The notes under the pieces were generated by a model that worked only from the letters and a program-made list of their open reading frames with translations, ran no database searches and was not told where the DNA came from. A stretch of DNA of 64,000 bases. Origin: Escherichia phage vB_EcoM_DE16. A program made the translations under genes and the position numbers. This document shows, piece after piece, positions 1-64,000 of the stretch (position 1 is its first letter; each line of letters starts with the position of its first letter). The stretch lies in the sequence record OP595145.1; one strand, written 5' to 3'.

Positions 1-1
1 T

Positions 2-784
2 GGAACCAAGTGGAGTGAGATTCCGGTAGTTGCAGCAGAGAAAGGATACAATCCTGTTGGTGTGGAGTCTATTACAGGGATATCTTCTACCTTTACAGGT
101 TATCTTGATAGTGGTAACTTCTATTCATTTTCCCCTGGTCGAGATGTTGAGACAGACGCAGAATTCCGCTCTCGTTTCAATGACAACGTTGACGAAGCTA
201 ACGCAGGGACACGAGCAGCTATTGTGAAAGCTCTGCTACTTACAGATGGTGTTACTAAGGTGAAGATTTATGATAACCCTACATTACATGATCAAGAACA
301 TGCTCCAGCTATGACTTTCCAGACTATAGTTTATGGTGGCAGTGCAGAAGAAATTGCAAATGTTATCTATAAAACCAAACCAATCAACACTTTGACACAC
401 GGAACAACTAACATAACAGTTACAACAGAAGATGGAGGACAAGAAATTATCCGCTTCTCTCCTGGTACTTCTGCTATGTATTCCGTAAAACTTGTTTATC
501 AAACTGTCAACGGAACAACTTTAAGTGGAACAGAAAAACAAAACATCGTAGAAGCTTTACAAAACCTGCAAGCTTACTTTGAGTTAGGTTCTTCAGTAAC
601 GAACGATCAAATCAAAGGTGTTATTTATGCAGCACTTGCTTTTGGACGCTTGACTTCTCTTCGTGTTTATGTTAAACTTAATACTGAGGATGACAGTAAA
701 TATACAGAGAATAATATAGTTCCTGCTTATAATGTTGTCCCTTCTTTTGACCTTGATAACATTTCTTACGAGTATGGAGTGTAA
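2..784 (+). CDS. baseplate wedge protein (gpJ/gp6-like), C-terminal part; 5' end lies outside the window
   Basis: Frame-2 ORF open from the window edge; first in-window start is an internal GTG at 62; sits directly upstream of a gpI-like gene and the tail fiber block. Confidence 0.45.
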   Translation, partial: GTKWSEIPVVAAEKGYNPVGVESITGISSTFTGYLDSGNFYSFSPGRDVETDAEFRSRFNDNVDEANAGTRAAIVKALLLTDGVTKVKIYDNPTLHDQEHAPAMTFQTIVYGGSAEEIANVIYKTKPINTLTHGTTNITVTTEDGGQEIIRFSPGTSAMYSVKLVYQTVNGTTLSGTEKQNIVEALQNLQAYFELGSSVTNDQIKGVIYAALAFGRLTSLRVYVKLNTEDDSKYTENNIVPAYNVVPSFDLDNISYEYGV

Positions 785-786
785 AA

Positions 787-1416
787 ATGGCAGTGAGTGT
801 TGACCATGTAACAACTTGGGCCAGTATCAATGAAGATGTTAAAAACCTTCTGATTGAAGATTTTAAATCTTCTCCTAACATTGTCAAGCTCCTCTACATC
901 GTATCCAGTGAAAAGCAAAAGATAGATCAGGCAATGATCTATCTTGCTAAACACCGCTTGATCTCTACAGCTACAGGCAAATACCTAGATATTCTAGGGG
1001 AAGAAATGGGGATCGAACGTAATGGCTCTGATGATGAAGAGTATAGAACAATATTAAAAATCAGGGCTTACCGCGTAGCCTCATCGGGGACTCGTGGTGA
1101 CATAATTGATATCTTCGCCCGTTTCACAGGAACAGAGCGTGAAACGCTTAATACTTACGTAGGTTTGAATAAAACCTTTGATGTGTTTTTCTACAACCTG
1201 TGTCTTCAATCTGATCAAGCTTTAGAGCAGTTGCTAAGTGTTTTCCCTATTATTAGTAGCTACCGTCTTGGAGCAAAAGCAGGATCAGCTTTTGGTTTTA
1301 GTTCTTATTATGCTACCAAACCGCCTCATGGTATTGGTGGTTTAGGTTCCCTGTACATGGAATCTACTGGGGATGAAACAGGACGCATGTGTACGCTTCT
1401 CAAGCAAATAGATTAA
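787..1416 (+). CDS. baseplate/tail protein, P2 gpI-like
   Basis: ATG 3 nt after the upstream stop; 209 aa; position between baseplate J-like and fiber genes; family assignment by pattern only. Confidence 0.4.
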   Translation: MAVSVDHVTTWASINEDVKNLLIEDFKSSPNIVKLLYIVSSEKQKIDQAMIYLAKHRLISTATGKYLDILGEEMGIERNGSDDEEYRTILKIRAYRVASSGTRGDIIDIFARFTGTERETLNTYVGLNKTFDVFFYNLCLQSDQALEQLLSVFPIISSYRLGAKAGSAFGFSSYYATKPPHGIGGLGSLYMESTGDETGRMCTLLKQID

Positions 1417-1425
1417 GGAGTTTAA

Positions 1426-2487
1426 ATGGCGAAGCCAATATATTATCCTGACTGGGCTACACAAACTGTAACGCTCCCAGGAACTTTAAACACAAACAAA
1501 ATTAGACCTAAAGAAACCATCCGCACAGTTGGTATGGATTATGGTCAAATCATGACTTGCGAAGAAATGAACTGGATTCTTAATAATATCGGTTTATGGA
1601 TTCGCTATTTGGTGGATGATTTTCTTCCAACTTTACCTAATACCTACTTGCCTTTAGTGGGAACTAAGATTACAATGGCAGGTGATGCTACTGGTGAGGC
1701 CACTTGGAACGGTAACAAAGAAGTTACTTTATCTATCCAAGTTCAAGATAACAGTCATAATCACTTGTCAGCAAACATTACAGATGCTACTAGTTCAACA
1801 GTAACACCAAACGTGTTGGTAAAACGTGATGCGGGTGGTGCTATTTATGGTGGTGATGTTTATGTTAACGGTACTTCCACAACAGATCCTGCAACACTGT
1901 TCTTCAAAAACTTTGCAGGACAAACAAATGGTGAGATTTCTGCCGAGTATCAAAGCGGAGGTCAGCTTTACATCTATCGTAGAAATCCTAACACAGGTAG
2001 TGTATTGGCAGGTGTTCGTTTATATGATGCAGGTTATGTTCTAATAGATAATCCAAGATCGAACAGTGGACAAGATACTTCTAACGGAAATGCTTTAGTT
2101 CGTTTAGATTATCTGAACTCTCGTTTGACTTCCCTTCAGAACACATTGCAGACGAATATTAACACTGTTCAAAACAACTTGAATAATGTTAACAACAACC
2201 TCTCTTCTCGTATAAACAATGTAGAAAGTAATCATCAAAGTCAGATTACAAATAACTACAACTATGCTAACGGAACCTTTGTAAGAGATATTCGTTATAC
2301 TAGCCAAGGTGTGTATTATCCGCCAGGGAACGAGGTTTCTTGGACTTATATCTGTTCTTCTGGTTATGTTCTTTCTGGTATTATCGTACAGGAAACAGGA
2401 CGTAGCTCTGCGGATAACATCGGTGGGGTTTACTTCAAACGCCTCCAGCGCAACGTTAACGGAAACTGGTACGATATTGGAGGCTAA
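1426..2487 (+). CDS. tail fiber-like protein
   Basis: AAGGAG RBS; 353 aa; Asn/Gln/Leu-rich heptad-like segment (NTLQTNINTVQNNLNNVNNNLSSRINNVESN) typical of fiber shafts. Confidence 0.45.
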   Translation: MAKPIYYPDWATQTVTLPGTLNTNKIRPKETIRTVGMDYGQIMTCEEMNWILNNIGLWIRYLVDDFLPTLPNTYLPLVGTKITMAGDATGEATWNGNKEVTLSIQVQDNSHNHLSANITDATSSTVTPNVLVKRDAGGAIYGGDVYVNGTSTTDPATLFFKNFAGQTNGEISAEYQSGGQLYIYRRNPNTGSVLAGVRLYDAGYVLIDNPRSNSGQDTSNGNALVRLDYLNSRLTSLQNTLQTNINTVQNNLNNVNNNLSSRINNVESNHQSQITNNYNYANGTFVRDIRYTSQGVYYPPGNEVSWTYICSSGYVLSGIIVQETGRSSADNIGGVYFKRLQRNVNGNWYDIGG

Positions 2488-3033
2488 ATGATATTTACAA
2501 ACTTTAAAAAATATATTCCTGAAGACCCTGAACTAAAAGAATTGGTAGAAGCAGAGAACATTCTTTTTCTTCGTTGCGATCAAGGTTACGACTGGTATGA
2601 TTTACGTAGCACAGAATTCAATAACGATAAAATGAAAGTCGTTTTTGATGATCAAAATCGTATTGTGTTTTGGAATACTGATCCTACACTACTTTGCCCT
2701 GAAGATCTTTCTATAGCACAAGTAGACTTTAATATAGATACTTTTGAGGATATTAGGAACAAGGTTCTGGATTTAGAAACCTTAACTCTTAAGGATAAAG
2801 AGTATTCCCGTGAAGAGTTGATGACACAAGCTAGTGCAAAAATTCGCTCTTTACAAGAAACAGCGGTAGCACTTATAACACCTTTACAGTATGCTAAAGA
2901 TTTAGAAATGGCTACTGAAGACGAATTAGCTTATCTTAAAAATCTTCAAGTTTATGTAGTTAAACTAAATCGTGTTCCGCTTCAAAAAGACTATCCTTAC
3001 GCTATAGATTGGCCTACATTACCGACAGAATAA
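2488..3033 (+). CDS. hypothetical protein, possibly tail fiber assembly/chaperone
   Basis: ATG overlaps upstream stop (TAAATG); GGAGG RBS; function inferred from position only. Confidence 0.3.
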   Translation: MIFTNFKKYIPEDPELKELVEAENILFLRCDQGYDWYDLRSTEFNNDKMKVVFDDQNRIVFWNTDPTLLCPEDLSIAQVDFNIDTFEDIRNKVLDLETLTLKDKEYSREELMTQASAKIRSLQETAVALITPLQYAKDLEMATEDELAYLKNLQVYVVKLNRVPLQKDYPYAIDWPTLPTE

Positions 3034-3042
3034 GGGATCACT

Positions 3043-3378
3043 ATGGAATTTCAAGAAGCATGGGGACTTGCAAAGGATGCAATAATCCCTTTAATCGGAG
3101 TCATCTGGTTCTTTTTCAAACAAAAAATGGATAAATTCGGCTCTGATCTTGAGGAAATGGAGGAGAAAAGTCGAGAGCTAGAGAAGAAGTTGGTCTTTGT
3201 TGAATCAACTTATGCAACTAAAGCCGAACTTACCCAGATGCTAAATCAAATTAACTCTACATTAATGGCAAATAATAACACCCTTGAGCAAAAAATTGAA
3301 AAGATTATGGACCTCAAGAATGCGACTATCCAAATGATGCTAGATGACATAGTTAAACGTACACAGAATAAGGGGTAA
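3043..3378 (+). CDS. small membrane-anchored coiled-coil protein
   Basis: N-terminal hydrophobic helix (IIPLIGVIWFFF) followed by charged coiled-coil-like region; 111 aa. Confidence 0.35.
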   Translation: MEFQEAWGLAKDAIIPLIGVIWFFFKQKMDKFGSDLEEMEEKSRELEKKLVFVESTYATKAELTQMLNQINSTLMANNNTLEQKIEKIMDLKNATIQMMLDDIVKRTQNKG

Positions 3379-3381
3379 TTA

Positions 3382-6300
3382 ATGGCAACATTCCCAACAT
3401 ATCCAGCAACGTCTCTCGAACAGGGCGTAGACCTGGTTATTTTCTCATCTAACCAACTCCATGATGTTATTAATGGAAGTGCTACAGAGAGTATTGAAAC
3501 AGAATCAGGGTTGATACCAACCCTGAGAAAAGCCCTTGTTGACAACTTTTTCTTTAAAAGCCCATTGGATTGGGCGCAAGGCACAAACGAAACAGTTTTT
3601 AACCAACTTCGTTATTTCCAGAATGGAGTATTGAGCGGTTATTACTATGCCCCTAACGCTACATTGGTTAACCCAATCCCTATGCAAGGGACTCCAGTAG
3701 GAGATAACAACTGGGTATTGTGGGGACTGAAAACAGAACAATTAGCAACAGAAGTCACCCCGTGGGTATACTCTGGTGCAACGGGTTATGAAACAGTAAT
3801 TAGTCCTCCTTACATCTTTGATAGTGCTATTGTTACGATCAATGGTGTTATTCAGGTTCTGGGGGAAGCTTTCCGTATAGAAGATAGTAAGATCATCTTA
3901 TCTGAACCTTTGGGACACGATCCTGCAACAGGACTACCAAACAAGCTTTTTGCTTATATTGGTAAAATCGTAGCTTCAGCAGATACAGATCCTAATCTAG
4001 AGAACCGTCTTGTTAGTTTAGAAACAAAAACGGAAGAACTAACAGAAAGCATGGATAAAGTCCCTCTGCAAACTATTGCTCGTAAATATGGTTTGTTAGA
4101 TGATGAGGTGGCTTACGCAACAGCAGGTCAATCGTTAACAGGGATTAAAGCTCTGTATGATCCAGTAGCACAGTCTTCCTACACATTACCTCCTAACATC
4201 ACAGGAACTTTAACATCCTTGTCTGTTTCTGGAGTAATGACTTATTCTGGGGGGTCTGTAGATCTTTCTGCACTAGCTGTTGAACGTGGACAGTTTGTTC
4301 ATTTGCCTACAAGCTTTGGTAATAACGTAACTCTGACAGCTAAAAATCAGACGATTGGACGTGGTGCTGGTCGTTATCGTTGGGCTGGAAGTTTACCAAA
4401 AAGTATTTTGGCTTCTGATACATTGGAGACAAGCGGTGGATTAGGTCCAAATGCATGGGTTCTGACCAATACAGAAGGACTGTTAACCCCTCGTGGTGGA
4501 ACATACAACGATTTATTCGATGTTGTCTACTTGTCAGAATTTGCTAACAACACAACAACATATACCACACCAGAAGCAGCTTTCCAAGCGGCACTGTTAG
4601 CAGCAAAAGCTTCGAAAAGCAAGATTCTCGATGCTTACGGTTGCGATATGACTTTCACGACAAGCTCTTTTGATATTCAAGGTATCACTTTGCGTGGGGG
4701 TGTGTTCCGTGGTCAACGCGACTATCGTGTGCAAAATGCTACAGTAGAAGGCACAACTTTCCGTAACTCTCGTGTTATGTATTGGGGTGGTGCTGTGCGC
4801 ATGTTCGATTGTTTGTGGGACGGTGCTCCTCGCGCAGGTCAAGTTGGTAGCTTGGTATTCCAAGGCAACCCAATATCAGGTACTTTTGAAATTGATAATT
4901 GTACTTTTAAAAACGGGTTATACGGCATCCTTCAACAAGGAACAGGGGAACCAGTAACACGTGGTGTCTTCCGTAACCTTACCTTCATGGACATGCAAGG
5001 TGATGCAATAGAACTGAACGTCATCAATAAACATTATGACGATGGTTGTGTGATTGAGAATATTTACCTGTCTAATATCGATGGAACTAATGCTCCTATT
5101 CCTCTGTCCAACTGGGGTATCGGTATTGGTGTAGCTGGTAAAGGACCATATGGTTACGGAATCCCTGATGATCAATATTGTAAGAATATTACAATTCGTA
5201 ACGTTTTTGCAAAACGTTGCCGTCAGATTGTCCACGTAGAAGTTGGTCGTAATATCTCTATCGAAAACATTCATGGCGATCCAGACCAGACTGTATCTGT
5301 TGGGACAGGTTTGGCAACTGGCGCAGTTGTAATGTATGGAAGTAAAGATTTTACGATTGATGGTGTTTATGGAGAGCCTAAAACAGACGGTAGCACACTT
5401 GCAAGTAATATCCGTATGATTTATTTGGAGTGGGGAACTAACGCAGTTCTGGACGAAGAGGGTAATCCGGTAGTTCCGGCACAGGGCAGACCTTCAAATC
5501 CATGCTTTAACTATTCTGTTCGTAACATTCACACCAAAACTGGGCGTGTTTTTGCGGGAGTTTCCGCTGGGCCAGGTTATGAAAACAGAGTTAGCTTTGA
5601 AAATATTCGTTGCGCTGCATTGCAGTTGTTCGGTATAGCTTCTTGGCTTTCAATGTCTAACATCACCTGTAATATCTTCGATTGTGTTGGTCAACCTGAA
5701 TCTGGTCCAGGGACATTTTATGATGGATTCTTCCGTAGAGAAAAATCTGTTCTTGAAATGGTTAACGTAAACTGTTACCCAGATGGCAAGACGATGGTTA
5801 CTGGTCGTCCACAGTGGAGCCGTTGCCGTTACTCGGATATTCATCGTGTCAACTGTAATGTTGAAGCTAATATGTATACCAATATCGCAGGTGGTATTGG
5901 AGCTATTGTAGGGACAACGGGCAAAGTTTATTACTTAGAGCCTAATCCTAGTCGAAACATTGATGGAATGCATTTCCCAACAGGGAAAGAGTTTGACAAA
6001 GGGGATATGATAGTCAAGGCGGATAATACGTTCTTCCTTGTAACAACAAGTGGGGCATATATTCCAGATATCCCAGCTTTCGGTATTCGAGCTACACAGG
6101 CAGGAGATACCTTCCTGACACAGAACTTGACTCCTAACGGGACAGCAACAAATGCTTCTTGGTTGTATCATTACCCTCTGTCAGCAGGGACACGTATCCG
6201 TATTCCTGGTGCTGGTGTAGGTGGAGCAGATTTGGACACAGTTATTACTCGTGCACCTTATCAAGATAATGATACGTGGACTAACCCAGTTAAAATAGAC

Positions 6301-6435
6301 ATTGCAGATCCAATTGTAACGCCTACAAGTGCTGGAGTTAGAATTAAAACCATACCTAATGATTCCAGTAATGTTTCTGTAGGTAATACTGCGGTTATTC
6401 GCCCAACGCCAGTAGTAGATGTGCCAACAACCTAA
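3382..6435 (+). CDS. tailspike/tail fiber protein with beta-helix-like repeat core (possible depolymerase)
   Basis: 1017 aa; AAGGGG RBS; recurrent N-I-x-I/V-x-N and Gly-rich turn motifs (NITIRNVFAKRC, NISIENIHGD) as in parallel beta-helix spikes. Confidence 0.5.
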   Translation: MATFPTYPATSLEQGVDLVIFSSNQLHDVINGSATESIETESGLIPTLRKALVDNFFFKSPLDWAQGTNETVFNQLRYFQNGVLSGYYYAPNATLVNPIPMQGTPVGDNNWVLWGLKTEQLATEVTPWVYSGATGYETVISPPYIFDSAIVTINGVIQVLGEAFRIEDSKIILSEPLGHDPATGLPNKLFAYIGKIVASADTDPNLENRLVSLETKTEELTESMDKVPLQTIARKYGLLDDEVAYATAGQSLTGIKALYDPVAQSSYTLPPNITGTLTSLSVSGVMTYSGGSVDLSALAVERGQFVHLPTSFGNNVTLTAKNQTIGRGAGRYRWAGSLPKSILASDTLETSGGLGPNAWVLTNTEGLLTPRGGTYNDLFDVVYLSEFANNTTTYTTPEAAFQAALLAAKASKSKILDAYGCDMTFTTSSFDIQGITLRGGVFRGQRDYRVQNATVEGTTFRNSRVMYWGGAVRMFDCLWDGAPRAGQVGSLVFQGNPISGTFEIDNCTFKNGLYGILQQGTGEPVTRGVFRNLTFMDMQGDAIELNVINKHYDDGCVIENIYLSNIDGTNAPIPLSNWGIGIGVAGKGPYGYGIPDDQYCKNITIRNVFAKRCRQIVHVEVGRNISIENIHGDPDQTVSVGTGLATGAVVMYGSKDFTIDGVYGEPKTDGSTLASNIRMIYLEWGTNAVLDEEGNPVVPAQGRPSNPCFNYSVRNIHTKTGRVFAGVSAGPGYENRVSFENIRCAALQLFGIASWLSMSNITCNIFDCVGQPESGPGTFYDGFFRREKSVLEMVNVNCYPDGKTMVTGRPQWSRCRYSDIHRVNCNVEANMYTNIAGGIGAIVGTTGKVYYLEPNPSRNIDGMHFPTGKEFDKGDMIVKADNTFFLVTTSGAYIPDIPAFGIRATQAGDTFLTQNLTPNGTATNASWLYHYPLSAGTRIRIPGAGVGGADLDTVITRAPYQDNDTWTNPVKIDIADPIVTPTSAGVRIKTIPNDSSNVSVGNTAVIRPTPVVDVPTT

Positions 6436-6441
6436 TGGAAT

Positions 6442-6466
6442 AGAGGGGGATTCCCCCTCTTCTTCC
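6442..6466 (+). terminator. rho-independent terminator-like hairpin
   Basis: AGAGGGGGA-TT-CCCCCTCT stem-loop followed by T-rich run, 7 nt after the stop. Confidence 0.55.
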
Positions 6467-6496
6467 AATAGAATGGTCTAATGATAGGAGAGATAA

Positions 6497-8521
6497 ATGA
6501 ATTTAACAAGACCTAATAGTGCGATAGCCGATCTGGTAGAAGCTACTTATCGAAAACGTCGCAGCTTTGAGGCAGGTTTTACATTACGTAATTCCCGTGA
6601 AGTTTTGCTGTTAGCAGCAGAAGGGAATTATTACCAATGGAAAGGAACTTTTCCTAAAGTTGTTCCAGCAAACTCTACGCCAGCCACCACAGGTGGTATT
6701 TCTTCCCTTGCATGGCAAAGTGTTGGGACCGCTGATGATATAGCAATTATCAATGCCAAGTTTACAGCAATGCAGCAACAGATTGATGATCTGTCGGAAA
6801 CAATACCTGAAGCTGGTAAATCGGCTTATCAGATCGCACTTGATAATGGTTTTGTTGGAACAGAAGCACAATGGCTTGCTTCTTTGAAAGGGGATACTGG
6901 TGCTCAACTTAATATTAAAGGATCATTAGCAAGCACTAGTGAACTACCATCCACAGGTAACGTTGCAGGGGATGGTTATATCGTAGGTGATGTAATCTAC
7001 GCTTGGGATGGTTCTGTTTGGAAACTTATTTCTTCTCTTGGGCCAGAAGGTAAATCAGCTTACGAGGTATGGTTGGCAGATGGTAATACAGGATCTGTTT
7101 ATGATTTTCTTACCTCTATAAAAGGTGATAAAGGTGATGTTGGTCCTACAGGGCCACAGGGAGCACCTGGTGTTAACGCCAACGGTTTTGATTATCGTGG
7201 GGATTTGCCTTCTACAAGTAACTTACCACAACCTAACTCTGAAAACGTAAGCCAAGCTTATTCTATCAATGGTAATCTTTATGTCTCTAATGGGACAGCT
7301 TGGGTCAACATGGGTAATATTGTTGGTCCTCAAGGTCCACAAGGTGAGGCAGGTAAAGACGGTCTTGATGGAACAGATGGAGATGAAGGGAAATCTGCAT
7401 ATCAAAGTTGGCTGGATGCTGGTAATGAAGGGACAGAAGTAGATTTTATTGCCTCACTTAAAGGTCCAAAAGGAGACAAGGGTGATCAAGGAGAGCGAGG
7501 TCCACAAGGTGAACTAGGTCCACAAGGACCAGTGGGTGCAACAGGATCAGGTTTAGAGATTATCGGGGTTCTGAACAGTGAAGCTGAACTTCCTCCTACT
7601 GGAGAAGTAGGTGATGCATATAAAATTAATAATGATTTGTATGTTTGGATTCAAGATGCTACGGAATGGATGAATGTTGGCAGTCTTGGAGGAACATCAA
7701 TTACAGCTAAAGGTCATGTTCCGAACAGTGAAGCTCTCCCTGTTTATAATAACTATGGTGATGCCTATTTAACTGAAGACACTAGTAATCTTTACATCTA
7801 TACCTACGATCAAGACACCAATTCCGCATCTTTTGTTGACATGGGAAGTATTAAAGGCGACAAAGGTGAAAAAGGGGATAAAGGAGATAAGGGTGATCCT
7901 GGAACAAACGGAACCAACGGTACTGATGGGACCAACGGTAAGGACGGCGCACAGTGGTTTGTAGCAACAACTAATCCAGTTGCAGGAGACGGTGTTATCA
8001 ATGATTACGCTTTCAACACTACCACTGGAGCAGTGTTTAAGAAAACAGATTCTTCTACATGGACACTTATAGGAACTCTTCCTAGTATACCAGAAGCACC
8101 TCAAGACGGCTTGACGTATGGTCGTTCTGATGGGAACTGGATCGAAATATCAGGATCAGATCCTACAGAAGCTATAACACCAACTAAAGTTACAGCAGGT
8201 TTCATGGAACTTGAAACAACTACTGCCAACTCTGGAGCATCTTGGACTCCTTCTGGAACTTCCAATATGTATGTTGTTACAGTAACTGACGCTCTGACAG
8301 TTGGAGCATGGCCTGGTGTCACTGGCTCTACAAAGCCTAAAGCGTTTTCAGCAATGATTTATTTGATTCAAGATACAACGGGACACACGGTTACACTAGA
8401 TGCGTCTTATGGAGCACTGAATGATACAGAAATAGCAACTACTGCTAACGCAGTAACAATTTTGCAATTAACGTATCCTGGTGTGGGTGATATCGTGGAC
8501 ATGGTTGTTGTAACACGATAA
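6497..8521 (+). CDS. tail fiber protein with collagen-like Gly-X-Y repeats
   Basis: 674 aa; several G-X-Y runs (GDKGDVGPTGPQGAPG; GPQGPQGEAGKDGLDGTDGDEGK; GPKGDKGDQGERGPQGELGPQGPVGATG; GDKGEKGDKGDKGDPGTNGTNGTDGTNGKDG). Confidence 0.6.
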   Translation: MNLTRPNSAIADLVEATYRKRRSFEAGFTLRNSREVLLLAAEGNYYQWKGTFPKVVPANSTPATTGGISSLAWQSVGTADDIAIINAKFTAMQQQIDDLSETIPEAGKSAYQIALDNGFVGTEAQWLASLKGDTGAQLNIKGSLASTSELPSTGNVAGDGYIVGDVIYAWDGSVWKLISSLGPEGKSAYEVWLADGNTGSVYDFLTSIKGDKGDVGPTGPQGAPGVNANGFDYRGDLPSTSNLPQPNSENVSQAYSINGNLYVSNGTAWVNMGNIVGPQGPQGEAGKDGLDGTDGDEGKSAYQSWLDAGNEGTEVDFIASLKGPKGDKGDQGERGPQGELGPQGPVGATGSGLEIIGVLNSEAELPPTGEVGDAYKINNDLYVWIQDATEWMNVGSLGGTSITAKGHVPNSEALPVYNNYGDAYLTEDTSNLYIYTYDQDTNSASFVDMGSIKGDKGEKGDKGDKGDPGTNGTNGTDGTNGKDGAQWFVATTNPVAGDGVINDYAFNTTTGAVFKKTDSSTWTLIGTLPSIPEAPQDGLTYGRSDGNWIEISGSDPTEAITPTKVTAGFMELETTTANSGASWTPSGTSNMYVVTVTDALTVGAWPGVTGSTKPKAFSAMIYLIQDTTGHTVTLDASYGALNDTEIATTANAVTILQLTYPGVGDIVDMVVVTR

Positions 8522-8525
8522 CAGA

Positions 8526-8549
8526 AGCCCCGAAAGGGGCTTTCTTTTT
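8526..8549 (+). terminator. rho-independent terminator
   Basis: AAGCCCC-GAAA-GGGGCTT hairpin followed by TTCTTTTT. Confidence 0.65.
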
Positions 8550-8562
8550 ATGGAGGGTTTAA

Positions 8563-11235
8563 ATGTTTCCAATTCCAATATTTACTATTATGACCAGCAC
8601 TGGTGTCGTTCCTCTGCCAGCAGGTATTGTTAAAAAAGTAATTACTTTAGATTACCCAGATAACGCTGGTAATTCTAACAGCAGTTTAGCAATTTTGCTT
8701 AATGATGGTAGATTGTTTACTCAAGGCGCAAACCTCTTTGGTGAGATTGCAGATGGAACTCGTAGTGCACGATTCAATAATTTCCACTTAGCTTCTACTG
8801 TAGTAGCAGATGTGTTTACCGCAGATCGTTGTTTTGTTATTAAAACTAACAGTGGGGGATGGCAATATTCAGGATTGACAGCAGGGTTGGTAGGATCTAT
8901 AGCAGCAGGTGGTACGGATGCATGTGTAACTACTTGGACCAGCTTTCCATCTGTAATAACAGGGACTATTTCTTTAGCCAATCTTAAAGAGGTTAAAGGA
9001 GGGTATAACAATACTCTCTGGTTAATGAATAGTGGTGTTCTTTATGGATCGGGTCAAAACACAGTAGGCAGTTTAGGTGCAAGCACTACTAACGAAGTTT
9101 CTACTCCTCGTCAGATAACAAGCGCAGCAGTTGCTTTTGATGCAGGTTACAACCAATGCTCTTATGTCAACAATGTGGGAACCTTGCGTGTTTGTGGAGC
9201 TAGTAAAGGTTTAGCAGGTAATAATAACACAACAACCGCTTTTGTCAATGCCAAGATATCCACTACTGAAACAGTGTATGTCAAAGATTACATCAATACA
9301 GTTTCCCAGACAATAGTTGTAGGAGATACCTCCGGTGGTACGGGTACGGTAAACTACTTATATGTTAGGTCTAATACAGAAACAACCTACACTAAACTGG
9401 ACACCTTTGCAGCAGGTTTCTCAACATGGAAGTTTCCACCAAGCCGCCACTCTTTTTTCGTTGGGATCAATAATTCCTTGTGGGCTATTGGTAAGAACTA
9501 CACTGCAAACTTAGGTTTGGGGTATGATTCTGCGAGCGGAGATCCGCTTCAAGTGGGAAAACCAGTTAAACCTGAAGGAGTGGGTTCCTGGGATATAAAC
9601 AAGCTCACAAGCGTTCATACGCTGAATATGGATGTTACTAACCAATTAGGTTATCAAGGAACCTTTTTCGTTTATAACGGGGATATGTATTATTCCGGTA
9701 TTTGGAAAGATGGGAAAGCCTCGTATCTGTTCAATAGTGGTTTAAACTATAATAAATTCACACCAATAGCAAGCTCTGTGATTACAGGGGATGTGCTGGC
9801 AACTAGCTTAACTACAGATTCTTTAGGAATTTGTATTGTAGGTGGAACTAAACAGTTGACGCATTCTGTTAGCCCAGAAGGAGGTAAACTTTTCAATATT
9901 AAATACACTTCTTCTGCCCCTGCAAACATGACAATATCATCTACTGGTTTAATGACTTTCCATGCAGAAGGTGGTTTTGATGCAGGTATGACAGCCTTAA
10001 ACGCTGAAGGAACAACTTTATCAGATACCTCTGGAGGATATGCTTCAACATTAAGTGTTTACACCCCTAGCTTATCTGCGATGGATGTAGGAACAACACA
10101 AACAATGGTAGCAGAAATAACGCCAACAGGGGCAGCAAGCTTACCTGGTATGGTTGTTGAGTATACAACTACAGATCCTAATGTTGCTACAGTAGATCCT
10201 ACAACTGGTGTAATAACTGGTGTTGGTGATGGTGGTTGTAGAATTGGTTGCACAGCTACGTATCAAGGTGTTGTTACCGCTTCTGATAGTTCTTATTTAA
10301 CGGTGAACGCTGTTGCGGGAAAGGAGTTAGCTCCATCTCCGAGTAGTAGTTTAACGGTTCTAAACGGATATTTCAACCACTCGGCAGATGGGGCAATCAC
10401 GTTCCCAATTTTATCGGGTACTGTCACACCAGCTAACTTTGTAGTTAAGGTGGATGACGTTGTAATACCTTCAAATAAAGTAATATTTAGAAATAAAGCT
10501 TTCTCTACAGTGGATAGTTATCCAGCAGGAGAATATAGACTGGCTATTGAATTTGCAAGTGCTTCAGTAGTGAATAGTGTTGATGTGTCTATGGAAGCAA
10601 ATCCAGATCTTTTAGAATTATGGGGCGGCAACAGAATTGGTTATTCTACAAGCCCAGCCTCACAATTCTTAAAAGGTTGTGCTAACTTAAGACGAATAAC
10701 TTCTGATTGTTTTAGTAACACATCTTACACCGGAACATCTATAAGTGGTATCTTCTCTGGCTGTACAAGTTTGACAGCTATCCCTGAAGGATTATTCAGT
10801 GATGCTTTATTTCCTTCAATGACAACAATGTCAAGCACGTTTGAAGGTTGTACATCTTTAACATCTATTCCTTCAGATTTATTTAAGAATCTGTCAAAAG
10901 TTACAAGATATTCTTACACCTTTAAAGATTGCACCTCTCTTGCAGAAGTTCCAGCAGGAATGTTTGATAATATTCCAACGAAAGTGACCTCTTTAACAGC
11001 TACATTCCAAGGTTGTTTAGCACTTACAGATTTTAATAAAATCTTTAATGACAATCCAGGGTTAACTGTTTGTGGTAAACGTGGATCATTATCTTCTTTC
11101 TTTAGTGGATGCACAAATCTTACAGGAACAGGAACAACATTAACAAATACATTAGGCGGAGTAGCTAATAGTTACCTATTCAGGTATTGCACAAAACTTT
11201 CTGATTATAATAATATTCCTTCGGGTTATAAATAA
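8563..11235 (+). CDS. tail fiber / receptor-binding protein with Ig-like segment and C-terminal BspA-type LRR-like repeats
   Basis: 890 aa; GGAGGG RBS; C-terminal ~200 aa carry at least 5 copies of F-x-G-C-T-S/N-L-T-x-I/V-P-x-x-L/M-F. Confidence 0.5.
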   Translation: MFPIPIFTIMTSTGVVPLPAGIVKKVITLDYPDNAGNSNSSLAILLNDGRLFTQGANLFGEIADGTRSARFNNFHLASTVVADVFTADRCFVIKTNSGGWQYSGLTAGLVGSIAAGGTDACVTTWTSFPSVITGTISLANLKEVKGGYNNTLWLMNSGVLYGSGQNTVGSLGASTTNEVSTPRQITSAAVAFDAGYNQCSYVNNVGTLRVCGASKGLAGNNNTTTAFVNAKISTTETVYVKDYINTVSQTIVVGDTSGGTGTVNYLYVRSNTETTYTKLDTFAAGFSTWKFPPSRHSFFVGINNSLWAIGKNYTANLGLGYDSASGDPLQVGKPVKPEGVGSWDINKLTSVHTLNMDVTNQLGYQGTFFVYNGDMYYSGIWKDGKASYLFNSGLNYNKFTPIASSVITGDVLATSLTTDSLGICIVGGTKQLTHSVSPEGGKLFNIKYTSSAPANMTISSTGLMTFHAEGGFDAGMTALNAEGTTLSDTSGGYASTLSVYTPSLSAMDVGTTQTMVAEITPTGAASLPGMVVEYTTTDPNVATVDPTTGVITGVGDGGCRIGCTATYQGVVTASDSSYLTVNAVAGKELAPSPSSSLTVLNGYFNHSADGAITFPILSGTVTPANFVVKVDDVVIPSNKVIFRNKAFSTVDSYPAGEYRLAIEFASASVVNSVDVSMEANPDLLELWGGNRIGYSTSPASQFLKGCANLRRITSDCFSNTSYTGTSISGIFSGCTSLTAIPEGLFSDALFPSMTTMSSTFEGCTSLTSIPSDLFKNLSKVTRYSYTFKDCTSLAEVPAGMFDNIPTKVTSLTATFQGCLALTDFNKIFNDNPGLTVCGKRGSLSSFFSGCTNLTGTGTTLTNTLGGVANSYLFRYCTKLSDYNNIPSGYK

Positions 11236-11237
11236 GA

Positions 11238-11266
11238 AAAGGAGCCATTTGGCTCCTTTCTTTTAT
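11238..11266. terminator. bidirectional rho-independent terminator between convergent gene blocks
   Basis: AAAGGAGCC-ATTT-GGCTCCTTT hairpin flanked by A-run and T-run; lies between plus-strand stop (11235) and minus-strand stop (11300). Confidence 0.65.
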
Positions 11267-11299
11267 TCAGCATTCAACCTCACACACTTGAAACAAACC

Positions 11300-12232
11300 T
11301 TAGAAGCAATGCAGGAAGTTTCGACCATATTGCAGTCCAATAGGAGCAAATGGAATATCATCGTCGAAGTCCATTGGAGGTTCTTCTTGATTACTTGGAG
11401 TTGGTTCTGGTTGTGGTTCAGGCTTCTTAACTTCTTTCTTCTCTTCTTTCTTAGGTTGTTCTGCGGAACCACGAATGGCAGCAGCAACTTTATCAGACAG
11501 AGCCAGAACTTTACGAGCAGAGTCAATCAGATCTTCTACAGATACAGTCTTAATGGTATGGTCTTTACAAGCATTGAGAATAGCGTGACCAACAGATGCC
11601 CCAAGATCATAATCATTAATATCAACGCCACGAGATTCAGCAATTTCCGATTTCAGCGTGACAGTTGCAGATTGAACAACCCCAGCGATATCGAAAGCAT
11701 CACCTTTAACACCATTACGAATCAGTTCCAGTGCACCATTTACTGCGTGACCAGTTTCCAGACCTACAGTATCACGTTTTTTATAGGACTGCTTAGGAGC
11801 AGCATCGTTGGAACCTTTATTGCCAGAAGATTTGTTAGACTTCTGAACACCATCGGTAGACAATACTGTAATACGAGATTTTTTAGTATTGTAGTAAGTT
11901 TTACCGCCTTTATTATCAACGCGATCAATATCAATACTTACTTCTACACCTTTTTCAATAGTGATCCAATTATCACCTTCTTTGACTTGCAGGTTTTCAT
12001 AACCTTCTTTCAGTTCAATGTCACCAAGAGAAATCCAAACACCTTTCTCATCTGGTTTAGCACCTTTCTCTTTCAGAACAAGAGAAGCTCGGTGAGTTGA
12101 AACAATCGTTTTTCCTTCCCAATGAAAAGTTTTAGGTTCAGCGAATTTATCCAGTTTAACGTAGTCTACGATACCAGTTGCATAAGTTACGGTTTTGCCT
12201 TTACGATCAGTTTCAGTATTAATTACGGACAT
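11300..12232 (-). CDS. SSB-like protein carrying an E. coli SSB C-terminal tip motif (PMDFDDDIPF) followed by a 15-aa extension
   Basis: 310 aa; AGAGGAG RBS; acidic Pro/Glu-rich linker then MDFDDDIPF; N-terminal domain not recognisable by eye. Confidence 0.45.
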   Translation of the reverse strand: MSVINTETDRKGKTVTYATGIVDYVKLDKFAEPKTFHWEGKTIVSTHRASLVLKEKGAKPDEKGVWISLGDIELKEGYENLQVKEGDNWITIEKGVEVSIDIDRVDNKGGKTYYNTKKSRITVLSTDGVQKSNKSSGNKGSNDAAPKQSYKKRDTVGLETGHAVNGALELIRNGVKGDAFDIAGVVQSATVTLKSEIAESRGVDINDYDLGASVGHAILNACKDHTIKTVSVEDLIDSARKVLALSDKVAAAIRGSAEQPKKEEKKEVKKPEPQPEPTPSNQEEPPMDFDDDIPFAPIGLQYGRNFLHCF

Positions 12233-12248
12233 TATTATCTCCTCTACA

Positions 12249-12641
12249 TTACATTAATTTTGCACAGAAAGAACGGAGTCTTTCCATATCATCTTGCTCT
12301 AACAGGTATTTACCTTTACCTATTCCAACTCCAATTTCACCATTAGGAAAATGAACTATTTGCACTGGGAAACCTCCGAGTTTAATTGTGGCAGCTTTGC
12401 CTTCTTCGTCTATAACGTTTCGGATTGTATCTTGCAGTGAAATGAATTCTTTGTTTGTAACGGTGGTTTCAATTATTTCAGATGTTTCAACACGAGCAGT
12501 TAGCTTCTTGTTTCCACCTTGAATAACCAAAATTTGAAAATAAAAAGAGTTGTCAAGACCTACAACATTTTTCTCAACTAGTGTCAAACTGGTATAGTTT
12601 CCATAAACAGTTTCAACAGCTATCTTAGAACGTTCAGTCAT
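12249..12641 (-). CDS. hypothetical protein
   Basis: 130 aa ORF with ATG start, tightly packed in the minus-strand operon. Confidence 0.4.
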   Translation of the reverse strand: MTERSKIAVETVYGNYTSLTLVEKNVVGLDNSFYFQILVIQGGNKKLTARVETSEIIETTVTNKEFISLQDTIRNVIDEEGKAATIKLGGFPVQIVHFPNGEIGVGIGKGKYLLEQDDMERLRSFCAKLM

Positions 12642-12686
12642 TGAATGCTATCCTATCATAAAATGTTTAATATTGTCAAGCTTTAA

Positions 12687-13280
12687 TTACCAAGGAATAT
12701 CATCTTCTTCCAATCTGGTATCTACTTGAGGTGGACGTGGAACCTTAACCTCTTTCACAAAACGAAGATATGGGAAACGTGTAGCAATTTTAATAACATG
12801 TTTGGCATCTTCTCTAACATCTTTGTGCAAGAAGCAGATCCCTGTTTCCAAGGTTGTTTCAAAATCTTCAGAATAATAACAATCCTTCCCATCAAATGCA
12901 GCCTGGCAGATGGACAGATCGAACTCATTTAGAAAGGTTGTCATTACGCTTGTTTCCATAATCATAAGGTTGCAAAGCTGACCATCACGTTCAAACTCAA
13001 AAACGTGTTTAAGACCAGTAACACCTTCATAATTGTCAGAAGCCTCTTTGTTTCCTAGTTTACGAATATTGGTTCCCATTAAAGCAGATGCAATTAATCC
13101 TTGTATTTGTTCTTCAGTCCGATGTGCAGGAAGGGATGTATAGAAATCCAGATCACGTCCAGCAATATCAAGAATACGCCAATCACGAACAGCACCGCCA
13201 GCCAAGACAGAATTAGGATCAGCGATCTTTAATACGGTAAGAATCTCTTTGGCAATATTGATTTGTTTTGATTTAGTCAT
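12687..13280 (-). CDS. nucleotidyltransferase-fold-like protein with SSB-tip-like acidic C-terminus (EEDDIPW)
   Basis: 197 aa; GG-x13-DLD arrangement (LAGGAVRDWRILDIAGRDLDF) compatible with pol-beta-type NTase; true C-terminus is ...LEEDDIPW. Confidence 0.4.
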   Translation of the reverse strand: MTKSKQINIAKEILTVLKIADPNSVLAGGAVRDWRILDIAGRDLDFYTSLPAHRTEEQIQGLIASALMGTNIRKLGNKEASDNYEGVTGLKHVFEFERDGQLCNLMIMETSVMTTFLNEFDLSICQAAFDGKDCYYSEDFETTLETGICFLHKDVREDAKHVIKIATRFPYLRFVKEVKVPRPPQVDTRLEEDDIPW

Positions 13281-13491
13281 TGATACGCTCCACAGTTACT
13301 TTTACAACATCGTCCATATTAATCTCATCCCCCAAGACCTCAATAACACCTTCCTCATAAAGTCGAGCACATTCTTCCCACACTTCAGCTTCCGTCATTC
13401 CACCTGCAATCTTATTTGCAAGACCTTTAATAACATCTTCATTTTGTTCATCAATAAGAATTGAAACATTAAAGCTCACTAATTTACGCAT
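13273..13491 (-). CDS. hypothetical protein
   Basis: 72 aa; AAGGAG RBS 6 nt upstream of ATG. Confidence 0.4.
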   Translation of the reverse strand: MRKLVSFNVSILIDEQNEDVIKGLANKIAGGMTEAEVWEECARLYEEGVIEVLGDEINMDDVVKVTVERIND

Positions 13492-13501
13492 TGTTTTCTC
13501 C

Positions 13502-13669
13502 TTATACTTCTAAACGGAAAGTTTCTTTAGATACAAAATCGTATCCACCTTTTTCAAGCCAGTCATTGTAAACCTCATCAGCTTGAGACTCTATCATAAA
13601 ATACCGAGTGGTAACTTCGTCTCCGACAATACGCACAATTTTATAGCAAATCATGATACCATTTCCCAT
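13502..13669 (-). CDS. hypothetical small protein (55 aa), not in supplied ORF track
   Basis: ATG overlaps upstream stop (TAATG); GAGGAAG RBS; translated by hand to MGNGIMICYKIVRIVGDEVTTRYFMIESQADEVYNDWLEKGGYDFVSKETFRLEV. Confidence 0.35.
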   Translation of the reverse strand: MGNGIMICYKIVRIVGDEVTTRYFMIESQADEVYNDWLEKGGYDFVSKETFRLEV

Positions 13670-13860
13670 TAATCTTCCTCCAGATCAATTTCATTATAAC
13701 AATGTATACAGAAACCATCATTGTGCATATGTTGTTCATAAGACATATCTTTACCACAAGACCAACAACGGATATCCCCATCGTCCCATTCACGTTCTTC
13801 TTCGCCTTCAAATTCATCTGGTAGGTAAGGCATACCAAAATAATCTAAATCGTAACTCAT
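13669..13860 (-). CDS. small zinc-ribbon protein (CxxC...CxxC)
   Basis: Track ORF 13669..13965 trimmed to the internal ATG at 13860 preceded by AGGAG; CWSCG...CIHC pairs; the longer version would run through the polymerase terminator hairpin. Confidence 0.4.
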   Translation of the reverse strand: MSYDLDYFGMPYLPDEFEGEEEREWDDGDIRCWSCGKDMSYEQHMHNDGFCIHCYNEIDLEED

Positions 13861-13873
13861 ATCTTCTCCTATA

Positions 13874-13891
13874 AAGGGGCAGAAGCCCCTT
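13874..13891 (-). terminator. intergenic GC hairpin after the DNA polymerase gene
   Basis: AAGGGGC-AGAA-GCCCCTT stem-loop; weak U-tract. Confidence 0.35.
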
Positions 13892-13909
13892 ATAAAACAA
13901 TACGTTAGA

Positions 13910-16507
13910 TCAATGACAGGATGCCCAGGAATTACCCACATCATATCCGGCAGTAAGCTGAACATTAAGATTGTAAAATTCTCCAGCCTTAGTAACAGCT
14001 AAGGCAGCAAGTTCACCTGCCCGACTATAGGCTGTAAACCATCCACCTTTGGGAGATTCATGAATGTTAGCCCAAATTTGCCCTGTCTCTTTTTCCTTAT
14101 TATGCTTCCATTCTTCGACTTTAGCAAGGCATTCTTTATCAATTTTCTTTTGTTCTTCAGGATCGTCTACTTTCTTCCAACCTAATGATTCAGGTGAAAA
14201 CCATTTGAATTCTACAAGGTTACGAGAAACTTCAAGCTGGGCTTCATCGTGGTATGCAATCATTTGTTGCACGAAGTCTTTATTCTTCCAATCATCTTTA
14301 AAGAAGTCAACACTTAGTCCTTCTTCTTCGATCATGTCGTCATAAATAACCATTGCACGTTTAGCACAGATAACCCCACCACTTTGGAACAGAGAGTTAA
14401 GAATCGCGTGAGCAGAACGAGTAGGAACCTTACGACCGTCAATACCCAAAACATATTGTTTACCAGTCTTAACCCAGAAATCGTTTAAACGTTCTTTAAG
14501 ACGCGCCAATGGGAATGCAGCTTCCCAGAAAGCATCGAACACCAATTGACCTGTAAACTTATCGCTACCAATTGTTTTAGCAACCTTGTCGGCTTGTGCA
14601 CCATAGGTAATACCATACTTAACAGATTTAGCAGGACTACGTTCAAATTTACGTCCAATAGTTTCAGTGATACGTTTTGCCATCATTGTGTGAACATCAT
14701 TAGGTTTCTCTAACAACAGGGCGTTACAATACTCGTGTGGCTCCGGCTCGTACCGCCAACAGTAGTGTGATTCAATTTTTGCTTCCAAAGAGTCGAAGTC
14801 GTAGCCGATCTGGAAGTATTTAGGAACCTCCACACCAAACAAGTTACGCATCTCCCATCCAAACAAAGATGTGACACGAGGAATATTAGCTACAGACCTA
14901 TGCTTCATACGCGAGGTTGCAGCATCACATGTAGCGGCTGGGGTAGGAATACGCCCATCCGCCCTTACTGCGGCTAAGAAACCTTTATCGTATTCTTGAT
15001 CTTCTTCATCTTCTTCCCAATCAGCACCGCCACCTAAAATAGAGTTCCTACGATGTTTATACGTTAAGTATTCTACAATCTGTGTAGCATAAGGGAATTT
15101 CTCACCCAAAGCTTGCAGGTTAGGACAGATTTCTTTTTCCTGACCTTTGGTAAAGCATGGGTTAGTCAATACTTTAAGACCGCGACCTTTACCTTTTGCT
15201 ATACGCTCTTGAATCTTCCTTTCCAAAGTTTCCGGTGTGCACTCCAGATGATCACAACGATCCTGACAAAAATTAGAAGATAGAGTTTGCTCAACGTAAG
15301 CTCGAATACCTTTCTGAAGTTCTTCCTCGCTCTTTTTAATCTTGGTGCCAGATTTAAGAGTCAAGTCTTTATCTTTATATTCAGACGGTACCCAACCTAA
15401 TCCTACAAGCCAGTTTTTAATATGGGTAGTATCGTTCAATGTTGCAGGGATGTTAGGATCACACAAAGGCTCATCTGCTGCAACTGGCAGTTTCCACTCT
15501 TTCCCCAACATCACTAACCACCAATCTCCATCCCTCTCTTCCAAATGACCATCATGTTTCTTAGCAAAATTGATCATATGGTTAGTTGGCTCTAAGTTCT
15601 TTTTAATTTGCAACTTAGGTGGAATAAAAGCCTTAAGATAACCTTTTGTTGCTGGTTTAGGTGGCAAAATAGGCTCAACGAGTAAACGAAGACGCTCCAT
15701 TTCTGCATCCAAAAAAGCAAGGTTCTCTTCTGCTTGCTTCATGTTAAAAGCAAACCCACGGTGTTCCTGGCGTGTAATAATGTCTGCTACACGTTGTTCA
15801 AGTTCAAATGGACCTTCCCATTTATCATAATCACCCCATTCTTCCATAAGGTAATTATATACGCTCGTATTGGCTTTGTTGTCATAGATACAGTAATAAA
15901 GCATATCAGCAGCAAAAGTCTTAAATCGATCTTCTTCTGGAATCTCTTTACGGAAATCTATTTTTACATCACCCCCTGCCTTTCGAGAAAGTGCTGCCAA
16001 ACTATGTCCTGATTTGCCTTCAATCTTTCGATCTGGGTTTAACACTTTACTCAAAATCAAGGAGTCAATAAGTTTTACCTTATTTTTGCCCCACGTATTA
16101 TATTTAACACTGTAATCTAAGCCATAAAACAGTTTTGTAGCCAACCAGTCATAGTTGATACCGTTGTGAGCCACAGCCATTTCAACCAGATATTCAGGCT
16201 TATCTTTAAAATAACCTTCATGATTAATAAAGTCTGGGAAATCTTTTAGTTGAAAATGTGTGTAATCTTGCGCCACATACTCTTTAAGAACATATGTGTA
16301 TTTACCATCTGACTCTTCATAAGGACGCCCATCAAAGATGTATTTAGGGCCATCGTGGAAAGCTACTATTTCTCCTGTTTCATGGTTCTCTAAGACAATA
16401 CAGTGCATTTGAAATGTGTCTTTGAGACGATAAGGACTAGCTAAATAATCGATAGTGTCATTATTCAACAATCCGTTTGCTTCAATATCCCATGTAAACT
16501 TACTCAC
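13910..16507 (-). CDS. DNA polymerase, family A, T7 gp5-like, with N-terminal 3'-5' exonuclease
   Basis: 865 aa; N-terminus MSKFTWDIEANGLL mirrors T7 gp5 MIVSDIEANALL (Exo I); motif B-like ERSPAKSVKYGITYG; motif C YHDE; C-terminus ...NSWASCH like T7 ...PNWAICH; GTG start after AGGAGG, overlapping upstream stop (TAGTG). Confidence 0.85.
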   Translation of the reverse strand: MSKFTWDIEANGLLNNDTIDYLASPYRLKDTFQMHCIVLENHETGEIVAFHDGPKYIFDGRPYEESDGKYTYVLKEYVAQDYTHFQLKDFPDFINHEGYFKDKPEYLVEMAVAHNGINYDWLATKLFYGLDYSVKYNTWGKNKVKLIDSLILSKVLNPDRKIEGKSGHSLAALSRKAGGDVKIDFRKEIPEEDRFKTFAADMLYYCIYDNKANTSVYNYLMEEWGDYDKWEGPFELEQRVADIITRQEHRGFAFNMKQAEENLAFLDAEMERLRLLVEPILPPKPATKGYLKAFIPPKLQIKKNLEPTNHMINFAKKHDGHLEERDGDWWLVMLGKEWKLPVAADEPLCDPNIPATLNDTTHIKNWLVGLGWVPSEYKDKDLTLKSGTKIKKSEEELQKGIRAYVEQTLSSNFCQDRCDHLECTPETLERKIQERIAKGKGRGLKVLTNPCFTKGQEKEICPNLQALGEKFPYATQIVEYLTYKHRRNSILGGGADWEEDEEDQEYDKGFLAAVRADGRIPTPAATCDAATSRMKHRSVANIPRVTSLFGWEMRNLFGVEVPKYFQIGYDFDSLEAKIESHYCWRYEPEPHEYCNALLLEKPNDVHTMMAKRITETIGRKFERSPAKSVKYGITYGAQADKVAKTIGSDKFTGQLVFDAFWEAAFPLARLKERLNDFWVKTGKQYVLGIDGRKVPTRSAHAILNSLFQSGGVICAKRAMVIYDDMIEEEGLSVDFFKDDWKNKDFVQQMIAYHDEAQLEVSRNLVEFKWFSPESLGWKKVDDPEEQKKIDKECLAKVEEWKHNKEKETGQIWANIHESPKGGWFTAYSRAGELAALAVTKAGEFYNLNVQLTAGYDVGNSWASCH

Positions 16508-17301
16508 TATTCCTCCTTTCTAATGTTCTCCAGAACCCACTGAAGTTCTTTTAAACTTAAACTTCTTACTCCCGCAGTTTTACTAGCTTCAGCTTTAAGT
16601 AACGGGTAAGCCTCAATGATACGCGTTTTAAGATCAGAAGTCAAGGCTTTTAAAAAATAGGTAGATGCTTCAGATAAAGAATCTTCTTCTGATAACACTT
16701 TACCTGCACTTGCTCCCGCTCTCCTAACGGCTATATCGTAGTCTTTACTGTTACCTAATACGAATAGTCGATTCTCTCCTAAAACAACGGGAGAACGCTT
16801 CTCGTTGCGTTTAATCCATATCTGGAATACACAAGGAACATCCCAAGGTTCTCCATGAAGAATAAAAGATCCTTTTGGACATTCTTCTTCGTAAAGAAGA
16901 TGCATATGGGGATTTAGTTTGTGTGCAAAAAAGATTTTTTGAAATGTGCGAGGCAAGATAAAACAAATACCACCTTCGTTATCCAGCATTTCAGCACAAT
17001 GGTTAAAGAATTTAATGGCAAGACTAGCATTTTTTCCAAATGGAGGATTACCGACAAAAGCAGTTACACTACCAACAGACTCAACAGATTGAGCTAAAAA
17101 ATCTGCCTCAATACAATCTTCAAACTTAGGGTCAATATCAAAAGAAGTTATGTTTTTAAAACAAGAAGAGAAAGCTCCTTCTCCCGCAGATGGTTCTACG
17201 TAGTTAGCTTCCTCTCCAAAAATTTCTTTGATCTTATCACATAAGAACCCCGCATAAGCGGGGTTAGTGTAATATTGATCAAGTGTGTTCAACTTGCTCA
17301 A
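16507..17301 (-). CDS. N6-adenine DNA methyltransferase-like protein
   Basis: 264 aa; motif I-like VEPSAGEGAF then motif IV GNPPFG; TTG start after AAGGAGG; stop overlaps polymerase start. Confidence 0.6.
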   Translation of the reverse strand: MSKLNTLDQYYTNPAYAGFLCDKIKEIFGEEANYVEPSAGEGAFSSCFKNITSFDIDPKFEDCIEADFLAQSVESVGSVTAFVGNPPFGKNASLAIKFFNHCAEMLDNEGGICFILPRTFQKIFFAHKLNPHMHLLYEEECPKGSFILHGEPWDVPCVFQIWIKRNEKRSPVVLGENRLFVLGNSKDYDIAVRRAGASAGKVLSEEDSLSEASTYFLKALTSDLKTRIIEAYPLLKAEASKTAGVRSLSLKELQWVLENIRKEE

Positions 17302-17310
17302 TAGTCCTCC

Positions 17311-17742
17311 TTAGTTGTTAGCGAACTCAATAGTGAGGTCCACTTTACCATCATCAGAAATAACCATGTTTTTGGTATTTTTAAAGATGATATCTACTTT
17401 ACCTTCACTTACACGACAGAATGCAACACCATCTGCAACTTTATCAATATAATATTTGTAAGAAAGAATACCCACTTTACTACGACCAGCACCTTTTGTG
17501 AAAGAAGGGCTTACATCGAAACGGAAACCTTTAGAAGAAACAACACGGTAAGAACGTCCAGTTGGGATATGTTCAATAACAGAGACATTGTTCTCAACAA
17601 CTTTTACAGCAAACTCTTCAGGATGATCCTCAACAATCATGTGCGGAATGGCAAATGCCAACGCTTGTTTGTGTTTAATAACACCAGCACCCAGAGCACC
17701 AGCAGCTTTAACTTTTGCATTCAGATCGATTGTCATACGCAT
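17311..17742 (-). CDS. hypothetical protein
   Basis: 143 aa; GAGGAG RBS before ATG. Confidence 0.4.
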   Translation of the reverse strand: MRMTIDLNAKVKAAGALGAGVIKHKQALAFAIPHMIVEDHPEEFAVKVVENNVSVIEHIPTGRSYRVVSSKGFRFDVSPSFTKGAGRSKVGILSYKYYIDKVADGVAFCRVSEGKVDIIFKNTKNMVISDDGKVDLTIEFANN

Positions 17743-17811
17743 TTTTACTTCTCCTCTTGTTTGGTTGATGAGACAAGTATAAGTCCCTTCCGCAAAGTTG
17801 TCAACAGGTAT

Positions 17812-17837
17812 TTTTAATAAAAGGGCCGAAGCCCTTA
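17812..17837 (-). terminator. rho-independent terminator after primase-helicase gene
   Basis: AAGGGC-CGAA-GCCCTT hairpin followed on the minus strand by TTTTATTAAAAAT; includes the stop codon. Confidence 0.6.
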
Positions 17838-19613
17838 ATAGTTGCTATCCGTAGGCAAATTAGCAGGATTGTTGAAATACTGCTCTTTGTCATGCAGAGT
17901 TGCAGTTCTAATGTCATAGTAAAACTGCCCTGCTGGACCAGTCTCTGAGAACTCACGGTTTTTTAGGATAAAGCAATGAGTCGTATTTCGTTCTACAGGG
18001 TCTTCAGCGGCTTTATCTCGTTCCAAAGCCAAGGTAATACCAGCACCTTTAGCCAAGAAACTACTACCCATTGCATCGTCCTCTGTTAAGTGTTCATTGC
18101 CACCATTAGCCGATTTCTTAACGTGTGAGATGACAATAATAGTTATAGCATACTCTTTCATGATGCGCTTCAACCATGTTGCTAACTCTTCCTGGGCTTG
18201 AACATCCATACCAGAAAGCAAATCAGAATAAGGGTCGATAACAAGAATTGTTACTCCAAAATAGATGATCATCTCCAAAACTTTTTCTTTGATAGACTCC
18301 ACATCTGCTCCACGATCATCACACACATAAAAACGTGGTGATCCATCTTCTCTTTCGTAAAAATCTAGGATTTTTTCTTTATTCTCTTCCAAGATTTGAA
18401 ATTTCTCTTCCGGTGTTTTCCTATGTAGAGGAATGTGCAGGAAAGAGGACAACAGGTTACGAGAATATTTCTTATAGGTTGCTTCCAATGACAGAATACC
18501 GAGGGTATGTTCTGGGTGTGCAACAATAATATGTTTGGTGATCTCGTTCACCATCAAAGTTTTACCGATACTGGTCTTTGCCAGGATGACTGTAATCTCT
18601 TCCTCTACTAAACCACCACCCAGCATATTTGCAGCAACACGCATAAAAGGAGGCAAGGTAATCATCTTGGATTCCAAACATTCTAATGCAGCTTCATACA
18701 AGACATTAGAAGCATAAACACCTGCTGGGGTGTATAGACGAGCACTCCAAAAAGCTTTTACGAAATCCTTTGCACGACCTTCTTCCAGATACTGATTGGC
18801 ATCCTTAAGATCCATCTGCATACGGTAGACTTTGTTACGAGGCAGCACCTTAACAATATTTTCAAATGCCTCATTACCCGCTTTGTCATTATCCATGCAA
18901 ACAATAATCTTCTTAAATTTTTCAAAGAAAGGATATTGTGCCTGAACTTGTTTATACATACTGGTTTCACCAGTTGTGCCACTTACTACTGCTGGAAGCT
19001 CATATTTGTTGTCCAAGTTTTCAGACAGCATTTGATAAGCTGCCAGAGCATCGTGTTCACCACCTGTAATTACCACAGTATGAGAACGATCTGCAAAACG
19101 AATTTGTCCAAAAAGATCTACATCTTTACCTACTTGACCAATAGGTTTACTGAAATCTTTAGGATGAATACGACGCTTAAAACCAACCAATTCTTTACCG
19201 ATGGTAGTCGGATATAAACAACTTTCTACTACCATCTGATCCCCTTCCTGACGGTATTCATAACGAACACCATAGAAAGATGAAACTTTTTCTTTAATGC
19301 CTCGATAACCACGTGGGTTGGTTGATGTTTCTTGAACAATTTTACGATGAATCTGTTTATTAAATTCCGAACCCACAATCTCCTCCTCTTCTTCTAAAAC
19401 TTCACCATTTTCTCGTAACCATTCTACGCTAGGAATAGTGTATTCACACGCAAAGCACTTAGCACCTTTATGCTCTCCATTAGAATCTAATCCATAAACC
19501 ATCAGGTTATTACGAGAGCGATCCTTGCCATTTTTCATGCAGCGCGGACAACCTGTATGCCCTTCCTTGCTAAGATCAACATCAAATCCATATTTAGTTA
19601 TAATGTGCGACAC
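17835..19613 (-). CDS. bifunctional DNA primase/helicase, T7 gp4-like
   Basis: 592 aa; N-terminal Cys4 zinc ribbon (CPRC...CFAC); TOPRIM-like GGEHDALAAYQ; DnaB-type helicase Walker A AKTSIGKT; GTG start after AGGAGAA. Confidence 0.8.
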   Translation of the reverse strand: MSHIITKYGFDVDLSKEGHTGCPRCMKNGKDRSRNNLMVYGLDSNGEHKGAKCFACEYTIPSVEWLRENGEVLEEEEEIVGSEFNKQIHRKIVQETSTNPRGYRGIKEKVSSFYGVRYEYRQEGDQMVVESCLYPTTIGKELVGFKRRIHPKDFSKPIGQVGKDVDLFGQIRFADRSHTVVITGGEHDALAAYQMLSENLDNKYELPAVVSGTTGETSMYKQVQAQYPFFEKFKKIIVCMDNDKAGNEAFENIVKVLPRNKVYRMQMDLKDANQYLEEGRAKDFVKAFWSARLYTPAGVYASNVLYEAALECLESKMITLPPFMRVAANMLGGGLVEEEITVILAKTSIGKTLMVNEITKHIIVAHPEHTLGILSLEATYKKYSRNLLSSFLHIPLHRKTPEEKFQILEENKEKILDFYEREDGSPRFYVCDDRGADVESIKEKVLEMIIYFGVTILVIDPYSDLLSGMDVQAQEELATWLKRIMKEYAITIIVISHVKKSANGGNEHLTEDDAMGSSFLAKGAGITLALERDKAAEDPVERNTTHCFILKNREFSETGPAGQFYYDIRTATLHDKEQYFNNPANLPTDSNY

Positions 19614-19625
19614 TTTGTTCTCCTG

Positions 19626-19904
19626 TTAAAATGGTTCGTTAGTCTCCATCATATATTCTGCTTCTAGTTCTTCCATGTGCTTTCTAAATTGGAAAGCAAT
19701 TTCTGCTACAGTTACATTTAAATCTTTTTCAAAAACTTCTGTAGAGCCTTCGTAAAAACGAATACCGTCAATTAAAAGCCCTCCGTGGTAATCCCAATCA
19801 CTTTCACGAGAAAGCGGGTTAGGCTCTTCATAATAGTAATCCACCTCCACGACTAAGGCTTTCCCGTTACGAGTGGTGTATTCAAAATCAAAAGTGTTAA
19901 TCAT
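19626..19904 (-). CDS. hypothetical protein
   Basis: 92 aa; ATG overlaps upstream stop. Confidence 0.4.
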   Translation of the reverse strand: MINTFDFEYTTRNGKALVVEVDYYYEEPNPLSRESDWDYHGGLLIDGIRFYEGSTEVFEKDLNVTVAEIAFQFRKHMEELEAEYMMETNEPF

Positions 19905-20848
19905 TATAGCTCCTCAAATAAAAGTCTACGACGCTCATTCAACACATCAATGTGATAATGAGTCCTGACATACTTAGCTAATGCTAATCCTTTCTCCATG
20001 CAAACATCGGGAGCACTTAATAAGTATTCCGTAATATCTTTCCACTCGGAAGGTGTTTCAGCAAAGAATAACAGATCTTTAAACTCTTGTGTATGATAAT
20101 TCTCACGAGGAGAACAAATCAAAGGTAAACCCTTAGCACCTGCCTCAAGAATTTTAAGATTGCTTTTTGCATTATTAAACACGTTATCAATCAATGGCGC
20201 AAGACTGACTTGATGACCATCGTAAGATTCCATGTAGTTGGCATATGGTCTTACACCTTCATAAACACAAGTTGGTGCTACATTTTCTCTGATTACAGAC
20301 CATTCACGACTACTTAAAACTTCAGAATCCCTACGAAAACCACATATTGTAAGATCTTTACCAAAATCGGGCAAGATAGCCAAATCTTGTTTATGTGTTT
20401 CACTTCCAGCCCAGACTAATGGAGTTTTGGAGTAGCGATCACGGGTCAACACAAATTGACCTTCATCGTAAGGAAGTCCATTAGGGATTATGTGCACATT
20501 ATCATTGTATTGTGAAAGTTCAACTTGCAAGGCAGGTGTCGTAGTTGTAACAAGGTCACTGTGCTCTAAAAACCATTTTAAATGTTCACGAATACCTGAT
20601 TCAAAAATACCTTCTAACATGTGTCCTTTTGGAATAACTAAAGAGTCATCCAAATCCATAACCATTTTAAAGCCTAGGTTTTTAAGGGCTAAAAAGCCCT
20701 CTTTACCTTTTGTTGGCACTCCGTTAAAAACGAAAACGTTGTGTTTAGGTTGTGAAGAGAACTGCCTTGAGTAAGGCAGCACTACCCTATGGAAATCGCA
20801 GACACTATAATTGATTCCGTTACGATTGTCAAGAATTATTTGTCCCAT
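19904..20848 (-). CDS. glycosyltransferase-like protein (paralog 1 of a tandem pair)
   Basis: 314 aa; shares CDFHRV, NN-x-KSNLKILEAGAKG-x-P and VRTHY blocks with the next gene. Confidence 0.5.
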   Translation of the reverse strand: MGQIILDNRNGINYSVCDFHRVVLPYSRQFSSQPKHNVFVFNGVPTKGKEGFLALKNLGFKMVMDLDDSLVIPKGHMLEGIFESGIREHLKWFLEHSDLVTTTTPALQVELSQYNDNVHIIPNGLPYDEGQFVLTRDRYSKTPLVWAGSETHKQDLAILPDFGKDLTICGFRRDSEVLSSREWSVIRENVAPTCVYEGVRPYANYMESYDGHQVSLAPLIDNVFNNAKSNLKILEAGAKGLPLICSPRENYHTQEFKDLLFFAETPSEWKDITEYLLSAPDVCMEKGLALAKYVRTHYHIDVLNERRRLLFEEL

Positions 20849-20855
20849 ACTTCAC

Positions 20856-21803
20856 CTACAAACTTTCAATAACCTGGCGTCGCAATTCGTTTGCATCTGC
20901 CAGATTATAATGTGTTCGAACATGTTCAGCCAAGAACAAGCCACGATCTTCCCGATAGTTTGGATTGCGAAGAAGCTTAACAATTTCGTAATGCCATTCT
21001 GCTTTATTCTCTGCGTAAGCAACAGCACGAGCATCTACAGGGTTAAAATAAGGTAACACCTTAGAACAAACAATCGGAATACCTTTTGCCCCAGCTTCCA
21101 GGATTTTGAGATTACTTTTGCAATTATTAAAATCATTATCTACCAAAGGAGCTATAGCAATAGCATGACTTTCGTAAACACTCATGTAATTATCTAAATC
21201 TTTTACAGCAGCTTTATATTTAGCGTTTGGTAAATTTCTGCGAATCTTAATCCACTCTTGTCCCGTGATGCTCTGTGATGCTTCATATCCCGCAATAGTA
21301 AGAAGTTCATCATCGAAAGTATTAGAGACTAGTCGTAAGTCGGGTTCGTGACTAGCACCGCCAGCCCATACAACAGGGGTACCGGATGAACGATCATTTG
21401 ACAAAGTGAATTGTCCACTATCAAAAGGAAGTGCATTTCGGATCACAACAACATTCCTATTTAAGTGACGGATCTTATATGCCAAGTATTCCGTAGTCAC
21501 AATAACCACATCAGCAAGCTTAACCATAGCCACAATAGCATGAGTGTTTGACTCGTATAAACTTGCCAAATAATGCTCTGGATTAAGTTGGTAAAAATCA
21601 TCTAAGTCTACAACAATCTTAACACCTTGACGTTTCAAAGATAAAACGTATTCTGCACCTTTAGAGTGGATACGGTTAAACACAACAACATCTTTCTTAG
21701 GTTGAATATTACTGTTGTTAAATGGTATAACAATACGATGATAGTCACAACCGCTGTGAGGTTTTGCATCAATTTTTAGTTTAGACCATTTTTTATTTGA
21801 CAT
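20856..21803 (-). CDS. glycosyltransferase-like protein (paralog 2 of a tandem pair)
   Basis: 315 aa; colinear similarity to 19904..20848 over the whole length (CDYHRI, NNCKSNLKILEAGAKGIPIV, HVRTHY). Confidence 0.5.
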   Translation of the reverse strand: MSNKKWSKLKIDAKPHSGCDYHRIVIPFNNSNIQPKKDVVVFNRIHSKGAEYVLSLKRQGVKIVVDLDDFYQLNPEHYLASLYESNTHAIVAMVKLADVVIVTTEYLAYKIRHLNRNVVVIRNALPFDSGQFTLSNDRSSGTPVVWAGGASHEPDLRLVSNTFDDELLTIAGYEASQSITGQEWIKIRRNLPNAKYKAAVKDLDNYMSVYESHAIAIAPLVDNDFNNCKSNLKILEAGAKGIPIVCSKVLPYFNPVDARAVAYAENKAEWHYEIVKLLRNPNYREDRGLFLAEHVRTHYNLADANELRRQVIESL

Positions 21804-22476
21804 GTGCTAGTGCCTCCTCATAGGAAATTCGGATTTTCCCATTTTTAATATCCTCTAAAGATGCTTTATATTCTTCCCAGTTAATCCCAATAGCAGCTTC
21901 TTTCTCTTCTTTTGTCAGGTTAGCAAAAGGCATAGGATTGTTTCCAAAAACATCGTCTGGGTGGATATAAGCCATGATACGAAGTGGACAAGGTGTTGCC
22001 TGAATACCATGATTCAAACCAGCAGCTTGCAAACGGTGTCCCCATTCAGCATCTTCAAAACCATAACCGTGAGTGTAAGGACGGAAATAACCCATCTTCT
22101 CAACAACGGCACGAGAATACATTGCAAATTGACACATTGCAAGTTCCCAGAGAATAACTTCTCCTTTGCTTCCAACAACTTTATCTTTGAAATACTCCGG
22201 CATACCAAAGAAATCCCATCCTCCAGAAACAGCCTGATCTACAAAGTATGTTTCCCATCCTTCCATGACTGGGTAGCAATCATCGTCAAAAATAAACCAA
22301 TAATCATAACCTTCTTCATAAAACTGGTGCATAAGTTCATTCCTGGCATAAGCTACACCTTTACGATCTGGATCGTTGAATACTCGAAAATCTGCACGTG
22401 GATCTGTTACAAGGTAGTCTTTAAGTGGACGGACACCTACAGTGATAACACCCACTCCGATTTTAATATTTTCCAT
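21793..22476 (-). CDS. glycosyltransferase, GT-A fold-like (DxD)
   Basis: 227 aa; GVAYARNELM...WFIFDDDCYP resembles a nucleotide-sugar transferase DxD region. Confidence 0.45.
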   Translation of the reverse strand: MENIKIGVGVITVGVRPLKDYLVTDPRADFRVFNDPDRKGVAYARNELMHQFYEEGYDYWFIFDDDCYPVMEGWETYFVDQAVSGGWDFFGMPEYFKDKVVGSKGEVILWELAMCQFAMYSRAVVEKMGYFRPYTHGYGFEDAEWGHRLQAAGLNHGIQATPCPLRIMAYIHPDDVFGNNPMPFANLTKEEKEAAIGINWEEYKASLEDIKNGKIRISYEEALAHVK

Positions 22477-22484
22477 TATCTCTC

Positions 22485-23048
22485 CTAAATAGTTTTACTG
22501 TGATCGTGACAGTGTAATAAATGATGTATAGACCGTTGAGGATTTGTTTGACCTAATCTGTAAATGTGGAACAGATACATTCCCCGCATCAATCCTAACC
22601 TTTTTCCTTTTTCGTGTAAAGTGCGAGAGAAAATTAAGTCAAATTGAATAGATTTTTCTTCGAAAGGAATTTCATTCCATAGTGATTTCCTAAAAAGCAA
22701 AAAGAAACCTGCCAGAGGTGTTCCGAAAGGAACTTCTTCAACACTCACTTTATGATATTCTCTTGCAATCTTAGCATATTCTATATGGTTTAGAATATCT
22801 GGATCATCGTTAATTTGGTTAGAGAAAAGCTGATAACCACTGCCTAACCTGTTACAAGTTGCACCTATTACATCAAAAGGCGGGTTTGACATAACAAGCT
22901 CTTCAAGCATAGATGGTTGATCAGGTAGGAGGAACATTGTATCGGTATCTCTTAAACACACCCAACTATCATCTGGAAGAACGGCAATGGCTTCATTGAT
23001 AGCCTTGCCGATATTTCCTGTCAGATAGGGAGTAATATAATAAATCAT
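22485..23048 (-). CDS. putative glycosyltransferase-like protein (DxD-type)
   Basis: 187 aa; WVCLRDTDTMF D-x-D-like motif; weak assignment. Confidence 0.3.
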   Translation of the reverse strand: MIYYITPYLTGNIGKAINEAIAVLPDDSWVCLRDTDTMFLLPDQPSMLEELVMSNPPFDVIGATCNRLGSGYQLFSNQINDDPDILNHIEYAKIAREYHKVSVEEVPFGTPLAGFFLLFRKSLWNEIPFEEKSIQFDLIFSRTLHEKGKRLGLMRGMYLFHIYRLGQTNPQRSIHHLLHCHDHSKTI

Positions 23049-23064
23049 TCTCCCCTCCGTTATA

Positions 23065-23256
23065 TTAACTGTCGGCTACAATCCCACGTTTAATCATTTC
23101 TTGTTGAATCTGGATCACACGATCTCGTGCTTCCATATATTCTTTAAAAGATTCTTGAAGATGGTCACGAGCTACGTCTCGTAGCTTAATCAGTTTGTCG
23201 TTTGTCACTTCTTGAAGAGAGATTTCGCCAGTTTCATTGGTCCCAAGCGTTTTCAT
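23065..23256 (-). CDS. hypothetical protein
   Basis: 63 aa charged helical ORF. Confidence 0.35.
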   Translation of the reverse strand: MKTLGTNETGEISLQEVTNDKLIKLRDVARDHLQESFKEYMEARDRVIQIQQEMIKRGIVADS

Positions 23257-23464
23257 TTACAACCTCCTTAATAGCTACTGCACAGTTCTTACAAATACAT
23301 TGACCTTTGTTCTTAGAAATTTCAATGTAAGGTTCATTTTCGTTTTCTCCGCGTCGTGAGTCGTATATTACTGTATTGAAGCAGACAACGCAAATGTTTT
23401 TAATAACGACATATTTTTGCACTTTCTGTTTAGTGCGAAAATTGACTTCAATGACTTCTCCCAT
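23234..23464 (-). CDS. small zinc-ribbon protein
   Basis: Track ORF trimmed to internal ATG (MGEVIEV...) with GGGGAG RBS and ATGA overlap with upstream stop; CVVC...CKNC. Confidence 0.35.
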   Translation of the reverse strand: MGEVIEVNFRTKQKVQKYVVIKNICVVCFNTVIYDSRRGENENEPYIEISKNKGQCICKNCAVAIKEVVNENAWDQ

Positions 23465-23748
23465 CAGTGAATCTCCCCTAAAATGTTGTTTTGAGACATT
23501 ACTGCGGAGCATTCTACAGCATCATGAGTCCTTGCAAAACGCTCCCACAACACAGCATCTACTTTAAGAACCATACAAGGATAAATACTGTCGTTGATCA
23601 TGTCAATGCTATATTTATCTACATCCTTTTCATCTTCCATAAACAAAGTAGCGTATGCTTCTAAATGCTTACGGGTGTAGTATACATCCTCCTCGGTAAG
23701 ACCGACAACCAGGTAACTTGCTACAACAACAGTATTATCTTCTTGCAT
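23464..23748 (-). CDS. hypothetical protein
   Basis: Track ORF trimmed to internal ATG (MQEDNTVV...) preceded by AGGGGAG, directly after the endolysin stop. Confidence 0.35.
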   Translation of the reverse strand: MQEDNTVVVASYLVVGLTEEDVYYTRKHLEAYATLFMEDEKDVDKYSIDMINDSIYPCMVLKVDAVLWERFARTHDAVECSAVMSQNNILGEIH

Positions 23749-23749
23749 T

Positions 23750-24271
23750 TTAACTCCCCTTTGGTAGATAGAAACCATGCACTTTATCTCGATAAACAAG
23801 ACGCATATCACGTTCCCAGTGTGTCCTTATATTCCGTTTCTTGAAGTATAGAGCACCTTTAGTAACATCTAAAACAGACCGCAATTCAGGAAAATGTTTC
23901 TCTAAATAAAGTAAACGCTCCGCTATTGCTTTTGCTTCCTGCCATTTATCTTTTTCTGTTACGTTAAAAGTTTTCGCATATGAGAATTGCCCTTTCTGGA
24001 ACAAAACTCCTCTGACTGTGTTAGGGAAGTAGGTATCATTTCTTCTGTTGATTACCACATTCCCAACGGCATTCATTCCTTTTTTACCCAGACCGCGACC
24101 TTCTGCGTAAATTGCACAAGCTAATAGAATTTTATCATTATATTGCTTTGTACATTTGTGAACTACTTTAGCGGTTTTTACGTTTGCAGCTTCGGCTTTC
24201 GCCACAACAGGTGTAAATGTAAAAGCAGTTAAGGATAGTAACGCAACTGTTACAAAGTTTTTTATCAGCAA
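23750..24271 (-). CDS. endolysin, SleB/CwlJ-type cell wall hydrolase with N-terminal signal peptide
   Basis: 173 aa; signal-like LLIKNFVTVALLSLTAFTFTPVVAKA; core LACAIYAEGRG...VGNVVINRRNDTYFPNTVRGVLFQKGQFS; TTG start after AAGGAGG. Confidence 0.6.
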   Translation of the reverse strand: MLIKNFVTVALLSLTAFTFTPVVAKAEAANVKTAKVVHKCTKQYNDKILLACAIYAEGRGLGKKGMNAVGNVVINRRNDTYFPNTVRGVLFQKGQFSYAKTFNVTEKDKWQEAKAIAERLLYLEKHFPELRSVLDVTKGALYFKKRNIRTHWERDMRLVYRDKVHGFYLPKGS

Positions 24272-24332
24272 ATTTTGCCTCCTTTTTAAGTTAACGAATT
24301 TCTAGTATAACACGATAGAGGCTTTATTGCAA

Positions 24333-24352
24333 GAGGGGGATTTCTCCCCCTC
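24333..24352 (-). other. intergenic GC hairpin
   Basis: GAGGGGGA-TTTC-TCCCCCTC stem-loop between TerD-like gene and endolysin; no clear U-tract. Confidence 0.35.
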
Positions 24353-24370
24353 AAAATCATTTGTTAATTA

Positions 24371-24973
24371 TTATGGACATTCATACCATTCTTTTTTACC
24401 ACCGAAGGCCATCACCACATCACAAATATCCAGACCAGCTTTACCTACACCATATGCTTTCAGCTTCCATTCTCCATCTTCACGAACCAAGGAAGCCACG
24501 TGGCAGATTGTGTTGCCAGCTACTTCAGGAGCCAGGAAGTCAAAATCCAGAATTTCCACATTGCGCTCGGAGTCGAAGATTTTAAGCATACCTTCAGAAG
24601 CATGACCAAAACGTTTCAGACCTGTATCATCATCAATGGTCAGAACAAAGGCAATCTCTTGTGCATCAGGAGAGATTTTAGCCAGAGTAATATCAATCTG
24701 CTCCATGCTGCCAGTTCCATCACGAACATCATCACCAGCGAAGGTAGAACGTTCAGGATCAAACTTGTTAGCATAGCAAACCAGATGACGTGCAGACAGC
24801 ATTTCAGGATTGCCAGCGGCATTGTGACGACAAACCAGTGCACTTACATCCAGGTCCAGTTTAGAATCAGATTTCCAAGAGAATTCCAGGCGCAGTTCTT
24901 TCAGAGCCGGAGCAACTTTCTTCAGGGAAATTTTTTCGCTAGAGCCTTTTTTCAGGGAAATTTTATCAGTCAT
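24371..24973 (-). CDS. terD: TerD-family protein
   Basis: 200 aa; N-terminal KISLKKGSSEKISLKK repeat, LDLDVSALV, GDDVRDGTGS, EIAFVLTIDD and GEWKLKAYGVG match the bacterial TerD pattern. Confidence 0.75.
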   Translation of the reverse strand: MTDKISLKKGSSEKISLKKVAPALKELRLEFSWKSDSKLDLDVSALVCRHNAAGNPEMLSARHLVCYANKFDPERSTFAGDDVRDGTGSMEQIDITLAKISPDAQEIAFVLTIDDDTGLKRFGHASEGMLKIFDSERNVEILDFDFLAPEVAGNTICHVASLVREDGEWKLKAYGVGKAGLDICDVVMAFGGKKEWYECP

Positions 24974-24988
24974 CTTTTGTCTCCTCTA

Positions 24989-25258
24989 TTATTTAAGTGT
25001 AATACCAGTTACAGTCAATTCTACTTCCAAAAGCTTAGATGTGTTTTGGATTGATACTAATTGTGCATGATGGTTTAGTTCTACAGCAGAATAATCATTC
25101 TCCCCATCATCTACTTTTAAATAAACAATAACTTCACTAAGGTCTAAACCATTTTCGTCAAATGCAGTTTCATAGACGAAAGTATCTCCTACATCCAAAT
25201 CTTTAATGGTAAGGCATCGTTTATTTACTTTTTGCTCATCAATTTCGAAGTTTAACAC
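24989..25258 (-). CDS. hypothetical protein (paralog A, C-terminus ...LEVELTVTGITLK)
   Basis: 89 aa; GTG start after AGGAGG; directly upstream of terD; paralog of 26280..26558. Confidence 0.4.
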   Translation of the reverse strand: MLNFEIDEQKVNKRCLTIKDLDVGDTFVYETAFDENGLDLSEVIVYLKVDDGENDYSAVELNHHAQLVSIQNTSKLLEVELTVTGITLK

Positions 25259-25487
25259 TTCTTCCTCCTAATGTTATCTCCGGTTTGTATATACGAAGAA
25301 TTATAGCATTTTCATTTTCTTTGTCAACCCATTCTTCATAATCGGGCCATACATGAATCTCTACTCTATTCGCAATATCTTCCATCCGCACAGTCCCAAT
25401 GAAATACTCTTTGAGACTGCGCATAATGAAAGCTTCTCTCTCGCGCCAATAATTTTCTACGACTTGAGAGGCAAGCTCGTCGATCAT
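25239..25487 (-). CDS. hypothetical protein
   Basis: 82 aa; ATGA overlap with upstream stop. Confidence 0.35.
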   Translation of the reverse strand: MIDELASQVVENYWREREAFIMRSLKEYFIGTVRMEDIANRVEIHVWPDYEEWVDKENENAIILRIYKPEITLGGRSVKLRN

Positions 25488-26278
25488 TTTTTAGCACCTA
25501 CTTTAACAACCCACTCTCCGAACTCTTCAGATAAGAGTTTGTCATAAAGCTCTGAATCTGTCAAGTCTAAATCTTTAATGCCAATAAAACCAACATTATC
25601 ATAAGCATTTGCCAGTTCTTTCAGGAAGCCAAACTTCTCATTACCAACGCCAACCATGAACCAATAGATAGGCTTATTCTTATTTTCTTCAATAAGACGA
25701 CGAACAGCACTAGGATCACCATTCTCACCATCTGTCTGGAAGAATACAACACCAGGGGTAACGTCAGCACCTGGTTCAGATACAGCTACAACCTTTTCAC
25801 GCTCTACAGACACTGTTTCAGTTTTACCAAGCAGACGATTAAAGAAGCCTTTCTTTGGAGCCTCCTCTTGTACCACTTGTTTAGTGGTAATATATTTGGT
25901 AACAGTGCCAAAATACTCATCGTAGATATCTGCCATTACAGGGGCGTAATTTGTTCCACCTCCGATACGAACATTACGCATACATTTACCAACATAGTCA
26001 TCGTAAACGTCTGCTGTTGCTGGAGTAAGCTCTTGAGAACTCGTATTGAAGGCCCACATGTCAATTTGTTCATTATCGTCGAACAGCATACCAAAAGGAA
26101 GCAGTTTACCTACAAAATCACTCACTACCCCACGAGCATATAGACTATGCATACTACCAGAAATATCTAGAGCACATGCTACACGAAGAACAATCTTACC
26201 TTCATTCAGGTTCTTATTCTTTTTCAGAGAGAAAGCAAGGTTTTCTTGACGTTTTTTCAGGCTGATTTTCTCGGACAT
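25484..26278 (-). CDS. von Willebrand factor A (vWA) domain protein with TerD-like N-terminal repeat (TerY-like)
   Basis: 264 aa; N-terminal MSEKISLKKRQENLAFSLKK; MIDAS motif ALDISGSM. Confidence 0.65.
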   Translation of the reverse strand: MSEKISLKKRQENLAFSLKKNKNLNEGKIVLRVACALDISGSMHSLYARGVVSDFVGKLLPFGMLFDDNEQIDMWAFNTSSQELTPATADVYDDYVGKCMRNVRIGGGTNYAPVMADIYDEYFGTVTKYITTKQVVQEEAPKKGFFNRLLGKTETVSVEREKVVAVSEPGADVTPGVVFFQTDGENGDPSAVRRLIEENKNKPIYWFMVGVGNEKFGFLKELANAYDNVGFIGIKDLDLTDSELYDKLLSEEFGEWVVKVGAKK

Positions 26279-26279
26279 A

Positions 26280-26558
26280 TTATTTCTCCTTCTTAAGTGT
26301 AATGTTGGTAACTTCTAAATCTACTTCCACCATATTTGTATCTGGTGGGATACAATGAGTATAGCCTCGTTGTGCTAGTGATCCATTAATACAAATCGCA
26401 CTGTTTGTGGAATTTTTAATGAACACCAAGTTACGGTAGGTATCCAACCCTGCGTCTTCATAGGCATCATAATACATGAATGTGGCCCCTATGCCAAGAT
26501 CTTCGAAAGCAATAGGCAAATCCTGACACTTTTCTTCTTGAATATTGAATCTAAACAC
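26280..26558 (-). CDS. hypothetical protein (paralog B, C-terminus ...VEVDLEVTNITLKKEK)
   Basis: Track ORF trimmed to GTG preceded by GAGGAGG; colinear with paralog A; directly upstream of the vWA gene. Confidence 0.35.
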   Translation of the reverse strand: MFRFNIQEEKCQDLPIAFEDLGIGATFMYYDAYEDAGLDTYRNLVFIKNSTNSAICINGSLAQRGYTHCIPPDTNMVEVDLEVTNITLKKEK

Positions 26559-27114
26559 GCATACCTCCTCTACCAATTTTGAAGCCCAAATCGTAAGCTT
26601 CCTTAGTGATCTTTTGTAACTCACTTATAGGAAGTGTTACAAGAGGATCATCTTCTTCAATTTCCATCTTGTCATCTTCTGTTTCAATGAGAGTATTATG
26701 CACTTTGTGATAAGGGTTGTCAACACGTTTAAACTTATTCTTTTCTGTGCTGAAAAAACAATCTGGATCTTCTTCACCATCACCCCAACCTTGGTTAGGA
26801 TCTCCGTCAGATTGTTCTGTAGGGATTTCACCTGTAAAGTACTCTTCCAGCACCATAGCAATACCGTCCCTTGGATTTGAGGAATGCATTAAATCACAAA
26901 CCTTACCCCAATCCATAGCCCATTCGAACCGTTCACGAACGCCATTTTCATCCTCCTTTCCAGAGAAAACACAACCATAACTATCATAGTTGCCATACAT
27001 CTCTTCAATAACAACACCATCCTTCAAAAGAAAGAGATAACAAGGTGATCCGTCGAAAGAAGTAGAAAGGGCAGCTTTGCCAGATTCCTTACACAAAAAA
27101 CTAAAACAACCCAT
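26551..27114 (-). CDS. hypothetical protein
   Basis: 187 aa; acidic, Cys-containing; ATG start. Confidence 0.4.
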   Translation of the reverse strand: MGCFSFLCKESGKAALSTSFDGSPCYLFLLKDGVVIEEMYGNYDSYGCVFSGKEDENGVRERFEWAMDWGKVCDLMHSSNPRDGIAMVLEEYFTGEIPTEQSDGDPNQGWGDGEEDPDCFFSTEKNKFKRVDNPYHKVHNTLIETEDDKMEIEEDDPLVTLPISELQKITKEAYDLGFKIGRGGMRV

Positions 27115-27317
27115 TACAAACCCTCCTTCAGATTATCAAGAGCTACAGTGGTTTCACAAAAGTCTCCATACGTTTTATGATGTTCCAGAAAAGCTTCGGG
27201 TCCACCCCAATCATTATCTTGTGTATTCCAGCCATCAATAAAAGCATCTTCAATGATTGTGATCAGTTCTTGTCGGGTTAACTGGATAATATCAGGATCG
27301 TTATCGTAGTTAAACAT
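27114..27317 (-). CDS. hypothetical protein
   Basis: 67 aa; start overlaps upstream stop. Confidence 0.35.
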   Translation of the reverse strand: MFNYDNDPDIIQLTRQELITIIEDAFIDGWNTQDNDWGGPEAFLEHHKTYGDFCETTVALDNLKEGL

Positions 27318-27483
27318 CTTCTTCCTCCTCTAAAATATGAAACCCGTAATTACAATAGTCCTGAAATGTTTCGTGTGCAAGATCTTCTATATCCTCTTGA
27401 GACATATCATCTTCAATTTCGATATCCACAACCTCATTGCATCCACACCAAGCAGTTTCAATATTCACTCGTAATATTTTCAT
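27310..27483 (-). CDS. hypothetical small acidic protein (57 aa), not in supplied ORF track
   Basis: AGGAGGAATA RBS plus ATG overlapping upstream stop; hand translation MKILRVNIETAWCGCNEVVDIEIEDD...; coordinates approximate. Confidence 0.3.
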   Translation of the reverse strand: MKILRVNIETAWCGCNEVVDIEIEDDMSQEDIEDLAHETFQDYCNYGFHILEEEEDV

Positions 27484-27680
27484 TATTCCTCCTCCTCGTT
27501 GAAGTCGATATCTGCAAGTAGTTGGAATTTACGGAAGTTACGACAACCTTCATAAATATAACAATCACGACAAACTGCTAGAACACTTGGGGGATATATG
27601 CCTCCCATCGGTGCGAATCGTTTTTCGTCATCATAACGGACACCAATGTCTTCATCAATTATATAGATACGGATTCTCAT
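27483..27680 (-). CDS. hypothetical Cys-containing small protein
   Basis: 65 aa; ATGA overlap with the TelA-like gene. Confidence 0.35.
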   Translation of the reverse strand: MRIRIYIIDEDIGVRYDDEKRFAPMGGIYPPSVLAVCRDCYIYEGCRNFRKFQLLADIDFNEEEE

Positions 27681-28789
27681 TTACCAAGCCCTCGTTTCAC
27701 AGCAGCTACCATCCCGTCTTCCAGAGATTGAACTTCATTAATATAATCAACACGAGCAGCACGGGCTTCCGTATTGATGCGGTTAGTTTCTTCCAACATC
27801 TTAACCAAGTTTTCCTGATCGTGACGCAGAGTTTCAATATCCAACACTTGACGGTTAGCCAGTGCTGCTGCTTCGATCTGATTCTGTGTGGCAAGATCGC
27901 TACCCAGTTTAATTGCCAGGTTAAATTCGTCAAGAACGTTATTCTGCGTCTCTGCTGCTTTCATTTGACGTAAGCTCTCGATATACATGGAGAAGTTAGC
28001 AGAGTAAGCAGGAATAACATTATTTACTATGTTACGCGCAGATCGCATTAAGCTTGCAGAAACTTTTTGCATACCTTGTACACGCGGTCCCATTTGGACA
28101 CACAGTAGGCGCAATGCTTTTAAATCTGCAATACGAATCTCCAGAAGATCCAAAGTATCTCGGATCACTTGTCGCTGTTCTACTGCATCTTCTGGAAGAG
28201 CAGCCAAAGCTTGTTCTTCTTTTTCATAGGTTGCTGTTAGAAGCTGCATATCTCGGTTCAAACTTGCAGCATATTGTCCAATAGCTTGATGTAGCTTTTC
28301 AAGATATACCAAGGAATCTTCTTCTTTGCGAATATCCATTTGAAGGTTCTTTACCAACTCTTCAATACGGTTATTAACATTATCAAACTCCCCAAACAGG
28401 TCTTCTTTCATACCCATAACTTTTTTAATGAGTTTAGTAATACCCTTGCTTTGTTTAATAGAGTTTGGATCAAGTTGTTTTGCCTGTTTAATCAAAGCTG
28501 TGAGTCGTTCACTCATCTGATCACCTTGATTACTACGTTGATGTTTTAATACCTCGGCATTCAAGGAACGCAAGGTTGTTCCTGCCTCTGCCCCGATTTC
28601 TTCGATTTCTTGCCTGGTCATAGAAGGCAAAGCTGGTACTTCTTGCGGTGCGGCTGGTGCATAAACAGGACTGGCATCTAACACGCTTGGAGCGAATACA
28701 GATTTACTGGCATCTGTTGTTGCAGCAAATACGCTCATTTCAGGCTTCTTCTGACCACCAGTAGCTGCTTTTAAAAATGGACTTGTCAT
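27677..28789 (-). CDS. TelA/KlaA-like toxic-anion-resistance family protein (predicted all-helical)
   Basis: 370 aa, helical/coiled-coil composition, size and neighbourhood (TerD, vWA, TerC) fit TelA; no sharp motif. Confidence 0.45.
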   Translation of the reverse strand: MTSPFLKAATGGQKKPEMSVFAATTDASKSVFAPSVLDASPVYAPAAPQEVPALPSMTRQEIEEIGAEAGTTLRSLNAEVLKHQRSNQGDQMSERLTALIKQAKQLDPNSIKQSKGITKLIKKVMGMKEDLFGEFDNVNNRIEELVKNLQMDIRKEEDSLVYLEKLHQAIGQYAASLNRDMQLLTATYEKEEQALAALPEDAVEQRQVIRDTLDLLEIRIADLKALRLLCVQMGPRVQGMQKVSASLMRSARNIVNNVIPAYSANFSMYIESLRQMKAAETQNNVLDEFNLAIKLGSDLATQNQIEAAALANRQVLDIETLRHDQENLVKMLEETNRINTEARAARVDYINEVQSLEDGMVAAVKRGLGK

Positions 28790-29376
28790 TCTTCATTCTC
28801 CTCTTCTGCATCTCTTATATATGGTGAAACACCGTACTCTTTAGCTACTTTAACCCAATCGTCCCATTTATACAACCATAATTTTCCTTCTGTCCCTTCT
28901 TTATCTGATTTCAACCACATATTAGGTTGCTTACCTGGGTACATGCGATTAGGTTTACGATTATAACCTCTAACACATCTTGTCGCAAACCTATCTACCA
29001 GAACAAGAACATATTTATATTCGTGGTTCAACGGCTCTTTGGAAGTGGCTTTAGGATTAGCCCCTAATTCTGCTGCCAGTTTTTGCCAATGAGCACCGTG
29101 CCTACTAAACTTACCCATACAACCATCAATAGCATGAGCAATTTCGTGCTTCATTGTATCTACGATCATATCTCTTGTGGAGTTCTTATGCAAGTGCCAA
29201 TTTACAACAACAATTTTATCTCGGTAGTTGCACCAACCGAAAGAGTTATTCACTTTGTTTCTAACACAAGCTTTATATCCTGCTTCACGTAACATGTTGT
29301 AGTAAACAGGAAAATCTTCTTTTATTTCCTGCATCACTTCCCACCACAAGAGTTGCAAGTCTCTCTCGGTATGCAT
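28786..29376 (-). CDS. SprT-like zinc metalloprotease domain protein
   Basis: 196 aa; HEIAH (HExxH) followed by GKFSRHGAHW. Confidence 0.5.
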   Translation of the reverse strand: MHTERDLQLLWWEVMQEIKEDFPVYYNMLREAGYKACVRNKVNNSFGWCNYRDKIVVVNWHLHKNSTRDMIVDTMKHEIAHAIDGCMGKFSRHGAHWQKLAAELGANPKATSKEPLNHEYKYVLVLVDRFATRCVRGYNRKPNRMYPGKQPNMWLKSDKEGTEGKLWLYKWDDWVKVAKEYGVSPYIRDAEEENEE

Positions 29377-29379
29377 AAC

Positions 29380-29973
29380 TTACACCTTAAAAGCGAAATG
29401 TGTGGTCGTGGCTTCAAAATCAGGGCCAGATAAACTTGCACTGAAATCTGAAATATTTGTAATTAAAAAGCTTTTATGCATACCTAACACAGCCACGCTT
29501 TCAATATCTTCTACTAACATTTCAATCATGTTAGAAACATGGCTGAACGTATAGTTTTGTTTTTTGATGGTGTAGAAAGAAAGACTCCCACCTGCTGTAT
29601 AAGATACCTCTTCAAAATCTTTAATCGTATATTGTGTGCCATCAGTAAAGAAAATGGTAGCTTTATTAGTAGCACGTTTCTTGTTTTTTGGTCCTTTTTT
29701 ACGTTTACTGCGAGTAGGCAAACCATTTGGAAATACCGTAGCTACAAATTCTTCAGGAGAAACCTCCTTACCGAAATCATAACCGTAAGAAACAGCGTCT
29801 ATAAACTCGTCGTCTTCATTTTTAAAATAATGAAAATAGGGCCAATTTGAGAGATTATCGAGCATCTTGTGCTCATCCACAGCAGAGAACGTATCCCTCA
29901 AAGCACGTGTGATTTGCAAAGCATTAGGCAAACTTTTAACACCTGTAATGGAAGTACGAATAGAAATTGTCAT
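29380..29973 (-). CDS. hypothetical protein
   Basis: 197 aa ORF with ATG start. Confidence 0.4.
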   Translation of the reverse strand: MTISIRTSITGVKSLPNALQITRALRDTFSAVDEHKMLDNLSNWPYFHYFKNEDDEFIDAVSYGYDFGKEVSPEEFVATVFPNGLPTRSKRKKGPKNKKRATNKATIFFTDGTQYTIKDFEEVSYTAGGSLSFYTIKKQNYTFSHVSNMIEMLVEDIESVAVLGMHKSFLITNISDFSASLSGPDFEATTTHFAFKV

Positions 29974-29987
29974 TGTTTTTCTCCTTA

Positions 29988-30425
29988 TTAACGTCGCTTG
30001 CTACGAGATGAACTCTTTTTACTTAAAGGGCTATTGTAAGATTTACGAGTTGTATAGCTACTATTTGTTTTAAAAGTTTGTCTCGGCTTTTCATAAGTTT
30101 TTATCTCTTGTTTAGGCTTACCATAAAAATTAGTTTTCGGTTTAGGTGTATTATAATGCTTATTAATAATCGTTCTGTTATCGTTATAATCTCCACTGCT
30201 ACGATTACTACCGCCACTCATCATATGCCCTAACAACATACCTGTAGCAAACTCACCAACACCGCTACTACTAGAACCGCCACCATTGTTGATAATAGTT
30301 GTATCTCCGTCAGATCCTTGTTGAGCGTATTGTTGAGGAGGTTGTTGGTATTGTGCAGGATTTGTTTCATCCTCGCAAGCTGTTAAAAAGATACAACCAA
30401 TTAAAATCAGGGCTAGTTTTTTCAT
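29988..30425 (-). CDS. lipoprotein (lipobox LTAC), Gly/Ser-rich with basic C-terminus
   Basis: Track ORF trimmed to ATG (MKKLALILIGCIFLTAC...) preceded by GAGGAAAG; signal peptidase II lipobox. Confidence 0.45.
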   Translation of the reverse strand: MKKLALILIGCIFLTACEDETNPAQYQQPPQQYAQQGSDGDTTIINNGGGSSSSGVGEFATGMLLGHMMSGGSNRSSGDYNDNRTIINKHYNTPKPKTNFYGKPKQEIKTYEKPRQTFKTNSSYTTRKSYNSPLSKKSSSRSKRR

Positions 30426-30612
30426 ATTTGCTTTCCTCGTTTTGGCTATTAATACATCTGTGTTTGAAATCTCCAGAGAAGCAATAAAGTTGCTCTCCAT
30501 CTCGGTATAAACTCACTTTACTGCCGTTGATTATGCTTGTCAATACAAAAATTACAACAAACAACCCTATTGCAAAACAGATATTTTCAAACACAACCAA
30601 CAAGTATTTCAT
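30367..30612 (-). CDS. small membrane protein whose 3' end overlaps the lipoprotein gene
   Basis: 81 aa; N-terminal TM helix; ATGA coupling to upstream gene; 59-nt out-of-frame overlap with lipoprotein start. Confidence 0.35.
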   Translation of the reverse strand: MKYLLVVFENICFAIGLFVVIFVLTSIINGSKVSLYRDGEQLYCFSGDFKHRCINSQNEESKYEKTSPDFNWLYLFNSLRG

Positions 30613-30959
30613 TTTAAAAATACCTCATCATCAGTTTCATTATCCCAGAAGAACAAATCCCAACCACTTGGATCATTCCATTTGGCTGCTGGAGAAGTCC
30701 ATATTTGCTCAATATCAATATTCAAAACTTCACCGTTTCGTTTTGAAACAGCTTTAGTTAATTCCCAACGGGATACAGGCTCCACTTCCCCTGAACCACT
30801 CCCACAACAAGCTACAACATTAGGAGGCAAATTAATTGGATCTTTGGTCACAATCATAACGCTTACCCCAGGGTAAACTTTTGAAAGATAATCTGAAATA
30901 TAATCCACATCACCAGATAAATCCCAAACAAGTTCTTGAATTTCATCAAAATTATTCAT
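30609..30959 (-). CDS. hypothetical protein
   Basis: 116 aa acidic ORF. Confidence 0.4.
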   Translation of the reverse strand: MNNFDEIQELVWDLSGDVDYISDYLSKVYPGVSVMIVTKDPINLPPNVVACCGSGSGEVEPVSRWELTKAVSKRNGEVLNIDIEQIWTSPAAKWNDPSGWDLFFWDNETDDEVFLK

Positions 30960-31001
30960 AAGTCTCTCCTATAAAATAGCCTCCCGAAGGAGGCTCATCT
31001 A

Positions 31002-31976
31002 TTAAACAGCAGCTTCTTCTTTTTCAGGGAAGATAAAGCTTGCAATAACACCAAGAGCTAATGTGCCTAGAACAATCATCAGACTTACGTTAGGGGAAAT
31101 ATCATGCGGGAGGAATGACCACTTGGCATGAAGTGTTTCACCGAACGGGTGATACATAAGTTTAGCACCAACAAACACCAGAACCACAGCAACAGCTTTC
31201 TCTAAGTGAACCAGATATTTCACAGCTACACTTAACACAAAGAAAAGTGCACGTAAACCAAGAACAGCCATCAGCATTGCAGAATAAACTAGCAGAGGTT
31301 CTTGTGTCACCCCGATCACAGCCGGAACTGAATCAAAAGAGAAGACAATATCTGTAAGCTCAATAACAAACACACAAAGAAGAGCAGGAGTTGCATATTT
31401 AATACCATTCTTAATGGTAATGAACTTTTCACCATCTAGTGCATTGTGCACAGGCAGAACTTTACCTACTAAACGAACAGCCCAATGCTTAGAGTAATCA
31501 ATATCCTCTTCTTCGTCACCACCTTTGATGATAGCCACGGCAGACCAAGCTACAATCAAACCGAACAACACTTGGACCGACCAATGAAGGTTAAACAAAG
31601 CGGTCCCTGCTGCAACAAAAATACCTCGGAAGACAATGGCTCCTGCAATCCCCCAAAGTAAAATCTTATGTTGGAGATGTGTGCTCTTAATTCCAAAGCT
31701 TGCAAAAATTGCCATGAACACCATCAGGTTATCTACAGAAAGACTCTTTTCCAACACATAACCACTTAGGAAAAGCGCGGCAAACTCTTTACCATGTTCT
31801 ACCCAAATGAATGCGTAATATCCTAAAGCTAAAGCAATCCAAAAAACAGACCAAAGCAAAGCAGATTTAATTCCAATTTCTTTATTCTCTTTATGACCAA
31901 AGAAATCGATACCAATAGACAATGCCAAAATACCAACTAAAACAACTACATCAATAATTGGGAAACCGAGTTGCAT
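31002..31976 (-). CDS. terC: TerC-family integral membrane protein
   Basis: 324 aa multi-pass membrane protein; SLSVDNLMVFMAIF and FSFDSVPAVIGVTQEPLLVYSAMLMAVLGLRALFF match TerC signatures. Confidence 0.75.
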   Translation of the reverse strand: MQLGFPIIDVVVLVGILALSIGIDFFGHKENKEIGIKSALLWSVFWIALALGYYAFIWVEHGKEFAALFLSGYVLEKSLSVDNLMVFMAIFASFGIKSTHLQHKILLWGIAGAIVFRGIFVAAGTALFNLHWSVQVLFGLIVAWSAVAIIKGGDEEEDIDYSKHWAVRLVGKVLPVHNALDGEKFITIKNGIKYATPALLCVFVIELTDIVFSFDSVPAVIGVTQEPLLVYSAMLMAVLGLRALFFVLSVAVKYLVHLEKAVAVVLVFVGAKLMYHPFGETLHAKWSFLPHDISPNVSLMIVLGTLALGVIASFIFPEKEEAAV

Positions 31977-32055
31977 TCTTTTCTCCTCTCTTTGCGGGGA
32001 ACTATTCCCCGCTTCATGTGATATATCTTACTCTTTTTAAGAACTATGTCAACAC

Positions 32056-32277
32056 TTATTTTGTTGAATGAGAGGAAAAGATTCCTCGTAATACCGCCAG
32101 AATAAACGAAACACAAACCACGGTCCAGAAGGTTACTGGGACAGTGATATCTGCATGACCCATAACTTCAGCAACATAGTTGTAAGCCAGCAACAGTAAC
32201 CAAGCTGGAATCAAACTAAGCATAAAAGCAATAACAAAAAAGCTTACCACTGCAACAATACCTGCAAAAACACCCAT
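32056..32277 (-). CDS. small two-helix membrane protein
   Basis: 73 aa; two hydrophobic segments. Confidence 0.4.
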   Translation of the reverse strand: MGVFAGIVAVVSFFVIAFMLSLIPAWLLLLAYNYVAEVMGHADITVPVTFWTVVCVSFILAVLRGIFSSHSTK

Positions 32278-32289
32278 ACTAATCTCCTC

Positions 32290-32763
32290 TTAAAGTTTAT
32301 AAATAGTCACATCGTGACCTGTTTTTACTAAAGTTTCTTCAATCATCACTTGGATGATAGCCCAATTACCTCCGGCATGTCCCGCTCCAATCATAGGTAA
32401 ACCGATCTTACATTTTTGGTCACGGAGAAGCAAATCATTAGCCATAGCTATTAGTGCATCGTATAGGGCATCATAGTCCAACTGACGACCTTTAGCATTA
32501 TATCCGTAACGGTATTGCCCGTATAGATTATATACCAAAGGGTCTGATTGTTCGTCTGGCACCCCTAAACTAAAAGAACCTAACTTACTTTGATCACCAG
32601 CCATTGTGTCTAAATCTGCCGCATATGCATAAGGGAATGCTCGTTTAATTTGCGGAGCAATTCCTGCCCCCATATTACACATACAATTGCAACAATGAGC
32701 AATAACAGTTACTTCACCTGCTTTAGCGGCATCAATAAGATTACCTGTTTTCATTTTAAGCAT
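32290..32763 (-). CDS. macro-domain-like protein (ADP-ribose binding/processing fold)
   Basis: 157 aa; VIAHCCNCMCNMGAGIAPQI and IGLPMIGAGHAGGNW resemble the macro-domain N-x6-GGG and G-x-G-x-G loops. Confidence 0.5.
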   Translation of the reverse strand: MLKMKTGNLIDAAKAGEVTVIAHCCNCMCNMGAGIAPQIKRAFPYAYAADLDTMAGDQSKLGSFSLGVPDEQSDPLVYNLYGQYRYGYNAKGRQLDYDALYDALIAMANDLLLRDQKCKIGLPMIGAGHAGGNWAIIQVMIEETLVKTGHDVTIYKL

Positions 32764-32775
32764 TTTAGCTCCTTA

Positions 32776-33603
32776 TTACAGAATGTGTTGTTTTGTGTAA
32801 CGATCCAAGAATTCAAAGTTTTCAGCATACTTTGAAATTCGGTTGTAACCTTCTCCCAAACATCCGAAGAAAAGTTGCTCTACATAGTAGTGTGGCAATT
32901 GGCTAAGAATGATTTTGAAGTCTTCGTGATTTTGGCCCATAAGATACTTAATAGGACGAACAAGACACTGTGCATCACGTTCTTCATTAATCATTTTAAC
33001 AAACGCTTCTGGTGTATTAATATAATTAAAATTCAGTTTAGCTTCGGTATCTGCTTGATTACCTTCATATTTTGCAAAATACAAGAAGTAAACATCATTT
33101 TTAACTTGATTTTCATCAAGGATCTCAATCAGTTTGTCTTCATGAGTTCCAGTGATATTTACATCATCAATAAACACAAGCTTCTTATCACCCCAGAATT
33201 CTTTGTTGCAGTAGAATGTATCCCCATCGATAAGTTTCTTACGACTAGCTTTATCCAAGAAACCATAATCGTTGATATAGCTAACTTTACGATGAATAAT
33301 ATCCAGTTCTGCTGAACGACCTTGATCATATTGTGATTGCAACATATTAAAGTAATTAATAAAATGATCTGTCATCATTGTTGCAGCATTATGCACATGG
33401 TTGTAAGGAGAAGGAATGATAACAAATTGTTCCCCAATATGTTTCATTGCCACTTGAGCAAAAAACTGAAGTGCCAATTCTTTACCCATACGACGCGCAG
33501 CCTGGTTACTACCAAATTTCAATTTTGAATAATCTTGGATATCAAAAGTAGCAGTTTCCAGGTCATCAAATTTATTTGCAAAAATTTGAGTTTGATTACG
33601 CAT
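32776..33603 (-). CDS. type I phosphoribosyltransferase-like protein
   Basis: 275 aa; PRPP-loop-like KLVFIDDVNITGTH. Confidence 0.5.
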   Translation of the reverse strand: MRNQTQIFANKFDDLETATFDIQDYSKLKFGSNQAARRMGKELALQFFAQVAMKHIGEQFVIIPSPYNHVHNAATMMTDHFINYFNMLQSQYDQGRSAELDIIHRKVSYINDYGFLDKASRKKLIDGDTFYCNKEFWGDKKLVFIDDVNITGTHEDKLIEILDENQVKNDVYFLYFAKYEGNQADTEAKLNFNYINTPEAFVKMINEERDAQCLVRPIKYLMGQNHEDFKIILSQLPHYYVEQLFFGCLGEGYNRISKYAENFEFLDRYTKQHIL

Positions 33604-34252
33604 TTACAATTTCTCCTCTTTTAAGTTTCTCTAGTAAGTCGTTAGGGTTCTTAATATGACAGAAGTTAATCCCTATGTCAACACATTTACCATCAAATTC
33701 TTCGCTGTCCCCAACATGTAAAATCTCTTCAGCCTTCAAAGGAATGCTTGAATATGTGGCGGTCCTAACAAAGAATCTAGGATCTGGTTTACACAACAGA
33801 TGTTCGTCTGAAAAATGCATAAATTCAAAACAATTCCAACTGTCGAACATACAAGCACGACGCAAAATATCCCCAGATATAAAATTAGTATTGCTTTTAA
33901 TACTAAGATCATATTTACCAGACAAGTATAGCAAACAAACTGGCAAATCTAAAGCAATATGTGGAGGAAATTTAAGAAACCATTGCTCACACTCAAAACG
34001 CATTTGTGCAGATTCTACAGGGGTTAAACCTATCTTTCTTCCCAACATATTCCATGCATATGCTACACCTTCTGCACACCCATTTAGTGCAGCATTATCC
34101 ATAATTTCTTTGGCATCTTTATATGCTTCTTTTGCCGCACGTTCAGACATTCTACCATATGTAGCAATAGTGTGCGTACGTGCATCTGCATAGTTTTGAT
34201 TGGCAGAAATAAGAGTATTCCATACATCAAAAGAGATATGTTTTATTGTCAT
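33596..34252 (-). CDS. HAD-superfamily hydrolase (phosphatase)-like protein
   Basis: Track ORF trimmed to ATG after GGTGGG; motif I-like FDVWNTL, conserved Lys (CKPDPRFF), motif IV-like HVGDSEEFD. Confidence 0.5.
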   Translation of the reverse strand: MTIKHISFDVWNTLISANQNYADARTHTIATYGRMSERAAKEAYKDAKEIMDNAALNGCAEGVAYAWNMLGRKIGLTPVESAQMRFECEQWFLKFPPHIALDLPVCLLYLSGKYDLSIKSNTNFISGDILRRACMFDSWNCFEFMHFSDEHLLCKPDPRFFVRTATYSSIPLKAEEILHVGDSEEFDGKCVDIGINFCHIKNPNDLLEKLKRGEIVNA

Positions 34253-34253
34253 A

Positions 34254-34859
34254 CTAGGCCCACCATGCATCAAGATTTAAGTTACTGTCTACCACAACTT
34301 GTTCTATGTGGTAGCCTTTTATCTGTATGCCACTGTTCAAGAGCATATCATATGCTTCATTGAAACGCAACTTATCTTCTGCGGAATATAAGCGAGCATT
34401 ATAAAATCGGTAATCAATTTCTTCAGCATTAGAAGAAATACGGAAGAAGTTTGTTTCTACTTCGGGATCACTTGCTGAAGTCTTAATGTGAACTTCTCCA
34501 TAATTTTCTTTACTTAGATCCATGAAAAGAACACAGGCAACATGTTTAAACATTCGTTCCAGTTTGTAACGAACAACATTGAAACCTGCATTCTCAAGTT
34601 TTTCTACACACTGCAACATTAAAGTAGTGTCGAGATCGCTTTGATACTTTGTTAACATACGATCACGTTGAGACTTTGTATCCCGATGTAAATCAATTGT
34701 TGTGCATTTTGCACCAATAATCTTAGCTGCTTTCATCAACTCTTCAGAACTAACGTTAGATAAAGTAAGATGAAAATGGGCTTTCCACACTTTTTTAGCA
34801 GGGACACCAAAAGATTTATCCCCACTATTCGGCATGTTGACTACTACACTATGTTGCAT
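34254..34859 (-). CDS. hypothetical protein (one H-x-T-x motif, weak 2H-phosphoesterase-like hint)
   Basis: 201 aa; HFHLTL motif; second motif not clear. Confidence 0.35.
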   Translation of the reverse strand: MQHSVVVNMPNSGDKSFGVPAKKVWKAHFHLTLSNVSSEELMKAAKIIGAKCTTIDLHRDTKSQRDRMLTKYQSDLDTTLMLQCVEKLENAGFNVVRYKLERMFKHVACVLFMDLSKENYGEVHIKTSASDPEVETNFFRISSNAEEIDYRFYNARLYSAEDKLRFNEAYDMLLNSGIQIKGYHIEQVVVDSNLNLDAWWA

Positions 34860-34874
34860 TACTTATCTCCTCAC

Positions 34875-35066
34875 TTAAAATGGAAGTCTTTGAAGTTCAT
34901 CTCCTCCGATATCAAGTAATTTAGCAACATCTCGATCAGAAAGCAACTCTTTTCTTTGTAAAATATCCACAAGGGTTGCAAGAATGTCCTTAACGTCCCG
35001 ATCACTGTTCTTCAAAAGTTCTCCTGCCGTCCCTACTTTATCTCCTACAGCAAAATATGTAACCAT
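34875..35066 (-). CDS. hypothetical small protein
   Basis: Track ORF trimmed to ATG after AGGAGG; 63 aa. Confidence 0.3.
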   Translation of the reverse strand: MVTYFAVGDKVGTAGELLKNSDRDVKDILATLVDILQRKELLSDRDVAKLLDIGGDELQRLPF

Positions 35067-35079
35067 GAAACCTCCTAAG

Positions 35080-35550
35080 TTAATCTGATTGCCAACCACT
35101 TGCCGTTTTGGTCCATAATCTTTGATTATCTGACCCTCTGAAAGGTTTTGTAGTTGGATTGTTTATTTCATACTTTCCGTCTACAATAATGTCAACAAGA
35201 TTTTTAATATATAAAGGCACTTCCTCAAAAGTATATCCTGTATACACCATTATATCTTTGCTTGACCCATAAACGTCTCTAACCTTTTCTATAAGGCTTT
35301 TAACATTGTAAATATTCTGCGGATCTAATGGTTCTCCTCCTAAAATTGTTAAACCTTTTACAAACGGTCTTGACAAATCTTTTAAAACTTGCTCTACATT
35401 TTCGTGAGTAAATGGTTTCCCGTAAGAATAAGACCAGGCTTTCTGGTTAAAACAGCCACGACAACCGTGGCTACAACCACTAACCCAGAGGGAGCACCTA
35501 ACTCCCTCACCATTAATAAGATCTACAGGTTCATATCCTGCAAAATTCAA
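35080..35550 (-). CDS. nrdG: anaerobic ribonucleoside-triphosphate reductase activating protein (radical SAM)
   Basis: 156 aa; CxxxCxxC cluster (GCSHGCRGC); colinear with T4 NrdG including C-terminal RGSDNQRLW. Confidence 0.85.
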   Translation of the reverse strand: MNFAGYEPVDLINGEGVRCSLWVSGCSHGCRGCFNQKAWSYSYGKPFTHENVEQVLKDLSRPFVKGLTILGGEPLDPQNIYNVKSLIEKVRDVYGSSKDIMVYTGYTFEEVPLYIKNLVDIIVDGKYEINNPTTKPFRGSDNQRLWTKTASGWQSD

Positions 35551-37361
35551 AGATGTTTCTCCCTTTGCAAAACTTCCTGCATTTTACCTTTGTTATAAGG
35601 CCGTGAATTAGGGGCAGAAAGATACCCTGATACACGTCTAACTACAGAAATAGTTTCTTCTTCATGGTTGCCACAATCAGGGCACTCAAACCCTTTAGCC
35701 GTTGCCTTAAATTCTCCATGAAAACCACACTTAAAGCATTGATCCACGGGCTGATTAATACCAAAATAGTGAATATGTTCATAAGCGTAGTCTACTAAAG
35801 TCTCCAAAGCTTCTAAGTTATTCTTTAAGTTTGGTGTTTCGACATAACTTATGTTACCACCATTGCTAATCTGTGCAAAACCTGCTTCATAATCCCATTT
35901 TTCAAAAGGATTTGTTACCAACCATACAGGTTGATGAAAAGAGTTGGTAAGATAGTCTCTTTCTACCAAACCTGGGTATTTTTCATTTAAAGCTGTTGCA
36001 AACTTATAGCACAAGGATTCTGCTGGAGTTCCATAGAGACTAAACGCCAGTTTAGATCGTTCTTTAAACACAGCACACACATCTTTCATATGTTGCAGAA
36101 TGTTTTTACCAAGTTCCTTTTTATCTTTTTCTTCTGGATAAAGGATTTCCAAAGCTTCAGCAAGACCTACATAACCAATACTAATAGAAGCATAACCATC
36201 TTCAAACAAAACACCAATTTCATCGTTGGCATTTAAACGCGCTAAAGCCCCTTCCATGAAAAGAATAGGGTTTTCAGATGCTTTGGTATGTCTAATACGG
36301 TTTACACGTAGCATGTGAGCATCATAGGCTATCTCCATATGCTTATTAAGAAGATCGGTGAAAGATTCTCCTTTGCTTCTCGCTTCCGCAGCAATCAGAG
36401 GCAAGTTGATAGAAACTACTCCAAGGTTGAATCGTCCATCATATTTTTCTCCTTGTTCTGTGGCATAGTACGACAAAAAGGAACGACAGCCCATACTCGT
36501 AACGGTACCATCTGCTGATCCCGTAACTTCTTTGTTCAAAGGAACAGAAATAAAATCTGGATAAATACGATCAGCACAACATGCCAAAGCTTGTTGCTTA
36601 AGGTCATAGTTAGGATCACTAGGTTTCATGTTAACACCTTCTTGTAAAAAGAAAATAACTTTAGGGAATACAGGCGTTACATGATCTTTGCCTAGACCAT
36701 TACTATGCACTTTAAGATAGTTAGCTGTGATCATTCTGCCAAAAACAGAGGTATCCAGACCCATACTGATTGTAATAAAAGGAGATTGTCCATTTACACT
36801 CATTAAAGTATTAACCTGATACAAGAGAGTTTGCATAGCATCATATACATCTTGTTCAGTCATTTCTAGGGCTTCTTTCCTTGCATAACAACCGTAGCGA
36901 CGTTTGGTTATCTCCATGTTTTTAAGGAAACTAGCTTCAACATAAGGACTAAGACCTTTATCAATGTGCGCACACGTCTGACCGCCATACTGACTGGAGG
37001 CAACAGCTTGGATGATTTGAGTTAGCACTGTAGTAGCTACTCCAATAGATTTTGGTTTTTCTATCTGTGCAGCACCGATCTTAAAACCATTCTCTAACAT
37101 ATCTTGATAATTAACAAGACAACAGTTTGTAAGAGGAGAGAGTAGATAATCCAAGTCGTGAATATGTCCAAAACCTTCTGTATGCCATTCTGACAAGTTT
37201 TTTGGCAGTATCTGTGTCATTGCCATATGTTTGCTTAAAATCCCCGCCAAGAGATCCCTGTGCGTGTTAACGAGGTGGGAAGGTTTGTTTGCATTCTCTC
37301 TAGTGTATGTTTCTGAAGTGCGATCTAAAAAAGAAAAAACATCTTGGTACAAATCTTTCAT
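35547..37361 (-). CDS. nrdD: anaerobic ribonucleoside-triphosphate reductase (glycyl radical enzyme)
   Basis: 604 aa; N-terminal ENANKPSHLVNTHRDLLAGILSKH close to T4 NrdD; C-terminal Zn ribbon CFKCG...CPDCG and glycyl-radical motif RRVSGY. Confidence 0.9.
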   Translation of the reverse strand: MKDLYQDVFSFLDRTSETYTRENANKPSHLVNTHRDLLAGILSKHMAMTQILPKNLSEWHTEGFGHIHDLDYLLSPLTNCCLVNYQDMLENGFKIGAAQIEKPKSIGVATTVLTQIIQAVASSQYGGQTCAHIDKGLSPYVEASFLKNMEITKRRYGCYARKEALEMTEQDVYDAMQTLLYQVNTLMSVNGQSPFITISMGLDTSVFGRMITANYLKVHSNGLGKDHVTPVFPKVIFFLQEGVNMKPSDPNYDLKQQALACCADRIYPDFISVPLNKEVTGSADGTVTSMGCRSFLSYYATEQGEKYDGRFNLGVVSINLPLIAAEARSKGESFTDLLNKHMEIAYDAHMLRVNRIRHTKASENPILFMEGALARLNANDEIGVLFEDGYASISIGYVGLAEALEILYPEEKDKKELGKNILQHMKDVCAVFKERSKLAFSLYGTPAESLCYKFATALNEKYPGLVERDYLTNSFHQPVWLVTNPFEKWDYEAGFAQISNGGNISYVETPNLKNNLEALETLVDYAYEHIHYFGINQPVDQCFKCGFHGEFKATAKGFECPDCGNHEEETISVVRRVSGYLSAPNSRPYNKGKMQEVLQREKHL

Positions 37362-37424
37362 TATTAATCCTTATTTTGTGAGTAGAACTATTATTCTACC
37401 TCTTTCAACCGAAAAAAGCTTTGA

Positions 37425-37455
37425 GGGAAATCAAAAAAGGCGCAAAGTGCGCCTT
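37425..37455 (-). terminator. rho-independent terminator after the 449-aa gene
   Basis: Minus-strand AAGGCGC-ACTTT-GCGCCTT hairpin followed by TTTTTTGATTT. Confidence 0.65.
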
Positions 37456-37461
37456 TAAGTT

Positions 37462-38811
37462 TTATCGTTTGGAGAGGAATTGTCTTCCCATGATCTTACC
37501 ATTCTTTACAGCGGTCCCATCATGTCCATTATAATCCCAAGTTCCGTCGATATTACGCAAGAAACTATCACGAACAGTGTAGGCTTTACCGTTCTCTACT
37601 TTACTTTCTTCCACAATGATCGCCATAACAAGCTTATTTTCAATTTCGGTAGTAACCGATTCTTTGATACCCTCTGTAACTTCACGATCATATTGGATAT
37701 AAACTCGCTCCTCAGTCACTTGCACGTCTACCACATTTTTAAATGTGTAGGTCTGTTGTGTAGTGTAGAGGACACGAACGACACTCTTCTTACCTACTGG
37801 CGGCTTCTGACGACGTTTGCGGTAACGTGGAGACGGGTTAAGTTTAATATAGCCTACAATGTCTGATCCATCTCCAGAGTGGCTCCAATAAAGTGTCTCT
37901 GCCAACAAACCTTTTCCTTGGTCCCCATTTCGAAAAAGAACATCAACAGGACCATCACAAGGGCGTTTACCTCCGATGTGGGCTTGGTATTTTGCTGTTC
38001 TTGGGAGAACAAAATATTCTTCAATCTGCCATTCACTATCGTATTTCTCCCACTCAAAGTGGTTGGCTTTGCATACTTCTAAAACACCATTTTTGTAACG
38101 GACTTGAACAAAGTCCTCACAAGGTTGAATACCTGTATTAGGAATATAGGTAGGCTCTGTGTCTTCTGGTTCAAAAGTCTCTTTTTGTTGTTCCACATCT
38201 TCCACTTTTCTTACATGCTTAGTATAAAACATATCTTTAAACTCCTGTGCTTCAACCTCAACTGCAAATTCATGTTCTCTGACAGCCGGAGGCACAAGGC
38301 TTCCACACTCAAGATGTAGAGCATCCAGACCTGCCATTTTATCGTAAAAGATAACTTTTCGATACTTCTTACCGTCTTCTGGAATAGCAGGGTCTACTCG
38401 TTTAAGACGGGAAGCATCGCTTTTAGTCCAAAAACTCTTCCCTGTTGTATTATTGAAAGTAGTAATCATTTCTCCAATTTCTTCTTCAGAAAGGTTACTA
38501 GTGTCTGTGTAAACATCTTCAATTTTTAGCATTTTAGTTTTCTTAAAAATTAAATCTAGCATTGCATCTCCTGTAAAACGTAGTTCATTATCTCCTACTG
38601 TCGGCTCTCCAGTAAATTCATCGGTCCCGACTGTGTGACAGATGTATGGAAAATTTGTGCAACCGTGTAAAAGAGCATATTGTCCTGTAAGTTTAGGATC
38701 TGTCTCTTTAGTCCAACCATATGCAATCTCAATAGCTTTGCAAAGCTTATCGAACAAGCCCCGATTGTTTGCCGCTGTTACCAAATCTTGCTTATGTGCA
38801 TATACATTCAT
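37462..38811 (-). CDS. hypothetical protein (449 aa)
   Basis: Long ORF with ATG start and own terminator; no motif recognised. Confidence 0.45.
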   Translation of the reverse strand: MNVYAHKQDLVTAANNRGLFDKLCKAIEIAYGWTKETDPKLTGQYALLHGCTNFPYICHTVGTDEFTGEPTVGDNELRFTGDAMLDLIFKKTKMLKIEDVYTDTSNLSEEEIGEMITTFNNTTGKSFWTKSDASRLKRVDPAIPEDGKKYRKVIFYDKMAGLDALHLECGSLVPPAVREHEFAVEVEAQEFKDMFYTKHVRKVEDVEQQKETFEPEDTEPTYIPNTGIQPCEDFVQVRYKNGVLEVCKANHFEWEKYDSEWQIEEYFVLPRTAKYQAHIGGKRPCDGPVDVLFRNGDQGKGLLAETLYWSHSGDGSDIVGYIKLNPSPRYRKRRQKPPVGKKSVVRVLYTTQQTYTFKNVVDVQVTEERVYIQYDREVTEGIKESVTTEIENKLVMAIIVEESKVENGKAYTVRDSFLRNIDGTWDYNGHDGTAVKNGKIMGRQFLSKR

Positions 38812-39362
38812 AATAACCCTCCTCGTTTTATTGCAATAGATGCCCTAGGCTCTGCGATACCAGTGGCGTATAAATATGGATGACCTTGTGGAGAAGTTCT
38901 CATCCCAAACGAACCTAATTCTAACCCATACATATCTTCCACGTCAAGACCAATATCTGTCTCTATGATTTGAGTTTGAACTTTGTAATACGTCCAAAAG
39001 AAATAGCGCATAGTTTCGGCATATTCTTTGACGGACGCTCCTGGATAAAACTCAATAATTTCCAACTTTAAGAAAATGTTAAAATGAGCATCATCCAATT
39101 CTTCTTCTGTTCGGTAGCAAGGTGTTAGAGCCATATAAGGATGATCTGTTGAAAATTCAAACCCATCTTTCTCCATCTGGAGGAAAGACTGCTCTGCACT
39201 GGCTACGTAGAACTTACCATTAGGATGCCCCAAGGGGCGATCCTCTTTACCTTCTGGTAATGTATATGCAAGGATATCCGCATCTACAAGATAAGGGACT
39301 TCCAACATCTCCGCAAATCGCCCGTAGTAATCAATAGCTTGAGCAATAACAGCTACGTTCAT
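38808..39362 (-). CDS. hypothetical protein
   Basis: 184 aa; ATGA overlap with downstream gene. Confidence 0.4.
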   Translation of the reverse strand: MNVAVIAQAIDYYGRFAEMLEVPYLVDADILAYTLPEGKEDRPLGHPNGKFYVASAEQSFLQMEKDGFEFSTDHPYMALTPCYRTEEELDDAHFNIFLKLEIIEFYPGASVKEYAETMRYFFWTYYKVQTQIIETDIGLDVEDMYGLELGSFGMRTSPQGHPYLYATGIAEPRASIAIKRGGLL

Positions 39363-39610
39363 GATCTTCCTCCTGTGCGGAAAGCGCGTTTAGTAATGTT
39401 GGACATAATGATTAAATCTTGTAAAGTCATATCTGGGAACTGTTGTTCTAAAACTCCCTCAACAGCACCTATAATATCTGACAATTCAACAAGTTGCATT
39501 ATTTTGCAATCCTGTTCAACAGCATCAAAAAGTTCTTCTACTTCCTCTTTAATCTTTTCTATGCTGCCATAAGGTTGTTTCTTAATGTCTGTTATGTGAT
39601 ACCCCGCCAT
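39359..39610 (-). CDS. hypothetical protein, possibly MazG-like helical NTP pyrophosphohydrolase
   Basis: 83 aa; EEVEELFDAVEQD...ELSDIIGAVEGVL pattern. Confidence 0.3.
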   Translation of the reverse strand: MAGYHITDIKKQPYGSIEKIKEEVEELFDAVEQDCKIMQLVELSDIIGAVEGVLEQQFPDMTLQDLIIMSNITKRAFRTGGRS

Positions 39611-41203
39611 TTAACGATCCTCTCTGATTTGATTAATCTTACGAGCAAGGGCAGCTATAAGCTTATCTTCTTCGGATACAGGAGCCGTGCTCTTACCTAA
39701 ACGATGCATGTCTAGAATCTCTTGAACAGTCCGGTTCCATTGTAGACATTTAATACAACGTGTATGTGCAACATACAGAAGATTTCGTTCTGATTCTTCA
39801 AGACCTACCCACTCACCCTTCTTATCATAATTAGAAGGGAAGTCATTTGCAACAATAACCTGATCCCATTCCAAACCTTTTGATTTGTGGGCTGTAGTTA
39901 AAGTAACTTTAGCCGTTGGAGAGTTACGGTGCATACGTAAAGTGTATGCAATATTATTAGCTTTACCAGAAACAACAATGTTTAAAAGTCGTTTTGCATC
40001 AGGATCTGATTCTGCACACTCTACAAATTCTTCCCAAGAAGTGTAAGGTAGAACTGTCTCATGCTTAACTTTGTCCAAATCACCTCTACGTAAAGCATTA
40101 ACACTATCAACCATAGAAATGAAATCTTTGGTATCTACGTTAATAATAATCTCTTCTCCGTTAGCGATTCGGTCCATAGCTTCGAGCAACAGGGTCAAAT
40201 TCTTACGGAAAATAATGGTGTAAGGTTTACTATAATCTACCACATCAGAATGAAAACTTCCAGTGACAGTATCATAACCTTTCCCTACCAGCGGATGCTT
40301 CAGAGGTGAGCGATCAGAAAGGATCGCATTAGCAATGTCCGCAACTTTAGGACCAAAGCGAAAACAAGCTGTCAGAGGCAACTCAACCCCATATGTAGCC
40401 GTTTGCTTCATCATGTTCTGGCTTCCACGGAACTGATAAATACTCTGAAACTCATCACCCACAACAACAATACGTTTAGCCGATTTAGCATTGCGAAGGA
40501 TAGACAGGAATGCAGGGTTAACATCCTGGAATTCATCTCCAAAAATAATATCGTATCCTAAATCTTCTTTACTCAATTCAAAGAGTTTCACATAGGTGTC
40601 ATGAGTCATAATGGTTTCTGATTTAGGATCAATACGCTCACGCCAAAGTTGCTTCGCATATTTAACAACTTCGTTAATAAGTTTTTGTTCGTTGATGTTC
40701 TTACGTTTAAGATCTGACATATGCACTTTAGGAAAATGTTTATGTCCAATATGTTCATCGTCAGAAAACTCGTATTTAGCTAAAGTTTGTTTTACCATTA
40801 ACCCGATCATTGCACGAGTCAGTAGCACTTTACCATTCTTATCGATCAAGTTCTGAATCTTGAATTTTTTAGCAATCTCACTACCAGTTCCAGCTACGTT
40901 AACATATTGACCTTCTGGACGAGACAATTTGTGTCGAAGGTTTTGTGGAAGACGCTGGTAGCAGATAGAATGTAGCGTTCGGCACATAACATTAGGCGGC
41001 ATTTTACGTCGAGCTTCCTCTGCCATACTTTTGTTAAACGCCAAGTATAGAATACTATCATTTGTGCCATTAGCCAACATATACAGTGTTGACGTTTTAC
41101 CTGATCCAGATTTAGCTTGAATTGTAACGAAACGATTTTCTTTATACCCGCTTTCAATAGCGTATTGTTCCTCGGTAGGTGTAAAACTCAATTGTGTAGA
41201 CAC
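39611..41203 (-). CDS. SF1 DNA helicase, UvrD/Rep-like
   Basis: 530 aa; Walker A AKSGSGKTSTL; motif II GDEFQDVN; motif III VVGDEFQSIYQFRGS; motif VI TAHKSKGLEWD. Confidence 0.75.
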   Translation of the reverse strand: MSTQLSFTPTEEQYAIESGYKENRFVTIQAKSGSGKTSTLYMLANGTNDSILYLAFNKSMAEEARRKMPPNVMCRTLHSICYQRLPQNLRHKLSRPEGQYVNVAGTGSEIAKKFKIQNLIDKNGKVLLTRAMIGLMVKQTLAKYEFSDDEHIGHKHFPKVHMSDLKRKNINEQKLINEVVKYAKQLWRERIDPKSETIMTHDTYVKLFELSKEDLGYDIIFGDEFQDVNPAFLSILRNAKSAKRIVVVGDEFQSIYQFRGSQNMMKQTATYGVELPLTACFRFGPKVADIANAILSDRSPLKHPLVGKGYDTVTGSFHSDVVDYSKPYTIIFRKNLTLLLEAMDRIANGEEIIINVDTKDFISMVDSVNALRRGDLDKVKHETVLPYTSWEEFVECAESDPDAKRLLNIVVSGKANNIAYTLRMHRNSPTAKVTLTTAHKSKGLEWDQVIVANDFPSNYDKKGEWVGLEESERNLLYVAHTRCIKCLQWNRTVQEILDMHRLGKSTAPVSEEDKLIAALARKINQIREDR

Positions 41204-41217
41204 GTATTTCTCCTCTC

Positions 41218-41733
41218 TTAATAAAAACTCTTGACAATCCTCATCATTTCCTTAGCTCTGCTGGCATAAGGTTCTTTTAGATTAGGTGGCAAATGTGCAT
41301 TAATGTACCCCATTTGTTTTTCCCATGTCCACTTATCTTTAAATCTTGGCATGGTGTCTCCTGCTAAACTGTTTTCTTTTCGTGTTTGAATAATCCAATT
41401 ACATGGAAAATGCACACCACCTTTACGGAAGGGAATATAATGTCCCAATGTGAATGCCTTATTGTTCTTTAAACGTCCAGCTAAATTAAGATTAACAATA
41501 AGACTACGAAACACGTAGTATTGATAAAGATTGTCAACAGTATATACAGAGTAGTATGCTCTAAGTGCATTATCTCGACTAAGATTACCAACATCCAAAC
41601 TGCACCAGTTTAAATTACTTGGATCGTAGTTGTGATTATCAATCCATTCTTCTCTTTCCTCAAATTCTGCATTAACAGCGGATTGCCCTGCTGTAGATAC
41701 AAAAAGAGAATTTGCATCAAAGAACATACTCAC
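41218..41733 (-). CDS. hypothetical protein
   Basis: 171 aa ORF. Confidence 0.4.
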   Translation of the reverse strand: MSMFFDANSLFVSTAGQSAVNAEFEEREEWIDNHNYDPSNLNWCSLDVGNLSRDNALRAYYSVYTVDNLYQYYVFRSLIVNLNLAGRLKNNKAFTLGHYIPFRKGGVHFPCNWIIQTRKENSLAGDTMPRFKDKWTWEKQMGYINAHLPPNLKEPYASRAKEMMRIVKSFY

Positions 41734-41741
41734 TCCCCCTT

Positions 41742-42095
41742 TTAGTTTACATCGTTTAGAGCATTACCAATCTTTAAGATAATAACATCGTTAAGAGCTT
41801 CTTCTCCATTAAGGCCAGAGAAAGCAGGAGTAACGAAAGTTACCATATAATAATGGTCTTCTTGTAGGATTGCGATAACGCCGTCTAGTTTAACATCTCC
41901 TGTGAAACGAAAAACTTTCAACTTTTGTTCTAAAGGAAGATCTCCTTCAACATTTAAAACCATATCTCCGACACCAAACTTTTCTGCCCCGATGTAGATG
42001 TAAGCTTGGTCCTCTTTTTTATGGTAATACAATGTTGCTTGTTTGTCTTGTAGTGTTGTGATACCAAACACATCTACATCAATAATATTTTTCAA
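41742..42095 (-). CDS. hypothetical protein
   Basis: Track ORF trimmed to TTG after GGGAGGAG (TTGA overlap with upstream stop); untrimmed version would overlap upstream gene by 60 nt. Confidence 0.3.
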   Translation of the reverse strand: MKNIIDVDVFGITTLQDKQATLYYHKKEDQAYIYIGAEKFGVGDMVLNVEGDLPLEQKLKVFRFTGDVKLDGVIAILQEDHYYMVTFVTPAFSGLNGEEALNDVIILKIGNALNDVN

Positions 42096-42460
42096 AAATT
42101 CTCCTCCCAAATCCAATAATTGTCTACATAAGTAGGATGCCTTTTGTCCCACTCTTTTCTAGCCCAGGCCACGGCTGCTACCAATACATCTCCATGACAA
42201 GGTTGAGGGGAGCAGAAGCAAACTAAATCTTTCCCTTCTAACTCTAATAAATCTTCAAGAGTGATCTTACCACAACGAATTTGCTCCCACAACCACTCTT
42301 TATACCTTTGTATAGTTGATCCTCGTGGTTCATCATCTTTTAACTTAAAAGGGTTTGCAAACTTAGAGGCTTTTAGTCCCATATGTGGCATTGCTCTACC
42401 AATATAAACAGCACCATCTGGGATTGTTTTGCCTAAATGGTAAAAGTTTAATACCTTCAT
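42092..42460 (-). CDS. hypothetical protein with C-x-C-x5-C-H-G-D motif
   Basis: 122 aa; VCFCSPQPCHGDVL. Confidence 0.4.
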   Translation of the reverse strand: MKVLNFYHLGKTIPDGAVYIGRAMPHMGLKASKFANPFKLKDDEPRGSTIQRYKEWLWEQIRCGKITLEDLLELEGKDLVCFCSPQPCHGDVLVAAVAWARKEWDKRHPTYVDNYWIWEENF

Positions 42461-42461
42461 A

Positions 42462-42824
42462 TTAACCTAAACACATACGTGCGATCAGACCTTGGATGAG
42501 TTTATCTGCTTCTTCACGATCATAGTCGGTATCTTCTATACCACCATCTTCGTCACGATAAACTTTACCTTCCAGGTACCCAGCATCGATCAAACCAATA
42601 ATCAAATCAAACTGCCAGCAAGAGTTACCGAAAGGGCGTTTTCCACTGAAACTGTCTTCTTCTTCCCAAAGTGTAGAGAGCAGTCGTCTGAAATATTCAC
42701 GCACAGTAACAGTGCCAAGATCATCGTCTTCAAAAACAACATCTAAAGCATCTGGTTCAGCTTTCTCTACAACAGGCACATAACGTTGACCATTAATAAC
42801 AACATCTACGATTGTTTCTCTCAT
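42462..42824 (-). CDS. hypothetical acidic protein
   Basis: 120 aa ORF. Confidence 0.4.
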   Translation of the reverse strand: MRETIVDVVINGQRYVPVVEKAEPDALDVVFEDDDLGTVTVREYFRRLLSTLWEEEDSFSGKRPFGNSCWQFDLIIGLIDAGYLEGKVYRDEDGGIEDTDYDREEADKLIQGLIARMCLG

Positions 42825-43183
42825 TTTTCCTCCTTTTTGTATTCAATGAACATATCTGCATAGTAAGCTTTACGTTCTTCAAATTTAGCAGGGTTTACCA
42901 CAATGAACAACACCTTTCTGTTGTCTTGTGGTTCTTTGACTGTAATATATAAATCTTTTGTGCAATAGAAACCTGTGGCTTTGTAAGCGTCACCCCAATT
43001 ATCCACTCCACGATCTATACGATCAAACTTACAGTTATACTTTTTATCATCCACCTGGTAGACAGCTTCACCACCATACCAAGTGAAGAATTGGCTACCT
43101 TCCACCCCAATCTTGAAACCATCACGGGCAGCTGTAGCATTGGTGGCAATCATCAACATCAGGACACAAAGTAGCCTTTTCAT
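42821..43183 (-). CDS. secreted/periplasmic protein (signal peptide)
   Basis: 120 aa; N-terminal MKRLLCVLMLMIATNATAA. Confidence 0.4.
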   Translation of the reverse strand: MKRLLCVLMLMIATNATAARDGFKIGVEGSQFFTWYGGEAVYQVDDKKYNCKFDRIDRGVDNWGDAYKATGFYCTKDLYITVKEPQDNRKVLFIVVNPAKFEERKAYYADMFIEYKKEEK

Positions 43184-43489
43184 TTAGAATTCCTCTTCAG
43201 TCTTCTGTCGGTTTTTGAAGAATACTACGTCATATACCTCTCCGTAACCATCATTTACACAAAACATAATAAAACGATCATCTTCTGCTGTTGGTGCACG
43301 ATGTTCAAGTTCAAAACTTTCAATAAAACCGCGTGAATTTACGTAGTAGATTTCATCCTCACCAGAGAACATCCAATCCCTGTCTATCAGATAGAAAGCT
43401 AAACTCACAGGCGACAACTCATCCTTCACAGAATCATTGTACAGCATGTGGGCTGCAACTGCCAAGCTTAAAGTCGGATTATACAACAT
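43184..43489 (-). CDS. hypothetical protein, tandem paralog 1
   Basis: 101 aa; shares DEIYY..., ELEHR..., DDRFIMFCVNDGYGEVYDVVFFK with the upstream gene; GAGGAGG RBS and TAATG coupling. Confidence 0.4.
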   Translation of the reverse strand: MLYNPTLSLAVAAHMLYNDSVKDELSPVSLAFYLIDRDWMFSGEDEIYYVNSRGFIESFELEHRAPTAEDDRFIMFCVNDGYGEVYDVVFFKNRQKTEEEF

Positions 43490-43797
43490 TACACCTCCTC
43501 GTCAGACTCATCTGCTTTAGAGAATACAACATTAAACGTTTCACCGCAACCATTATTTACGAAATACATGATAAAGTTTTCATCTTCGTCTACAGGGCCA
43601 CGGTATTCCAGTTCGTAGCTATACAGAGAACTATCGCTTGTGGCTCCCTGCGGATACCAGAAATAGATCTCATCGAAAGATTTAACCCACTTCAAACCTG
43701 TACGATCCTCAAACACTAATGAGGAAGGATTGTCAGCATCTTTGACAGCTTCTTCATAATCCTGGTGGAACTTGACTGCTGTTGATAATGTGCTCAT
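43489..43797 (-). CDS. hypothetical protein, tandem paralog 2
   Basis: Track ORF (GTG-initiated) trimmed to ATG after GAGGAGG; 102 aa; ...ENFIMYFVNNGCGETFNVVFSK. Confidence 0.4.
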   Translation of the reverse strand: MSTLSTAVKFHQDYEEAVKDADNPSSLVFEDRTGLKWVKSFDEIYFWYPQGATSDSSLYSYELEYRGPVDEDENFIMYFVNNGCGETFNVVFSKADESDEEV

Positions 43798-43970
43798 TAT
43801 GCCTCCTCGTAATGTTTGCAAACAACGTGTCTCCACGTCTTCTTATAATGTTCTCGCTTCGTCATAGCTTCTTGATAAGAGGGAATACGCTGTAACAGAA
43901 GTCTCCATTCGCAGTCTACGCCCATACGTCCGTACAAAGCATAACGAACATTGTTTTTCTTGTCTTGCAT
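43797..43970 (-). CDS. hypothetical small basic protein (57 aa), not in supplied ORF track
   Basis: GGAGGG RBS plus ATG; stop overlaps downstream ATG (TAATG). Confidence 0.3.
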   Translation of the reverse strand: MQDKKNNVRYALYGRMGVDCEWRLLLQRIPSYQEAMTKREHYKKTWRHVVCKHYEEA

Positions 43971-43989
43971 ACTCCCTCCGATCAGTTAA

Positions 43990-44187
43990 TTAAACTTTTT
44001 CCCAAGTACCAAAAGCACAGGAAGGGTAGATTCCAACTTGAGGGTTTCCGTTATCATCTTTGAAAGTAAAACTGTTGTTGTCTTTATCAAGAACTGTAGA
44101 ATAAATCTTACCAACAGTAACGCAGTTGGAAGCTTGACCCAGTTCAGTGAGAGTAAGACATTTCATTTTCTGTTTCTTTGTAGCCAT
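43990..44187 (-). CDS. hypothetical protein
   Basis: 65 aa ORF with ATG. Confidence 0.35.
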   Translation of the reverse strand: MATKKQKMKCLTLTELGQASNCVTVGKIYSTVLDKDNNSFTFKDDNGNPQVGIYPSCAFGTWEKV

Positions 44188-44269
44188 TTATAAAATCTCC
44201 TTAGTAAGTGAATCTTTATTCTACACAAAGAGCTTTGCACATGTCAAGTAACTCTTTGTCAGATTAGTC

Positions 44270-44539
44270 TTAATGATTAGTGATGTTGATGACAATCTTA
44301 GTTTCAACCTTAGCCCAACAGTAGTCTGCTTCATTAAAACGACTAGTCACAATGTATTCTCCTGCACGAGAACCTGTTAAGCACACTGCACCTGTATCTG
44401 TAGCTAAGTAGTAGTCCCGTTCTTGTTCACTTACTTCTGAATCGTAGTAGTAGAAAACAGACATAGGTTCAATTTCATCTAAACGATATAATTTTGGAAC
44501 AGGGGATTTCTCGATAAACTCGATAGAAGTCTTACTCAT
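44270..44539 (-). CDS. hypothetical protein
   Basis: 89 aa ORF. Confidence 0.35.
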   Translation of the reverse strand: MSKTSIEFIEKSPVPKLYRLDEIEPMSVFYYYDSEVSEQERDYYLATDTGAVCLTGSRAGEYIVTSRFNEADYCWAKVETKIVINITNH

Positions 44540-44733
44540 TTGTTTTCTCCTAGATCTAAACTAATTAAGAAGTCACGAAGGATGATCATTTGTTCTGTAG
44601 ATAATGATAATACACCTTCTCCATAAATATCACCAGACCATTCAGCAGTCAGATCTAGTGTACCAGTACCAGGAAACCAATCAATAGTGATCTGATTACC
44701 ATTAGAGTCAGGTAGTATTTCACTAACTAACAT
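44536..44733 (-). CDS. hypothetical protein
   Basis: Track ORF trimmed to ATG after AGGAGAG; 65 aa. Confidence 0.3.
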   Translation of the reverse strand: MLVSEILPDSNGNQITIDWFPGTGTLDLTAEWSGDIYGEGVLSLSTEQMIILRDFLISLDLGENK

Positions 44734-44910
44734 AACACACTCTCCTATTATTGTTCTTGATCTTACGATCATCTACCGATAAGAACAAGTACTTAAATCT
44801 CTGTTCTTCGAACATCTAACGATAGAGATTAATCTATTACATAATCTATACTCGCTATCGCTCGACCCTTCGGGGTTAGGGTAGCATATTTTTTTGAAAA
44901 AAGTCAACAT

Positions 44911-45228
44911 TTATTTTTTGGTAAGTAGATAAATCAATTGTTCACCTGCTTCTGGTGCATATAGTGATTTAGTATCGGAGTCAAAGAAGTGAGTGACCCC
45001 TGTTACTTTGGATACCTGAATAGATAATCGTGCAAGCTTAAGCAGATTATCCATTTCCGCAATCTTTGCACGAAATACTGCACGTGTAGCGTCAAAAGCT
45101 GCATGTGGCATGTATTTACGATTTAGACTACTACGTTTAAATTTACGATAATCTGCAATGATCCTGTTACGTTCTTTGTTCAAGTACTCTACCAGTGCAG
45201 TATATACGTGTGGTTCTTTGTTAGCCAT
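44911..45228 (-). CDS. hypothetical protein
   Basis: Track ORF trimmed to ATG (MANKEPHVY...) after AGGAGA. Confidence 0.35.
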   Translation of the reverse strand: MANKEPHVYTALVEYLNKERNRIIADYRKFKRSSLNRKYMPHAAFDATRAVFRAKIAEMDNLLKLARLSIQVSKVTGVTHFFDSDTKSLYAPEAGEQLIYLLTKK

Positions 45229-45433
45229 TGTTAATCTCCTCTTCATATGTTGGTAGTGCATGGTATGCGATCACAGGTGCCAAGTCAAAATAAAAATGAC
45301 CATTGATAACAGCTATCGTTCCATTGCGTGTTTTGTTAACTTCACAGAATCCCTTCTTGCCGTTTGCCATGATTACAAGCCACTCTCCGATAGGAACATC
45401 CTCAGTACCAGATACTTTAATCCATCCACTCAC
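45221..45433 (-). CDS. hypothetical protein
   Basis: 70 aa ORF. Confidence 0.35.
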   Translation of the reverse strand: MSGWIKVSGTEDVPIGEWLVIMANGKKGFCEVNKTRNGTIAVINGHFYFDLAPVIAYHALPTYEEEINNG

Positions 45434-45690
45434 TTTACTTCCCCTTTGTAATCGGACACTATACCAGGTCTTACTTTTGCCTTAAGATGTTTCAACTCTG
45501 CCATAGGAGTTGCCACTTGTATAAGGTTAATAATTTCAACCTCGTAGATAGTATACTCATAACCCGCATACTTCCCGATGGAATGCAGGTATTTGATAGC
45601 ATGTTCAGGTGAATCTGCTTCAACATACCCCAAATCTTTTGTAGTGCGGCCTTCACAGTCGCCTTCTGTAGTTACGTGATAAAGTGTCAT
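45430..45690 (-). CDS. hypothetical protein
   Basis: Track ORF trimmed to ATG (MTLYHVT...) after GAGGAGG. Confidence 0.35.
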   Translation of the reverse strand: MTLYHVTTEGDCEGRTTKDLGYVEADSPEHAIKYLHSIGKYAGYEYTIYEVEIINLIQVATPMAELKHLKAKVRPGIVSDYKGEVK

Positions 45691-45836
45691 AAAACCTCCT
45701 CGTAGTAAGGCAAAGCTTTGATTAACTGTTCTGAAGTGCCATTCTCTGTCCATGTAACCCCGTTGTCAAGAGAAACAAACCCTTTCTTATCGATAAATTT
45801 ACGGAGACAACCAGTGAACTTGTTTTTGTAGATCAT
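45687..45836 (-). CDS. hypothetical small protein (49 aa), not in supplied ORF track
   Basis: ATGA coupling at both ends; AAGGAAAG RBS; alternative to the 5' extension of track ORF 45430..45753. Confidence 0.3.
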   Translation of the reverse strand: MIYKNKFTGCLRKFIDKKGFVSLDNGVTWTENGTSEQLIKALPYYEEVL

Positions 45837-46267
45837 TTCTTCTTTCCTTTCTTTAATTTGTTGTGACCTTTACCCTTATAAAGCTTGTGATTACGAGCAG
45901 ACGGGTTATTTTGGTTCTCCAGTCGGCTAACAGGTGTATTCCAAAGGTTTCCTGCTACAAAAGATGCTGCCACAAGTTCTTCCAGGTATACAAAATCCAA
46001 AGCAGGTATCTTTGTTTCCCTCATCTCGCGTTCTACATTAGACAACACGCCTTCTTCCTTACTGTCTTCTTTTTCAATTACAGACCAACCCTCTTCCTGC
46101 CAAGCTTCCCCTCTGAACCAAGTTTCCATGTTATAACCTTGTTCGTCGAGAATAACACCATCTCGCATCTCAAACCATTCGCCACCACAAAAATGGCGGT
46201 GCTCAACACGTCTACCTTCCTTCATTGCTTCTTTAGCTTCGGGCCAAGTCAGTTTGATGTTTTGCAT
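45833..46267 (-). CDS. hypothetical protein with N-terminal region resembling DUF2829 (Tad2-like) proteins
   Basis: 144 aa; first gene of the leftward operon; N-terminal LTWPEAKEAMKEGRRV...GEWFEM; Lys-rich C-terminus; assignment tentative. Confidence 0.35.
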   Translation of the reverse strand: MQNIKLTWPEAKEAMKEGRRVEHRHFCGGEWFEMRDGVILDEQGYNMETWFRGEAWQEEGWSVIEKEDSKEEGVLSNVEREMRETKIPALDFVYLEELVAASFVAGNLWNTPVSRLENQNNPSARNHKLYKGKGHNKLKKGKKK

Positions 46268-46328
46268 TTGTTTTCTCCTTTTGTTTGGTAGGAGTTGATC
46301 TTAACAAGATTAAAAAGTATGTCAATAC

Positions 46329-46356
46329 TTGATCTGAAATTATTTTCAGGTATCAT
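46329..46356 (+). promoter_or_regulatory. candidate sigma70-like promoter for the rightward early operon
   Basis: TTGATC, 16-nt spacer, TATCAT; about 25 nt upstream of the first plus-strand early gene. Confidence 0.35.
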
Positions 46357-46381
46357 GTATGAACATTAACAAGAGAGGTAG

Positions 46382-46675
46382 ATGATGAACATTACTTTAG
46401 CAACTAAGAATATTTCTGAAACAATTAACGGTTTTGGTGTGATTGTAGCCTTGCACGGTAACAATGAGAAATGGTTGGCTTCTTTTGAAGAGGATCGTCA
46501 ACACAACATTATTTTAGATGCCCCTATAAAAGTTATGCATATCGTTGGTGAAAGCAAAGTGCTCACTTCCTCCCGTTCAAAAGAACAAATTACAAATGAA
46601 TTAGTAAAACTGCTTGACAATGTTCTTAACATGTTTGATAATGCACCCATCGATACAAAACGTGTCTTAATGTGA
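46382..46675 (+). CDS. hypothetical early protein
   Basis: 97 aa; AGAGAGG RBS. Confidence 0.4.
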   Translation: MMNITLATKNISETINGFGVIVALHGNNEKWLASFEEDRQHNIILDAPIKVMHIVGESKVLTSSRSKEQITNELVKLLDNVLNMFDNAPIDTKRVLM

Positions 46676-46687
46676 GAGGAGAACAAA

Positions 46688-46975
46688 ATGTACTATTCAC
46701 AAGACGAAGTAGCAAACATTAAACTGGCAGTGGGAGATCTTATTGTGTCACCTAACTACTATTGGGATAACACAGATTTGGTTGAAGTAGTAACCCATGT
46801 TGGAGTTGAAGGTATTGTGCTCTACACACTAGGTGGAGGTGTTGTTGGGGAAATGGAACGTTATACGACAACGAAGAAACTGGTAAGCTCTTATCACATG
46901 TTTTTACACCAAGGTTCGGAAGAGTATACAGCTTTCTTGTTGAAATTAGATGCAGATCGGGAGAAGGCACGATGA
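46688..46975 (+). CDS. hypothetical early protein
   Basis: 95 aa; GAGGAG RBS. Confidence 0.4.
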   Translation: MYYSQDEVANIKLAVGDLIVSPNYYWDNTDLVEVVTHVGVEGIVLYTLGGGVVGEMERYTTTKKLVSSYHMFLHQGSEEYTAFLLKLDADREKAR

Positions 46976-47328
46976 AAATTGTACACGATGAAATTCAAAT
47001 AGAAGAAAGTGACCTGATGGATTTGGATGCAGCTTTGGGGAAGGTAATCTATGCAGGAATTAAAGCCTTCCGTGAGAAGGCAAACAATAGCACGTTTGTC
47101 ATGATCCCCACTAAACTGATGCGTGTTTTGTATCCAAATAGAAGTGCGCCGTATACAGATGAAGAAGAGGAGACAGGTAGAAGAGAGTGGTTAAATATTT
47201 TAGAAAAGATGGAGAATGCTTTTATTGATAGTGGTAATCCAGAAATCGTGTATGCTCAAGATCAAAGGAAGGCACGATTAGAGGGCCGTCTTTTATTCGC
47301 TAGTTATTTTGATAATCTTTGGAGCTAA
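46972..47328 (+). CDS. hypothetical early protein
   Basis: 118 aa; ATGA overlap with upstream gene. Confidence 0.4.
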   Translation: MKIVHDEIQIEESDLMDLDAALGKVIYAGIKAFREKANNSTFVMIPTKLMRVLYPNRSAPYTDEEEETGRREWLNILEKMENAFIDSGNPEIVYAQDQRKARLEGRLLFASYFDNLWS

Positions 47329-47330
47329 AT

Positions 47331-47507
47331 ATGTCTGAATTCTTCACAATGGTTTTCTTAGGGATCTATCTGATTATTAGTGCTGTTGGCTTAATCATGT
47401 CTCTAATAGAGGAAATGGGAATTAAGTGGAATTGTGCATTCGGTATAGCTCTTATGCTCACTCCAGTTTGGATCTACATTTGCAAATCGGTTGAACTAAT
47501 TGGTTAA
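47331..47507 (+). CDS. small membrane protein
   Basis: Track ORF trimmed to ATG; 58 aa; two hydrophobic helices. Confidence 0.35.
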   Translation: MSEFFTMVFLGIYLIISAVGLIMSLIEEMGIKWNCAFGIALMLTPVWIYICKSVELIG

Positions 47508-47517
47508 TGGAGGTAAT

Positions 47518-47856
47518 ATGTTTAGTAAAGAAATGAGAGAGGTGATCGCTACTCTGGTAGTTGATCATGGTGTTGAAGTTGAGCGTCACGTTTGGAAAGA
47601 TGAGCCTCCTTTCTTTGATTTGGCATCACGGGCTAAAAGTCACATGTATCTCCTTGAAGATGATAAGGATTTTATTCTGCGTATGCGTTATGATCGAGAG
47701 TTTAGAATTCCTCTTGACACAGATCCTGATGATGTAGTATTGTGGTTGGCAGAGCATTTCGCATTTAACGCTCTACATGGAAGAAGTTTTGGTAATGAAC
47801 GTTGGGATACCATTTGTCGTAAACATAATATTGAACCAGAATACGGGAGTATGTAA
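47518..47856 (+). CDS. hypothetical early protein
   Basis: Track ORF (TTG) trimmed to ATG after GGAGG. Confidence 0.4.
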   Translation: MFSKEMREVIATLVVDHGVEVERHVWKDEPPFFDLASRAKSHMYLLEDDKDFILRMRYDREFRIPLDTDPDDVVLWLAEHFAFNALHGRSFGNERWDTICRKHNIEPEYGSM

Positions 47857-48107
47857 TGTTAAGTATCAAACCTAAAATGATTACTGAAGATCAAAAAGAT
47901 TACATTTATAAATGTGGTCGGGTGTGGAAAGAATACACTAAAGGTAATGAAGTTATTGTAGTTACGGAACATACTATTTCTTTATCAGATCTTTTTGGGG
48001 ATTATTTGCAAGTCATTAAAATTGGTATTGACAGAGGTTTGGTGCAGGTGTTAACATTATCCCAAGTTGAAGCAGAACACTTAGACAAAATCATTGTCGA
48101 GTTCTAA
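47856..48107 (+). CDS. hypothetical early protein
   Basis: 83 aa; TAATG coupling. Confidence 0.4.
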   Translation: MLSIKPKMITEDQKDYIYKCGRVWKEYTKGNEVIVVTEHTISLSDLFGDYLQVIKIGIDRGLVQVLTLSQVEAEHLDKIIVEF

Positions 48108-48120
48108 GAGGAGAAAGAAT

Positions 48121-48285
48121 ATGATCTCTTTAGAATCAATAGCTTTTAAGAAGGGGTATACCGCAGGGTTCAAGTTTGGTATGTTTAATAAAGTAAATCC
48201 ATATTGTCCAATGACACACAAAAAGGAATTCGAAGAATGGGAAGATGGATTTTCTAAAGGCTATCAGGCAAAAGGTTGGTTGTAA
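48121..48285 (+). CDS. hypothetical small protein
   Basis: Track ORF trimmed to ATG after AAGAGGAG; 54 aa. Confidence 0.35.
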   Translation: MISLESIAFKKGYTAGFKFGMFNKVNPYCPMTHKKEFEEWEDGFSKGYQAKGWL

Positions 48286-48294
48286 GGAGAGAAT

Positions 48295-48459
48295 ATGATT
48301 TTAAACTTCATCATCAACTTGTGTTTGACATTGGGATTACTCTGTGCAATAGTATCCCCTCTGGTTGGTGAATATTGTTCTGAACTGGCGATGTTTATAG
48401 TTCTTGGTGCGGCTATTGCTAATATGTTTGTCGCTGCGATTTGTATGTTGTGGGAATAG
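48295..48459 (+). CDS. small membrane protein (54 aa), not in supplied ORF track
   Basis: TAAGGAGAG RBS; two hydrophobic segments. Confidence 0.35.
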   Translation: MILNFIINLCLTLGLLCAIVSPLVGEYCSELAMFIVLGAAIANMFVAAICMLWE

Positions 48460-48470
48460 GAGGGAAGTTT

Positions 48471-48827
48471 ATGAAAAAACTAATCTTAGCCACATTGCTG
48501 GCTACCGTAAGCTTCACCACTTACGCTCAAAAATTTGTAGCAGTTAAAACGGATATTGGTAAAGATGTTGTGATCACAGGCAACAAATTTTACTATACAC
48601 CTGGAAATGGTGTTCTAGAAGAGTGCAAAGATGTTGAGGCATATACAGGAAAAGAAGATAACACGGAACGTCCTTTTTATTCGATTATAGCTACTTGCAA
48701 AAATGAAATAGTAGCTATTAAACAATACAAAGATGCCCCTGGAGGAGAGTACTTATTAGTCAAGAATATTAAGAGTGAAAAAACTGCAAAGTTTACAGTA
48801 ATTATTTTAAAAGGAGAAACGTTCTAA
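48471..48827 (+). CDS. secreted protein with signal peptide
   Basis: Track ORF trimmed to ATG after GGAGGGAAG; MKKLILATLLATVSFTTYAQ. Confidence 0.4.
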   Translation: MKKLILATLLATVSFTTYAQKFVAVKTDIGKDVVITGNKFYYTPGNGVLEECKDVEAYTGKEDNTERPFYSIIATCKNEIVAIKQYKDAPGGEYLLVKNIKSEKTAKFTVIILKGETF

Positions 48828-49966
48828 TGAAATACACTATTTTTGGAGATGTAGCTGTTGTAAATAAGGAATATGGCGTTGAAGCTAATAAACTTCCTGC
48901 TGGAGTTTGGGTTGTCAACTGCGATCCGCACGGTAACTACTCTTTAGCGCGTGGCGAAAGTTTCTCTCTTCCGAACACTCTTTATGGGGAAACTAAAGAT
49001 CGCGCCGCACATGTTATTAAAACATTTGCTCGTCGTAGTAAAGAAGGTAAAAATACTGGGGTGTTACTGACAGGCACAAAAGGTAGTGGTAAGACGATGT
49101 TAGCTAAACTAATTAGCATGTCCCTAATGTCCACAGAAGGTTTAGGTATTCCAACCATTTTGGTTACACAGCCTTACACAGATGCTGGATTCTTAGAATT
49201 TATGAGTAAAATTACAGATCGTGCTGTTGTTTTATTTGACGAATTTGATAAAGTGTATGCTAAGAAAGAAGATCAGGAAGCACTGTTGACCTTGTTGGAT
49301 GGAACAGGAAGTGGGAATAAACTTTACATCCTCACTAAAAATAGTGGCTATATCTCGGAATATTTTGTAAACCGTCCTAGTCGTATTTATTACAGTTTCA
49401 ATTACGATAAACTGTCTAGTGAAACTATGTTAGATTACTTGGATAAGAACTTGGTAAATAAAAAGCACGTAGATAACTTCCAACGTTTATGGGATGTTAG
49501 CACAGAGCTGTCTTTCGATGTTATTCAAGGCATTGTAGAAGAATTGAATTTCTATCCAAAAATGACTTTTAAAGAATGTCTTGAAATGATGGGTATTTCT
49601 TTAGGCAACGATGCTAAATGGAATGTGGCTTCTATCGTAGCTAATGGCAAAACCCTGAAGGTGAATTGGATCAATAACTGGCACGACTTCACCCCTACTA
49701 AGTTTTTGTCGGGTTCTTGTTCCCTGAACATCTATCTGCAAAGCTTGAAAGATGATGAAGTGGAAGCAATGGAAACCAACAGTTATGTTATCCTGGATGA
49801 AGATGGCGATCCACATATTGATCTGTGTGCAACTGCTGATGGTCTAACTTGTGATCTGATTGAAGGTGGTAAGATTCTGGTGATGAGCACTACACCAGGA
49901 AACACTCTGCGAGTGGTGCTGGAGCCTGTAACACAACGTTCCACTACACTGGGTAGCGTGTTCTGA
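48827..49966 (+). CDS. AAA+/P-loop ATPase
   Basis: 379 aa; Walker A GTKGSGKT; Walker B VVLFDEFD. Confidence 0.55.
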   Translation: MKYTIFGDVAVVNKEYGVEANKLPAGVWVVNCDPHGNYSLARGESFSLPNTLYGETKDRAAHVIKTFARRSKEGKNTGVLLTGTKGSGKTMLAKLISMSLMSTEGLGIPTILVTQPYTDAGFLEFMSKITDRAVVLFDEFDKVYAKKEDQEALLTLLDGTGSGNKLYILTKNSGYISEYFVNRPSRIYYSFNYDKLSSETMLDYLDKNLVNKKHVDNFQRLWDVSTELSFDVIQGIVEELNFYPKMTFKECLEMMGISLGNDAKWNVASIVANGKTLKVNWINNWHDFTPTKFLSGSCSLNIYLQSLKDDEVEAMETNSYVILDEDGDPHIDLCATADGLTCDLIEGGKILVMSTTPGNTLRVVLEPVTQRSTTLGSVF

Positions 49967-49982
49967 TACAGCACAAATAACT

Positions 49983-50008
49983 AAACCCGCTTCGGCGGGT
50001 TTTGTTAT
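49983..50008 (+). terminator. rho-independent terminator
   Basis: AAACCCGC-TTCG-GCGGGTTT hairpin followed by TGTTAT. Confidence 0.7.
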
Positions 50009-50046
50009 ATTGACTTCAGACTTATAGGGAGAGAGGATAGATAAAG

Positions 50047-51249
50047 ATGGCGAAGACGTTAGAACAGTATATAGGAGAATGTAAACCAATAGCGGAAGCT
50101 AAAGGATATGAGATTATAGGGATTGTAGAGCCATTTAAAGGTGTGCACACGAAGATGATCAACTTCTGCCCTAATCATGGGGAGTGGAGAACATCCACAT
50201 TTGCCAATTTTAAACGTGGTAAGTCTGGTTGCCCTGGGTGCAAAAATGAGAAAGCAAGACAAGACAACAGTAAAAACCTAGATTATTACCTTTCGGAATG
50301 TAAGCCTATTGCTGAAGCTAAGGGAATCGAGATTTTAGGCATTAATGGAGAGTTTATAGGTGTACATACAAAGATGATCAACCTTTGTCCTGAGCACGGG
50401 GAATGGCGAACATTAACATTTCATAATCTTAAGGGTGGTAGTGGTTGTCCTAAATGCGGTAACAAAAGATCTAGGAATTCTAAAATACTCCCAGACGATC
50501 AGCACATACAAGACTTCATTAATACAGGAAAGTTTAAAGAGGGTACAATCTTCACTAAAACAGATAAAAAACGAGGCCGCGATTCTTTATGGTGTGTAGA
50601 GTGTCCTACCTGCTCTCACGATGAGTATGTGCAAGCTGGGGTGTGTGATGGTAAGTTTTATGTCGCAGGGAATGACCTTAAACAAGGGAAGATTCCTTGC
50701 CGTTGTGCAACTAACTGTCATTACACAGAAGCCCAGATTACCTATAGGGTAAAAAAGGCAGTAGAAAGGAAAGGGTATATCTGGGTAGGTTGGATCGGGA
50801 AACCGTCTGTAAGATTAGGTAAGTTTAAATATGGATGTAAGAAACATGGGGTACAAATAGGACGTGCCAGTGGTTTGTTAAATCATGGCACTGGTTGTCC
50901 GCAATGTGCTAACCAGACACAACAACAATGTTACATTAACCACATTCATGATGAACAAGGTATTCTCTGTGCTTTGAAATTTGGAATTGCCAATAATAGT
51001 GATCGCCGTATCAAAAAACAAAATAGTCGTAATGTGTTTACTATGAAACAGGTCCAAGTGTGGCACTTCCCTACTGTGAAGCAATGCAAAGATGCAGAGA
51101 AGCGTTGTAAGCGTGTCCTTCACACGGAAGCAGTGAGCAAATATGCTATGCCAGATGGCTACACAGAAACAGTAGAGTTATCTTGCATGGCCTCAATACA
51201 AAACATTTATAAACTTTATGGTGGAACATTACAGGAGGAAACATGTTAG
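50047..51249 (+). CDS. Cys/His-rich protein with tandem ~55-aa zinc-ribbon-like repeats
   Basis: 400 aa; two near-identical modules (ECKPIAEAKG...GVHTKMIN-x-CP-x-HGEWRT-x-TF...GCP-x-CxN) plus further CxxC/CP-x-C pairs. Confidence 0.5.
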   Translation: MAKTLEQYIGECKPIAEAKGYEIIGIVEPFKGVHTKMINFCPNHGEWRTSTFANFKRGKSGCPGCKNEKARQDNSKNLDYYLSECKPIAEAKGIEILGINGEFIGVHTKMINLCPEHGEWRTLTFHNLKGGSGCPKCGNKRSRNSKILPDDQHIQDFINTGKFKEGTIFTKTDKKRGRDSLWCVECPTCSHDEYVQAGVCDGKFYVAGNDLKQGKIPCRCATNCHYTEAQITYRVKKAVERKGYIWVGWIGKPSVRLGKFKYGCKKHGVQIGRASGLLNHGTGCPQCANQTQQQCYINHIHDEQGILCALKFGIANNSDRRIKKQNSRNVFTMKQVQVWHFPTVKQCKDAEKRCKRVLHTEAVSKYAMPDGYTETVELSCMASIQNIYKLYGGTLQEETC

Positions 51250-51608
51250 TTGACGTTCAAATTATGCGCAATGAAAGGATGGATTTCTTTGAAGCAGTAG
51301 AGGAACATCTGATTCGATGGGATTATGAATTTGTTCCTGCTGGATGTGGACCAGTAGAGCATTTAGCGGAAGACGATGATGTATACATGATCATTCGTCA
51401 AGTGTACCAGACAGACCAGTGTGAAGAAACTCCCGAACTGATTTTGTTTGAGTGTAAAGATCTTGCAAAATATTTTGACTATGGCGGAAAAGAGGGTCAT
51501 AATCTCTCCAGATACAATAAACGTCTACTTATCTTAGACTACATGCGGAACAACAAACACAAACTCATCGACGCAGACGCAGTTTATGGCTACTGGTGGA
51601 TGGACTAA
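51243..51608 (+). CDS. hypothetical early protein
   Basis: 121 aa; start overlaps upstream gene. Confidence 0.4.
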   Translation: MLVDVQIMRNERMDFFEAVEEHLIRWDYEFVPAGCGPVEHLAEDDDVYMIIRQVYQTDQCEETPELILFECKDLAKYFDYGGKEGHNLSRYNKRLLILDYMRNNKHKLIDADAVYGYWWMD

Positions 51609-51621
51609 CAAAGGAGAAATT

Positions 51622-51801
51622 ATGGCACGTTTAGCAGATCATGAAATCTTTAAACCTATTCTGAACCACTATGATGAACTTAAAGCAGTGTTGGATTGTT
51701 ATAGAGAGGATGAAGAACGTTTGGAAGTCAATCTTAAGATAGTTCTGATGAAAGCTTTTCAAGACGGGCAAGCTAAAGTTTTAGAAGGCATGAAAAAATG
51801 A
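51622..51801 (+). CDS. hypothetical small protein
   Basis: Track ORF trimmed to ATG after AAAGGAG; 59 aa. Confidence 0.35.
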   Translation: MARLADHEIFKPILNHYDELKAVLDCYREDEERLEVNLKIVLMKAFQDGQAKVLEGMKK

Positions 51802-52340
51802 GAATAACTGATGAATATGTATTCTTCTTTTCACATAAAGATGTGTTTAGTAATTGGTATATTGCACCCTTTACAGAAACTGAACCAGGTTACAATGAGA
51901 CTTTCTGTTGTGTTGAGCAATATATGATGTGGCGTAAGGCTTTGCTGTTCAAGGATCATGCGATTGCAGCAGCTATCCTTGATCACTCGACTATACGTGA
52001 CAACGAGAGGAAACAAGCTTATTACAAACGTATGGGTAGGGCAGTGTCGGATTTTGATAACAACGTATGGGAAGAGAACCGTGAGCGTATTGTTATGCGA
52101 GGTTTATGCTTGAAATATGTACAGAATCCAGATTTGTATGCAGACTTACACCTTTACCAATACAAAACGTTTGTTGAAGCAAGCCCCTACGATAAGGTTT
52201 ACGGAATTGGAATGGGGATGTATGAACCAGGGGTGCTAAACCCTGCCACCTGGAAAGGGCAGAATCTTTTAGGCAAATATCATAATAAACTGATCGAAAT
52301 ACTTTTCCCAGACAAAATACCGCAAAGACGATATTTGTGA
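51798..52340 (+). CDS. NADAR (YbiA-like) domain protein
   Basis: 180 aa; FFFS...FSNWY, FCCVEQYMMWRKALLF, ASPYDKVYGIGMG follow the NADAR pattern. Confidence 0.55.
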   Translation: MRITDEYVFFFSHKDVFSNWYIAPFTETEPGYNETFCCVEQYMMWRKALLFKDHAIAAAILDHSTIRDNERKQAYYKRMGRAVSDFDNNVWEENRERIVMRGLCLKYVQNPDLYADLHLYQYKTFVEASPYDKVYGIGMGMYEPGVLNPATWKGQNLLGKYHNKLIEILFPDKIPQRRYL

Positions 52341-52395
52341 TATTTTAACTTTTTTCATTTTTAGAACAAAGGTGTCACTTTGTAGCACAGAAATA

Positions 52396-52430
52396 AGGCT
52401 CCTACAGCACCGTAGAGAGCCTATTATTTT
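52396..52430 (+). terminator. terminator-like hairpin after the NADAR gene
   Basis: AGGCTCCTAC-AGCACC-GTAGAGAGCCT imperfect stem followed by ATTATTTT. Confidence 0.45.
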
Positions 52431-52581
52431 GTCCTATACAAACCTTGTCTTTTTCAGTTTGCATCACTAGGATTCGATCTGAGTGGGTTCCTGAAGGTCT
52501 GCCAATAAGATTAAAGGTTATCTCAAATTCCCATTACCTATTATCTCAAAAATCCCTCAAATTATTTAAACTTTTTAAGAA

Positions 52582-52758
52582 TTTACAAAAGTGAAAGTTG
52601 AAAACCAAAATTTAAAGTTTAGGAAAATTATCTTAAAATGTTAGATACAAAACAAAACTCAAAAGTCAAGGAAAATTTTAAAAATTTTGCGCGCCCACAG
52701 TATTTAAAGTTTTTTTGCTTTTACAAAAATGAAAGTACAAAAGCAAAATTTAAAGTTT
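52582..52758. repeat. AT-rich direct repeats (two ~39-bp copies) with embedded TTTAAAGTTT near-palindromes
   Basis: TTTACAAAAGTGAAAGTTGAAAACCAAAATTTAAAGTTT (52582-52620) vs TTTACAAAAATGAAAGTACAAAAGCAAAATTTAAAGTTT (52720-52758). Confidence 0.6.
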
Positions 52759-52807
52759 ACAAAAATTTATGCAGGTGGGAATGAGAAGAGTTCTCATGTG
52801 GAAATGC

Positions 52808-52886
52808 AAATGATAATGATTCGCATTTAGGTTTATAAATGAGATTGATTCTTATTCAATAAGGTAAATGATAATCATTCTCATTT
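52808..52886. promoter_or_regulatory. two Fur-box-like palindromic operators
   Basis: AAATGATAATGATTCGCATTT (52808-52828) and AAATGATAATCATTCTCATTT (52866-52886) vs Fur consensus GATAATGATAATCATTATC; also palindrome AATGAGAAGAGTTCTCATG at ~52779-52797. Confidence 0.45.
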
Positions 52887-53117
52887 AGAGAATGACGCGC
52901 AGGGGCGGTGTTTGTCTCGCGCTCCCGTGTCCCCTCGCCATGTAATAAGAATAACAGATCCAGCCAGGAAAGCAAGCGATTATTTTATCTTTACATTTCT
53001 TTACAAATATATAGCGCCCAGCCTACCGGCGATCAACCTTCCAACCAGCGCCCTGGTATGTTAGCCCCGCCTTTACGCCGTGGGGTGGCGCTTCCTCTTC
53101 TGTATGTAAAACAGTAT

Positions 53118-53160
53118 AAGCCCGATCCCTGGGCTTGTCAAGATTATTTTTTGTTTTCTT
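53118..53160 (+). terminator. terminator-like hairpin at the end of the GC-rich island
   Basis: AAGCCC-GATCCCT-GGGCTT stem then TTTTTTGTTTTCTT 10 nt downstream. Confidence 0.3.
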
Positions 53161-53519
53161 GCCAGGATAGGACACCTAACCAAAAATGCATATCGCCCCG
53201 CGCCCCTGGTGGGATCTTGCTTTCCCCGCCGCCACTGCAAGCCCATAAATAACCATCAGCGAACGGATCAAAGTTTTCTATTTCTTCCACCTTATGATCG
53301 CCCAGGTTGAGAACGGTTTCAACCTTTAAGCCCGTTGCGCTTGCTACCTGGTGCACCGTGCCGCCTTGCCAGCCCAATGAGTGCATAAGGTGTAATGTAG
53401 TATTTGTCATGGTATCGCCCTTTCTTTGTTGTGCGCCCTGGTTGGCGCGGTAGAAAGATGATAGCCGTTTCCTTCATATACAGCAAGCAAAAAGAAAATA
53501 AAAAAGATTGAAAAAGTGG

Positions 53520-53548
53520 TTGACGTTCCTCACCTGGTAGCGTAGTAT
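53520..53548 (+). promoter_or_regulatory. sigma70-like promoter with long leader
   Basis: TTGACG, 17 nt, TAGTAT; ~135-nt leader before ATG 53683. Confidence 0.4.
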
Positions 53549-53682
53549 TCATCTTGTCGAGGGGGCGCGGCACAACGACAATAAACAACAGGAGGGCGCA
53601 ATGTAGGACGGGCAAAGGTGAGGATCTCCATAATCCACCGTCCACCAACAAAAAACATCATTCATCACCTGGAGTTAAAATC

Positions 53683-53880
53683 ATGGCAACATTGCACATA
53701 GTAGCGAAAGCAGGACAAATCAGCGTCGTGGTAAACGGTTTTACTGAGTTCAGTCATCCCCAGGATGATCATGAAACGGTTTTATCTTTTATTGATTCCT
53801 TGTTAGAAATGGGAGTCATTACAGAAGACCAGCACGCTACAAAATGCAAGCGCGTTAATCAAATTGCAGGGATAGAATAA
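53683..53880 (+). CDS. hypothetical early protein
   Basis: Track ORF trimmed to ATG after GGAG; 65 aa. Confidence 0.35.
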   Translation: MATLHIVAKAGQISVVVNGFTEFSHPQDDHETVLSFIDSLLEMGVITEDQHATKCKRVNQIAGIE

Positions 53881-53886
53881 AAAGTA

Positions 53887-53946
53887 TTGACAACAAACAA
53901 CAACCTGATAAGATGTATCACATAGGGCGGGAAGTGGTTTCCCGCT
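53887..53946 (+). promoter_or_regulatory. promoter plus 5'UTR stem-loop cassette
   Basis: TTGACA, 16 nt, TAAGAT; hairpin GGGCGGGAA-GTGG-TTTCCCGC; then AGAGAGATTATCATC-ATG. Confidence 0.5.
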
Positions 53947-53970
53947 CGTAACAGAAGAGAGATTATCATC

Positions 53971-54243
53971 ATGGCATCATATAGCGCAACAATGATCGTA
54001 GCTGGCACAACTGGTAAACCTATGAGCGGTGGCGGATCTTTCGCTAATATCAATATTGACGGGCGTTTATCCCTGGACGCAGCGATTGCCATTGCACGGG
54101 AAACATTTAAAAAAGAATGTAATTTCAATAAGCAAGATTATTTAGGTTTCGCTATTGAAAAAACCGCGCGCTTTGTTGATTATAAAAGCCCGAAAATGAT
54201 CGACACTACACTAAAAGCGCAAGATGTAGCGTTTTTGCTTTAA
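53971..54243 (+). CDS. hypothetical early protein
   Basis: 90 aa; cassette-supplied RBS and ATGGC start. Confidence 0.45.
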   Translation: MASYSATMIVAGTTGKPMSGGGSFANINIDGRLSLDAAIAIARETFKKECNFNKQDYLGFAIEKTARFVDYKSPKMIDTTLKAQDVAFLL

Positions 54244-54246
54244 GGC

Positions 54247-54302
54247 TTGACATTAACGAATAATTTGTTAATATGTTACATAAAGCGGGAATAGTTCCCG
54301 CT
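54247..54302 (+). promoter_or_regulatory. promoter plus 5'UTR stem-loop cassette
   Basis: TTGACA, 16 nt, TAATAT; hairpin AGCGGGAA-TAG-TTCCCGCT. Confidence 0.5.
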
Positions 54303-54319
54303 ATTTGTAAGGTGGTAGA

Positions 54320-54577
54320 ATGTTTTACATCAAATTAAAAGGTCACGTGATCGCGTTCAAAGATAACGCTTTTTACAGATTAGCAAAATATGCGTTAATA
54401 CATCCCCACTATGTTTATATAAGGGGGCGTGATGAAATAAATATCTTTGATCAAACAACATGCGAGAACATCGAGATCCGCAAGGTTGGCGTACGTGACT
54501 ATCGTACATCTTTCTACCCTTGCAAGGATTCAGCAAGTCTTTTTAAAGTATGCCAATTGTTGAAAAAAGGTGGTTAA
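54320..54577 (+). CDS. hypothetical early protein
   Basis: 85 aa; GGTGG RBS. Confidence 0.4.
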   Translation: MFYIKLKGHVIAFKDNAFYRLAKYALIHPHYVYIRGRDEINIFDQTTCENIEIRKVGVRDYRTSFYPCKDSASLFKVCQLLKKGG

Positions 54578-54578
54578 T

Positions 54579-55136
54579 ATGGGCCGCGAATATGTGATCC
54601 AGTCTTGGGTAAAACATGAAGCAGATGATCCGCGCATCATTCCCGATCATCTTATCGATGAATCCACGGGATATAGCGGTGAGCAAATAGGTAACAGATT
54701 AGCACGTAGTAACGGCAACGTAAAAGCGCGTTATGTGCGCCCTGGCTGGCTGGCAAATGGTAACGCTGATTTATCCAGTGCGGAAGATGCGAGCGACGGC
54801 GCGAAAGATAATCCTTTGTACAAAATTGATCCGGCTTTTCGTGTCCTGGATGAATACCCCAGCAAGATAGCGGCGCTCGATCAGGCCCTGGAAAGTAAGC
54901 GCATCACCTGGACCGCTTACAACATGGCAAAAAACGTACTTGATGGTAAATTGATTCAAGCTGAAAGAAAATTAGCCAAAATTGCAGCCATAGCCCAGGA
55001 GGAAGACGAGGAGACAACGGAAGAGGAAGAGTACGAAGAGATCCCGCCGTTGTTGTGTGTTGATGCTTTTCCTGATTATCAGCCGACAGAGGAAGAAAAA
55101 AGGATCGCACTAGAAAACTTTGAAAATAGTCTTTGA
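54579..55136 (+). CDS. hypothetical protein with acidic C-terminal region
   Basis: Track ORF trimmed to ATG after AAAGGTGG; 185 aa. Confidence 0.4.
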   Translation: MGREYVIQSWVKHEADDPRIIPDHLIDESTGYSGEQIGNRLARSNGNVKARYVRPGWLANGNADLSSAEDASDGAKDNPLYKIDPAFRVLDEYPSKIAALDQALESKRITWTAYNMAKNVLDGKLIQAERKLAKIAAIAQEEDEETTEEEEYEEIPPLLCVDAFPDYQPTEEEKRIALENFENSL

Positions 55137-55189
55137 CATATCGCCGCCACTGGCATAATATTTACCACGTAGGGCGGCAATGGTGCCGC
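55134..55189 (+). promoter_or_regulatory. promoter plus 5'UTR stem-loop cassette
   Basis: TTGACA, CATAAT/TAATAT; hairpin GGCGGCA-ATGG-TGCCGC. Confidence 0.5.
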
Positions 55190-55218
55190 TCATAGTGAAA
55201 TTATGCAAGAGGCTTACA

Positions 55219-55314
55219 ATGATTAATAAAGAAAATAGCTTGACGGTTGGAACGATTAACGCTATCATTCTAGCCGTTCCATTTTGGGTTGTAGTAGCGG
55301 CTATTATTTTCTAA
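55219..55314 (+). CDS. small membrane peptide (31 aa), not in supplied ORF track
   Basis: CAAGAGG RBS; MINKENSLTVGTINAIILAVPFWVVVAAIIF. Confidence 0.3.
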   Translation: MINKENSLTVGTINAIILAVPFWVVVAAIIF

Positions 55315-55322
55315 AAATATTC

Positions 55323-55383
55323 TTGACAACGTTTTTTAATCTGATAAGATGTATCACATAGGGCGGCGGAATACTTCCCCGCC
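55323..55383 (+). promoter_or_regulatory. promoter plus 5'UTR stem-loop cassette
   Basis: TTGACA, 16 nt, TAAGAT; hairpin GGGCGGCGGAA-TAC-TTCCCCGCC. Confidence 0.5.
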
Positions 55384-55406
55384 AAAACAAAAAAAAGGGT
55401 AACACA

Positions 55407-55769
55407 ATGAGCAAGCAAATCAATACTATCATGTTTAATCTGGTATCTTTCCGCGATGATATGAAAAATTTACCACGTGAAACGGTTGATATCCATGTTT
55501 CAGCTTATCGCGCCCTTATTGATATGTTACCGCTAAAACGTGATCAACATGCCGCTAATATGATGCTTAATGCTATGCTTAAAAAGATGATTCAAACGGA
55601 TCTTACTCTGGCGTATGAGTATCAAGGGCGCTTATATGCGACTTACAACAAAGCGGTACCTGGTCTGGGAAGTACCGAAGAGTTGCACGGCTTAAACCTG
55701 GATCAAAACACTTGGGATAGTATGCGCCGCGTTATGGTATGGGCCGAAAGCGGTAAAATTTACGAATAA
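55407..55769 (+). CDS. hypothetical early protein
   Basis: 120 aa. Confidence 0.45.
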   Translation: MSKQINTIMFNLVSFRDDMKNLPRETVDIHVSAYRALIDMLPLKRDQHAANMMLNAMLKKMIQTDLTLAYEYQGRLYATYNKAVPGLGSTEELHGLNLDQNTWDSMRRVMVWAESGKIYE

Positions 55770-55775
55770 AAACGG

Positions 55776-55832
55776 TTGACACTGTTTAAACTTCTGGTAT
55801 AGTTTATCACGTAGGGCGGCAATGGTGCCGCC
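55776..55832 (+). promoter_or_regulatory. promoter plus 5'UTR stem-loop cassette
   Basis: TTGACA, 16 nt, TATAGT; hairpin GGCGGC-AATGG-TGCCGCC. Confidence 0.5.
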
Positions 55833-55852
55833 AACAATAAAAGGTTAACATC

Positions 55853-56032
55853 ATGGCTATCATTGCAAAAACTGAGATTATAGGTTTAGATTCGATCCTC
55901 CTGGCTTATGAGGAAACTTTAAAAATGTATGTAGTGACCTATGGTGATTATGTGCGTGAATACGAATACATTGATCTTGCTTTCGAATGTTACATTCGCC
56001 AGGTCAATAAAGCCTATAACGATTATCGTTAA
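55853..56032 (+). CDS. hypothetical small protein (59 aa), not in supplied ORF track
   Basis: AAAGG RBS; ATGGCT start as in other cassette genes. Confidence 0.35.
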   Translation: MAIIAKTEIIGLDSILLAYEETLKMYVVTYGDYVREYEYIDLAFECYIRQVNKAYNDYR

Positions 56033-56051
56033 AAGTTTTAGTCTTATACTA

Positions 56052-56103
56052 TTGACAATGAGTGATAGTATAAGCATAATAACTTTTATCGGGAATACTT
56101 CCC
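56052..56103 (+). promoter_or_regulatory. promoter plus short 5'UTR stem-loop cassette
   Basis: TTGACA, 17 nt, CATAAT; hairpin GGGAA-TAC-TTCCC. Confidence 0.45.
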
Positions 56104-56129
56104 ACTAACCAAAAAGAGAGATTATCATC

Positions 56130-56495
56130 ATGGCTATTAATATCAATGTTTCCGCTTATGCTACCCTGGCTAACACGGCTAAAATTGAATTATCCAGCAT
56201 TGAAGCGGTGCACATTAGCGCCCGTCGCTGGTTTCAACAGTCCTACGGTAACACATATTTTTCTTTAATGGTTGACGTTGAGATCGGCGGTAAACTGATC
56301 GAGGTGGTTAACGTTCCGTTTCAATATGGCTATGGTGATCATTTTGATACCGTCGCCCTGGAAGAATTTAGCAAGGTTATTAATATGGAAGGTAAAGAGT
56401 TTTCACGCGGCGCGTATCTTTCCCGTTTTTGCCGTGACAATGGGATCACTGTATACAGTCATGCGAGCGATGTTAAACGTAAAAAAGATTTATAA
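56130..56495 (+). CDS. hypothetical early protein
   Basis: 121 aa; AGAGAGATTATCATC-ATGGCT. Confidence 0.45.
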   Translation: MAININVSAYATLANTAKIELSSIEAVHISARRWFQQSYGNTYFSLMVDVEIGGKLIEVVNVPFQYGYGDHFDTVALEEFSKVINMEGKEFSRGAYLSRFCRDNGITVYSHASDVKRKKDL

Positions 56496-56501
56496 AAAGC
56501 A

Positions 56502-56560
56502 TTGACAGCACGAATAAAAAGAGTAAACTGTATTACATAGAGAGCGGGAATACTTCCCGC
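56502..56560 (+). promoter_or_regulatory. promoter plus 5'UTR stem-loop cassette
   Basis: TTGACA, 16 nt, TAAACT; hairpin GCGGGAA-TAC-TTCCCGC. Confidence 0.5.
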
Positions 56561-56584
56561 CTCACTGAAAAAGAGATTAATATC

Positions 56585-56824
56585 ATGGCTAAATCAAAAA
56601 TGTTCTTAGGTCACAAAAATAAAACTCATTGGAATGTAAGCCTTTGGATTAATAATGACGAATCATTATATCGGTTGGCGAAAGAATTTATCGCCGCTAA
56701 TACTAATCGTAATGATGCTGCCCGTGATATGATGTTATTCCTGGAACAAACTGGACAAGATAAAACTCCAGACGGTTTCAAGTATAGCACTACAGCGATC
56801 CGCGCCGCGATGGTTGGAATGTAA
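56585..56824 (+). CDS. hypothetical early protein
   Basis: 79 aa. Confidence 0.45.
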   Translation: MAKSKMFLGHKNKTHWNVSLWINNDESLYRLAKEFIAANTNRNDAARDMMLFLEQTGQDKTPDGFKYSTTAIRAAMVGM

Positions 56825-56833
56825 TAAAAACAG

Positions 56834-56893
56834 TTGACAACGTTTAAAATTAGTGTAAGATGTATCACATAGGGCGGGAAGTGGTTTCCCGCC
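56834..56893 (+). promoter_or_regulatory. promoter plus 5'UTR stem-loop cassette
   Basis: TTGACA, 16 nt, TAAGAT; hairpin GGGCGGGAA-GTGG-TTTCCCGCC (same as the 53887 copy). Confidence 0.5.
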
Positions 56894-56914
56894 AAAACAG
56901 AGAGATTAAAGATT

Positions 56915-57142
56915 ATGGCTATCAATATTGTTCGCGTATCCGGCACCGTTGGCACTTCCCAGGTTATTGCAGTTGTAACAAACAAAAAGATTAATGATGT
57001 ATGTGAGATCTTGAATAAGTGGGCTGTTGCTAATTTTGGGGAATATGCAAGCGTCGAGTACATCGAATCCTACCAGGTGCCAACCATCAGCCTAACCGAT
57101 CTCAACGTTGATCGCCTGTTATGCCTGGATGAATTAATCTGA
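56915..57142 (+). CDS. hypothetical early protein
   Basis: 75 aa. Confidence 0.45.
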   Translation: MAINIVRVSGTVGTSQVIAVVTNKKINDVCEILNKWAVANFGEYASVEYIESYQVPTISLTDLNVDRLLCLDELI

Positions 57143-57151
57143 AAAAGATTG

Positions 57152-57207
57152 TTGACACGGGAAAGAAAAAGAGTAAACTGTATTACGTAGGGCGGCAATA
57201 GTGCCGC
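57152..57207 (+). promoter_or_regulatory. promoter plus 5'UTR stem-loop cassette
   Basis: TTGACA, 16 nt, TAAACT; hairpin GGCGGCA-ATAG-TGCCGC. Confidence 0.5.
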
Positions 57208-57232
57208 TCACAACAGAAGAGAGATTATCACG

Positions 57233-57448
57233 ATGGCTAATATCCGTACACTGTTAAAAAATGCAAGTCAAGTTTTATTTTCAGATGACGAGTATTTCAA
57301 TAAAGACATTACAGGCGTAAAAAATCTTAAAGATGTAAAGGATGTGATAGGTATTCGCGGATCTTTACGTAAAGGTGACTACTACGGCAATAAAGTACAA
57401 TATAAATTAAATCAGTCTTATGATTTTACTTTGACAATTATTTCATAA
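57233..57448 (+). CDS. hypothetical early protein
   Basis: 71 aa. Confidence 0.45.
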   Translation: MANIRTLLKNASQVLFSDDEYFNKDITGVKNLKDVKDVIGIRGSLRKGDYYGNKVQYKLNQSYDFTLTIIS

Positions 57449-57454
57449 AACCGC

Positions 57455-57516
57455 TTGCAATCTTAATAAAATAAAGTAAACTGTATTACATCAAGGCGGC
57501 GGAATGGTCCACCGCC
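57455..57516 (+). promoter_or_regulatory. promoter plus 5'UTR stem-loop cassette
   Basis: TTGCAA, 16 nt, TAAACT; hairpin GGCGGCGGA-ATGG-TCCACCGCC. Confidence 0.45.
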
Positions 57517-57540
57517 TAACAAAGAGAAGAGGAAAACACC

Positions 57541-57708
57541 ATGATCACTTTCGCTACCCGTGAAGCCGCTCGCAACGTTGCCCGTAAAGTTAACGCCGCC
57601 AACCTGGGCGCTACGTTTAAAGCACCTGTAAAAGATGAATCAGGGAAATGGATCTTCCCTGGTCTGCGTCATGCTGACAAGTTAGGTACTTTAAGCCTTA
57701 AAAAATAA
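57541..57708 (+). CDS. hypothetical small basic protein (55 aa), not in supplied ORF track
   Basis: AGAGGAAAA RBS; MITFATREAARNVARKVNAANLG... Confidence 0.35.
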   Translation: MITFATREAARNVARKVNAANLGATFKAPVKDESGKWIFPGLRHADKLGTLSLKK

Positions 57709-57711
57709 TCG

Positions 57712-57749
57712 TTGACTTTTCGTTATAGCGCCTTATAATGGGCGCTATA
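57712..57749 (+). promoter_or_regulatory. sigma70-like promoter with -10 box inside a perfect palindrome
   Basis: TTGACT, 16 nt, TATAAT; inverted repeat TATAGCGCC / GGCGCTATA brackets the -10. Confidence 0.45.
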
Positions 57750-57782
57750 GAGAAGAGAAACCACTACTAACAAGGAAACATC

Positions 57783-58004
57783 ATGATCACTTTCGCTATT
57801 GTCGCCGTTGTCGCTGGTCAGGTTTACGTAAACGATACATTCACCACAGAAGACAAGGCCGCAGGAGACATAACCGCCGTTTACAATAAGTGCAAGGCAG
57901 TAGAAAGGATGTTAGCGCCTTGTATGTTAATGAGTGAACGCCAGGACGGGATAACAGTGTTTACTAACATTGAAACAGGGTACCAAATGGTAGTAACAAA
58001 ATAA
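57783..58004 (+). CDS. hypothetical early protein
   Basis: 73 aa; hydrophobic N-terminus MITFAIVAVVAG. Confidence 0.4.
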   Translation: MITFAIVAVVAGQVYVNDTFTTEDKAAGDITAVYNKCKAVERMLAPCMLMSERQDGITVFTNIETGYQMVVTK

Positions 58005-58007
58005 AGC

Positions 58008-58065
58008 TTGACACGGATTTAATTTTCAGTAAACTGTTACACGTAGGGCGGGAATAGTTCCCGCT
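58008..58065 (+). promoter_or_regulatory. promoter plus 5'UTR stem-loop cassette
   Basis: TTGACA, 16 nt, TAAACT; hairpin GGGCGGGAA-TAG-TTCCCGC. Confidence 0.5.
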
Positions 58066-58082
58066 AAAAAGAGAGAAAGACC

Positions 58083-58436
58083 ATGAAAGCACAAAATGCA
58101 ATTAAAGAGTACATCCTTGCCGCTATCGATTTTAATGATTACGGTATTACAACCGAAAAAGAGAAGATCGCGGAATTGATGCGCCGTTTTAATTCAGAGT
58201 ACTGGTACCCTGATAACCAATCACGTTTTAATTATAGTATTGTTAAAGCACTTGCATCATGGTTACAAGGTTTGCCATCAGATATCAATATCGCTTTCGA
58301 ATATTGGGAAATTGATCGCTTGTTAACATCCTGGGGATACATTAAAGAGAATAGCAACGATGATAAAATCCAACGAGAAAGGGAAAATTATTGGCTTTAT
58401 ATTGCAGGCGTGATCCTTGCTTGCTCTTATGAATGA
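58083..58436 (+). CDS. hypothetical early protein
   Basis: 117 aa. Confidence 0.45.
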   Translation: MKAQNAIKEYILAAIDFNDYGITTEKEKIAELMRRFNSEYWYPDNQSRFNYSIVKALASWLQGLPSDINIAFEYWEIDRLLTSWGYIKENSNDDKIQRERENYWLYIAGVILACSYE

Positions 58437-58442
58437 TAAACC

Positions 58443-58496
58443 TTGACAATTTTACAAAACAGTTTAAATTAACAATATAGCGGCAATGGTGCCGCT
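58443..58496 (+). promoter_or_regulatory. promoter plus 5'UTR stem-loop cassette
   Basis: TTGACA, 16 nt, TAAATT; hairpin AGCGGCA-ATGG-TGCCGCT. Confidence 0.5.
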
Positions 58497-58515
58497 CATA
58501 TGAAGAGGAAACAAA

Positions 58516-58662
58516 ATGAATACATCTAATCGCGCAGAAAAAATTCAATCTTCCAAGATCCGCAAGGCCTGGAACGAGGAAGTGATCCGCAAAGGCGACA
58601 AGCGCAATAAAACAAAGCGCGGGAAGAGTGACAAATATAATTGGATGGATTTAGAGGATTAA
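58516..58662 (+). CDS. hypothetical small basic protein (48 aa), not in supplied ORF track
   Basis: GAAGAGGAAA RBS; followed by a strong terminator. Confidence 0.35.
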   Translation: MNTSNRAEKIQSSKIRKAWNEEVIRKGDKRNKTKRGKSDKYNWMDLED

Positions 58663-58668
58663 CATAAC

Positions 58669-58696
58669 AAGGGCGCACCAAGCGCCCTTTCTTTTT
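58669..58696 (+). terminator. rho-independent terminator
   Basis: GGGCGC-ACCAA-GCGCCC hairpin followed by TTTCTTTTTAT. Confidence 0.7.
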
Positions 58697-58717
58697 ATAT
58701 GTAGAGGATAAACAAAG

Positions 58718-58903
58718 ATGACTTTAAACGAGCTTAAAACAGCCTACAACGCAACGTTAAAAATAGCCGTGCGTTACCGTGATGCGTACGGTTTTATCGC
58801 GCAGGGCGTGATCCTGGGCTTTTCTGACGATGGTTTGATCTATGTTGATGCACATCATAACAAGGTAAAACCTGAAAACGTCATTAGCATAAAATATCTT
58901 TAA
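58718..58903 (+). CDS. hypothetical early protein
   Basis: 61 aa; GAGGA RBS. Confidence 0.4.
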   Translation: MTLNELKTAYNATLKIAVRYRDAYGFIAQGVILGFSDDGLIYVDAHHNKVKPENVISIKYL

Positions 58904-58909
58904 AAGTGG

Positions 58910-58969
58910 TTGACACCATAACCGGACCTGTTAAACTGTATTACATCAGGCGGGGAATAGTTCCCCACC
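58910..58969 (+). promoter_or_regulatory. promoter plus 5'UTR stem-loop cassette
   Basis: TTGACA, 16 nt, TAAACT; hairpin GGCGGGGAA-TAG-TTCCCCACC. Confidence 0.5.
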
Positions 58970-58988
58970 ATACAAAAAGGTAAATATT

Positions 58989-59195
58989 ATGATCACAACA
59001 AAACAAGAAAAAATTATTACAGACATTGCCGCAGTAGCCGCTATTGCTATTATTGGTACCTACTATGACACCGCGCGTCCTTCCTCCTTGCATGAGGTCG
59101 CCGCCGTTGCATCAGTTGGCGTACTGTTTTACGTTGGTAAACGCTATTTATCACCAATGATTAACAAGCTGACACCGTGGAAAAATAAAGGTTGA
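58989..59195 (+). CDS. small membrane protein
   Basis: 68 aa; two hydrophobic segments. Confidence 0.4.
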   Translation: MITTKQEKIITDIAAVAAIAIIGTYYDTARPSSLHEVAAVASVGVLFYVGKRYLSPMINKLTPWKNKG

Positions 59196-59250
59196 TCCTG
59201 TTTTATATTGTGTTATAGTTATCGTGTAGGGCGGCAATGGTGCCGCGCCC
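59192..59250 (+). promoter_or_regulatory. promoter plus 5'UTR stem-loop cassette
   Basis: TTGATC, 16 nt, TATAGT; hairpin GGCGGCA-ATGG-TGCCGC then GCCCTTTT. Confidence 0.45.
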
Positions 59251-59266
59251 TTTTGAGGATGCAATC

Positions 59267-59551
59267 ATGAGTAAAGCTAACACCGTGTTAATGTTTTCCC
59301 TAGTTAATGATGCCGCTCACTTGTCCAACATGACGCAGGAGGGTAACACATTAACGGCAACATTCACCAATAAGCTTGACCGAGTGATCATCATCTCACT
59401 GAAAACAGTTAGTAAAGGCTTTTACTCGTTAGCTTATCATTGGATCACCGATACCGATGAGACAAGCCAGGACTATAGCGCCCCTTTCCCTGAATCAATG
59501 GCACGGGAGATCATCGCCGCCGTTGTAAATGATGGTTTGTTTACTGCATAA
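59267..59551 (+). CDS. hypothetical early protein
   Basis: Track ORF trimmed to ATG after GAGGA; 94 aa. Confidence 0.4.
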   Translation: MSKANTVLMFSLVNDAAHLSNMTQEGNTLTATFTNKLDRVIIISLKTVSKGFYSLAYHWITDTDETSQDYSAPFPESMAREIIAAVVNDGLFTA

Positions 59552-59566
59552 AAATTTAGAAAAGGC

Positions 59567-59623
59567 TTGCAATAATTTTGAGATAGTGTATATTTAATTC
59601 ATAGGGCGGCGGGAATAGTTTCC
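59567..59623 (+). promoter_or_regulatory. promoter plus degenerate 5'UTR stem-loop cassette
   Basis: TTGCAA, 16 nt, TATATT; decayed hairpin GGGCGGCGGGAATAGTTTCC. Confidence 0.4.
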
Positions 59624-59646
59624 AAAGCAAACGAGAGGATTACACG

Positions 59647-59766
59647 ATGAGCAAGTACACAGTAGAATACACGGTAGAAAATCCGGCAGTATCCGAAGGT
59701 AAAAAGATGACATTTGCCATCAGTATAATCGCTTTCGTTGTCACTATCTTATCAATCATCTTATAA
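59647..59766 (+). CDS. small membrane peptide (39 aa), not in supplied ORF track
   Basis: GAGAGGA RBS; C-terminal TM segment; coordinates approximate. Confidence 0.3.
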   Translation: MSKYTVEYTVENPAVSEGKKMTFAISIIAFVVTILSIIL

Positions 59767-59776
59767 GGTGCACACC

Positions 59777-59938
59777 ATGAAAACAACAGACATTATCAAA
59801 GAGATCGCCCTTGCCGCTGGCGTTGAAGTCGAGGAAGTGATCGCGCTCAATCTTACAGAAAACGATCTGCGCAACTATGAAGCGGAAAGCGTGAAAGCAA
59901 GCGGCGCGGTCCTGGTATATGATCCGGCTAACAAGTAA
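59777..59938 (+). CDS. hypothetical small protein
   Basis: Track ORF trimmed to ATG after AGGTG; 53 aa. Confidence 0.35.
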   Translation: MKTTDIIKEIALAAGVEVEEVIALNLTENDLRNYEAESVKASGAVLVYDPANK

Positions 59939-59947
59939 GGGGATAAC

Positions 59948-60058
59948 ATGAATCCGAAAGATATGCAAGCATGGAAAGGGTACGACGATCTAAGCGCCTT
60001 GCGCAATAAGTCAAGCCGTAACCTTAGACGGTTGGAAGCAAAGAAAAAGAAAAAATAG
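59948..60058 (+). CDS. hypothetical small basic peptide (36 aa), not in supplied ORF track
   Basis: AAGGGG RBS; Lys-rich C-terminus. Confidence 0.3.
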   Translation: MNPKDMQAWKGYDDLSALRNKSSRNLRRLEAKKKKK

Positions 60059-60059
60059 T

Positions 60060-60115
60060 TTGACAAGTCCGCCTAGTCTGATAATATATATCTTGTAGGG
60101 CGGCAATGGTGCCGC
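60060..60115 (+). promoter_or_regulatory. promoter plus 5'UTR stem-loop cassette
   Basis: TTGACA, 17 nt, TAATAT; hairpin GGGCGGCA-ATGG-TGCCGC. Confidence 0.5.
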
Positions 60116-60136
60116 TCACAAGAAGAGAGAAAAATC

Positions 60137-60421
60137 ATGAAAATCACAAAAAGCCTAACTAATTATGCAGCACGTCGCGGATTATGTTTAACCGTTGAAA
60201 ACTTAGGGAAAGAAGACTTTTTGTGTTTTTGGGAGCTTGAAAATGATTGCGAGTGGATGTTTTCTTATTCTATCTGCGAAGATCAAAACGGTTGTTTGTT
60301 AACCTGGCGCGGTAATATCTATTTACCGGAAGAAATTAAAGAAGAGTTACCAGGTACGATCATGACAGAGAGACAGCTTAAGGAAATGATTAATTTTGTA
60401 GGGCAAAACATTAAAAAATAA
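60137..60421 (+). CDS. hypothetical early protein
   Basis: 94 aa. Confidence 0.45.
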   Translation: MKITKSLTNYAARRGLCLTVENLGKEDFLCFWELENDCEWMFSYSICEDQNGCLLTWRGNIYLPEEIKEELPGTIMTERQLKEMINFVGQNIKK

Positions 60422-60422
60422 T

Positions 60423-60483
60423 TTGACAGCACGCAAACAACGTAGTAAAGTTTACCACATAGGGCGGCGGAATGGTCCACCGC
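60423..60483 (+). promoter_or_regulatory. promoter plus 5'UTR stem-loop cassette
   Basis: TTGACA, 17 nt, TAAAGT; hairpin GGCGGCGG-AATGG-TCCACCGC. Confidence 0.5.
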
Positions 60484-60506
60484 TCACAACAGAAGAGAAA
60501 CAAATC

Positions 60507-60677
60507 ATGATCCCGACTATGTTTTATGTATCGCGCAAAGGTCACAATATTTTTTGGTCTGAAGATTTAAATGAAGCTATGACGTTTGCCCGTGATCGTG
60601 TTGCTATCGGTGGCGTTAACATCACCGTAACCGATGAAAACGGCATTGAATACTATAACGGCGACAATGAAGAGTAA
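60507..60677 (+). CDS. hypothetical small protein
   Basis: Track ORF trimmed to ATG downstream of the cassette; 56 aa. Confidence 0.4.
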   Translation: MIPTMFYVSRKGHNIFWSEDLNEAMTFARDRVAIGGVNITVTDENGIEYYNGDNEE

Positions 60678-60684
60678 TCAACAA

Positions 60685-60702
60685 GGCGGGATTAATCCCG
60701 CC
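60685..60702 (+). other. intergenic palindromic hairpin without promoter boxes
   Basis: GGCGGGAT-TA-ATCCCGCC perfect palindrome. Confidence 0.4.
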
Positions 60703-60721
60703 TGTATTAAAGGGTAATATA

Positions 60722-60859
60722 ATGAAAACTTTCAACGCAACAGCCTCGACAATTGGTTATATTATTACAGTGCAAGCCGTTGACCTGGTAGCGGCAGCAA
60801 ACAAGATTAAAAAGATGATCCCAACAGGCAGCGAATTTTCCGTTTGGGAAGTAAAATAA
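60722..60859 (+). CDS. hypothetical small protein (45 aa), not in supplied ORF track
   Basis: AAAGGG RBS; MKTFNATASTIGYIITVQAVDL... Confidence 0.3.
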   Translation: MKTFNATASTIGYIITVQAVDLVAAANKIKKMIPTGSEFSVWEVK

Positions 60860-60862
60860 AGC

Positions 60863-60923
60863 TTGACAATAATTTGTTATCTAGTAAAGTGTATTACGTA
60901 GGGCGGGGCAATGGTGCAACGCC
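60863..60923 (+). promoter_or_regulatory. promoter plus degenerate 5'UTR stem-loop cassette
   Basis: TTGACA, 15 nt, TAAAGT; hairpin GGGCGGGGCAATGGTGCAACGCC. Confidence 0.4.
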
Positions 60924-60942
60924 TACTAATGAGGGTAGAATC

Positions 60943-61047
60943 ATGTTAGAGAAAATTTTCACGGTTGCAGTGGTTGGCCTGGCGTTATCGGTTGGAGTAG
61001 TTGCAACTATGGCTAATATGATCCTATCTTCCCACGGTATCGGTTAA
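60943..61047 (+). CDS. small membrane peptide
   Basis: Track ORF trimmed to ATG after GAGGG; 34 aa hydrophobic. Confidence 0.3.
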   Translation: MLEKIFTVAVVGLALSVGVVATMANMILSSHGIG

Positions 61048-61048
61048 G

Positions 61049-61273
61049 GTGAAACAAATGATCACGAATAAGACAGGTAAAACGGAATTTTTACGCAGCT
61101 TGCAAGTTGGTAAACCTGAGATTTGGCATTGTACTAAATCCGCGCATAATGAAATGAAAGATTTTACCGCTACTTTACAACGTGTTAAAATATCTATCAC
61201 ACAGAAAAAAGCCTTGTTAGTAGTAGAAAACGAGATCCCGCAAACTATTATTATTGTCGAGCGTACAGCATGA
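61049..61273 (+). CDS. hypothetical early protein
   Basis: 74 aa; AAGGTG RBS. Confidence 0.4.
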   Translation: MKQMITNKTGKTEFLRSLQVGKPEIWHCTKSAHNEMKDFTATLQRVKISITQKKALLVVENEIPQTIIIVERTA

Positions 61274-61656
61274 AAACAGAAATCATTATTGAAATCATCA
61301 ACGGCTATAAAGAAGCCTTTATTTTTGCTGAATCAGCAAGGGATCATGAAGGTAATTTTATTGATAACTTAGACGATTATGATTTTTCTCCTAGCGCAGA
61401 TCAACGGATCGCCCAGGATGTAACAGCCTTTATTAATGCTAATCTTGCCGCTATCTCTGAGGCAATGAGCGACGGCGCAACAGCCAACCAGATCGGGAAT
61501 GATTTACATTTTACCCGTAACGGTCACGGCGTAGGCTTTTGGGATCGCCCTGAAATATACACCACTAACACAGCCAACCGCCTAACCAATGCAGCTAAGT
61601 TTATGCCGAACGTGTCGGCTTACATTGGTGAAGATAATTTGATTTATATTGAATAA
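61270..61656 (+). CDS. hypothetical early protein
   Basis: 128 aa; ATGA coupling. Confidence 0.45.
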   Translation: MKTEIIIEIINGYKEAFIFAESARDHEGNFIDNLDDYDFSPSADQRIAQDVTAFINANLAAISEAMSDGATANQIGNDLHFTRNGHGVGFWDRPEIYTTNTANRLTNAAKFMPNVSAYIGEDNLIYIE

Positions 61657-61662
61657 AAAGTA

Positions 61663-61718
61663 TTGACACAGATCGCCAGTGTGCTAATATTTACCACGTA
61701 GGGCGGCAATGGTGCCGC
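61663..61718 (+). promoter_or_regulatory. promoter plus 5'UTR stem-loop cassette
   Basis: TTGACA, 16 nt, TAATAT; hairpin GGGCGGCA-ATGG-TGCCGC. Confidence 0.5.
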
Positions 61719-61739
61719 TCCCCGAAAAAGGTAAACATT

Positions 61740-61931
61740 ATGAAAACCATCTCCTACCTGGAATCGAATAACATGTTTTTTGCGCCCGTTGATGAAATCA
61801 TCGAAGCATTAAACAACGAGGAAGGGATCAAAGGTTTATCTTATAGCCAACTTTTAGGAATGGTTGCAGCAAATGAAGAGCTTGCTTACTATGTTGAAAA
61901 TTTTGATGAAGCTGTAATCTTTACAAAATAA
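61740..61931 (+). CDS. hypothetical early protein
   Basis: 63 aa. Confidence 0.4.
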   Translation: MKTISYLESNNMFFAPVDEIIEALNNEEGIKGLSYSQLLGMVAANEELAYYVENFDEAVIFTK

Positions 61932-61934
61932 TCC

Positions 61935-61991
61935 TTGATCTAATCTCTTAGATAACTTATATTTAATGCGTAGGGCGGCAATGGTGCCGCC
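61935..61991 (+). promoter_or_regulatory. promoter plus 5'UTR stem-loop cassette
   Basis: TTGATC, 17 nt, TATATT; hairpin GGGCGGCA-ATGG-TGCCGCC. Confidence 0.5.
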
Positions 61992-62009
61992 GATAATGAG
62001 GAAAGTAAA

Positions 62010-62309
62010 ATGGAAACTATCGCTATTGTTACCGTAGAAAAACTGGTTGTTGGTGATGTATTCGCGTTAATGGTGCCTAACAGTAGCAAGCTGGGCGCTT
62101 ATGAAGTGATGGATCATAAAAATGAATCATTTGGCGACGGTTGCACAATGGCGGTAAAATCTTTAAAGGATGGAATCATCCGTCAAGCTAATTGGCACAA
62201 AGGGAATCAAGTCGGATTAATATCAGCTAATTTCTTGCCAGAAGAGCAAACGTTAGACCAACTATCAGGCGGTAAGACGTTAGCCGAACTACTGGAAACA
62301 GCGATCTAA
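62010..62309 (+). CDS. hypothetical early protein
   Basis: 99 aa. Confidence 0.45.
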   Translation: METIAIVTVEKLVVGDVFALMVPNSSKLGAYEVMDHKNESFGDGCTMAVKSLKDGIIRQANWHKGNQVGLISANFLPEEQTLDQLSGGKTLAELLETAI

Positions 62310-62317
62310 TCAACAAA

Positions 62318-62333
62318 GGGGCGGCAACGCCCC
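62318..62333 (+). other. intergenic GC hairpin (second family), no promoter boxes
   Basis: GGGGCG-GCAA-CGCCCC. Confidence 0.4.
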
Positions 62334-62353
62334 ACATCAGAAAGGAAAAGATT

Positions 62354-62590
62354 ATGAGTATTGCAACAGTATTAACCGCCGTTAAAACCGCTGAATCATC
62401 CGGCTTGCATGTTGAGCTTATAGATCAACCAGGTGGCGATCTCCTTGTCCAGGTTTACCCGCCGAAAGTAGGAGATGATTATTATTGGTGCTATTCTGAT
62501 ACGTTCGAACAAGTAGACACGAAAGCGATCACAGCTTTTATTTTAAAAGCCATTGAAGAAAATAACTTTCATCATAACATCAAGCAATAA
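62354..62590 (+). CDS. hypothetical early protein
   Basis: 78 aa. Confidence 0.45.
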   Translation: MSIATVLTAVKTAESSGLHVELIDQPGGDLLVQVYPPKVGDDYYWCYSDTFEQVDTKAITAFILKAIEENNFHHNIKQ

Positions 62591-62599
62591 ACCATAAGC

Positions 62600-62615
62600 G
62601 GGGCGGTAACGCCCC
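62600..62615 (+). other. intergenic GC hairpin (second family), no promoter boxes
   Basis: GGGGCG-GTAA-CGCCCC. Confidence 0.4.
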
Positions 62616-62645
62616 ATTAAACGCAATAGGAAGAGGCTAGAAAGC

Positions 62646-62930
62646 ATGAAAAAGATGATCGCAGTAGTTGCCCTGGTTGTTGGTATTAACGCGCCTGTAA
62701 TGGCTAATGAGTTGCCTGAATCCATCACGTTAACCGATATCAACGCAATAAACCGGATCGGTGTTAATTATCGCCTATGCCTTGCCGCTAAAACTTTCCA
62801 GGATGGCACGACAGAATACCACGGATTCGAGGGTATCCGCTGCGGTGAGCTTGCACGCGACCTTAAGGAAGATCCAGACCTTGAGGCCATACCGATGACC
62901 GTAAACGGTAAAGCCCAGGTAAACCGCTAA
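62646..62930 (+). CDS. secreted protein with signal peptide
   Basis: 94 aa; MKKMIAVVALVVGINAPVMA. Confidence 0.45.
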   Translation: MKKMIAVVALVVGINAPVMANELPESITLTDINAINRIGVNYRLCLAAKTFQDGTTEYHGFEGIRCGELARDLKEDPDLEAIPMTVNGKAQVNR

Positions 62931-62932
62931 CC

Positions 62933-63067
62933 ATGAGAAAGGTAATCATCACAATGGGGATCGTAGTAGCAACGCTGGCGCTTATTCCCTTCCTGGTTGA
63001 ATATGTGCTGATTAATGTTGTCCTGGTAGTCAGTGACCTATTGGAAACGGTTGGCAACTGGTTTTAA
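62933..63067 (+). CDS. small membrane peptide (44 aa), not in supplied ORF track
   Basis: ATG 2 nt after upstream stop; two hydrophobic segments. Confidence 0.3.
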   Translation: MRKVIITMGIVVATLALIPFLVEYVLINVVLVVSDLLETVGNWF

Positions 63068-63075
63068 GATAAATA

Positions 63076-63105
63076 AACAGGGCTTGTTTTTGTCCTGTTT
63101 TTTGT
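63076..63105 (+). terminator. weak terminator-like hairpin
   Basis: AACAGG-(12-nt loop)-CCTGTT then TTTTTTG. Confidence 0.3.
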
Positions 63106-63242
63106 TATACTTATTGAACGGGCGGCACCTGGGAGCAGGTGAAGATAATCACCGGACGACCCCGCTATATATTGATAGCTAACATCTATCAAACAACAAA
63201 ACATCAAAGGAATAAACTATCAAATCTTTACAATCCTACCTA

Positions 63243-63301
63243 TTGACACCGGATCACGCTTACATTATCATTTATCACGTAGGGCGGGAATGTTTCCCGC
63301 C
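63243..63301 (+). promoter_or_regulatory. promoter plus 5'UTR stem-loop cassette
   Basis: TTGACA, 15 nt, CATTAT; hairpin GGGCGGGAA-TGT-TTCCCGCC. Confidence 0.5.
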
Positions 63302-63319
63302 TGATTTAGGAGTCATATC

Positions 63320-63553
63320 ATGATCGAACAAATTAAAAGCACTAAACCAAATGTTAACGGTAATGTTTCTCACTTTATCGGGGATAATGAAAGAGGTACA
63401 CCGTACGCCGCCGTAACCGTTCAACCGAACGGGGATTATTGGTTTACCGTGTACGGATCTTACTCTTTTGGACGTTCGGCACATGATAAGATCTTGCAAG
63501 TGGTTAAGCCTACTGGGAAGAATATCACAGCAGAAAAATTTTATAAAAAATAA
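63320..63553 (+). CDS. hypothetical early protein
   Basis: 77 aa; AGGAG RBS. Confidence 0.45.
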   Translation: MIEQIKSTKPNVNGNVSHFIGDNERGTPYAAVTVQPNGDYWFTVYGSYSFGRSAHDKILQVVKPTGKNITAEKFYKK

Positions 63554-63554
63554 C

Positions 63555-63615
63555 TTGCTTTATAGCTCTTGTTAACTTATAGTTATTGCGTAGGGCGAGC
63601 AATACAGCAAGCCCA
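63555..63615 (+). promoter_or_regulatory. promoter plus degenerate 5'UTR stem-loop cassette
   Basis: TTGCTT, 17 nt, TATAGT; decayed hairpin GGGCGAGCAATACAGCAAGCCC. Confidence 0.35.
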
Positions 63616-63631
63616 CAAAGAGGAAAAGAAG

Positions 63632-64000
63632 ATGAGCAAATCAGCAATTAAAGCAGTTGAAAAAGCGCAAGAAGTGATCGCAACGTCAACCACTGGCGCA
63701 AAGGTTAATCTCGTTGGTTATCTGACAGATGAAACTATCCGTAAAAATTGGCATAATGCTGATTTACTGGCTTGCTTATTGATTAATAGTGTCGCTAATG
63801 CTTTCCAGTGTGAAACAGCCGAGAGCCTGGAGGAAAACTTGTTTGATAATATGGATCAAGCCATTGAAACCTATATACAATCAAACCTGGATAGCTGGAA
63901 CAGTAAAACATGGCCCGACAATTTACGCGATACAACTGATCAACTGATCCGCCTTGCCCTGATGGTTGAACGCGATAACGTTCACAACCGCACAAAGTAA
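63632..64000 (+). CDS. hypothetical early protein
   Basis: Track ORF trimmed to ATG after AGAGGAAAAG; stop at window end. Confidence 0.4.
   Translation: MSKSAIKAVEKAQEVIATSTTGAKVNLVGYLTDETIRKNWHNADLLACLLINSVANAFQCETAESLEENLFDNMDQAIETYIQSNLDSWNSKTWPDNLRDTTDQLIRLALMVERDNVHNRTK

Follow-up and report, generated by a model that had tools for sequence, protein, structure and literature searches.

A phased array of Fur-box-like palindromes beside a candidate structured RNA in Escherichia phage vB_EcoM_DE16 and its counterparts in other virulent phages

Native Fur operators of E. coli (ryhB, fhuA, fecI, fepB-entC, fhuF and others) are described by the consensus GATAATGATAATCATTATC and by the 7-1-7 core TGATAATnATTATCA. 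Within such operators, neighbouring sites overlap with a shift of 6 bp (Chen et al. 2007, PMC2189734). That phages can carry sites for host regulators is already known. The stx1 promoter is regulated by Fur, and pho boxes and NtcA sites are found in virulent cyanophages. In lambdoid prophages, a Fur box is located upstream of sitABCD (PMC6969025). These phage sites control an identifiable cargo gene, and through them phage transcription can be matched to the nutrient status of the host. Arrays of palindromes are also found at replication origins, and the origin of phage lambda has four inverted-repeat iterons beside an AT-rich region. In phage T5, the left terminal repeat contains a candidate injection-stop region, termed Repeat Region 3, with direct repeat C and palindromes E, G and I (AY587007; 10.1101/866236). 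The Davison preprint on T5 proposes DnaA anchoring and does not mention Fur or LexA (10.1101/866236).

Here, we describe an array of Fur-box-like palindromes in the window, i.e. the whole 64-kb stretch of DNA that was analysed. The window belongs to a Phapecoctavirus (Stephanstirmvirinae), and its box region is 99% identical to that of ESCO5 and 98.5% identical to that of phAPEC8. Like native Fur operators, the phage boxes include overlapping sites offset by 6 bp, and 15-16-mers of the ryhB and fhuA operators recur in them without a change. Unlike native operators, they do not precede an iron-related gene; up to 4-6 separate boxes are repeated regularly every 29 bp in the non-coding hub of a virulent phage, and no clear strong promoter overlaps them in the window phage. 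As at sitABCD, stx1 and the pho and NtcA sites, a phage would here carry candidate operators for a host stress regulator; unlike those sites, the boxes come in several phased copies at the edge of a non-coding RNA module and recur in unrelated virulent phages. It resembles lambda-type iterons in being a regular array of four imperfect 19-bp palindromes beside an AT-rich region, and differs from them in that its motif matches the host Fur consensus and is found, in 1-6 copies, in phages with different replication genes. With Repeat Region 3 of T5 it shares the box motif and an adjoining lineage-specific direct-repeat block, and a centre-to-centre spacing of 29 bp is the commonest in myoviruses and T5-like phages alike. 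In contrast to the window phage, T5 is a member of an unrelated family (Demerecviridae siphoviruses), and its boxes have DnaA boxes and a LexA box as neighbours in a terminal repeat of 10 kb.

The four boxes and the Fur consensus

A repeat finder located four imperfect palindromes of 19 bp, which start at 52780, 52809, 52838 and 52867 and are spaced by exactly 29 bp:

52780-52798, box 1, AATGAGAAGAGTTCTCATG: moderate Fur-like site, 11.6 bits with the Fur matrix at 52777-52795
52800-52830, box 2, core AATGATAATGATTCGCATT at 52809-52827: overlapping sites shifted by 6 bp
52838-52856, box 3, AATGAGATTGATTCTTATT: fits the array consensus, weak Fur site
52864-52888, box 4 (proximal), core AATGATAATCATTCTCATT at 52867-52885: best Fur-like site of the 64-kb window

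An earlier note, made from the letters of this DNA, had pointed out two Fur-box-like 21-mers with a common tail. Both are present, AAATGATAATGATTCGCATTT at 52808-52828 and AAATGATAATCATTCTCATTT at 52866-52886, and each is followed by ATTTAG. The third palindrome that it placed ahead of them is box 1, while the fourth copy, box 3, had been overlooked. Read directly off the sequence, box 2 has two mismatches to the 7-1-7 core, and by manual count it agrees with the classical 19-mer at 14 of 19 positions. Box 4 agrees with the 19-mer at 16 of 19 positions and is the sole match with three mismatches or fewer in the 64 kb, where 0.05 would be expected. The 15-mer ATAATCATTCTCATT is identical in box 4 and the ryhB operator, and ATAATCATTCTCGTTT is common to the box of phage rV5 and the fhuA operator.

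The boxes were scored with a symmetric Fur weight matrix of 19 positions, refined from the textbook consensus on 12 Fur-repressed promoter regions of K-12 (fepA-fes, fepD-entS, fepB-entC, fhuA, fiu, tonB, cirA, exbB, ryhB, fecI, fecA and fhuF). The matrix gave 10.7-20.7 bits on its training sites and 6.4-19.2 bits when each was left out in turn. In 76.5 kb of real K-12 DNA, 17 matches of at least 12 bits fell inside the 12 Fur promoter regions and two elsewhere, both at 12.1 bits. In the phage, the first and second ranks across the 64-kb window are taken by box 4 (19.1 bits at 52864) and box 2 (15.8 bits at 52806). The overlapping sites in these two boxes are offset by 6 bp, at 52800, 52806 and 52812 in box 2 (9.4 and 14.1 bits for the first and the last) and at 52864 and 52870 in box 4 (12.4 bits for the second), which is the clustering seen in Fur operators. 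Against the phage box consensus, box 1 fits at 15 of 18 positions; box 3 fits at 16 of 18, yet scores just 5.7 and 7.4 bits with the Fur matrix.

The earlier note had proposed matrix scoring, with scores no better than those of shuffled AT-rich sequence counting against Fur sites, and this is not what we found. None of 5000 dinucleotide-preserving shuffles of the local region (27% GC) reached 19.1 bits, and none gave four or more matches of at least 12 bits. Shuffles of the array alone likewise never reached 19.1 bits nor gave four matches of at least 12 bits, and 0.5% of whole-window shuffles reached 19.1 bits. The likeness to Fur boxes therefore goes beyond AT-richness, and the scores of boxes 4 and 2 (15.8-19.1 bits) are within the range of native E. 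coli operators. Consensus and matrix matches, scores above composition and clusters shifted by 6 bp are thus all present at this locus, and these comparisons exclude chance as the origin of the resemblance. Boxes 4 and 2 are shown to be indistinguishable, in sequence, from strong native Fur operators of E. coli.

Other matrix matches in the window, e.g. at 21122 and at 61240-61290, do not exceed 14.1 bits, and those at 61240-61290 are inside open reading frames; we judged them to be background.

The non-coding locus around the array

The boxes are situated within a gene-poor stretch of ~1.2 kb, which is bounded on the left by the terminator of a NADAR-domain gene ending at 52340 and on the right by a run of small plus-strand genes starting near 53560. 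Its features are as follows, from left to right:

51798-52340, NADAR-domain gene (domain match, E = 1.8e-35)
52396-52432, plus strand, intrinsic terminator closing the NADAR gene, annotated as a terminator in phAPEC8 and ASO2A
52540-52775, AT-rich direct-repeat block (~26% GC) left of the boxes, from repeat families and composition profile
52864-52893, plus strand, candidate sigma-70 promoter reading rightward, GTAAAT-18-GAGAAT, whose spacer contains box 4; weak, 6/12
52874-52896, minus strand, terminator-like hairpin GUCAUUCUC/GAGAAUGAU followed by UAUCAUUU, from a terminator scan; partly built from the right half of box 4
52886-53112, minus strand, structured non-coding element of ~220 nt, from alignments of 7 and 16 lineages
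52948-52975, minus strand, candidate inner leftward promoter TTGCTT-16-TATTCT, 7/12 here
52990-53004, minus strand, CpxR-box-like direct repeat GTAAA-N5-GTAAA, just upstream of the inner promoter
53113-53160, minus strand, sigma-70 promoter TTGACA-17-TATACT, strong and leftward, rated 11/12 by a promoter scan, preceded by an A/T-rich tract
53144-53410, minus strand, ORF of 88 amino acids and patchy distribution, matching PHROG 19316

The repeat block on the left contains a 72-nt unit that recurs after 138 bp, together with shorter iteron-like repeats. These repeats are lineage-specific, and other genera carry different repeats at the equivalent place.

On the right, the ~220-nt element is conserved from E. 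coli phages to Pectobacterium phages. It includes a GC-rich stem-loop at 52890-52942 whose loop, GGTGTTTGTCTC (52907-52918, given in plus-strand letters), is nearly invariant, and pairs that covary among the lineages (AU 9 / GC 7 and GC 10 / CG 4). Standard pairs fill 98% of the cells on the minus strand, G-U included, versus 89% on the plus strand, a comparison that is biased in that the structure was predicted on the minus strand. In a search of Rfam with 52200-53800 on both strands (E <= 5), no family was found for the element, the matches being at chance level. We regard it as a candidate for a previously undescribed conserved RNA module of Vequintavirinae and Stephanstirmvirinae.

The strong leftward promoter scores 9-12/12 in all 12 lineages and has a covarying GC hairpin in its spacer. 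The inner leftward promoter reaches 9/12, as TTGCAA-17-TATATT, in most Vequintavirinae lineages examined. The GTAAA-N5-GTAAA repeat has a single match in the window; its pentamers are invariant in 12 lineages and its 5-nt spacer is variable. It resembles a CpxR box. The minimum-free-energy fold of the minus strand from 52945 to 52866 has -27.3 kcal/mol (z -3.7), and the minus-strand RNA is predicted to end with the GC-rich stem-loop, a hairpin of 9 bp and, last, a U-rich tail. In Vequintavirinae, the proximal box fills the 18-nt spacer of TTGAAT-18-(T/C)AGAAT in a conserved arrangement. In the window, the -35 hexamer of the rightward promoter, GTAAAT, is poor, and box 4 is also located at the 3' end of the leftward non-coding unit.

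Published annotations of the gene-poor stretch conflict with one another. The plus-strand ORF at 52908-53252 that is annotated in phAPEC8 was rejected as coding, on account of a 1-nt indel of phi92 in the conserved block and the lack of a family match. The locus was also rejected as a genome terminus, as it is not at the genome ends; in the ESCO5 record, ~9 kb separate it from the end. The GC skew of the window tracks the direction of transcription and turns at ~45 kb, with no turn at the box locus.

Counterparts in other myoviruses and in T5-like phages

A sensitive blastn search with the box region matched the orthologous locus of other Stephanstirmvirinae and of Vequintavirinae and, unexpectedly, the terminal repeat of T5-like siphoviruses. 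When scanned with the K-12 matrix, the equivalent non-coding locus has five boxes in phi92, four each in phiWec186 and phiTE, two in rV5, and one each in Seunavirus and Mydovirus. A conserved 26-mer to the right of the boxes served as an anchor for recovering 13 contigs of relatives from IMG/VR. A strong box is located 186-198 bp upstream of the anchor (232 bp in one contig) in 12 of the 13, and the remaining contig has other sequence in place of the left part of the element. The degenerate 20-mer AATGAKAATYATTCTCATTT has exact matches in more than 120 IMG/VR stretches among the matches listed. The number and spacing of the boxes vary by genus, so that the arrays cannot be aligned box for box while the motif is retained. 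The motif is retained here while the non-coding DNA around it turns over, which is the pattern expected of binding-site clusters under selection.

In the T5-like phages, blastn aligned boxes 2-4 of the window with the repeat regions at 71-86% identity over ~55-110 bp, and the same motif is found in both; the terminal repeats of the two phages scanned with the K-12 matrix contain 5-6 boxes. Palindromes G and I of T5, in copies 3 and 4 of direct repeat C, score 17.5 and 18.6 bits with the Fur matrix. Palindrome D of T5 is a perfect LexA box with a consensus DnaA box close by. The window locus differs from T5 in its placement, as it is not in a long terminal repeat at the first-step-transfer boundary with DnaA boxes; reading its box region by eye, without a pattern search, we saw neither a consensus DnaA box nor a correctly spaced LexA box.

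In the literature searched, Fur sites in these virulent phages did not come up, and there was no paper tying Fur boxes to T5 and no transcriptomics for these myoviruses; the phiR2-01 paper does not mention Fur. What appears to be new here is that unrelated virulent phages carry, in their non-coding hubs, a phased, multi-box, Fur-like array, which in T5 falls in the injection-stop region. The T5 palindromes have been annotated without a function, and the link to Fur offers a concrete and testable candidate for them.

The variation within the boxes was examined by comparing mirror positions in 43 distinct myovirus boxes and 54 T5-like boxes. Mirror positions are non-complementary in 75 of 387 cases in the myoviruses and 98 of 486 in the T5-like phages (about 20%), and the changes are uncompensated. 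At the most variable mirror pair of the 43 myovirus boxes, G-C is found in 18, a mixed pair in 24 and T-A in none. The asymmetric GATAAT...ATTCTC (G-A/T-C) is the commonest form, accounting for 24 of the 43, while the fully canonical GATAAT/ATTATC is rare (0/43 myovirus and 2/54 T5-like boxes). Each half of a box retains the half-site consensus independently, and the compensatory pairing expected of a structural hairpin is absent. Since mirror positions vary without compensation and the halves are conserved independently, the boxes would be sites for a dimeric protein rather than selected stems, and their behaviour points to protein half-sites and not to hairpins.

Candidate binders and roles of the array

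The best reading of the array, in which we have moderate confidence, is that it is bound by host Fur. As unrelated phage families that grow on the same hosts have the same motif, a host factor common to Enterobacterales fits better than a factor of any one phage lineage. An origin of the boxes in a captured host promoter, which the earlier note had considered, is not supported: a blastn search of 5,426 complete E. coli genomes (E <= 0.01) gave no match, and several phage subfamilies have conserved the boxes as a feature of long standing.

How Fur could act at this locus is suggested by the arrangement of its parts. A length of 29 bp is approximately that of one Fur footprint on one 19-bp box. 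Given that one repeat would thus correspond to one footprint, iron-replete Fur would coat ~110 bp of array, lying between the AT-rich repeat block and the conserved non-coding module with its putative convergent promoters. The proximal box would lie in the spacer of the candidate rightward promoter and abut the terminator-like 3' end of the leftward structured RNA, which the strong conserved promoter would drive. With Fur in place, the antisense promoter that points rightward should therefore be silenced, and leftward transcripts should be kept from running on into the AT-rich repeats. How much sense and how much antisense transcription the RNA module undergoes would then depend on the iron status of the infected cell. 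As the rightward promoter is poor in this phage (6/12), a classical operator role is weakest here. The arrays of replicating genomes would also soak up Fur, which is compatible with a gating role and not separable from it here. We infer that the array may serve as an iron gate on the convergent non-coding RNA module or as a Fur sink. Together, these sequences suggest, without proving, that these phages read or soak up the iron regulator of their host. If Fur does bind the arrays, strictly lytic coliphages that serve as therapeutics and model systems would detect or disturb the iron status of the host, a variable of dominant influence in gut and infected tissue.

It is conceivable, though unlikely, that the boxes are operators for a dimeric DNA-binding protein encoded by the phage, such as the product of the 88-aa ORF or A2 of T5, and that their likeness to Fur sites is incidental or a form of mimicry. 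A small ORF beside an array of palindromes is the usual layout of a repressor and its operators, box 3 fits the array consensus far better than the Fur matrix, and the array consensus favours TGAGAAT half-sites; the rarity of the fully canonical form would therefore allow a binder with a slightly different preference. Against this, GAGAAT half-sites are common in native Fur operators, namely those of fecI, ryhB, fhuA and exbB. The 88-aa ORF has no significant Pfam domain and no match to a DNA-binding domain, and its homologue was not found at the rV5, Seunavirus, Mydovirus and T5-like loci, all of which retain boxes, while homologues of A2 appear in T5-like phages only. A motif common to unrelated phage families with the same hosts is a better fit to a host factor, and a phage-encoded binder shared by these phages is not supported by the genes compared.

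We consider it distinctly improbable that the array is mainly a Fur sink, in which titration de-represses the Fur regulon (iron uptake, Mn-dependent ribonucleotide reductase and RyhB) for the benefit of phage DNA synthesis. Multicopy plasmids bearing cloned Fur boxes do titrate Fur, a property on which the Fur titration assay relies. Several strong sites are present per genome, with 5-6 per terminal repeat in T5-like phages, and ESCO5, which encodes an iron-dependent class Ia ribonucleotide reductase, has two further strong boxes in its terminal non-coding region, beyond the 64-kb window. Fixed positions and 29-bp phasing would, on the other hand, be unnecessary for a sink. The relatives in Seunavirus and Mydovirus keep one strong box at a constant place by the non-coding module, which argues for a role in cis. 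In T5, host DNA is degraded early in infection, which limits the benefit of a decoy there.

That the palindromes are origin iterons for a phage initiator, in the style of the lambda origin, is very improbable. Four regularly spaced palindromes do adjoin a 26%-GC repeat block toward which a strong promoter is directed, and DnaA boxes are found beside the T5-like versions. Iterons would be specific to the initiator of their own lineage, and the motif is found in Stephanstirmvirinae, Vequintavirinae and Demerecviridae, whose replication genes are unrelated and in which the copy number ranges from 1 to 6. The lineage-specific direct repeats on the left are better iteron candidates, the GC skew turns far from the box locus, and the origins of T5 were mapped by electron microscopy near the genome centre (Davison preprint, 10.1101/866236).

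Least credible of all is that the palindromes act as hairpins, be it as RNA terminators or processing sites or as DNA cruciforms. On the minus strand, the right half of box 4 does make the 9-bp hairpin with its U-rich tail; compared with shuffled sequence, the array region gives more stable folds (z -5.3 for the minus and -3.0 for the plus strand); and a terminator of phiTE is annotated inside the matched stretch of the equivalent region. Against this, the stems are weak and AT-rich, box 4 alone among the boxes takes part in the terminator-like hairpin, and then only with its right half, and the uncompensated mirror changes and independently kept half-sites run counter to selected pairing. The phage-binder, iteron and hairpin explanations are thus weakened rather than eliminated.

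Building on host Fur as the binder, a broader proposal can be made, which we offer as a doubtful one. Unrelated virulent enterobacterial phages (T5-like, rV5-like and phi92/phAPEC8-like) may share a non-coding 'host-state hub' of operator arrays for host regulators, with Fur in all, LexA and DnaA in addition in the T5-like phages, and a CpxR-like site in addition in the myoviruses. Such a hub would control the ~220-nt structured RNA from convergent promoters in the myoviruses and would coincide with the injection-stop region in T5. If this is true, Fur and LexA would be candidates for a role in the two-step DNA transfer of T5 or in the early handling of its genome.

For the conserved GAAT on the downstream side of the box, three readings are conceivable, namely a -10 element, part of a hairpin or an extra Fur hexamer.

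A conserved structured element and its flanking features

The region around the Fur-like boxes holds the following features (window coordinates):

51798-52340: NADAR-domain gene upstream of the boxes (domain E = 1.8e-35)
52540-52775: strongly AT-rich block in which a 72-nt unit recurs after 138 bp, together with shorter repeats that look like iterons
52886-53112, minus strand: structured non-coding element (~220 nt) that is conserved in both Stephanstirmvirinae and Vequintavirinae
52908-53252, plus strand: 114-aa ORF spanning the conserved element, called in phAPEC8
52990-53004, minus strand: GTAAA-N5-GTAAA direct repeat, GTAAAGAAATGTAAA
53113-53160, minus strand: sigma-70 promoter close to consensus, TTGACA-17-TATACT, preceded by an A/T-rich tract
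53144-53410, minus strand: 88-aa ORF of patchy distribution, called in ASO2A and phi92

The loop of the ~220-nt element is nearly invariant (GGTGTTTGTCTC, in plus-strand letters), and candidate convergent promoters lie on either side of the element. No Rfam family was matched by it when 52200-53800 was scanned on both strands. Within the element, the two GTAAA pentamers are invariant across 12 lineages while the 5-nt spacer between them is variable; the repeat resembles a CpxR box, and a candidate leftward promoter lies immediately downstream of it. A GC hairpin forms the spacer of the TTGACA-17-TATACT promoter. This hairpin covaries from genus to genus, and it may also serve the 88-aa ORF as its terminator. 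In L029, an IMG/VR contig of 145,759 bp and the only relative lacking a box, other sequence takes the place of the left half of the element.

Annotation and the AT-rich repeat block

Public records disagree on whether the plus strand (52908-53252) or the minus strand (53144-53410) is coding. The 114-aa ORF of phAPEC8 is unlikely to be coding because phi92 carries a 1-nt indel within the conserved element. Several phage records name the NADAR-domain gene 'GTP cyclohydrolase II'.

The AT-rich block could be an origin or a site for a phage-encoded binding protein. At the equivalent place phiTE, BIS47 and rV5 instead carry other repeats, in which GATC is present (core TCTCGATC).

Boxes beyond the window and the T5 palindrome

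Outside the window, a Fur-like box of 17.2 bits, AATGATAATTATTCTCATT, opens the ESCO5 record (positions 1-22; stretch L152, 1-22), and a second, of 15.3 bits, sits in a terminal non-coding region of ~1.5 kb (148333-148351; stretch L154, 1834-1852). The exact box AATGAKAATYATTCTCATTT occurs in at least 120 IMG/VR viral contig stretches (L034-L149), and small contigs of unknown type are numerous among the carriers listed. Some of the matches in AT-rich contigs may be due to chance; two or more boxes lie within 300 bp in 33 of the 116 stretches listed.

In T5, the annotated 'palindrome D' is a perfect LexA box, CTGTATAAATATACAG (AY587007, 9332-9347; stretch L150, 233-248), adjoining a consensus DnaA box and Fur-like boxes within the candidate injection-stop region. 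LexA is unmentioned in the T5 preprint on that region (Davison, 10.1101/866236). The LexA box recurs in two further stretches, at L003 2818-2833 and at L004 2866-2881 and 2967-2982.

Follow-up and report, generated by a model that had tools for sequence, protein, structure and literature searches.

Several described systems resemble, each in part, the locus reported here. The RyhB-type small RNAs of Enterobacterales are encoded beside matches to the Fur box consensus, which is given as the 19-bp GATAATGATAATCATTATC or in the 7-1-7 form TGATAATnATTATCA, and multicopy Fur boxes titrate Fur in the Fur titration assay. Transcription-primed replication origins include T4 oriF and oriG and ColE1 RNA II, and the primary origin of T7 consists of two tandem promoters and an AT-rich stretch. 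The put RNAs of phage HK022 bring about processive antitermination, and the free-standing homing endonuclease genes of large lytic phages are represented by the seg/mob type of T4. The rV5-like phage PhiTE carries ToxI/pseudo-ToxI, a pseudoknot RNA (PMC3475682). In T5, the terminal repeat holds an array of palindromes with paired DnaA boxes at its side and 23-bp half-site repeats after it; that description covers the palindromes and repeats and does not mention Fur (Davison, bioRxiv 10.1101/866236).

Here we describe a GC-rich island in Escherichia phage vB_EcoM_DE16 (OP595145.1), studied within a stretch of 64,000 nucleotides, hereafter the window, which sequence comparison places in Phapecoctavirus, among the rV5/phAPEC8-like phages. 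We read the island (52891-53480) as a leftward early unit in which the gene of a small protein is joined by one for a pseudoknotted small RNA; the RNA gene is widely conserved and unannotated and appears to point toward a row of Fur-like sites. An earlier note on this DNA had proposed a Fur-regulated RNA read from the plus strand or, alternatively, an acquired moron. The elements that it listed do exist: among 590-bp stretches of the window the island has the highest GC content (0.502 against 0.394 +/- 0.026, a value reached by only 0.06% of 590-bp windows), the GC content steps from 0.26-0.28 at 52500-52900 to 0.47-0.53 at 52900-53500, and our scans recovered the hairpin and the open reading frames (ORFs) of 17 codons (52892-52945, plus), 114 aa (52908-53252, plus) and 88 aa (53144-53410, minus). 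From right to left, the features of the locus are the following.

53458..53486, minus strand: P0, predicted sigma-70 promoter of the 88-aa gene (TTGCTG at 53486-53481, 17-nt spacer, TATCAT at 53463-53458)
53144..53410, minus strand: 88-aa protein gene, from its phrog_19316 match, homologues and codon-position pattern
53113..53141, minus strand: P1, putative sigma-70 promoter (TTGACA, 17-nt spacer, TATACT; 11/12; A-rich tract upstream)
53015..53107, minus strand: RNA1, conserved structured non-coding RNA of ~93 nt, from covariance model R1 and covariation
52987..53007, minus strand: nearly invariant direct repeat TTTGTAAAGAnnTGTAAAGAt with a 10-nt period, between RNA1 and P2, from alignments
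52948..52975, minus strand: P2, sigma-70-like leftward promoter (TTGCTT at 52975-52970, 16-nt spacer, TATTCT at 52953-52948)
52886..52943, minus strand: RNA2, putative GC-rich leader of P2, from the alignment; its 3' edge is flush with the first Fur-like box
52780..52896, no strand: array of four Fur-like palindromes TGAKAATnATTCTCA (at 52782, 52811, 52840 and 52869; 29-bp spacing) plus a half-site
52540..52775, no strand: AT-rich region of GC 0.25; a 72-nt direct repeat occurs in it twice, 138 bp apart
52395..52432, no strand: hairpin AGGCTCCTAC..GTAGAGAGCCT with T-rich tails on both strands, from the sequence; a terminator is annotated here in the phAPEC8 record

The locus shares with RyhB-type genes the pairing of a small non-coding RNA gene with Fur box matches, but here the boxes lie downstream of the RNAs, the promoters are on the minus strand and look like constitutive sigma-70 promoters, and RNA1 has neither a terminator hairpin with a U-tail nor any sequence or Rfam similarity to that type. 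Like ToxI and pseudo-ToxI of PhiTE, which together with the put RNAs exemplify structured phage RNAs that have proteins as targets, RNA1 would be a pseudoknot RNA made during infection from a non-coding stretch of an rV5-like phage; unlike pseudo-ToxI, it is single-copy, GC-rich and unrelated in sequence, and is not a 36-nt tandem repeat. We rejected a link between RNA1 and the PhiTE pseudo-ToxI locus, since the genome position differs; in Certrevirus CB7 the ToxI-like repeats stand at another locus, beside tRNA-Tyr. Tandem promoters directed into an AT-rich, repeat-bearing non-coding stretch, with a structured 5' part of the RNA, recall the T7, T4 and ColE1 origins; here, however, host sigma-70 promoters and a Fur-like array take the place of phage-polymerase promoters or DnaA/initiator sites, and the RNA bears a covarying pseudoknot. 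The likeness to repeat region 3, the injection-stop region of T5-like phages, consists of the palindrome GAATGAGAATCATTCTCATTT, the 29-bp spacing and a long conserved untranslated region, whereas no homologue of RNA1 or RNA2 was seen in the parts of the T5 locus that were read by eye, without model R1.

The 88-aa ORF, which had been offered as the alternative to an RNA, is, judged by its sequence, a genuine conserved protein gene. It matches phrog_19316 over its full length (E 1e-58) and has 21 homologues, all phage proteins, of 86-93 aa, with length conserved at identities down to ~48%; its variable columns are distributed 10/1/14 over the codon positions and stops are absent. The AlphaFold2 model (pLDDT 94) is all-alpha with five helices. 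Searched against the PDB, the model gave no fold match at E<1, the only matches being uncharacterised phage proteins; the sequence pattern indicates a probable helix-turn-helix at residues 18-36. A relationship to DUF7170 was rejected (hhalign probability 8%); a small DUF7170 gene stands in place of the 88-aa gene in Seunavirus and Mydovirus (BIS47, 4MG, Ro1). P0 is built like the rightward early promoters, and is kept in the alignment of anhysbys and phi92; the 5' hairpin GCGCC-AACCAG-GGCGC and the Shine-Dalgarno sequence AAGGG come after it. Within the island, moron-like traits are confined to this gene: a predicted promoter and terminator of its own, patchy presence, and a GC3 of 0.51 against 0.35-0.45 in the neighbouring genes. 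Against this, its homologues are confined to phage proteins, and it is a candidate moron at most.

For the island as a whole, acquisition as a moron is contradicted by its distribution. More than 350 sequenced genomes have a match to an island segment, and the non-coding core is common to two phage subfamilies, on which account the RNA part fails the moron test. The search for a bacterial source covered 5,426 complete E. coli genomes in distant mode, none of which matched, and a pattern of 16 specified bases from the RNA1 core found 94 matches in 185,579 species genomes, scattered and none of them enterobacterial. The two subfamilies and the absence of an E. coli match together point to old resident DNA and no recent acquisition. 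Thus the description of the segment as compositionally foreign is right about its composition and not about its origin. No tRNA or tmRNA genes were found.

Downstream of the 88-aa gene, P1 has the hexamers, the spacing and the drifting spacer of a sigma-70 promoter, and we read it as one. Its hexamers are conserved (at least 9/12, spacer 17-18) in 30/30 distinct homologues whose search window covered the promoter, while the spacer sequences differ; many homologues retain a GC hairpin in the spacer, with a different sequence. P1 shares its build with ~20 rightward early promoters in the window, and the 5' leader of RNA1, ACAUA...ACAGAAGAG, is that of the rightward early mRNAs. The hairpin AAGCCC-GATCCCT-GGGCTT at 53118-53136 lies inside this spacer (on the minus strand AAGCCC-AGGGATC-GGGCTT, 53136-53118). 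A terminator scan flagged it as terminator-like on the minus strand, with the tail ATACTGTTTT, and made no call on the plus strand, where the T-run begins 8 nt past the stem. The plus-strand terminator proposed at 53118-53160 is not supported, its hairpin lying in a promoter spacer; the hairpin with the U-rich -10 region fits best as the putative terminator of the 88-aa gene.

RNA1 begins with a purine-rich 5' end (ACAGAAGAGG) and continues into an H-type pseudoknot (S1 CGCC/GGCG, S2 CCCC/GGGG), a hairpin P3 on its 3' side (CA-U-ACCAG...CUGGU-UG) and, in its 3' part, an invariant single-stranded motif GAAGGUnGAUCGCCGGUAG; GAUCGCCGGUAG is the RNA1 motif. Covariance model R1 has one strong match in the window (98.9 bits) and 42 in related loci. 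A second match in the window, of 17 bits at 14017-14102, was taken as noise. In the alignment 89% of the cells are paired against 21-48% in slid controls, and 10 of the 14 pairs have changes on both sides, values reached by 0/500 shuffles. Both helices of the pseudoknot contribute (2/4 pairs each in S1 and S2): S1 occurs as GCC/GGC and GAC/GUC, S2 as CCCC/GGGG, CCAA/UUGG, CCAU/AUGG and CCAG/CUGG, and P3 as CG/CG, CA/UG, GCAU/AUGC and GCAG/CUGC. The CCCC clade and the ACCAA clade differ by 1 nt in the register of S2, whose changes trace back to few independent events. These compensatory changes in both helices argue that RNA1 is a structured RNA with an H-type pseudoknot, and the covariance analysis that the earlier note had called for bears out its idea that a non-coding RNA, GC-rich and structured, adjoins the Fur-like boxes, the boxes being supported by their own consensus matches. 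Loop 3 of the pseudoknot accommodates a 47-nt insertion in two loci (L016, L041).

The structural claim is drawn from covariation only, since neither RNA1 nor RNA2, folded as either strand, differs significantly in energy from its shuffles (RNA1 z -0.3). RNAalifold alone favours another long-range stem in RNA1, CGGCG/CGCCG, which is without covariation. The assignment of RNA1 to the minus strand follows from its promoter and is to that extent provisional; G.U and A.C cells (2 vs 1) leave the strand undecided. RNA1 has no recognisable terminator, the conserved block not being followed by a hairpin and U-run, and it shows neither the 3' terminator with a U-tail nor the seed for conserved targets that characterise Hfq-dependent trans-acting sRNAs, the 94 genome matches including no enterobacterial site for the invariant motif.

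RNA1 is present in Stephanstirmvirinae and in four Vequintavirinae genera (Certrevirus, Seunavirus, Mydovirus and Henunavirus); model R1 did not find it in the one Vequintavirus (rV5-type) locus tested, that of TP4. Three distant contigs (L027, L100 and L114) carry RNA1 without Fur-like boxes, which indicates an independent module. In enterobacterial phages it is always linked to P2, the repeat array and AT-rich repeats, so that a role in cis fits at least as well as one in trans. Searches of Rfam 15 with 2.5 kb (E<=10) gave nothing within 52900-53140, and for a 271-nt stretch the only match was Bp1_684, at 11.9 bits against a gathering score of 44, with no RyhB. The 3' motif of RNA1, the RNA2 loop and the 5' leader were compared with one E. 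coli rrn operon (16S, 23S, 5S and three tRNAs), and their complementary runs of 9-10 nt lay within the shuffled range (median 8-11). No further copy or target of the RNA1 motif rose above chance within the window. Our literature searches turned up neither this RNA nor its locus, and for these phages neither Fur boxes nor transcriptomes.

The invariant motif of RNA1 is interrupted in phage Ro1 by a gene for an HNH endonuclease (phrog_953, E 8e-79). The cassette brings its own P1-like promoter and a second, complete copy of RNA1 from another clade, in which the target motif is changed (canonical GATCGCCGGTAG vs variant AATCGCCGGCAG). An insertion paired with a complete copy argues for a need of intact RNA1. 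As with the seg/mob type of T4, the gene sits at the most conserved target sequence with flanks from another lineage; the difference is that the target is a non-coding RNA gene and that a full replacement copy with an altered target motif comes along.

Beyond RNA1, the direct repeat TTTGTAAAGAnnTGTAAAGAt could be either a UP-like element or a factor-binding site. The pattern TTGnnn-16/17-TATnnT occurs at the position of P2, 10-13 nt before ACAT(G/A)GCG, in most of the 30 distinct homologues; in the five rows from Phapecoctavirus and Justusliebigvirus, the window included, the scoring preferred an upstream site and P2, which is weaker there, was read by eye. RNA2 is strongly conserved in sequence. 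Its outer stem, AUGGCG../..CGCGUCAU, surrounds a hairpin with the invariant loop GAGACAAnCACC and is paired in 86% of cells against 22-53% when slid, with a change on both sides in one pair only and values that do not exceed shuffles. The inner hairpin differs in register from clade to clade and RNAalifold returned no consensus for RNA2; on these grounds no firm RNA2 structure is claimed, and the outer stem is at most weakly supported. G.U cells in the stem outnumber A.C cells (25 vs 12), which favours the minus strand. A small ATG inside RNA2 is not conserved.

RNA2 would end exactly where the Fur-like array begins. The palindromes are spaced at exactly 29 bp and accompanied by the extra half-site GAGAATGAC at 52888-52896. 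Against the E. coli 19-mer, positions 52864-52882 score highest, with 16/19 where chance predicts 0.05 such matches per window, and four 15-mers lie 1-2 mismatches from TGAGAATnATTCTCA, all other matches in the window being at 3 mismatches. By match to these consensus strings we take them as putative Fur boxes of the E. coli type. The number of copies in relatives ranges from 1 to 5 and invariably includes the box adjoining RNA2, whose consensus is GAATGAGAATCATTCTCATTT; across phages of Enterobacterales hosts the box sequence is far better conserved than its flanks. The boxes do not cover the conserved promoters: P1 and P2 lie 55-250 nt upstream, the boxes starting at about +50 of P2. An extra leftward promoter just past the boxes is visible in Mydovirus and Seunavirus and weak in the window. 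The AT-rich region beyond is conserved in Stephanstirmvirinae, other genera having different repeats at the same position; its sub-motifs are confined to this locus within the window, and leftward transcripts may reach it as a cis-acting stretch of DNA, perhaps an origin or DUE. DnaA boxes near the locus and TRF tandem repeats were sought and not found. The hairpin at 52395-52432 terminates the upstream plus-strand genes and likely forms the outer limit of leftward transcripts.

Taken together, these features suggest the following order of events. Host sigma-70 RNA polymerase would start at P0 and make the mRNA for the 88-aa helical, helix-turn-helix-like protein, and this transcript would stop at the hairpin embedded in P1. 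P1 would then give the ~93-nt RNA1, with its pseudoknot and hairpin and with GAAGGUnGAUCGCCGGUAG left unpaired, and P2 the GC-rich leader RNA2, ending exactly at the start of the Fur-like array. We propose for RNA1 a role in trans, as an early RNA present in abundance whose pseudoknot and invariant single strand are recognised by a host or phage protein, the protein-bound RNA serving as a decoy, cofactor or regulator. Iron-loaded Fur on the array would limit extension of the P1 and P2 transcripts into the AT-rich repeats. This whole model, in which rV5/phAPEC8-like phages have long carried the unit, is our preferred reading, and we advance it tentatively, at somewhat less than even chances. 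RNA1 is a good candidate for a function in early host takeover, anti-defence or replication, since it appears promoter-driven, has a covarying pseudoknot, occurs in two subfamilies, and is the target of a homing endonuclease that travels with a spare copy.

The main rival to a trans-acting RNA is a transcription-primed replication origin, in which the P1 and P2 transcripts cross the box array into the AT-rich, iteron-like repeats and form an R-loop that primes or activates leading-strand synthesis, with RNA1 and RNA2 as the structured segments at the 5' side of this primer or activator. Across genera, even those with different repeats, P1-RNA1 is followed by P2-RNA2, then by the repeat array and the AT-rich repeats; the repeat motifs occur only at this locus in the window, the minus strand downstream is without ORFs, and the RNA strand is G-rich (plus-strand GC skew -0.15 to -0.23). 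In T5-like phages, moreover, the same array adjoins DnaA boxes, within conserved non-coding sequence for which a resemblance to oriC has been noted. Yet our locus has no DnaA boxes, the switch in gene orientation and GC skew of the window lies elsewhere, at ~46 kb, away from the island, RNA1 occurs in distant contigs without boxes, and a covarying pseudoknot with an invariant single strand is less usual in a primer than in an RNA that binds a protein or ligand. We regard an origin as rather unlikely.

RNA1 might instead be a leader acting in cis, either by modifying RNA polymerase, as put RNAs do, or as a two-fold switch between pseudoknot S1 and the long-range CGGCG/CGCCG stem that governs whether transcription continues beyond the RNA2 hairpin and the Fur array. 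An early promoter immediately precedes RNA1, and hairpins and a protein-binding array follow it, which would suit this, as would the two mutually exclusive pairings of the GGCG segment. However, the alternative stem does not covary, and contig L027 breaks it and retains S1. Nor is there a downstream gene to control: the minus strand at 52855-52389 has no ORF >=30 aa, and neither RNA has the downstream gene or expression platform of a riboswitch or cis-regulatory leader. P2, standing between RNA1 and its presumed targets, would moreover limit any effect in cis to P1 transcripts. A cis-acting leader is in our judgement improbable.

The fixed position of the RNAs beside the array raises the question of whether virulent coliphages make use of the host iron regulator. 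RNA1, RNA2, the Fur-like array and the AT-rich repeats could form a single iron-sensing module, of a kind not described before, with Fur as an iron-dependent roadblock: Fur bound in 29-bp register, a short way downstream of the two early promoters, would decide between short RNAs and run-on into the repeats, which would trigger replication or another switch. This is a speculation to which we give little weight; if it were true, the T5-like array would mean that unrelated virulent coliphages sense host iron through Fur at a key cis-acting site.

Replicating phage DNA might also act as a sponge that titrates host Fur and derepresses iron uptake, nrdHIEF and similar genes, the RNAs being unrelated neighbours. 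One to five near-consensus boxes, more conserved than their flanks, are kept across Enterobacterales hosts, and unrelated T5-like phages share the array and its 29-bp spacing; a sponge, however, leaves the constant abutment of the proximal box on RNA2 unexplained and does not address the island itself, and we consider it quite improbable as an account of the locus.

The earlier note's own reading, a Fur-repressed promoter in the array driving a RyhB-like iron-responsive RNA from the plus strand (52895-53140) up to the 53118-53136 hairpin, can draw on real and conserved Fur-like boxes, a weak -10-like GAGAAT at 52888-52893, a covariation that fits the complementary strand equally and a terminator-like site (CGCCGTGGGGTGGCG then CTTCCTCTTC) flagged at 53076-53090 (plus), but it is very improbable: alignment reading found no conserved plus-strand promoter and no conserved -35, the conserved P1 and P2 are on the minus strand and would fire toward boxes that lie downstream of the RNAs, its supposed terminator is the spacer of a minus-strand promoter kept in 30/30 homologues, the G.U cells of the RNA2 stem favour the minus strand, RNA1 occurs without boxes in distant relatives, and neither RyhB nor any other Rfam family matches. 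The two plus-strand ORFs do not survive comparison either. The start codon of the 17-codon ORF is ATA in CR3 and BIS47, and frameshifts or stops interrupt the 114-aa ORF even in phAPEC8 and phi92; this ORF has no Pfam or PHROG matches.

The rV5/phAPEC8/phi92/PVP-SE1-like myoviruses are common therapy and biocontrol phages, and at minimum the present analysis corrects their annotation and adds a candidate RNA family. In the phage records inspected, RNA1 is either unannotated or masked by a spurious 'hypothetical protein' on the wrong strand (phAPEC8_00257), and the records of CR3 and SSE121 leave the 88-aa gene unannotated.

The GC-rich island at 52891-53480 is an early unit read leftward. It comprises a small gene, a segment that is both terminator and promoter, the gene of a new structured RNA, and a second promoter whose leader is conserved. 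The unit adjoins a Fur-like array; it is ancestral in a large group of phages and is without a host counterpart. We infer its transcription, its RNA ends, Fur binding and function. GC content rises from 0.26-0.28 at 52500-52900 to 0.47-0.53 at 52900-53500, the switch that the earlier note had seen to the right of the boxes, and only 0.06% of all 590-bp windows across the 64 kb (mean 0.394, sd 0.026) are as GC-rich as the island (GC 0.502). Three ORFs, the hairpin AAGCCC-GATCCCT-GGGCTT (53118-53136) and Fur boxes left of the island are likewise present as described; the boxes are four palindromes, the best matching the E. coli Fur 19-mer at 16/19 positions (chance expectation 0.05). For the region 52600-53700 there are 144 matching phage records, with identity reaching 98%; almost all are Phapecoctavirus and Justusliebigvirus, phAPEC8-/phi92-like myoviruses of ~150 kb in the subfamily Stephanstirmvirinae. 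The island lies in a ~1.1-kb gap between a left gene cluster and a long run of small genes from 53.5 kb, each preceded by a sigma-70 promoter close to consensus, a 5′ hairpin of stereotyped form and a purine-rich ribosome-binding site. Flanking genes on both sides run rightward; the window switches strand at ~46 kb.

Features of the locus, by window coordinate
51798-52340, plus strand: NADAR-domain protein gene, last of the left cluster
~52395-52432: terminator closing the left cluster
52782, 52811, 52840 and 52869: Fur-like palindromes TGAKAATnATTCTCA, spaced exactly 29 bp
52975-52948, minus strand: P2, predicted promoter, TTGCTT-16-TATTCT
53015-53107, minus strand: RNA1, the one strong match in the window to its covariance model R1 (98.9 bits)
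53141 (TTGACA), 17-nt spacer, 53113 (TATACT), minus strand: P1, predicted promoter, 11/12 in the promoter scan
53144-53410, minus strand: 88-aa protein gene, phrog_19316
53486-53458, minus strand: P0, predicted promoter of the 88-aa gene, TTGCTG-17-TATCAT
52908-53252, plus strand: 114-aa ORF, phAPEC8_00257 in JX561091.1

On the minus strand of the alignment, a block with nearly invariant stretches, ACAUACAGAAGAGGAAGCGCCACCCCACGGCGUAAAGGCGGGGCUAACAUACCAGGGCGCUGGUUGGAAGGUUGAUCGCCGGUAG, comes after P1. R1 has 42 matches in related loci (L-numbers below), and the sequence variation is compensatory. Helix S1 changes from GCC/GGC to GAC/GUC in L027. Helix S2 pairs the S1 loop with a downstream segment, forming an H-type pseudoknot, and reads CCCC/GGGG in most members, CCAA/UUGG in pEa55, L016 and L032, CCAU/AUGG in L027, CCAG/CUGG in L020 and, with one wobble pair, CUCC/GGGG in 4MG. 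Hairpin P3 shows CG/CG versus CA/UG in its lower stem, and also GCAU/AUGC versus GCAG/CUGC; its apical part varies in length, and pseudoknot loop 3 carries a 47-nt insertion of small hairpins in L016 and L041. In the model-based alignment, fitted to S1 and P3, 89% of cells are paired and 10 of 14 pairs change on both sides. The observed values (paired cells, pairs and cells changed on both sides, covariation score) were not attained in any of 500 shuffles, and sliding the partners by 1-3 columns leaves just 21-48% of cells paired. The S2 changes derive from a handful of events, with a 1-nt difference in register between the CCCC and ACCAA clades. RNA1 does not fold more stably than shuffled sequence, and no Rfam family matches it. 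RNAalifold alone gave a long-range stem between CGGCG and the invariant CGCCG, which shows no covariation and is broken in L027. The segment GAAGGUnGAUCGCCGGUAG, 3′ of P3, is unpaired in the supported structure and invariant except in the two copies of phage Ro1.

Covariation alone does not fix the strand of RNA1 (two G.U cells versus one A.C cell). The argument for the minus strand is the promoter: RNA1 is predicted to be transcribed leftward because P1 is conserved, precedes the block by 7-11 nt and is of one class with the ~20 rightward early promoters; RNA1 would also start with the ACAUA...ACAGAAGAG leader that the rightward early mRNAs have. Among homologues where the search window fell on the promoter, all 30 distinct sequences have a P1 counterpart at the same place, scoring at least 9/12 with a 17-18-nt spacer. 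An A-rich tract lies upstream of P1, and its spacer is the hairpin at 53118-53136. Spacer sequence differs among the 30, many of which retain a different GC hairpin (GCCCC..GGGGC, CCCCG..CGGGG, ACCAGGC..GCCTGGT, GCCCG..CGGGC). The earlier note had taken this hairpin for a plus-strand terminator; on that strand the T-run does not begin until 8 nt past the stem, and the scan that found P1 called a terminator-like site on the minus strand only, with tail ATACTGTTTT. Since the 88-aa ORF stops at 53144, just before P1, the simplest reading is that the 88-aa transcript ends at the hairpin together with the U-rich -10 region and that the same DNA doubles as P1. Promoter-terminator coupling is widespread in bacteria according to a recent preprint (10.64898/2026.08.19.745784).

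Raoultella phage Ro1 (MG250486.1, L013 750-1600) has two R1 matches. The first copy is normal up to GGAUCGC, then diverges (UGGUACAACG...) and continues into a Shine-Dalgarno (SD) sequence and a 197-aa ORF of HNH endonuclease family phrog_953 (E 8e-79), inserted within the invariant motif. Beyond the HNH gene there is a new P1-like promoter, whose spacer again holds a GC hairpin, and then a second, complete RNA1 of the CCAA/UUGG clade, with intact P3 architecture and an altered 3′ motif (AAUCGCCGGCAG), followed by the usual TTTGTAAAGA repeat, P2, the RNA2 segment and boxes. It looks as if a free-standing homing endonuclease gene entered the most conserved site of RNA1 together with a replacement copy that would probably resist cleavage, a specificity we infer. 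Retention of an intact copy argues for a functional RNA1. HNH genes are also present in SSE121 and FBKp34, immediately to the left of this locus.

RNA1 and P2 are separated by a direct repeat, TTTGTAAAGAnnTGTAAAGA, that hardly varies. In most of 30 distinct sequences a P2 counterpart (TTGnnn-16/17-TATnnT) lies equally far from ACAU(G/A)GCG; in the window's clade the scoring script favoured an upstream site, and the weaker homologous P2 was read from the alignment. The GC-rich segment predicted to be transcribed from it, RNA2 (52943-52886), contains the invariant GAGACAAnCACC and in every phage ends exactly at the first Fur-like box, ..GUCAUUCU directly followed by nnAAAUGAGAAU... Pairing in its outer stem reaches 86%, compared with 22-53% after sliding, and an excess of G.U over A.C cells (25 versus 12) would mildly favour the minus strand. 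We regard RNA2 as a conserved leader but assign it no firm fold, because only one pair of the outer stem changes on both sides, shuffles are not exceeded and RNAalifold gives no consensus.

The boxes number one in SSE121 and pEa55, two in BIS47 and 4MG, three in FBKp34 and KaOmega, four in the window and CR3, and five in phi92, and the 29-bp spacing recurs among relatives. The distant contig L114 has other repeats where the boxes would be, and Vequintavirus (typing phage 4) is without RNA1 and has two tandem modules of promoter, GC-rich segment and box. Left of the boxes, GC content is 0.25, and two 72-nt direct repeats lie 138 bp apart (52540-52775), their sub-motifs found nowhere else in the window. 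These repeats are common to Stephanstirmvirinae, and different ones occupy the same place in other genera, for example unrelated repeats (..ACGTTTTnnAAAnTGAAAAnTCGATCGAGAACCG..) in Seunavirus and Mydovirus (the L006/L009/L010 equivalents). Such replacement of AT-rich, locus-specific repeats is iteron-like. Just beyond the boxes, Mydovirus and Seunavirus have a third leftward promoter, for which the window offers a weak candidate only; no minus-strand ORFs and no DnaA boxes were found left of the boxes.

We tentatively rank first the reading of RNA1 as a trans-acting, protein-binding early RNA, because it has a pseudoknot and an invariant single strand, because distant relatives carry it independently of the boxes and because Ro1 keeps a spare copy. 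Small structured RNAs encoded by phages are already known as a class. That the locus is a transcription-primed origin is a doubtful possibility, and it best accounts for why promoters, bound repeats and AT-rich repeats keep a fixed order; the two readings are not mutually exclusive, and both could hold. It is unlikely that RNA1 is a cis-acting leader, and still less likely that the boxes act as a Fur sponge, a reading that concerns the boxes only. The Fur-repressed plus-strand small RNA of the earlier note is improbable: in the alignment no conserved plus-strand promoter was found left of the RNA1 block. No description of the RNA1 family, the locus architecture or the Fur-like array link was found in Rfam or searchable papers. 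A specialist would want RNA1 tested, and the Fur/T5 connection could open a new question.

The same Fur-like palindrome, GAATGAGAATCATTCTCATTT, recurs in T5-like phages, again spaced 29 bp, within the terminal repeat (injection-stop 'repeat region 3'), as in Salmonella phage Kenya-K36 (L260, OQ291033.1) at 1190-1400 and in H85-H89 and H112-H121. After it come 23-bp half-site repeats with a DnaA box, TTATCCACA. A paper on this T5 region (Davison, bioRxiv 10.1101/866236) describes the palindromes and DnaA boxes, with Fur unmentioned.

Searched in distant mode, the non-coding core (52770-53145) matched 357 phage records. Identity is 68-78% in Certrevirus (CR3, KaOmega), Seunavirus (SSE121, 4MG, EC152, EspYZU14), Mydovirus (BIS47, Ro1) and Henunavirus (pEa_SNUABM_55), where the match lies wholly or largely within un-annotated gaps of up to ~1 kb; a shorter part matches Vequintavirus (typing phage 4, rV5-type) at ~74%. 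Scans of viral and metagenome contigs added more distant members. The island had no match in 5,426 complete E. coli genomes, and a core pattern of 16 specified bases, searched in one genome per bacterial species, gave scattered chance matches, none in Enterobacterales. By these searches the island is not host DNA. The core is older and more constant than the 88-aa gene, since that gene is missing from several core-bearing phages: BIS47, 4MG, EC152 and Ro1 have a 61-aa DUF7170 gene on the same strand in its place, and CR3 and SSE121 have no annotated gene there.

The 88-aa ORF, the alternative offered by the earlier note, is a real gene. It matches phrog_19316 end to end (E 1e-58) and has 21 homologues in public protein data (86-93 aa, identity down to ~48%), Serratia phage Kashira's among them; seven close relatives have 10/1/14 variable columns at codon positions 1/2/3 and no stop codons. 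P0, a 5′ hairpin and an SD are all conserved in anhysbys and phi92. AlphaFold2 with the homologue alignment gave a confident five-helix model (pLDDT 94), without a significant match among solved structures; its structure matches are uncharacterised phage proteins only. Residues 18-36 (TVHQVASATGLKVETVLNL) would, in our own reading, fit a classical helix-turn-helix pattern. The two plus-strand ORFs did not hold up as genes: the 114-aa frame, which has no family match, is frameshifted or stopped even in phAPEC8 itself and phi92, and the 17-codon ORF has ATA for ATG in CR3, KaOmega, BIS47, 4MG and EC152. Annotation of the locus differs between records, with the non-conserved plus-strand ORF in phAPEC8, the minus-strand 88-aa gene in anhysbys and phi92, none in several public records and six 'hypothetical proteins' over 1.1 kb in PsgM04F.

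To the right, ~20 near-consensus sigma-70 promoters (TTGACA-16/17-TAAnAT) lie on the plus strand at 53887-63300, one small gene behind each, sharing a leader with the hairpin (A/G)TAGGGCGGnAATnGTnCCGCY and then the SD ACAGAAGAGAG. Part of this element is labelled 'PHIRE promoter' in the phAPEC8 record. The inverted repeat might stabilise the RNA, or act in the DNA as the operator of some regulator, for example the helix-turn-helix-like 88-aa protein. At 53520-53607, also on the plus strand, a promoter (TTGACG-17-TAGTAT) and 5′ hairpin precede AGGAGGGCGCAATGTAG, a strong SD with a start codon directly before a stop; this start-stop mini-ORF is ~80 nt upstream of a 65-aa gene at 53683. Elsewhere, 50047-51249 on the plus strand encodes a 400-aa protein built from recurring zinc-ribbon-like units (CPxHGEW...CPxC/CPGC). 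Among the matching records, near-identical Phapecoctavirus and rV5-like genomes carry implausible host names (Campylobacter, Acinetobacter, Pseudomonas coronafaciens), probably through contamination or mislabelling in the source records. ToxI-like 36-nt repeats, the antitoxin RNA of a type III system, have matches in 200 phage records, of which 163 are from Klebsiella phages; in Pectobacterium phage CB7 (L259, 4001-4064) they lie beside tRNA-Tyr, away from the studied locus.
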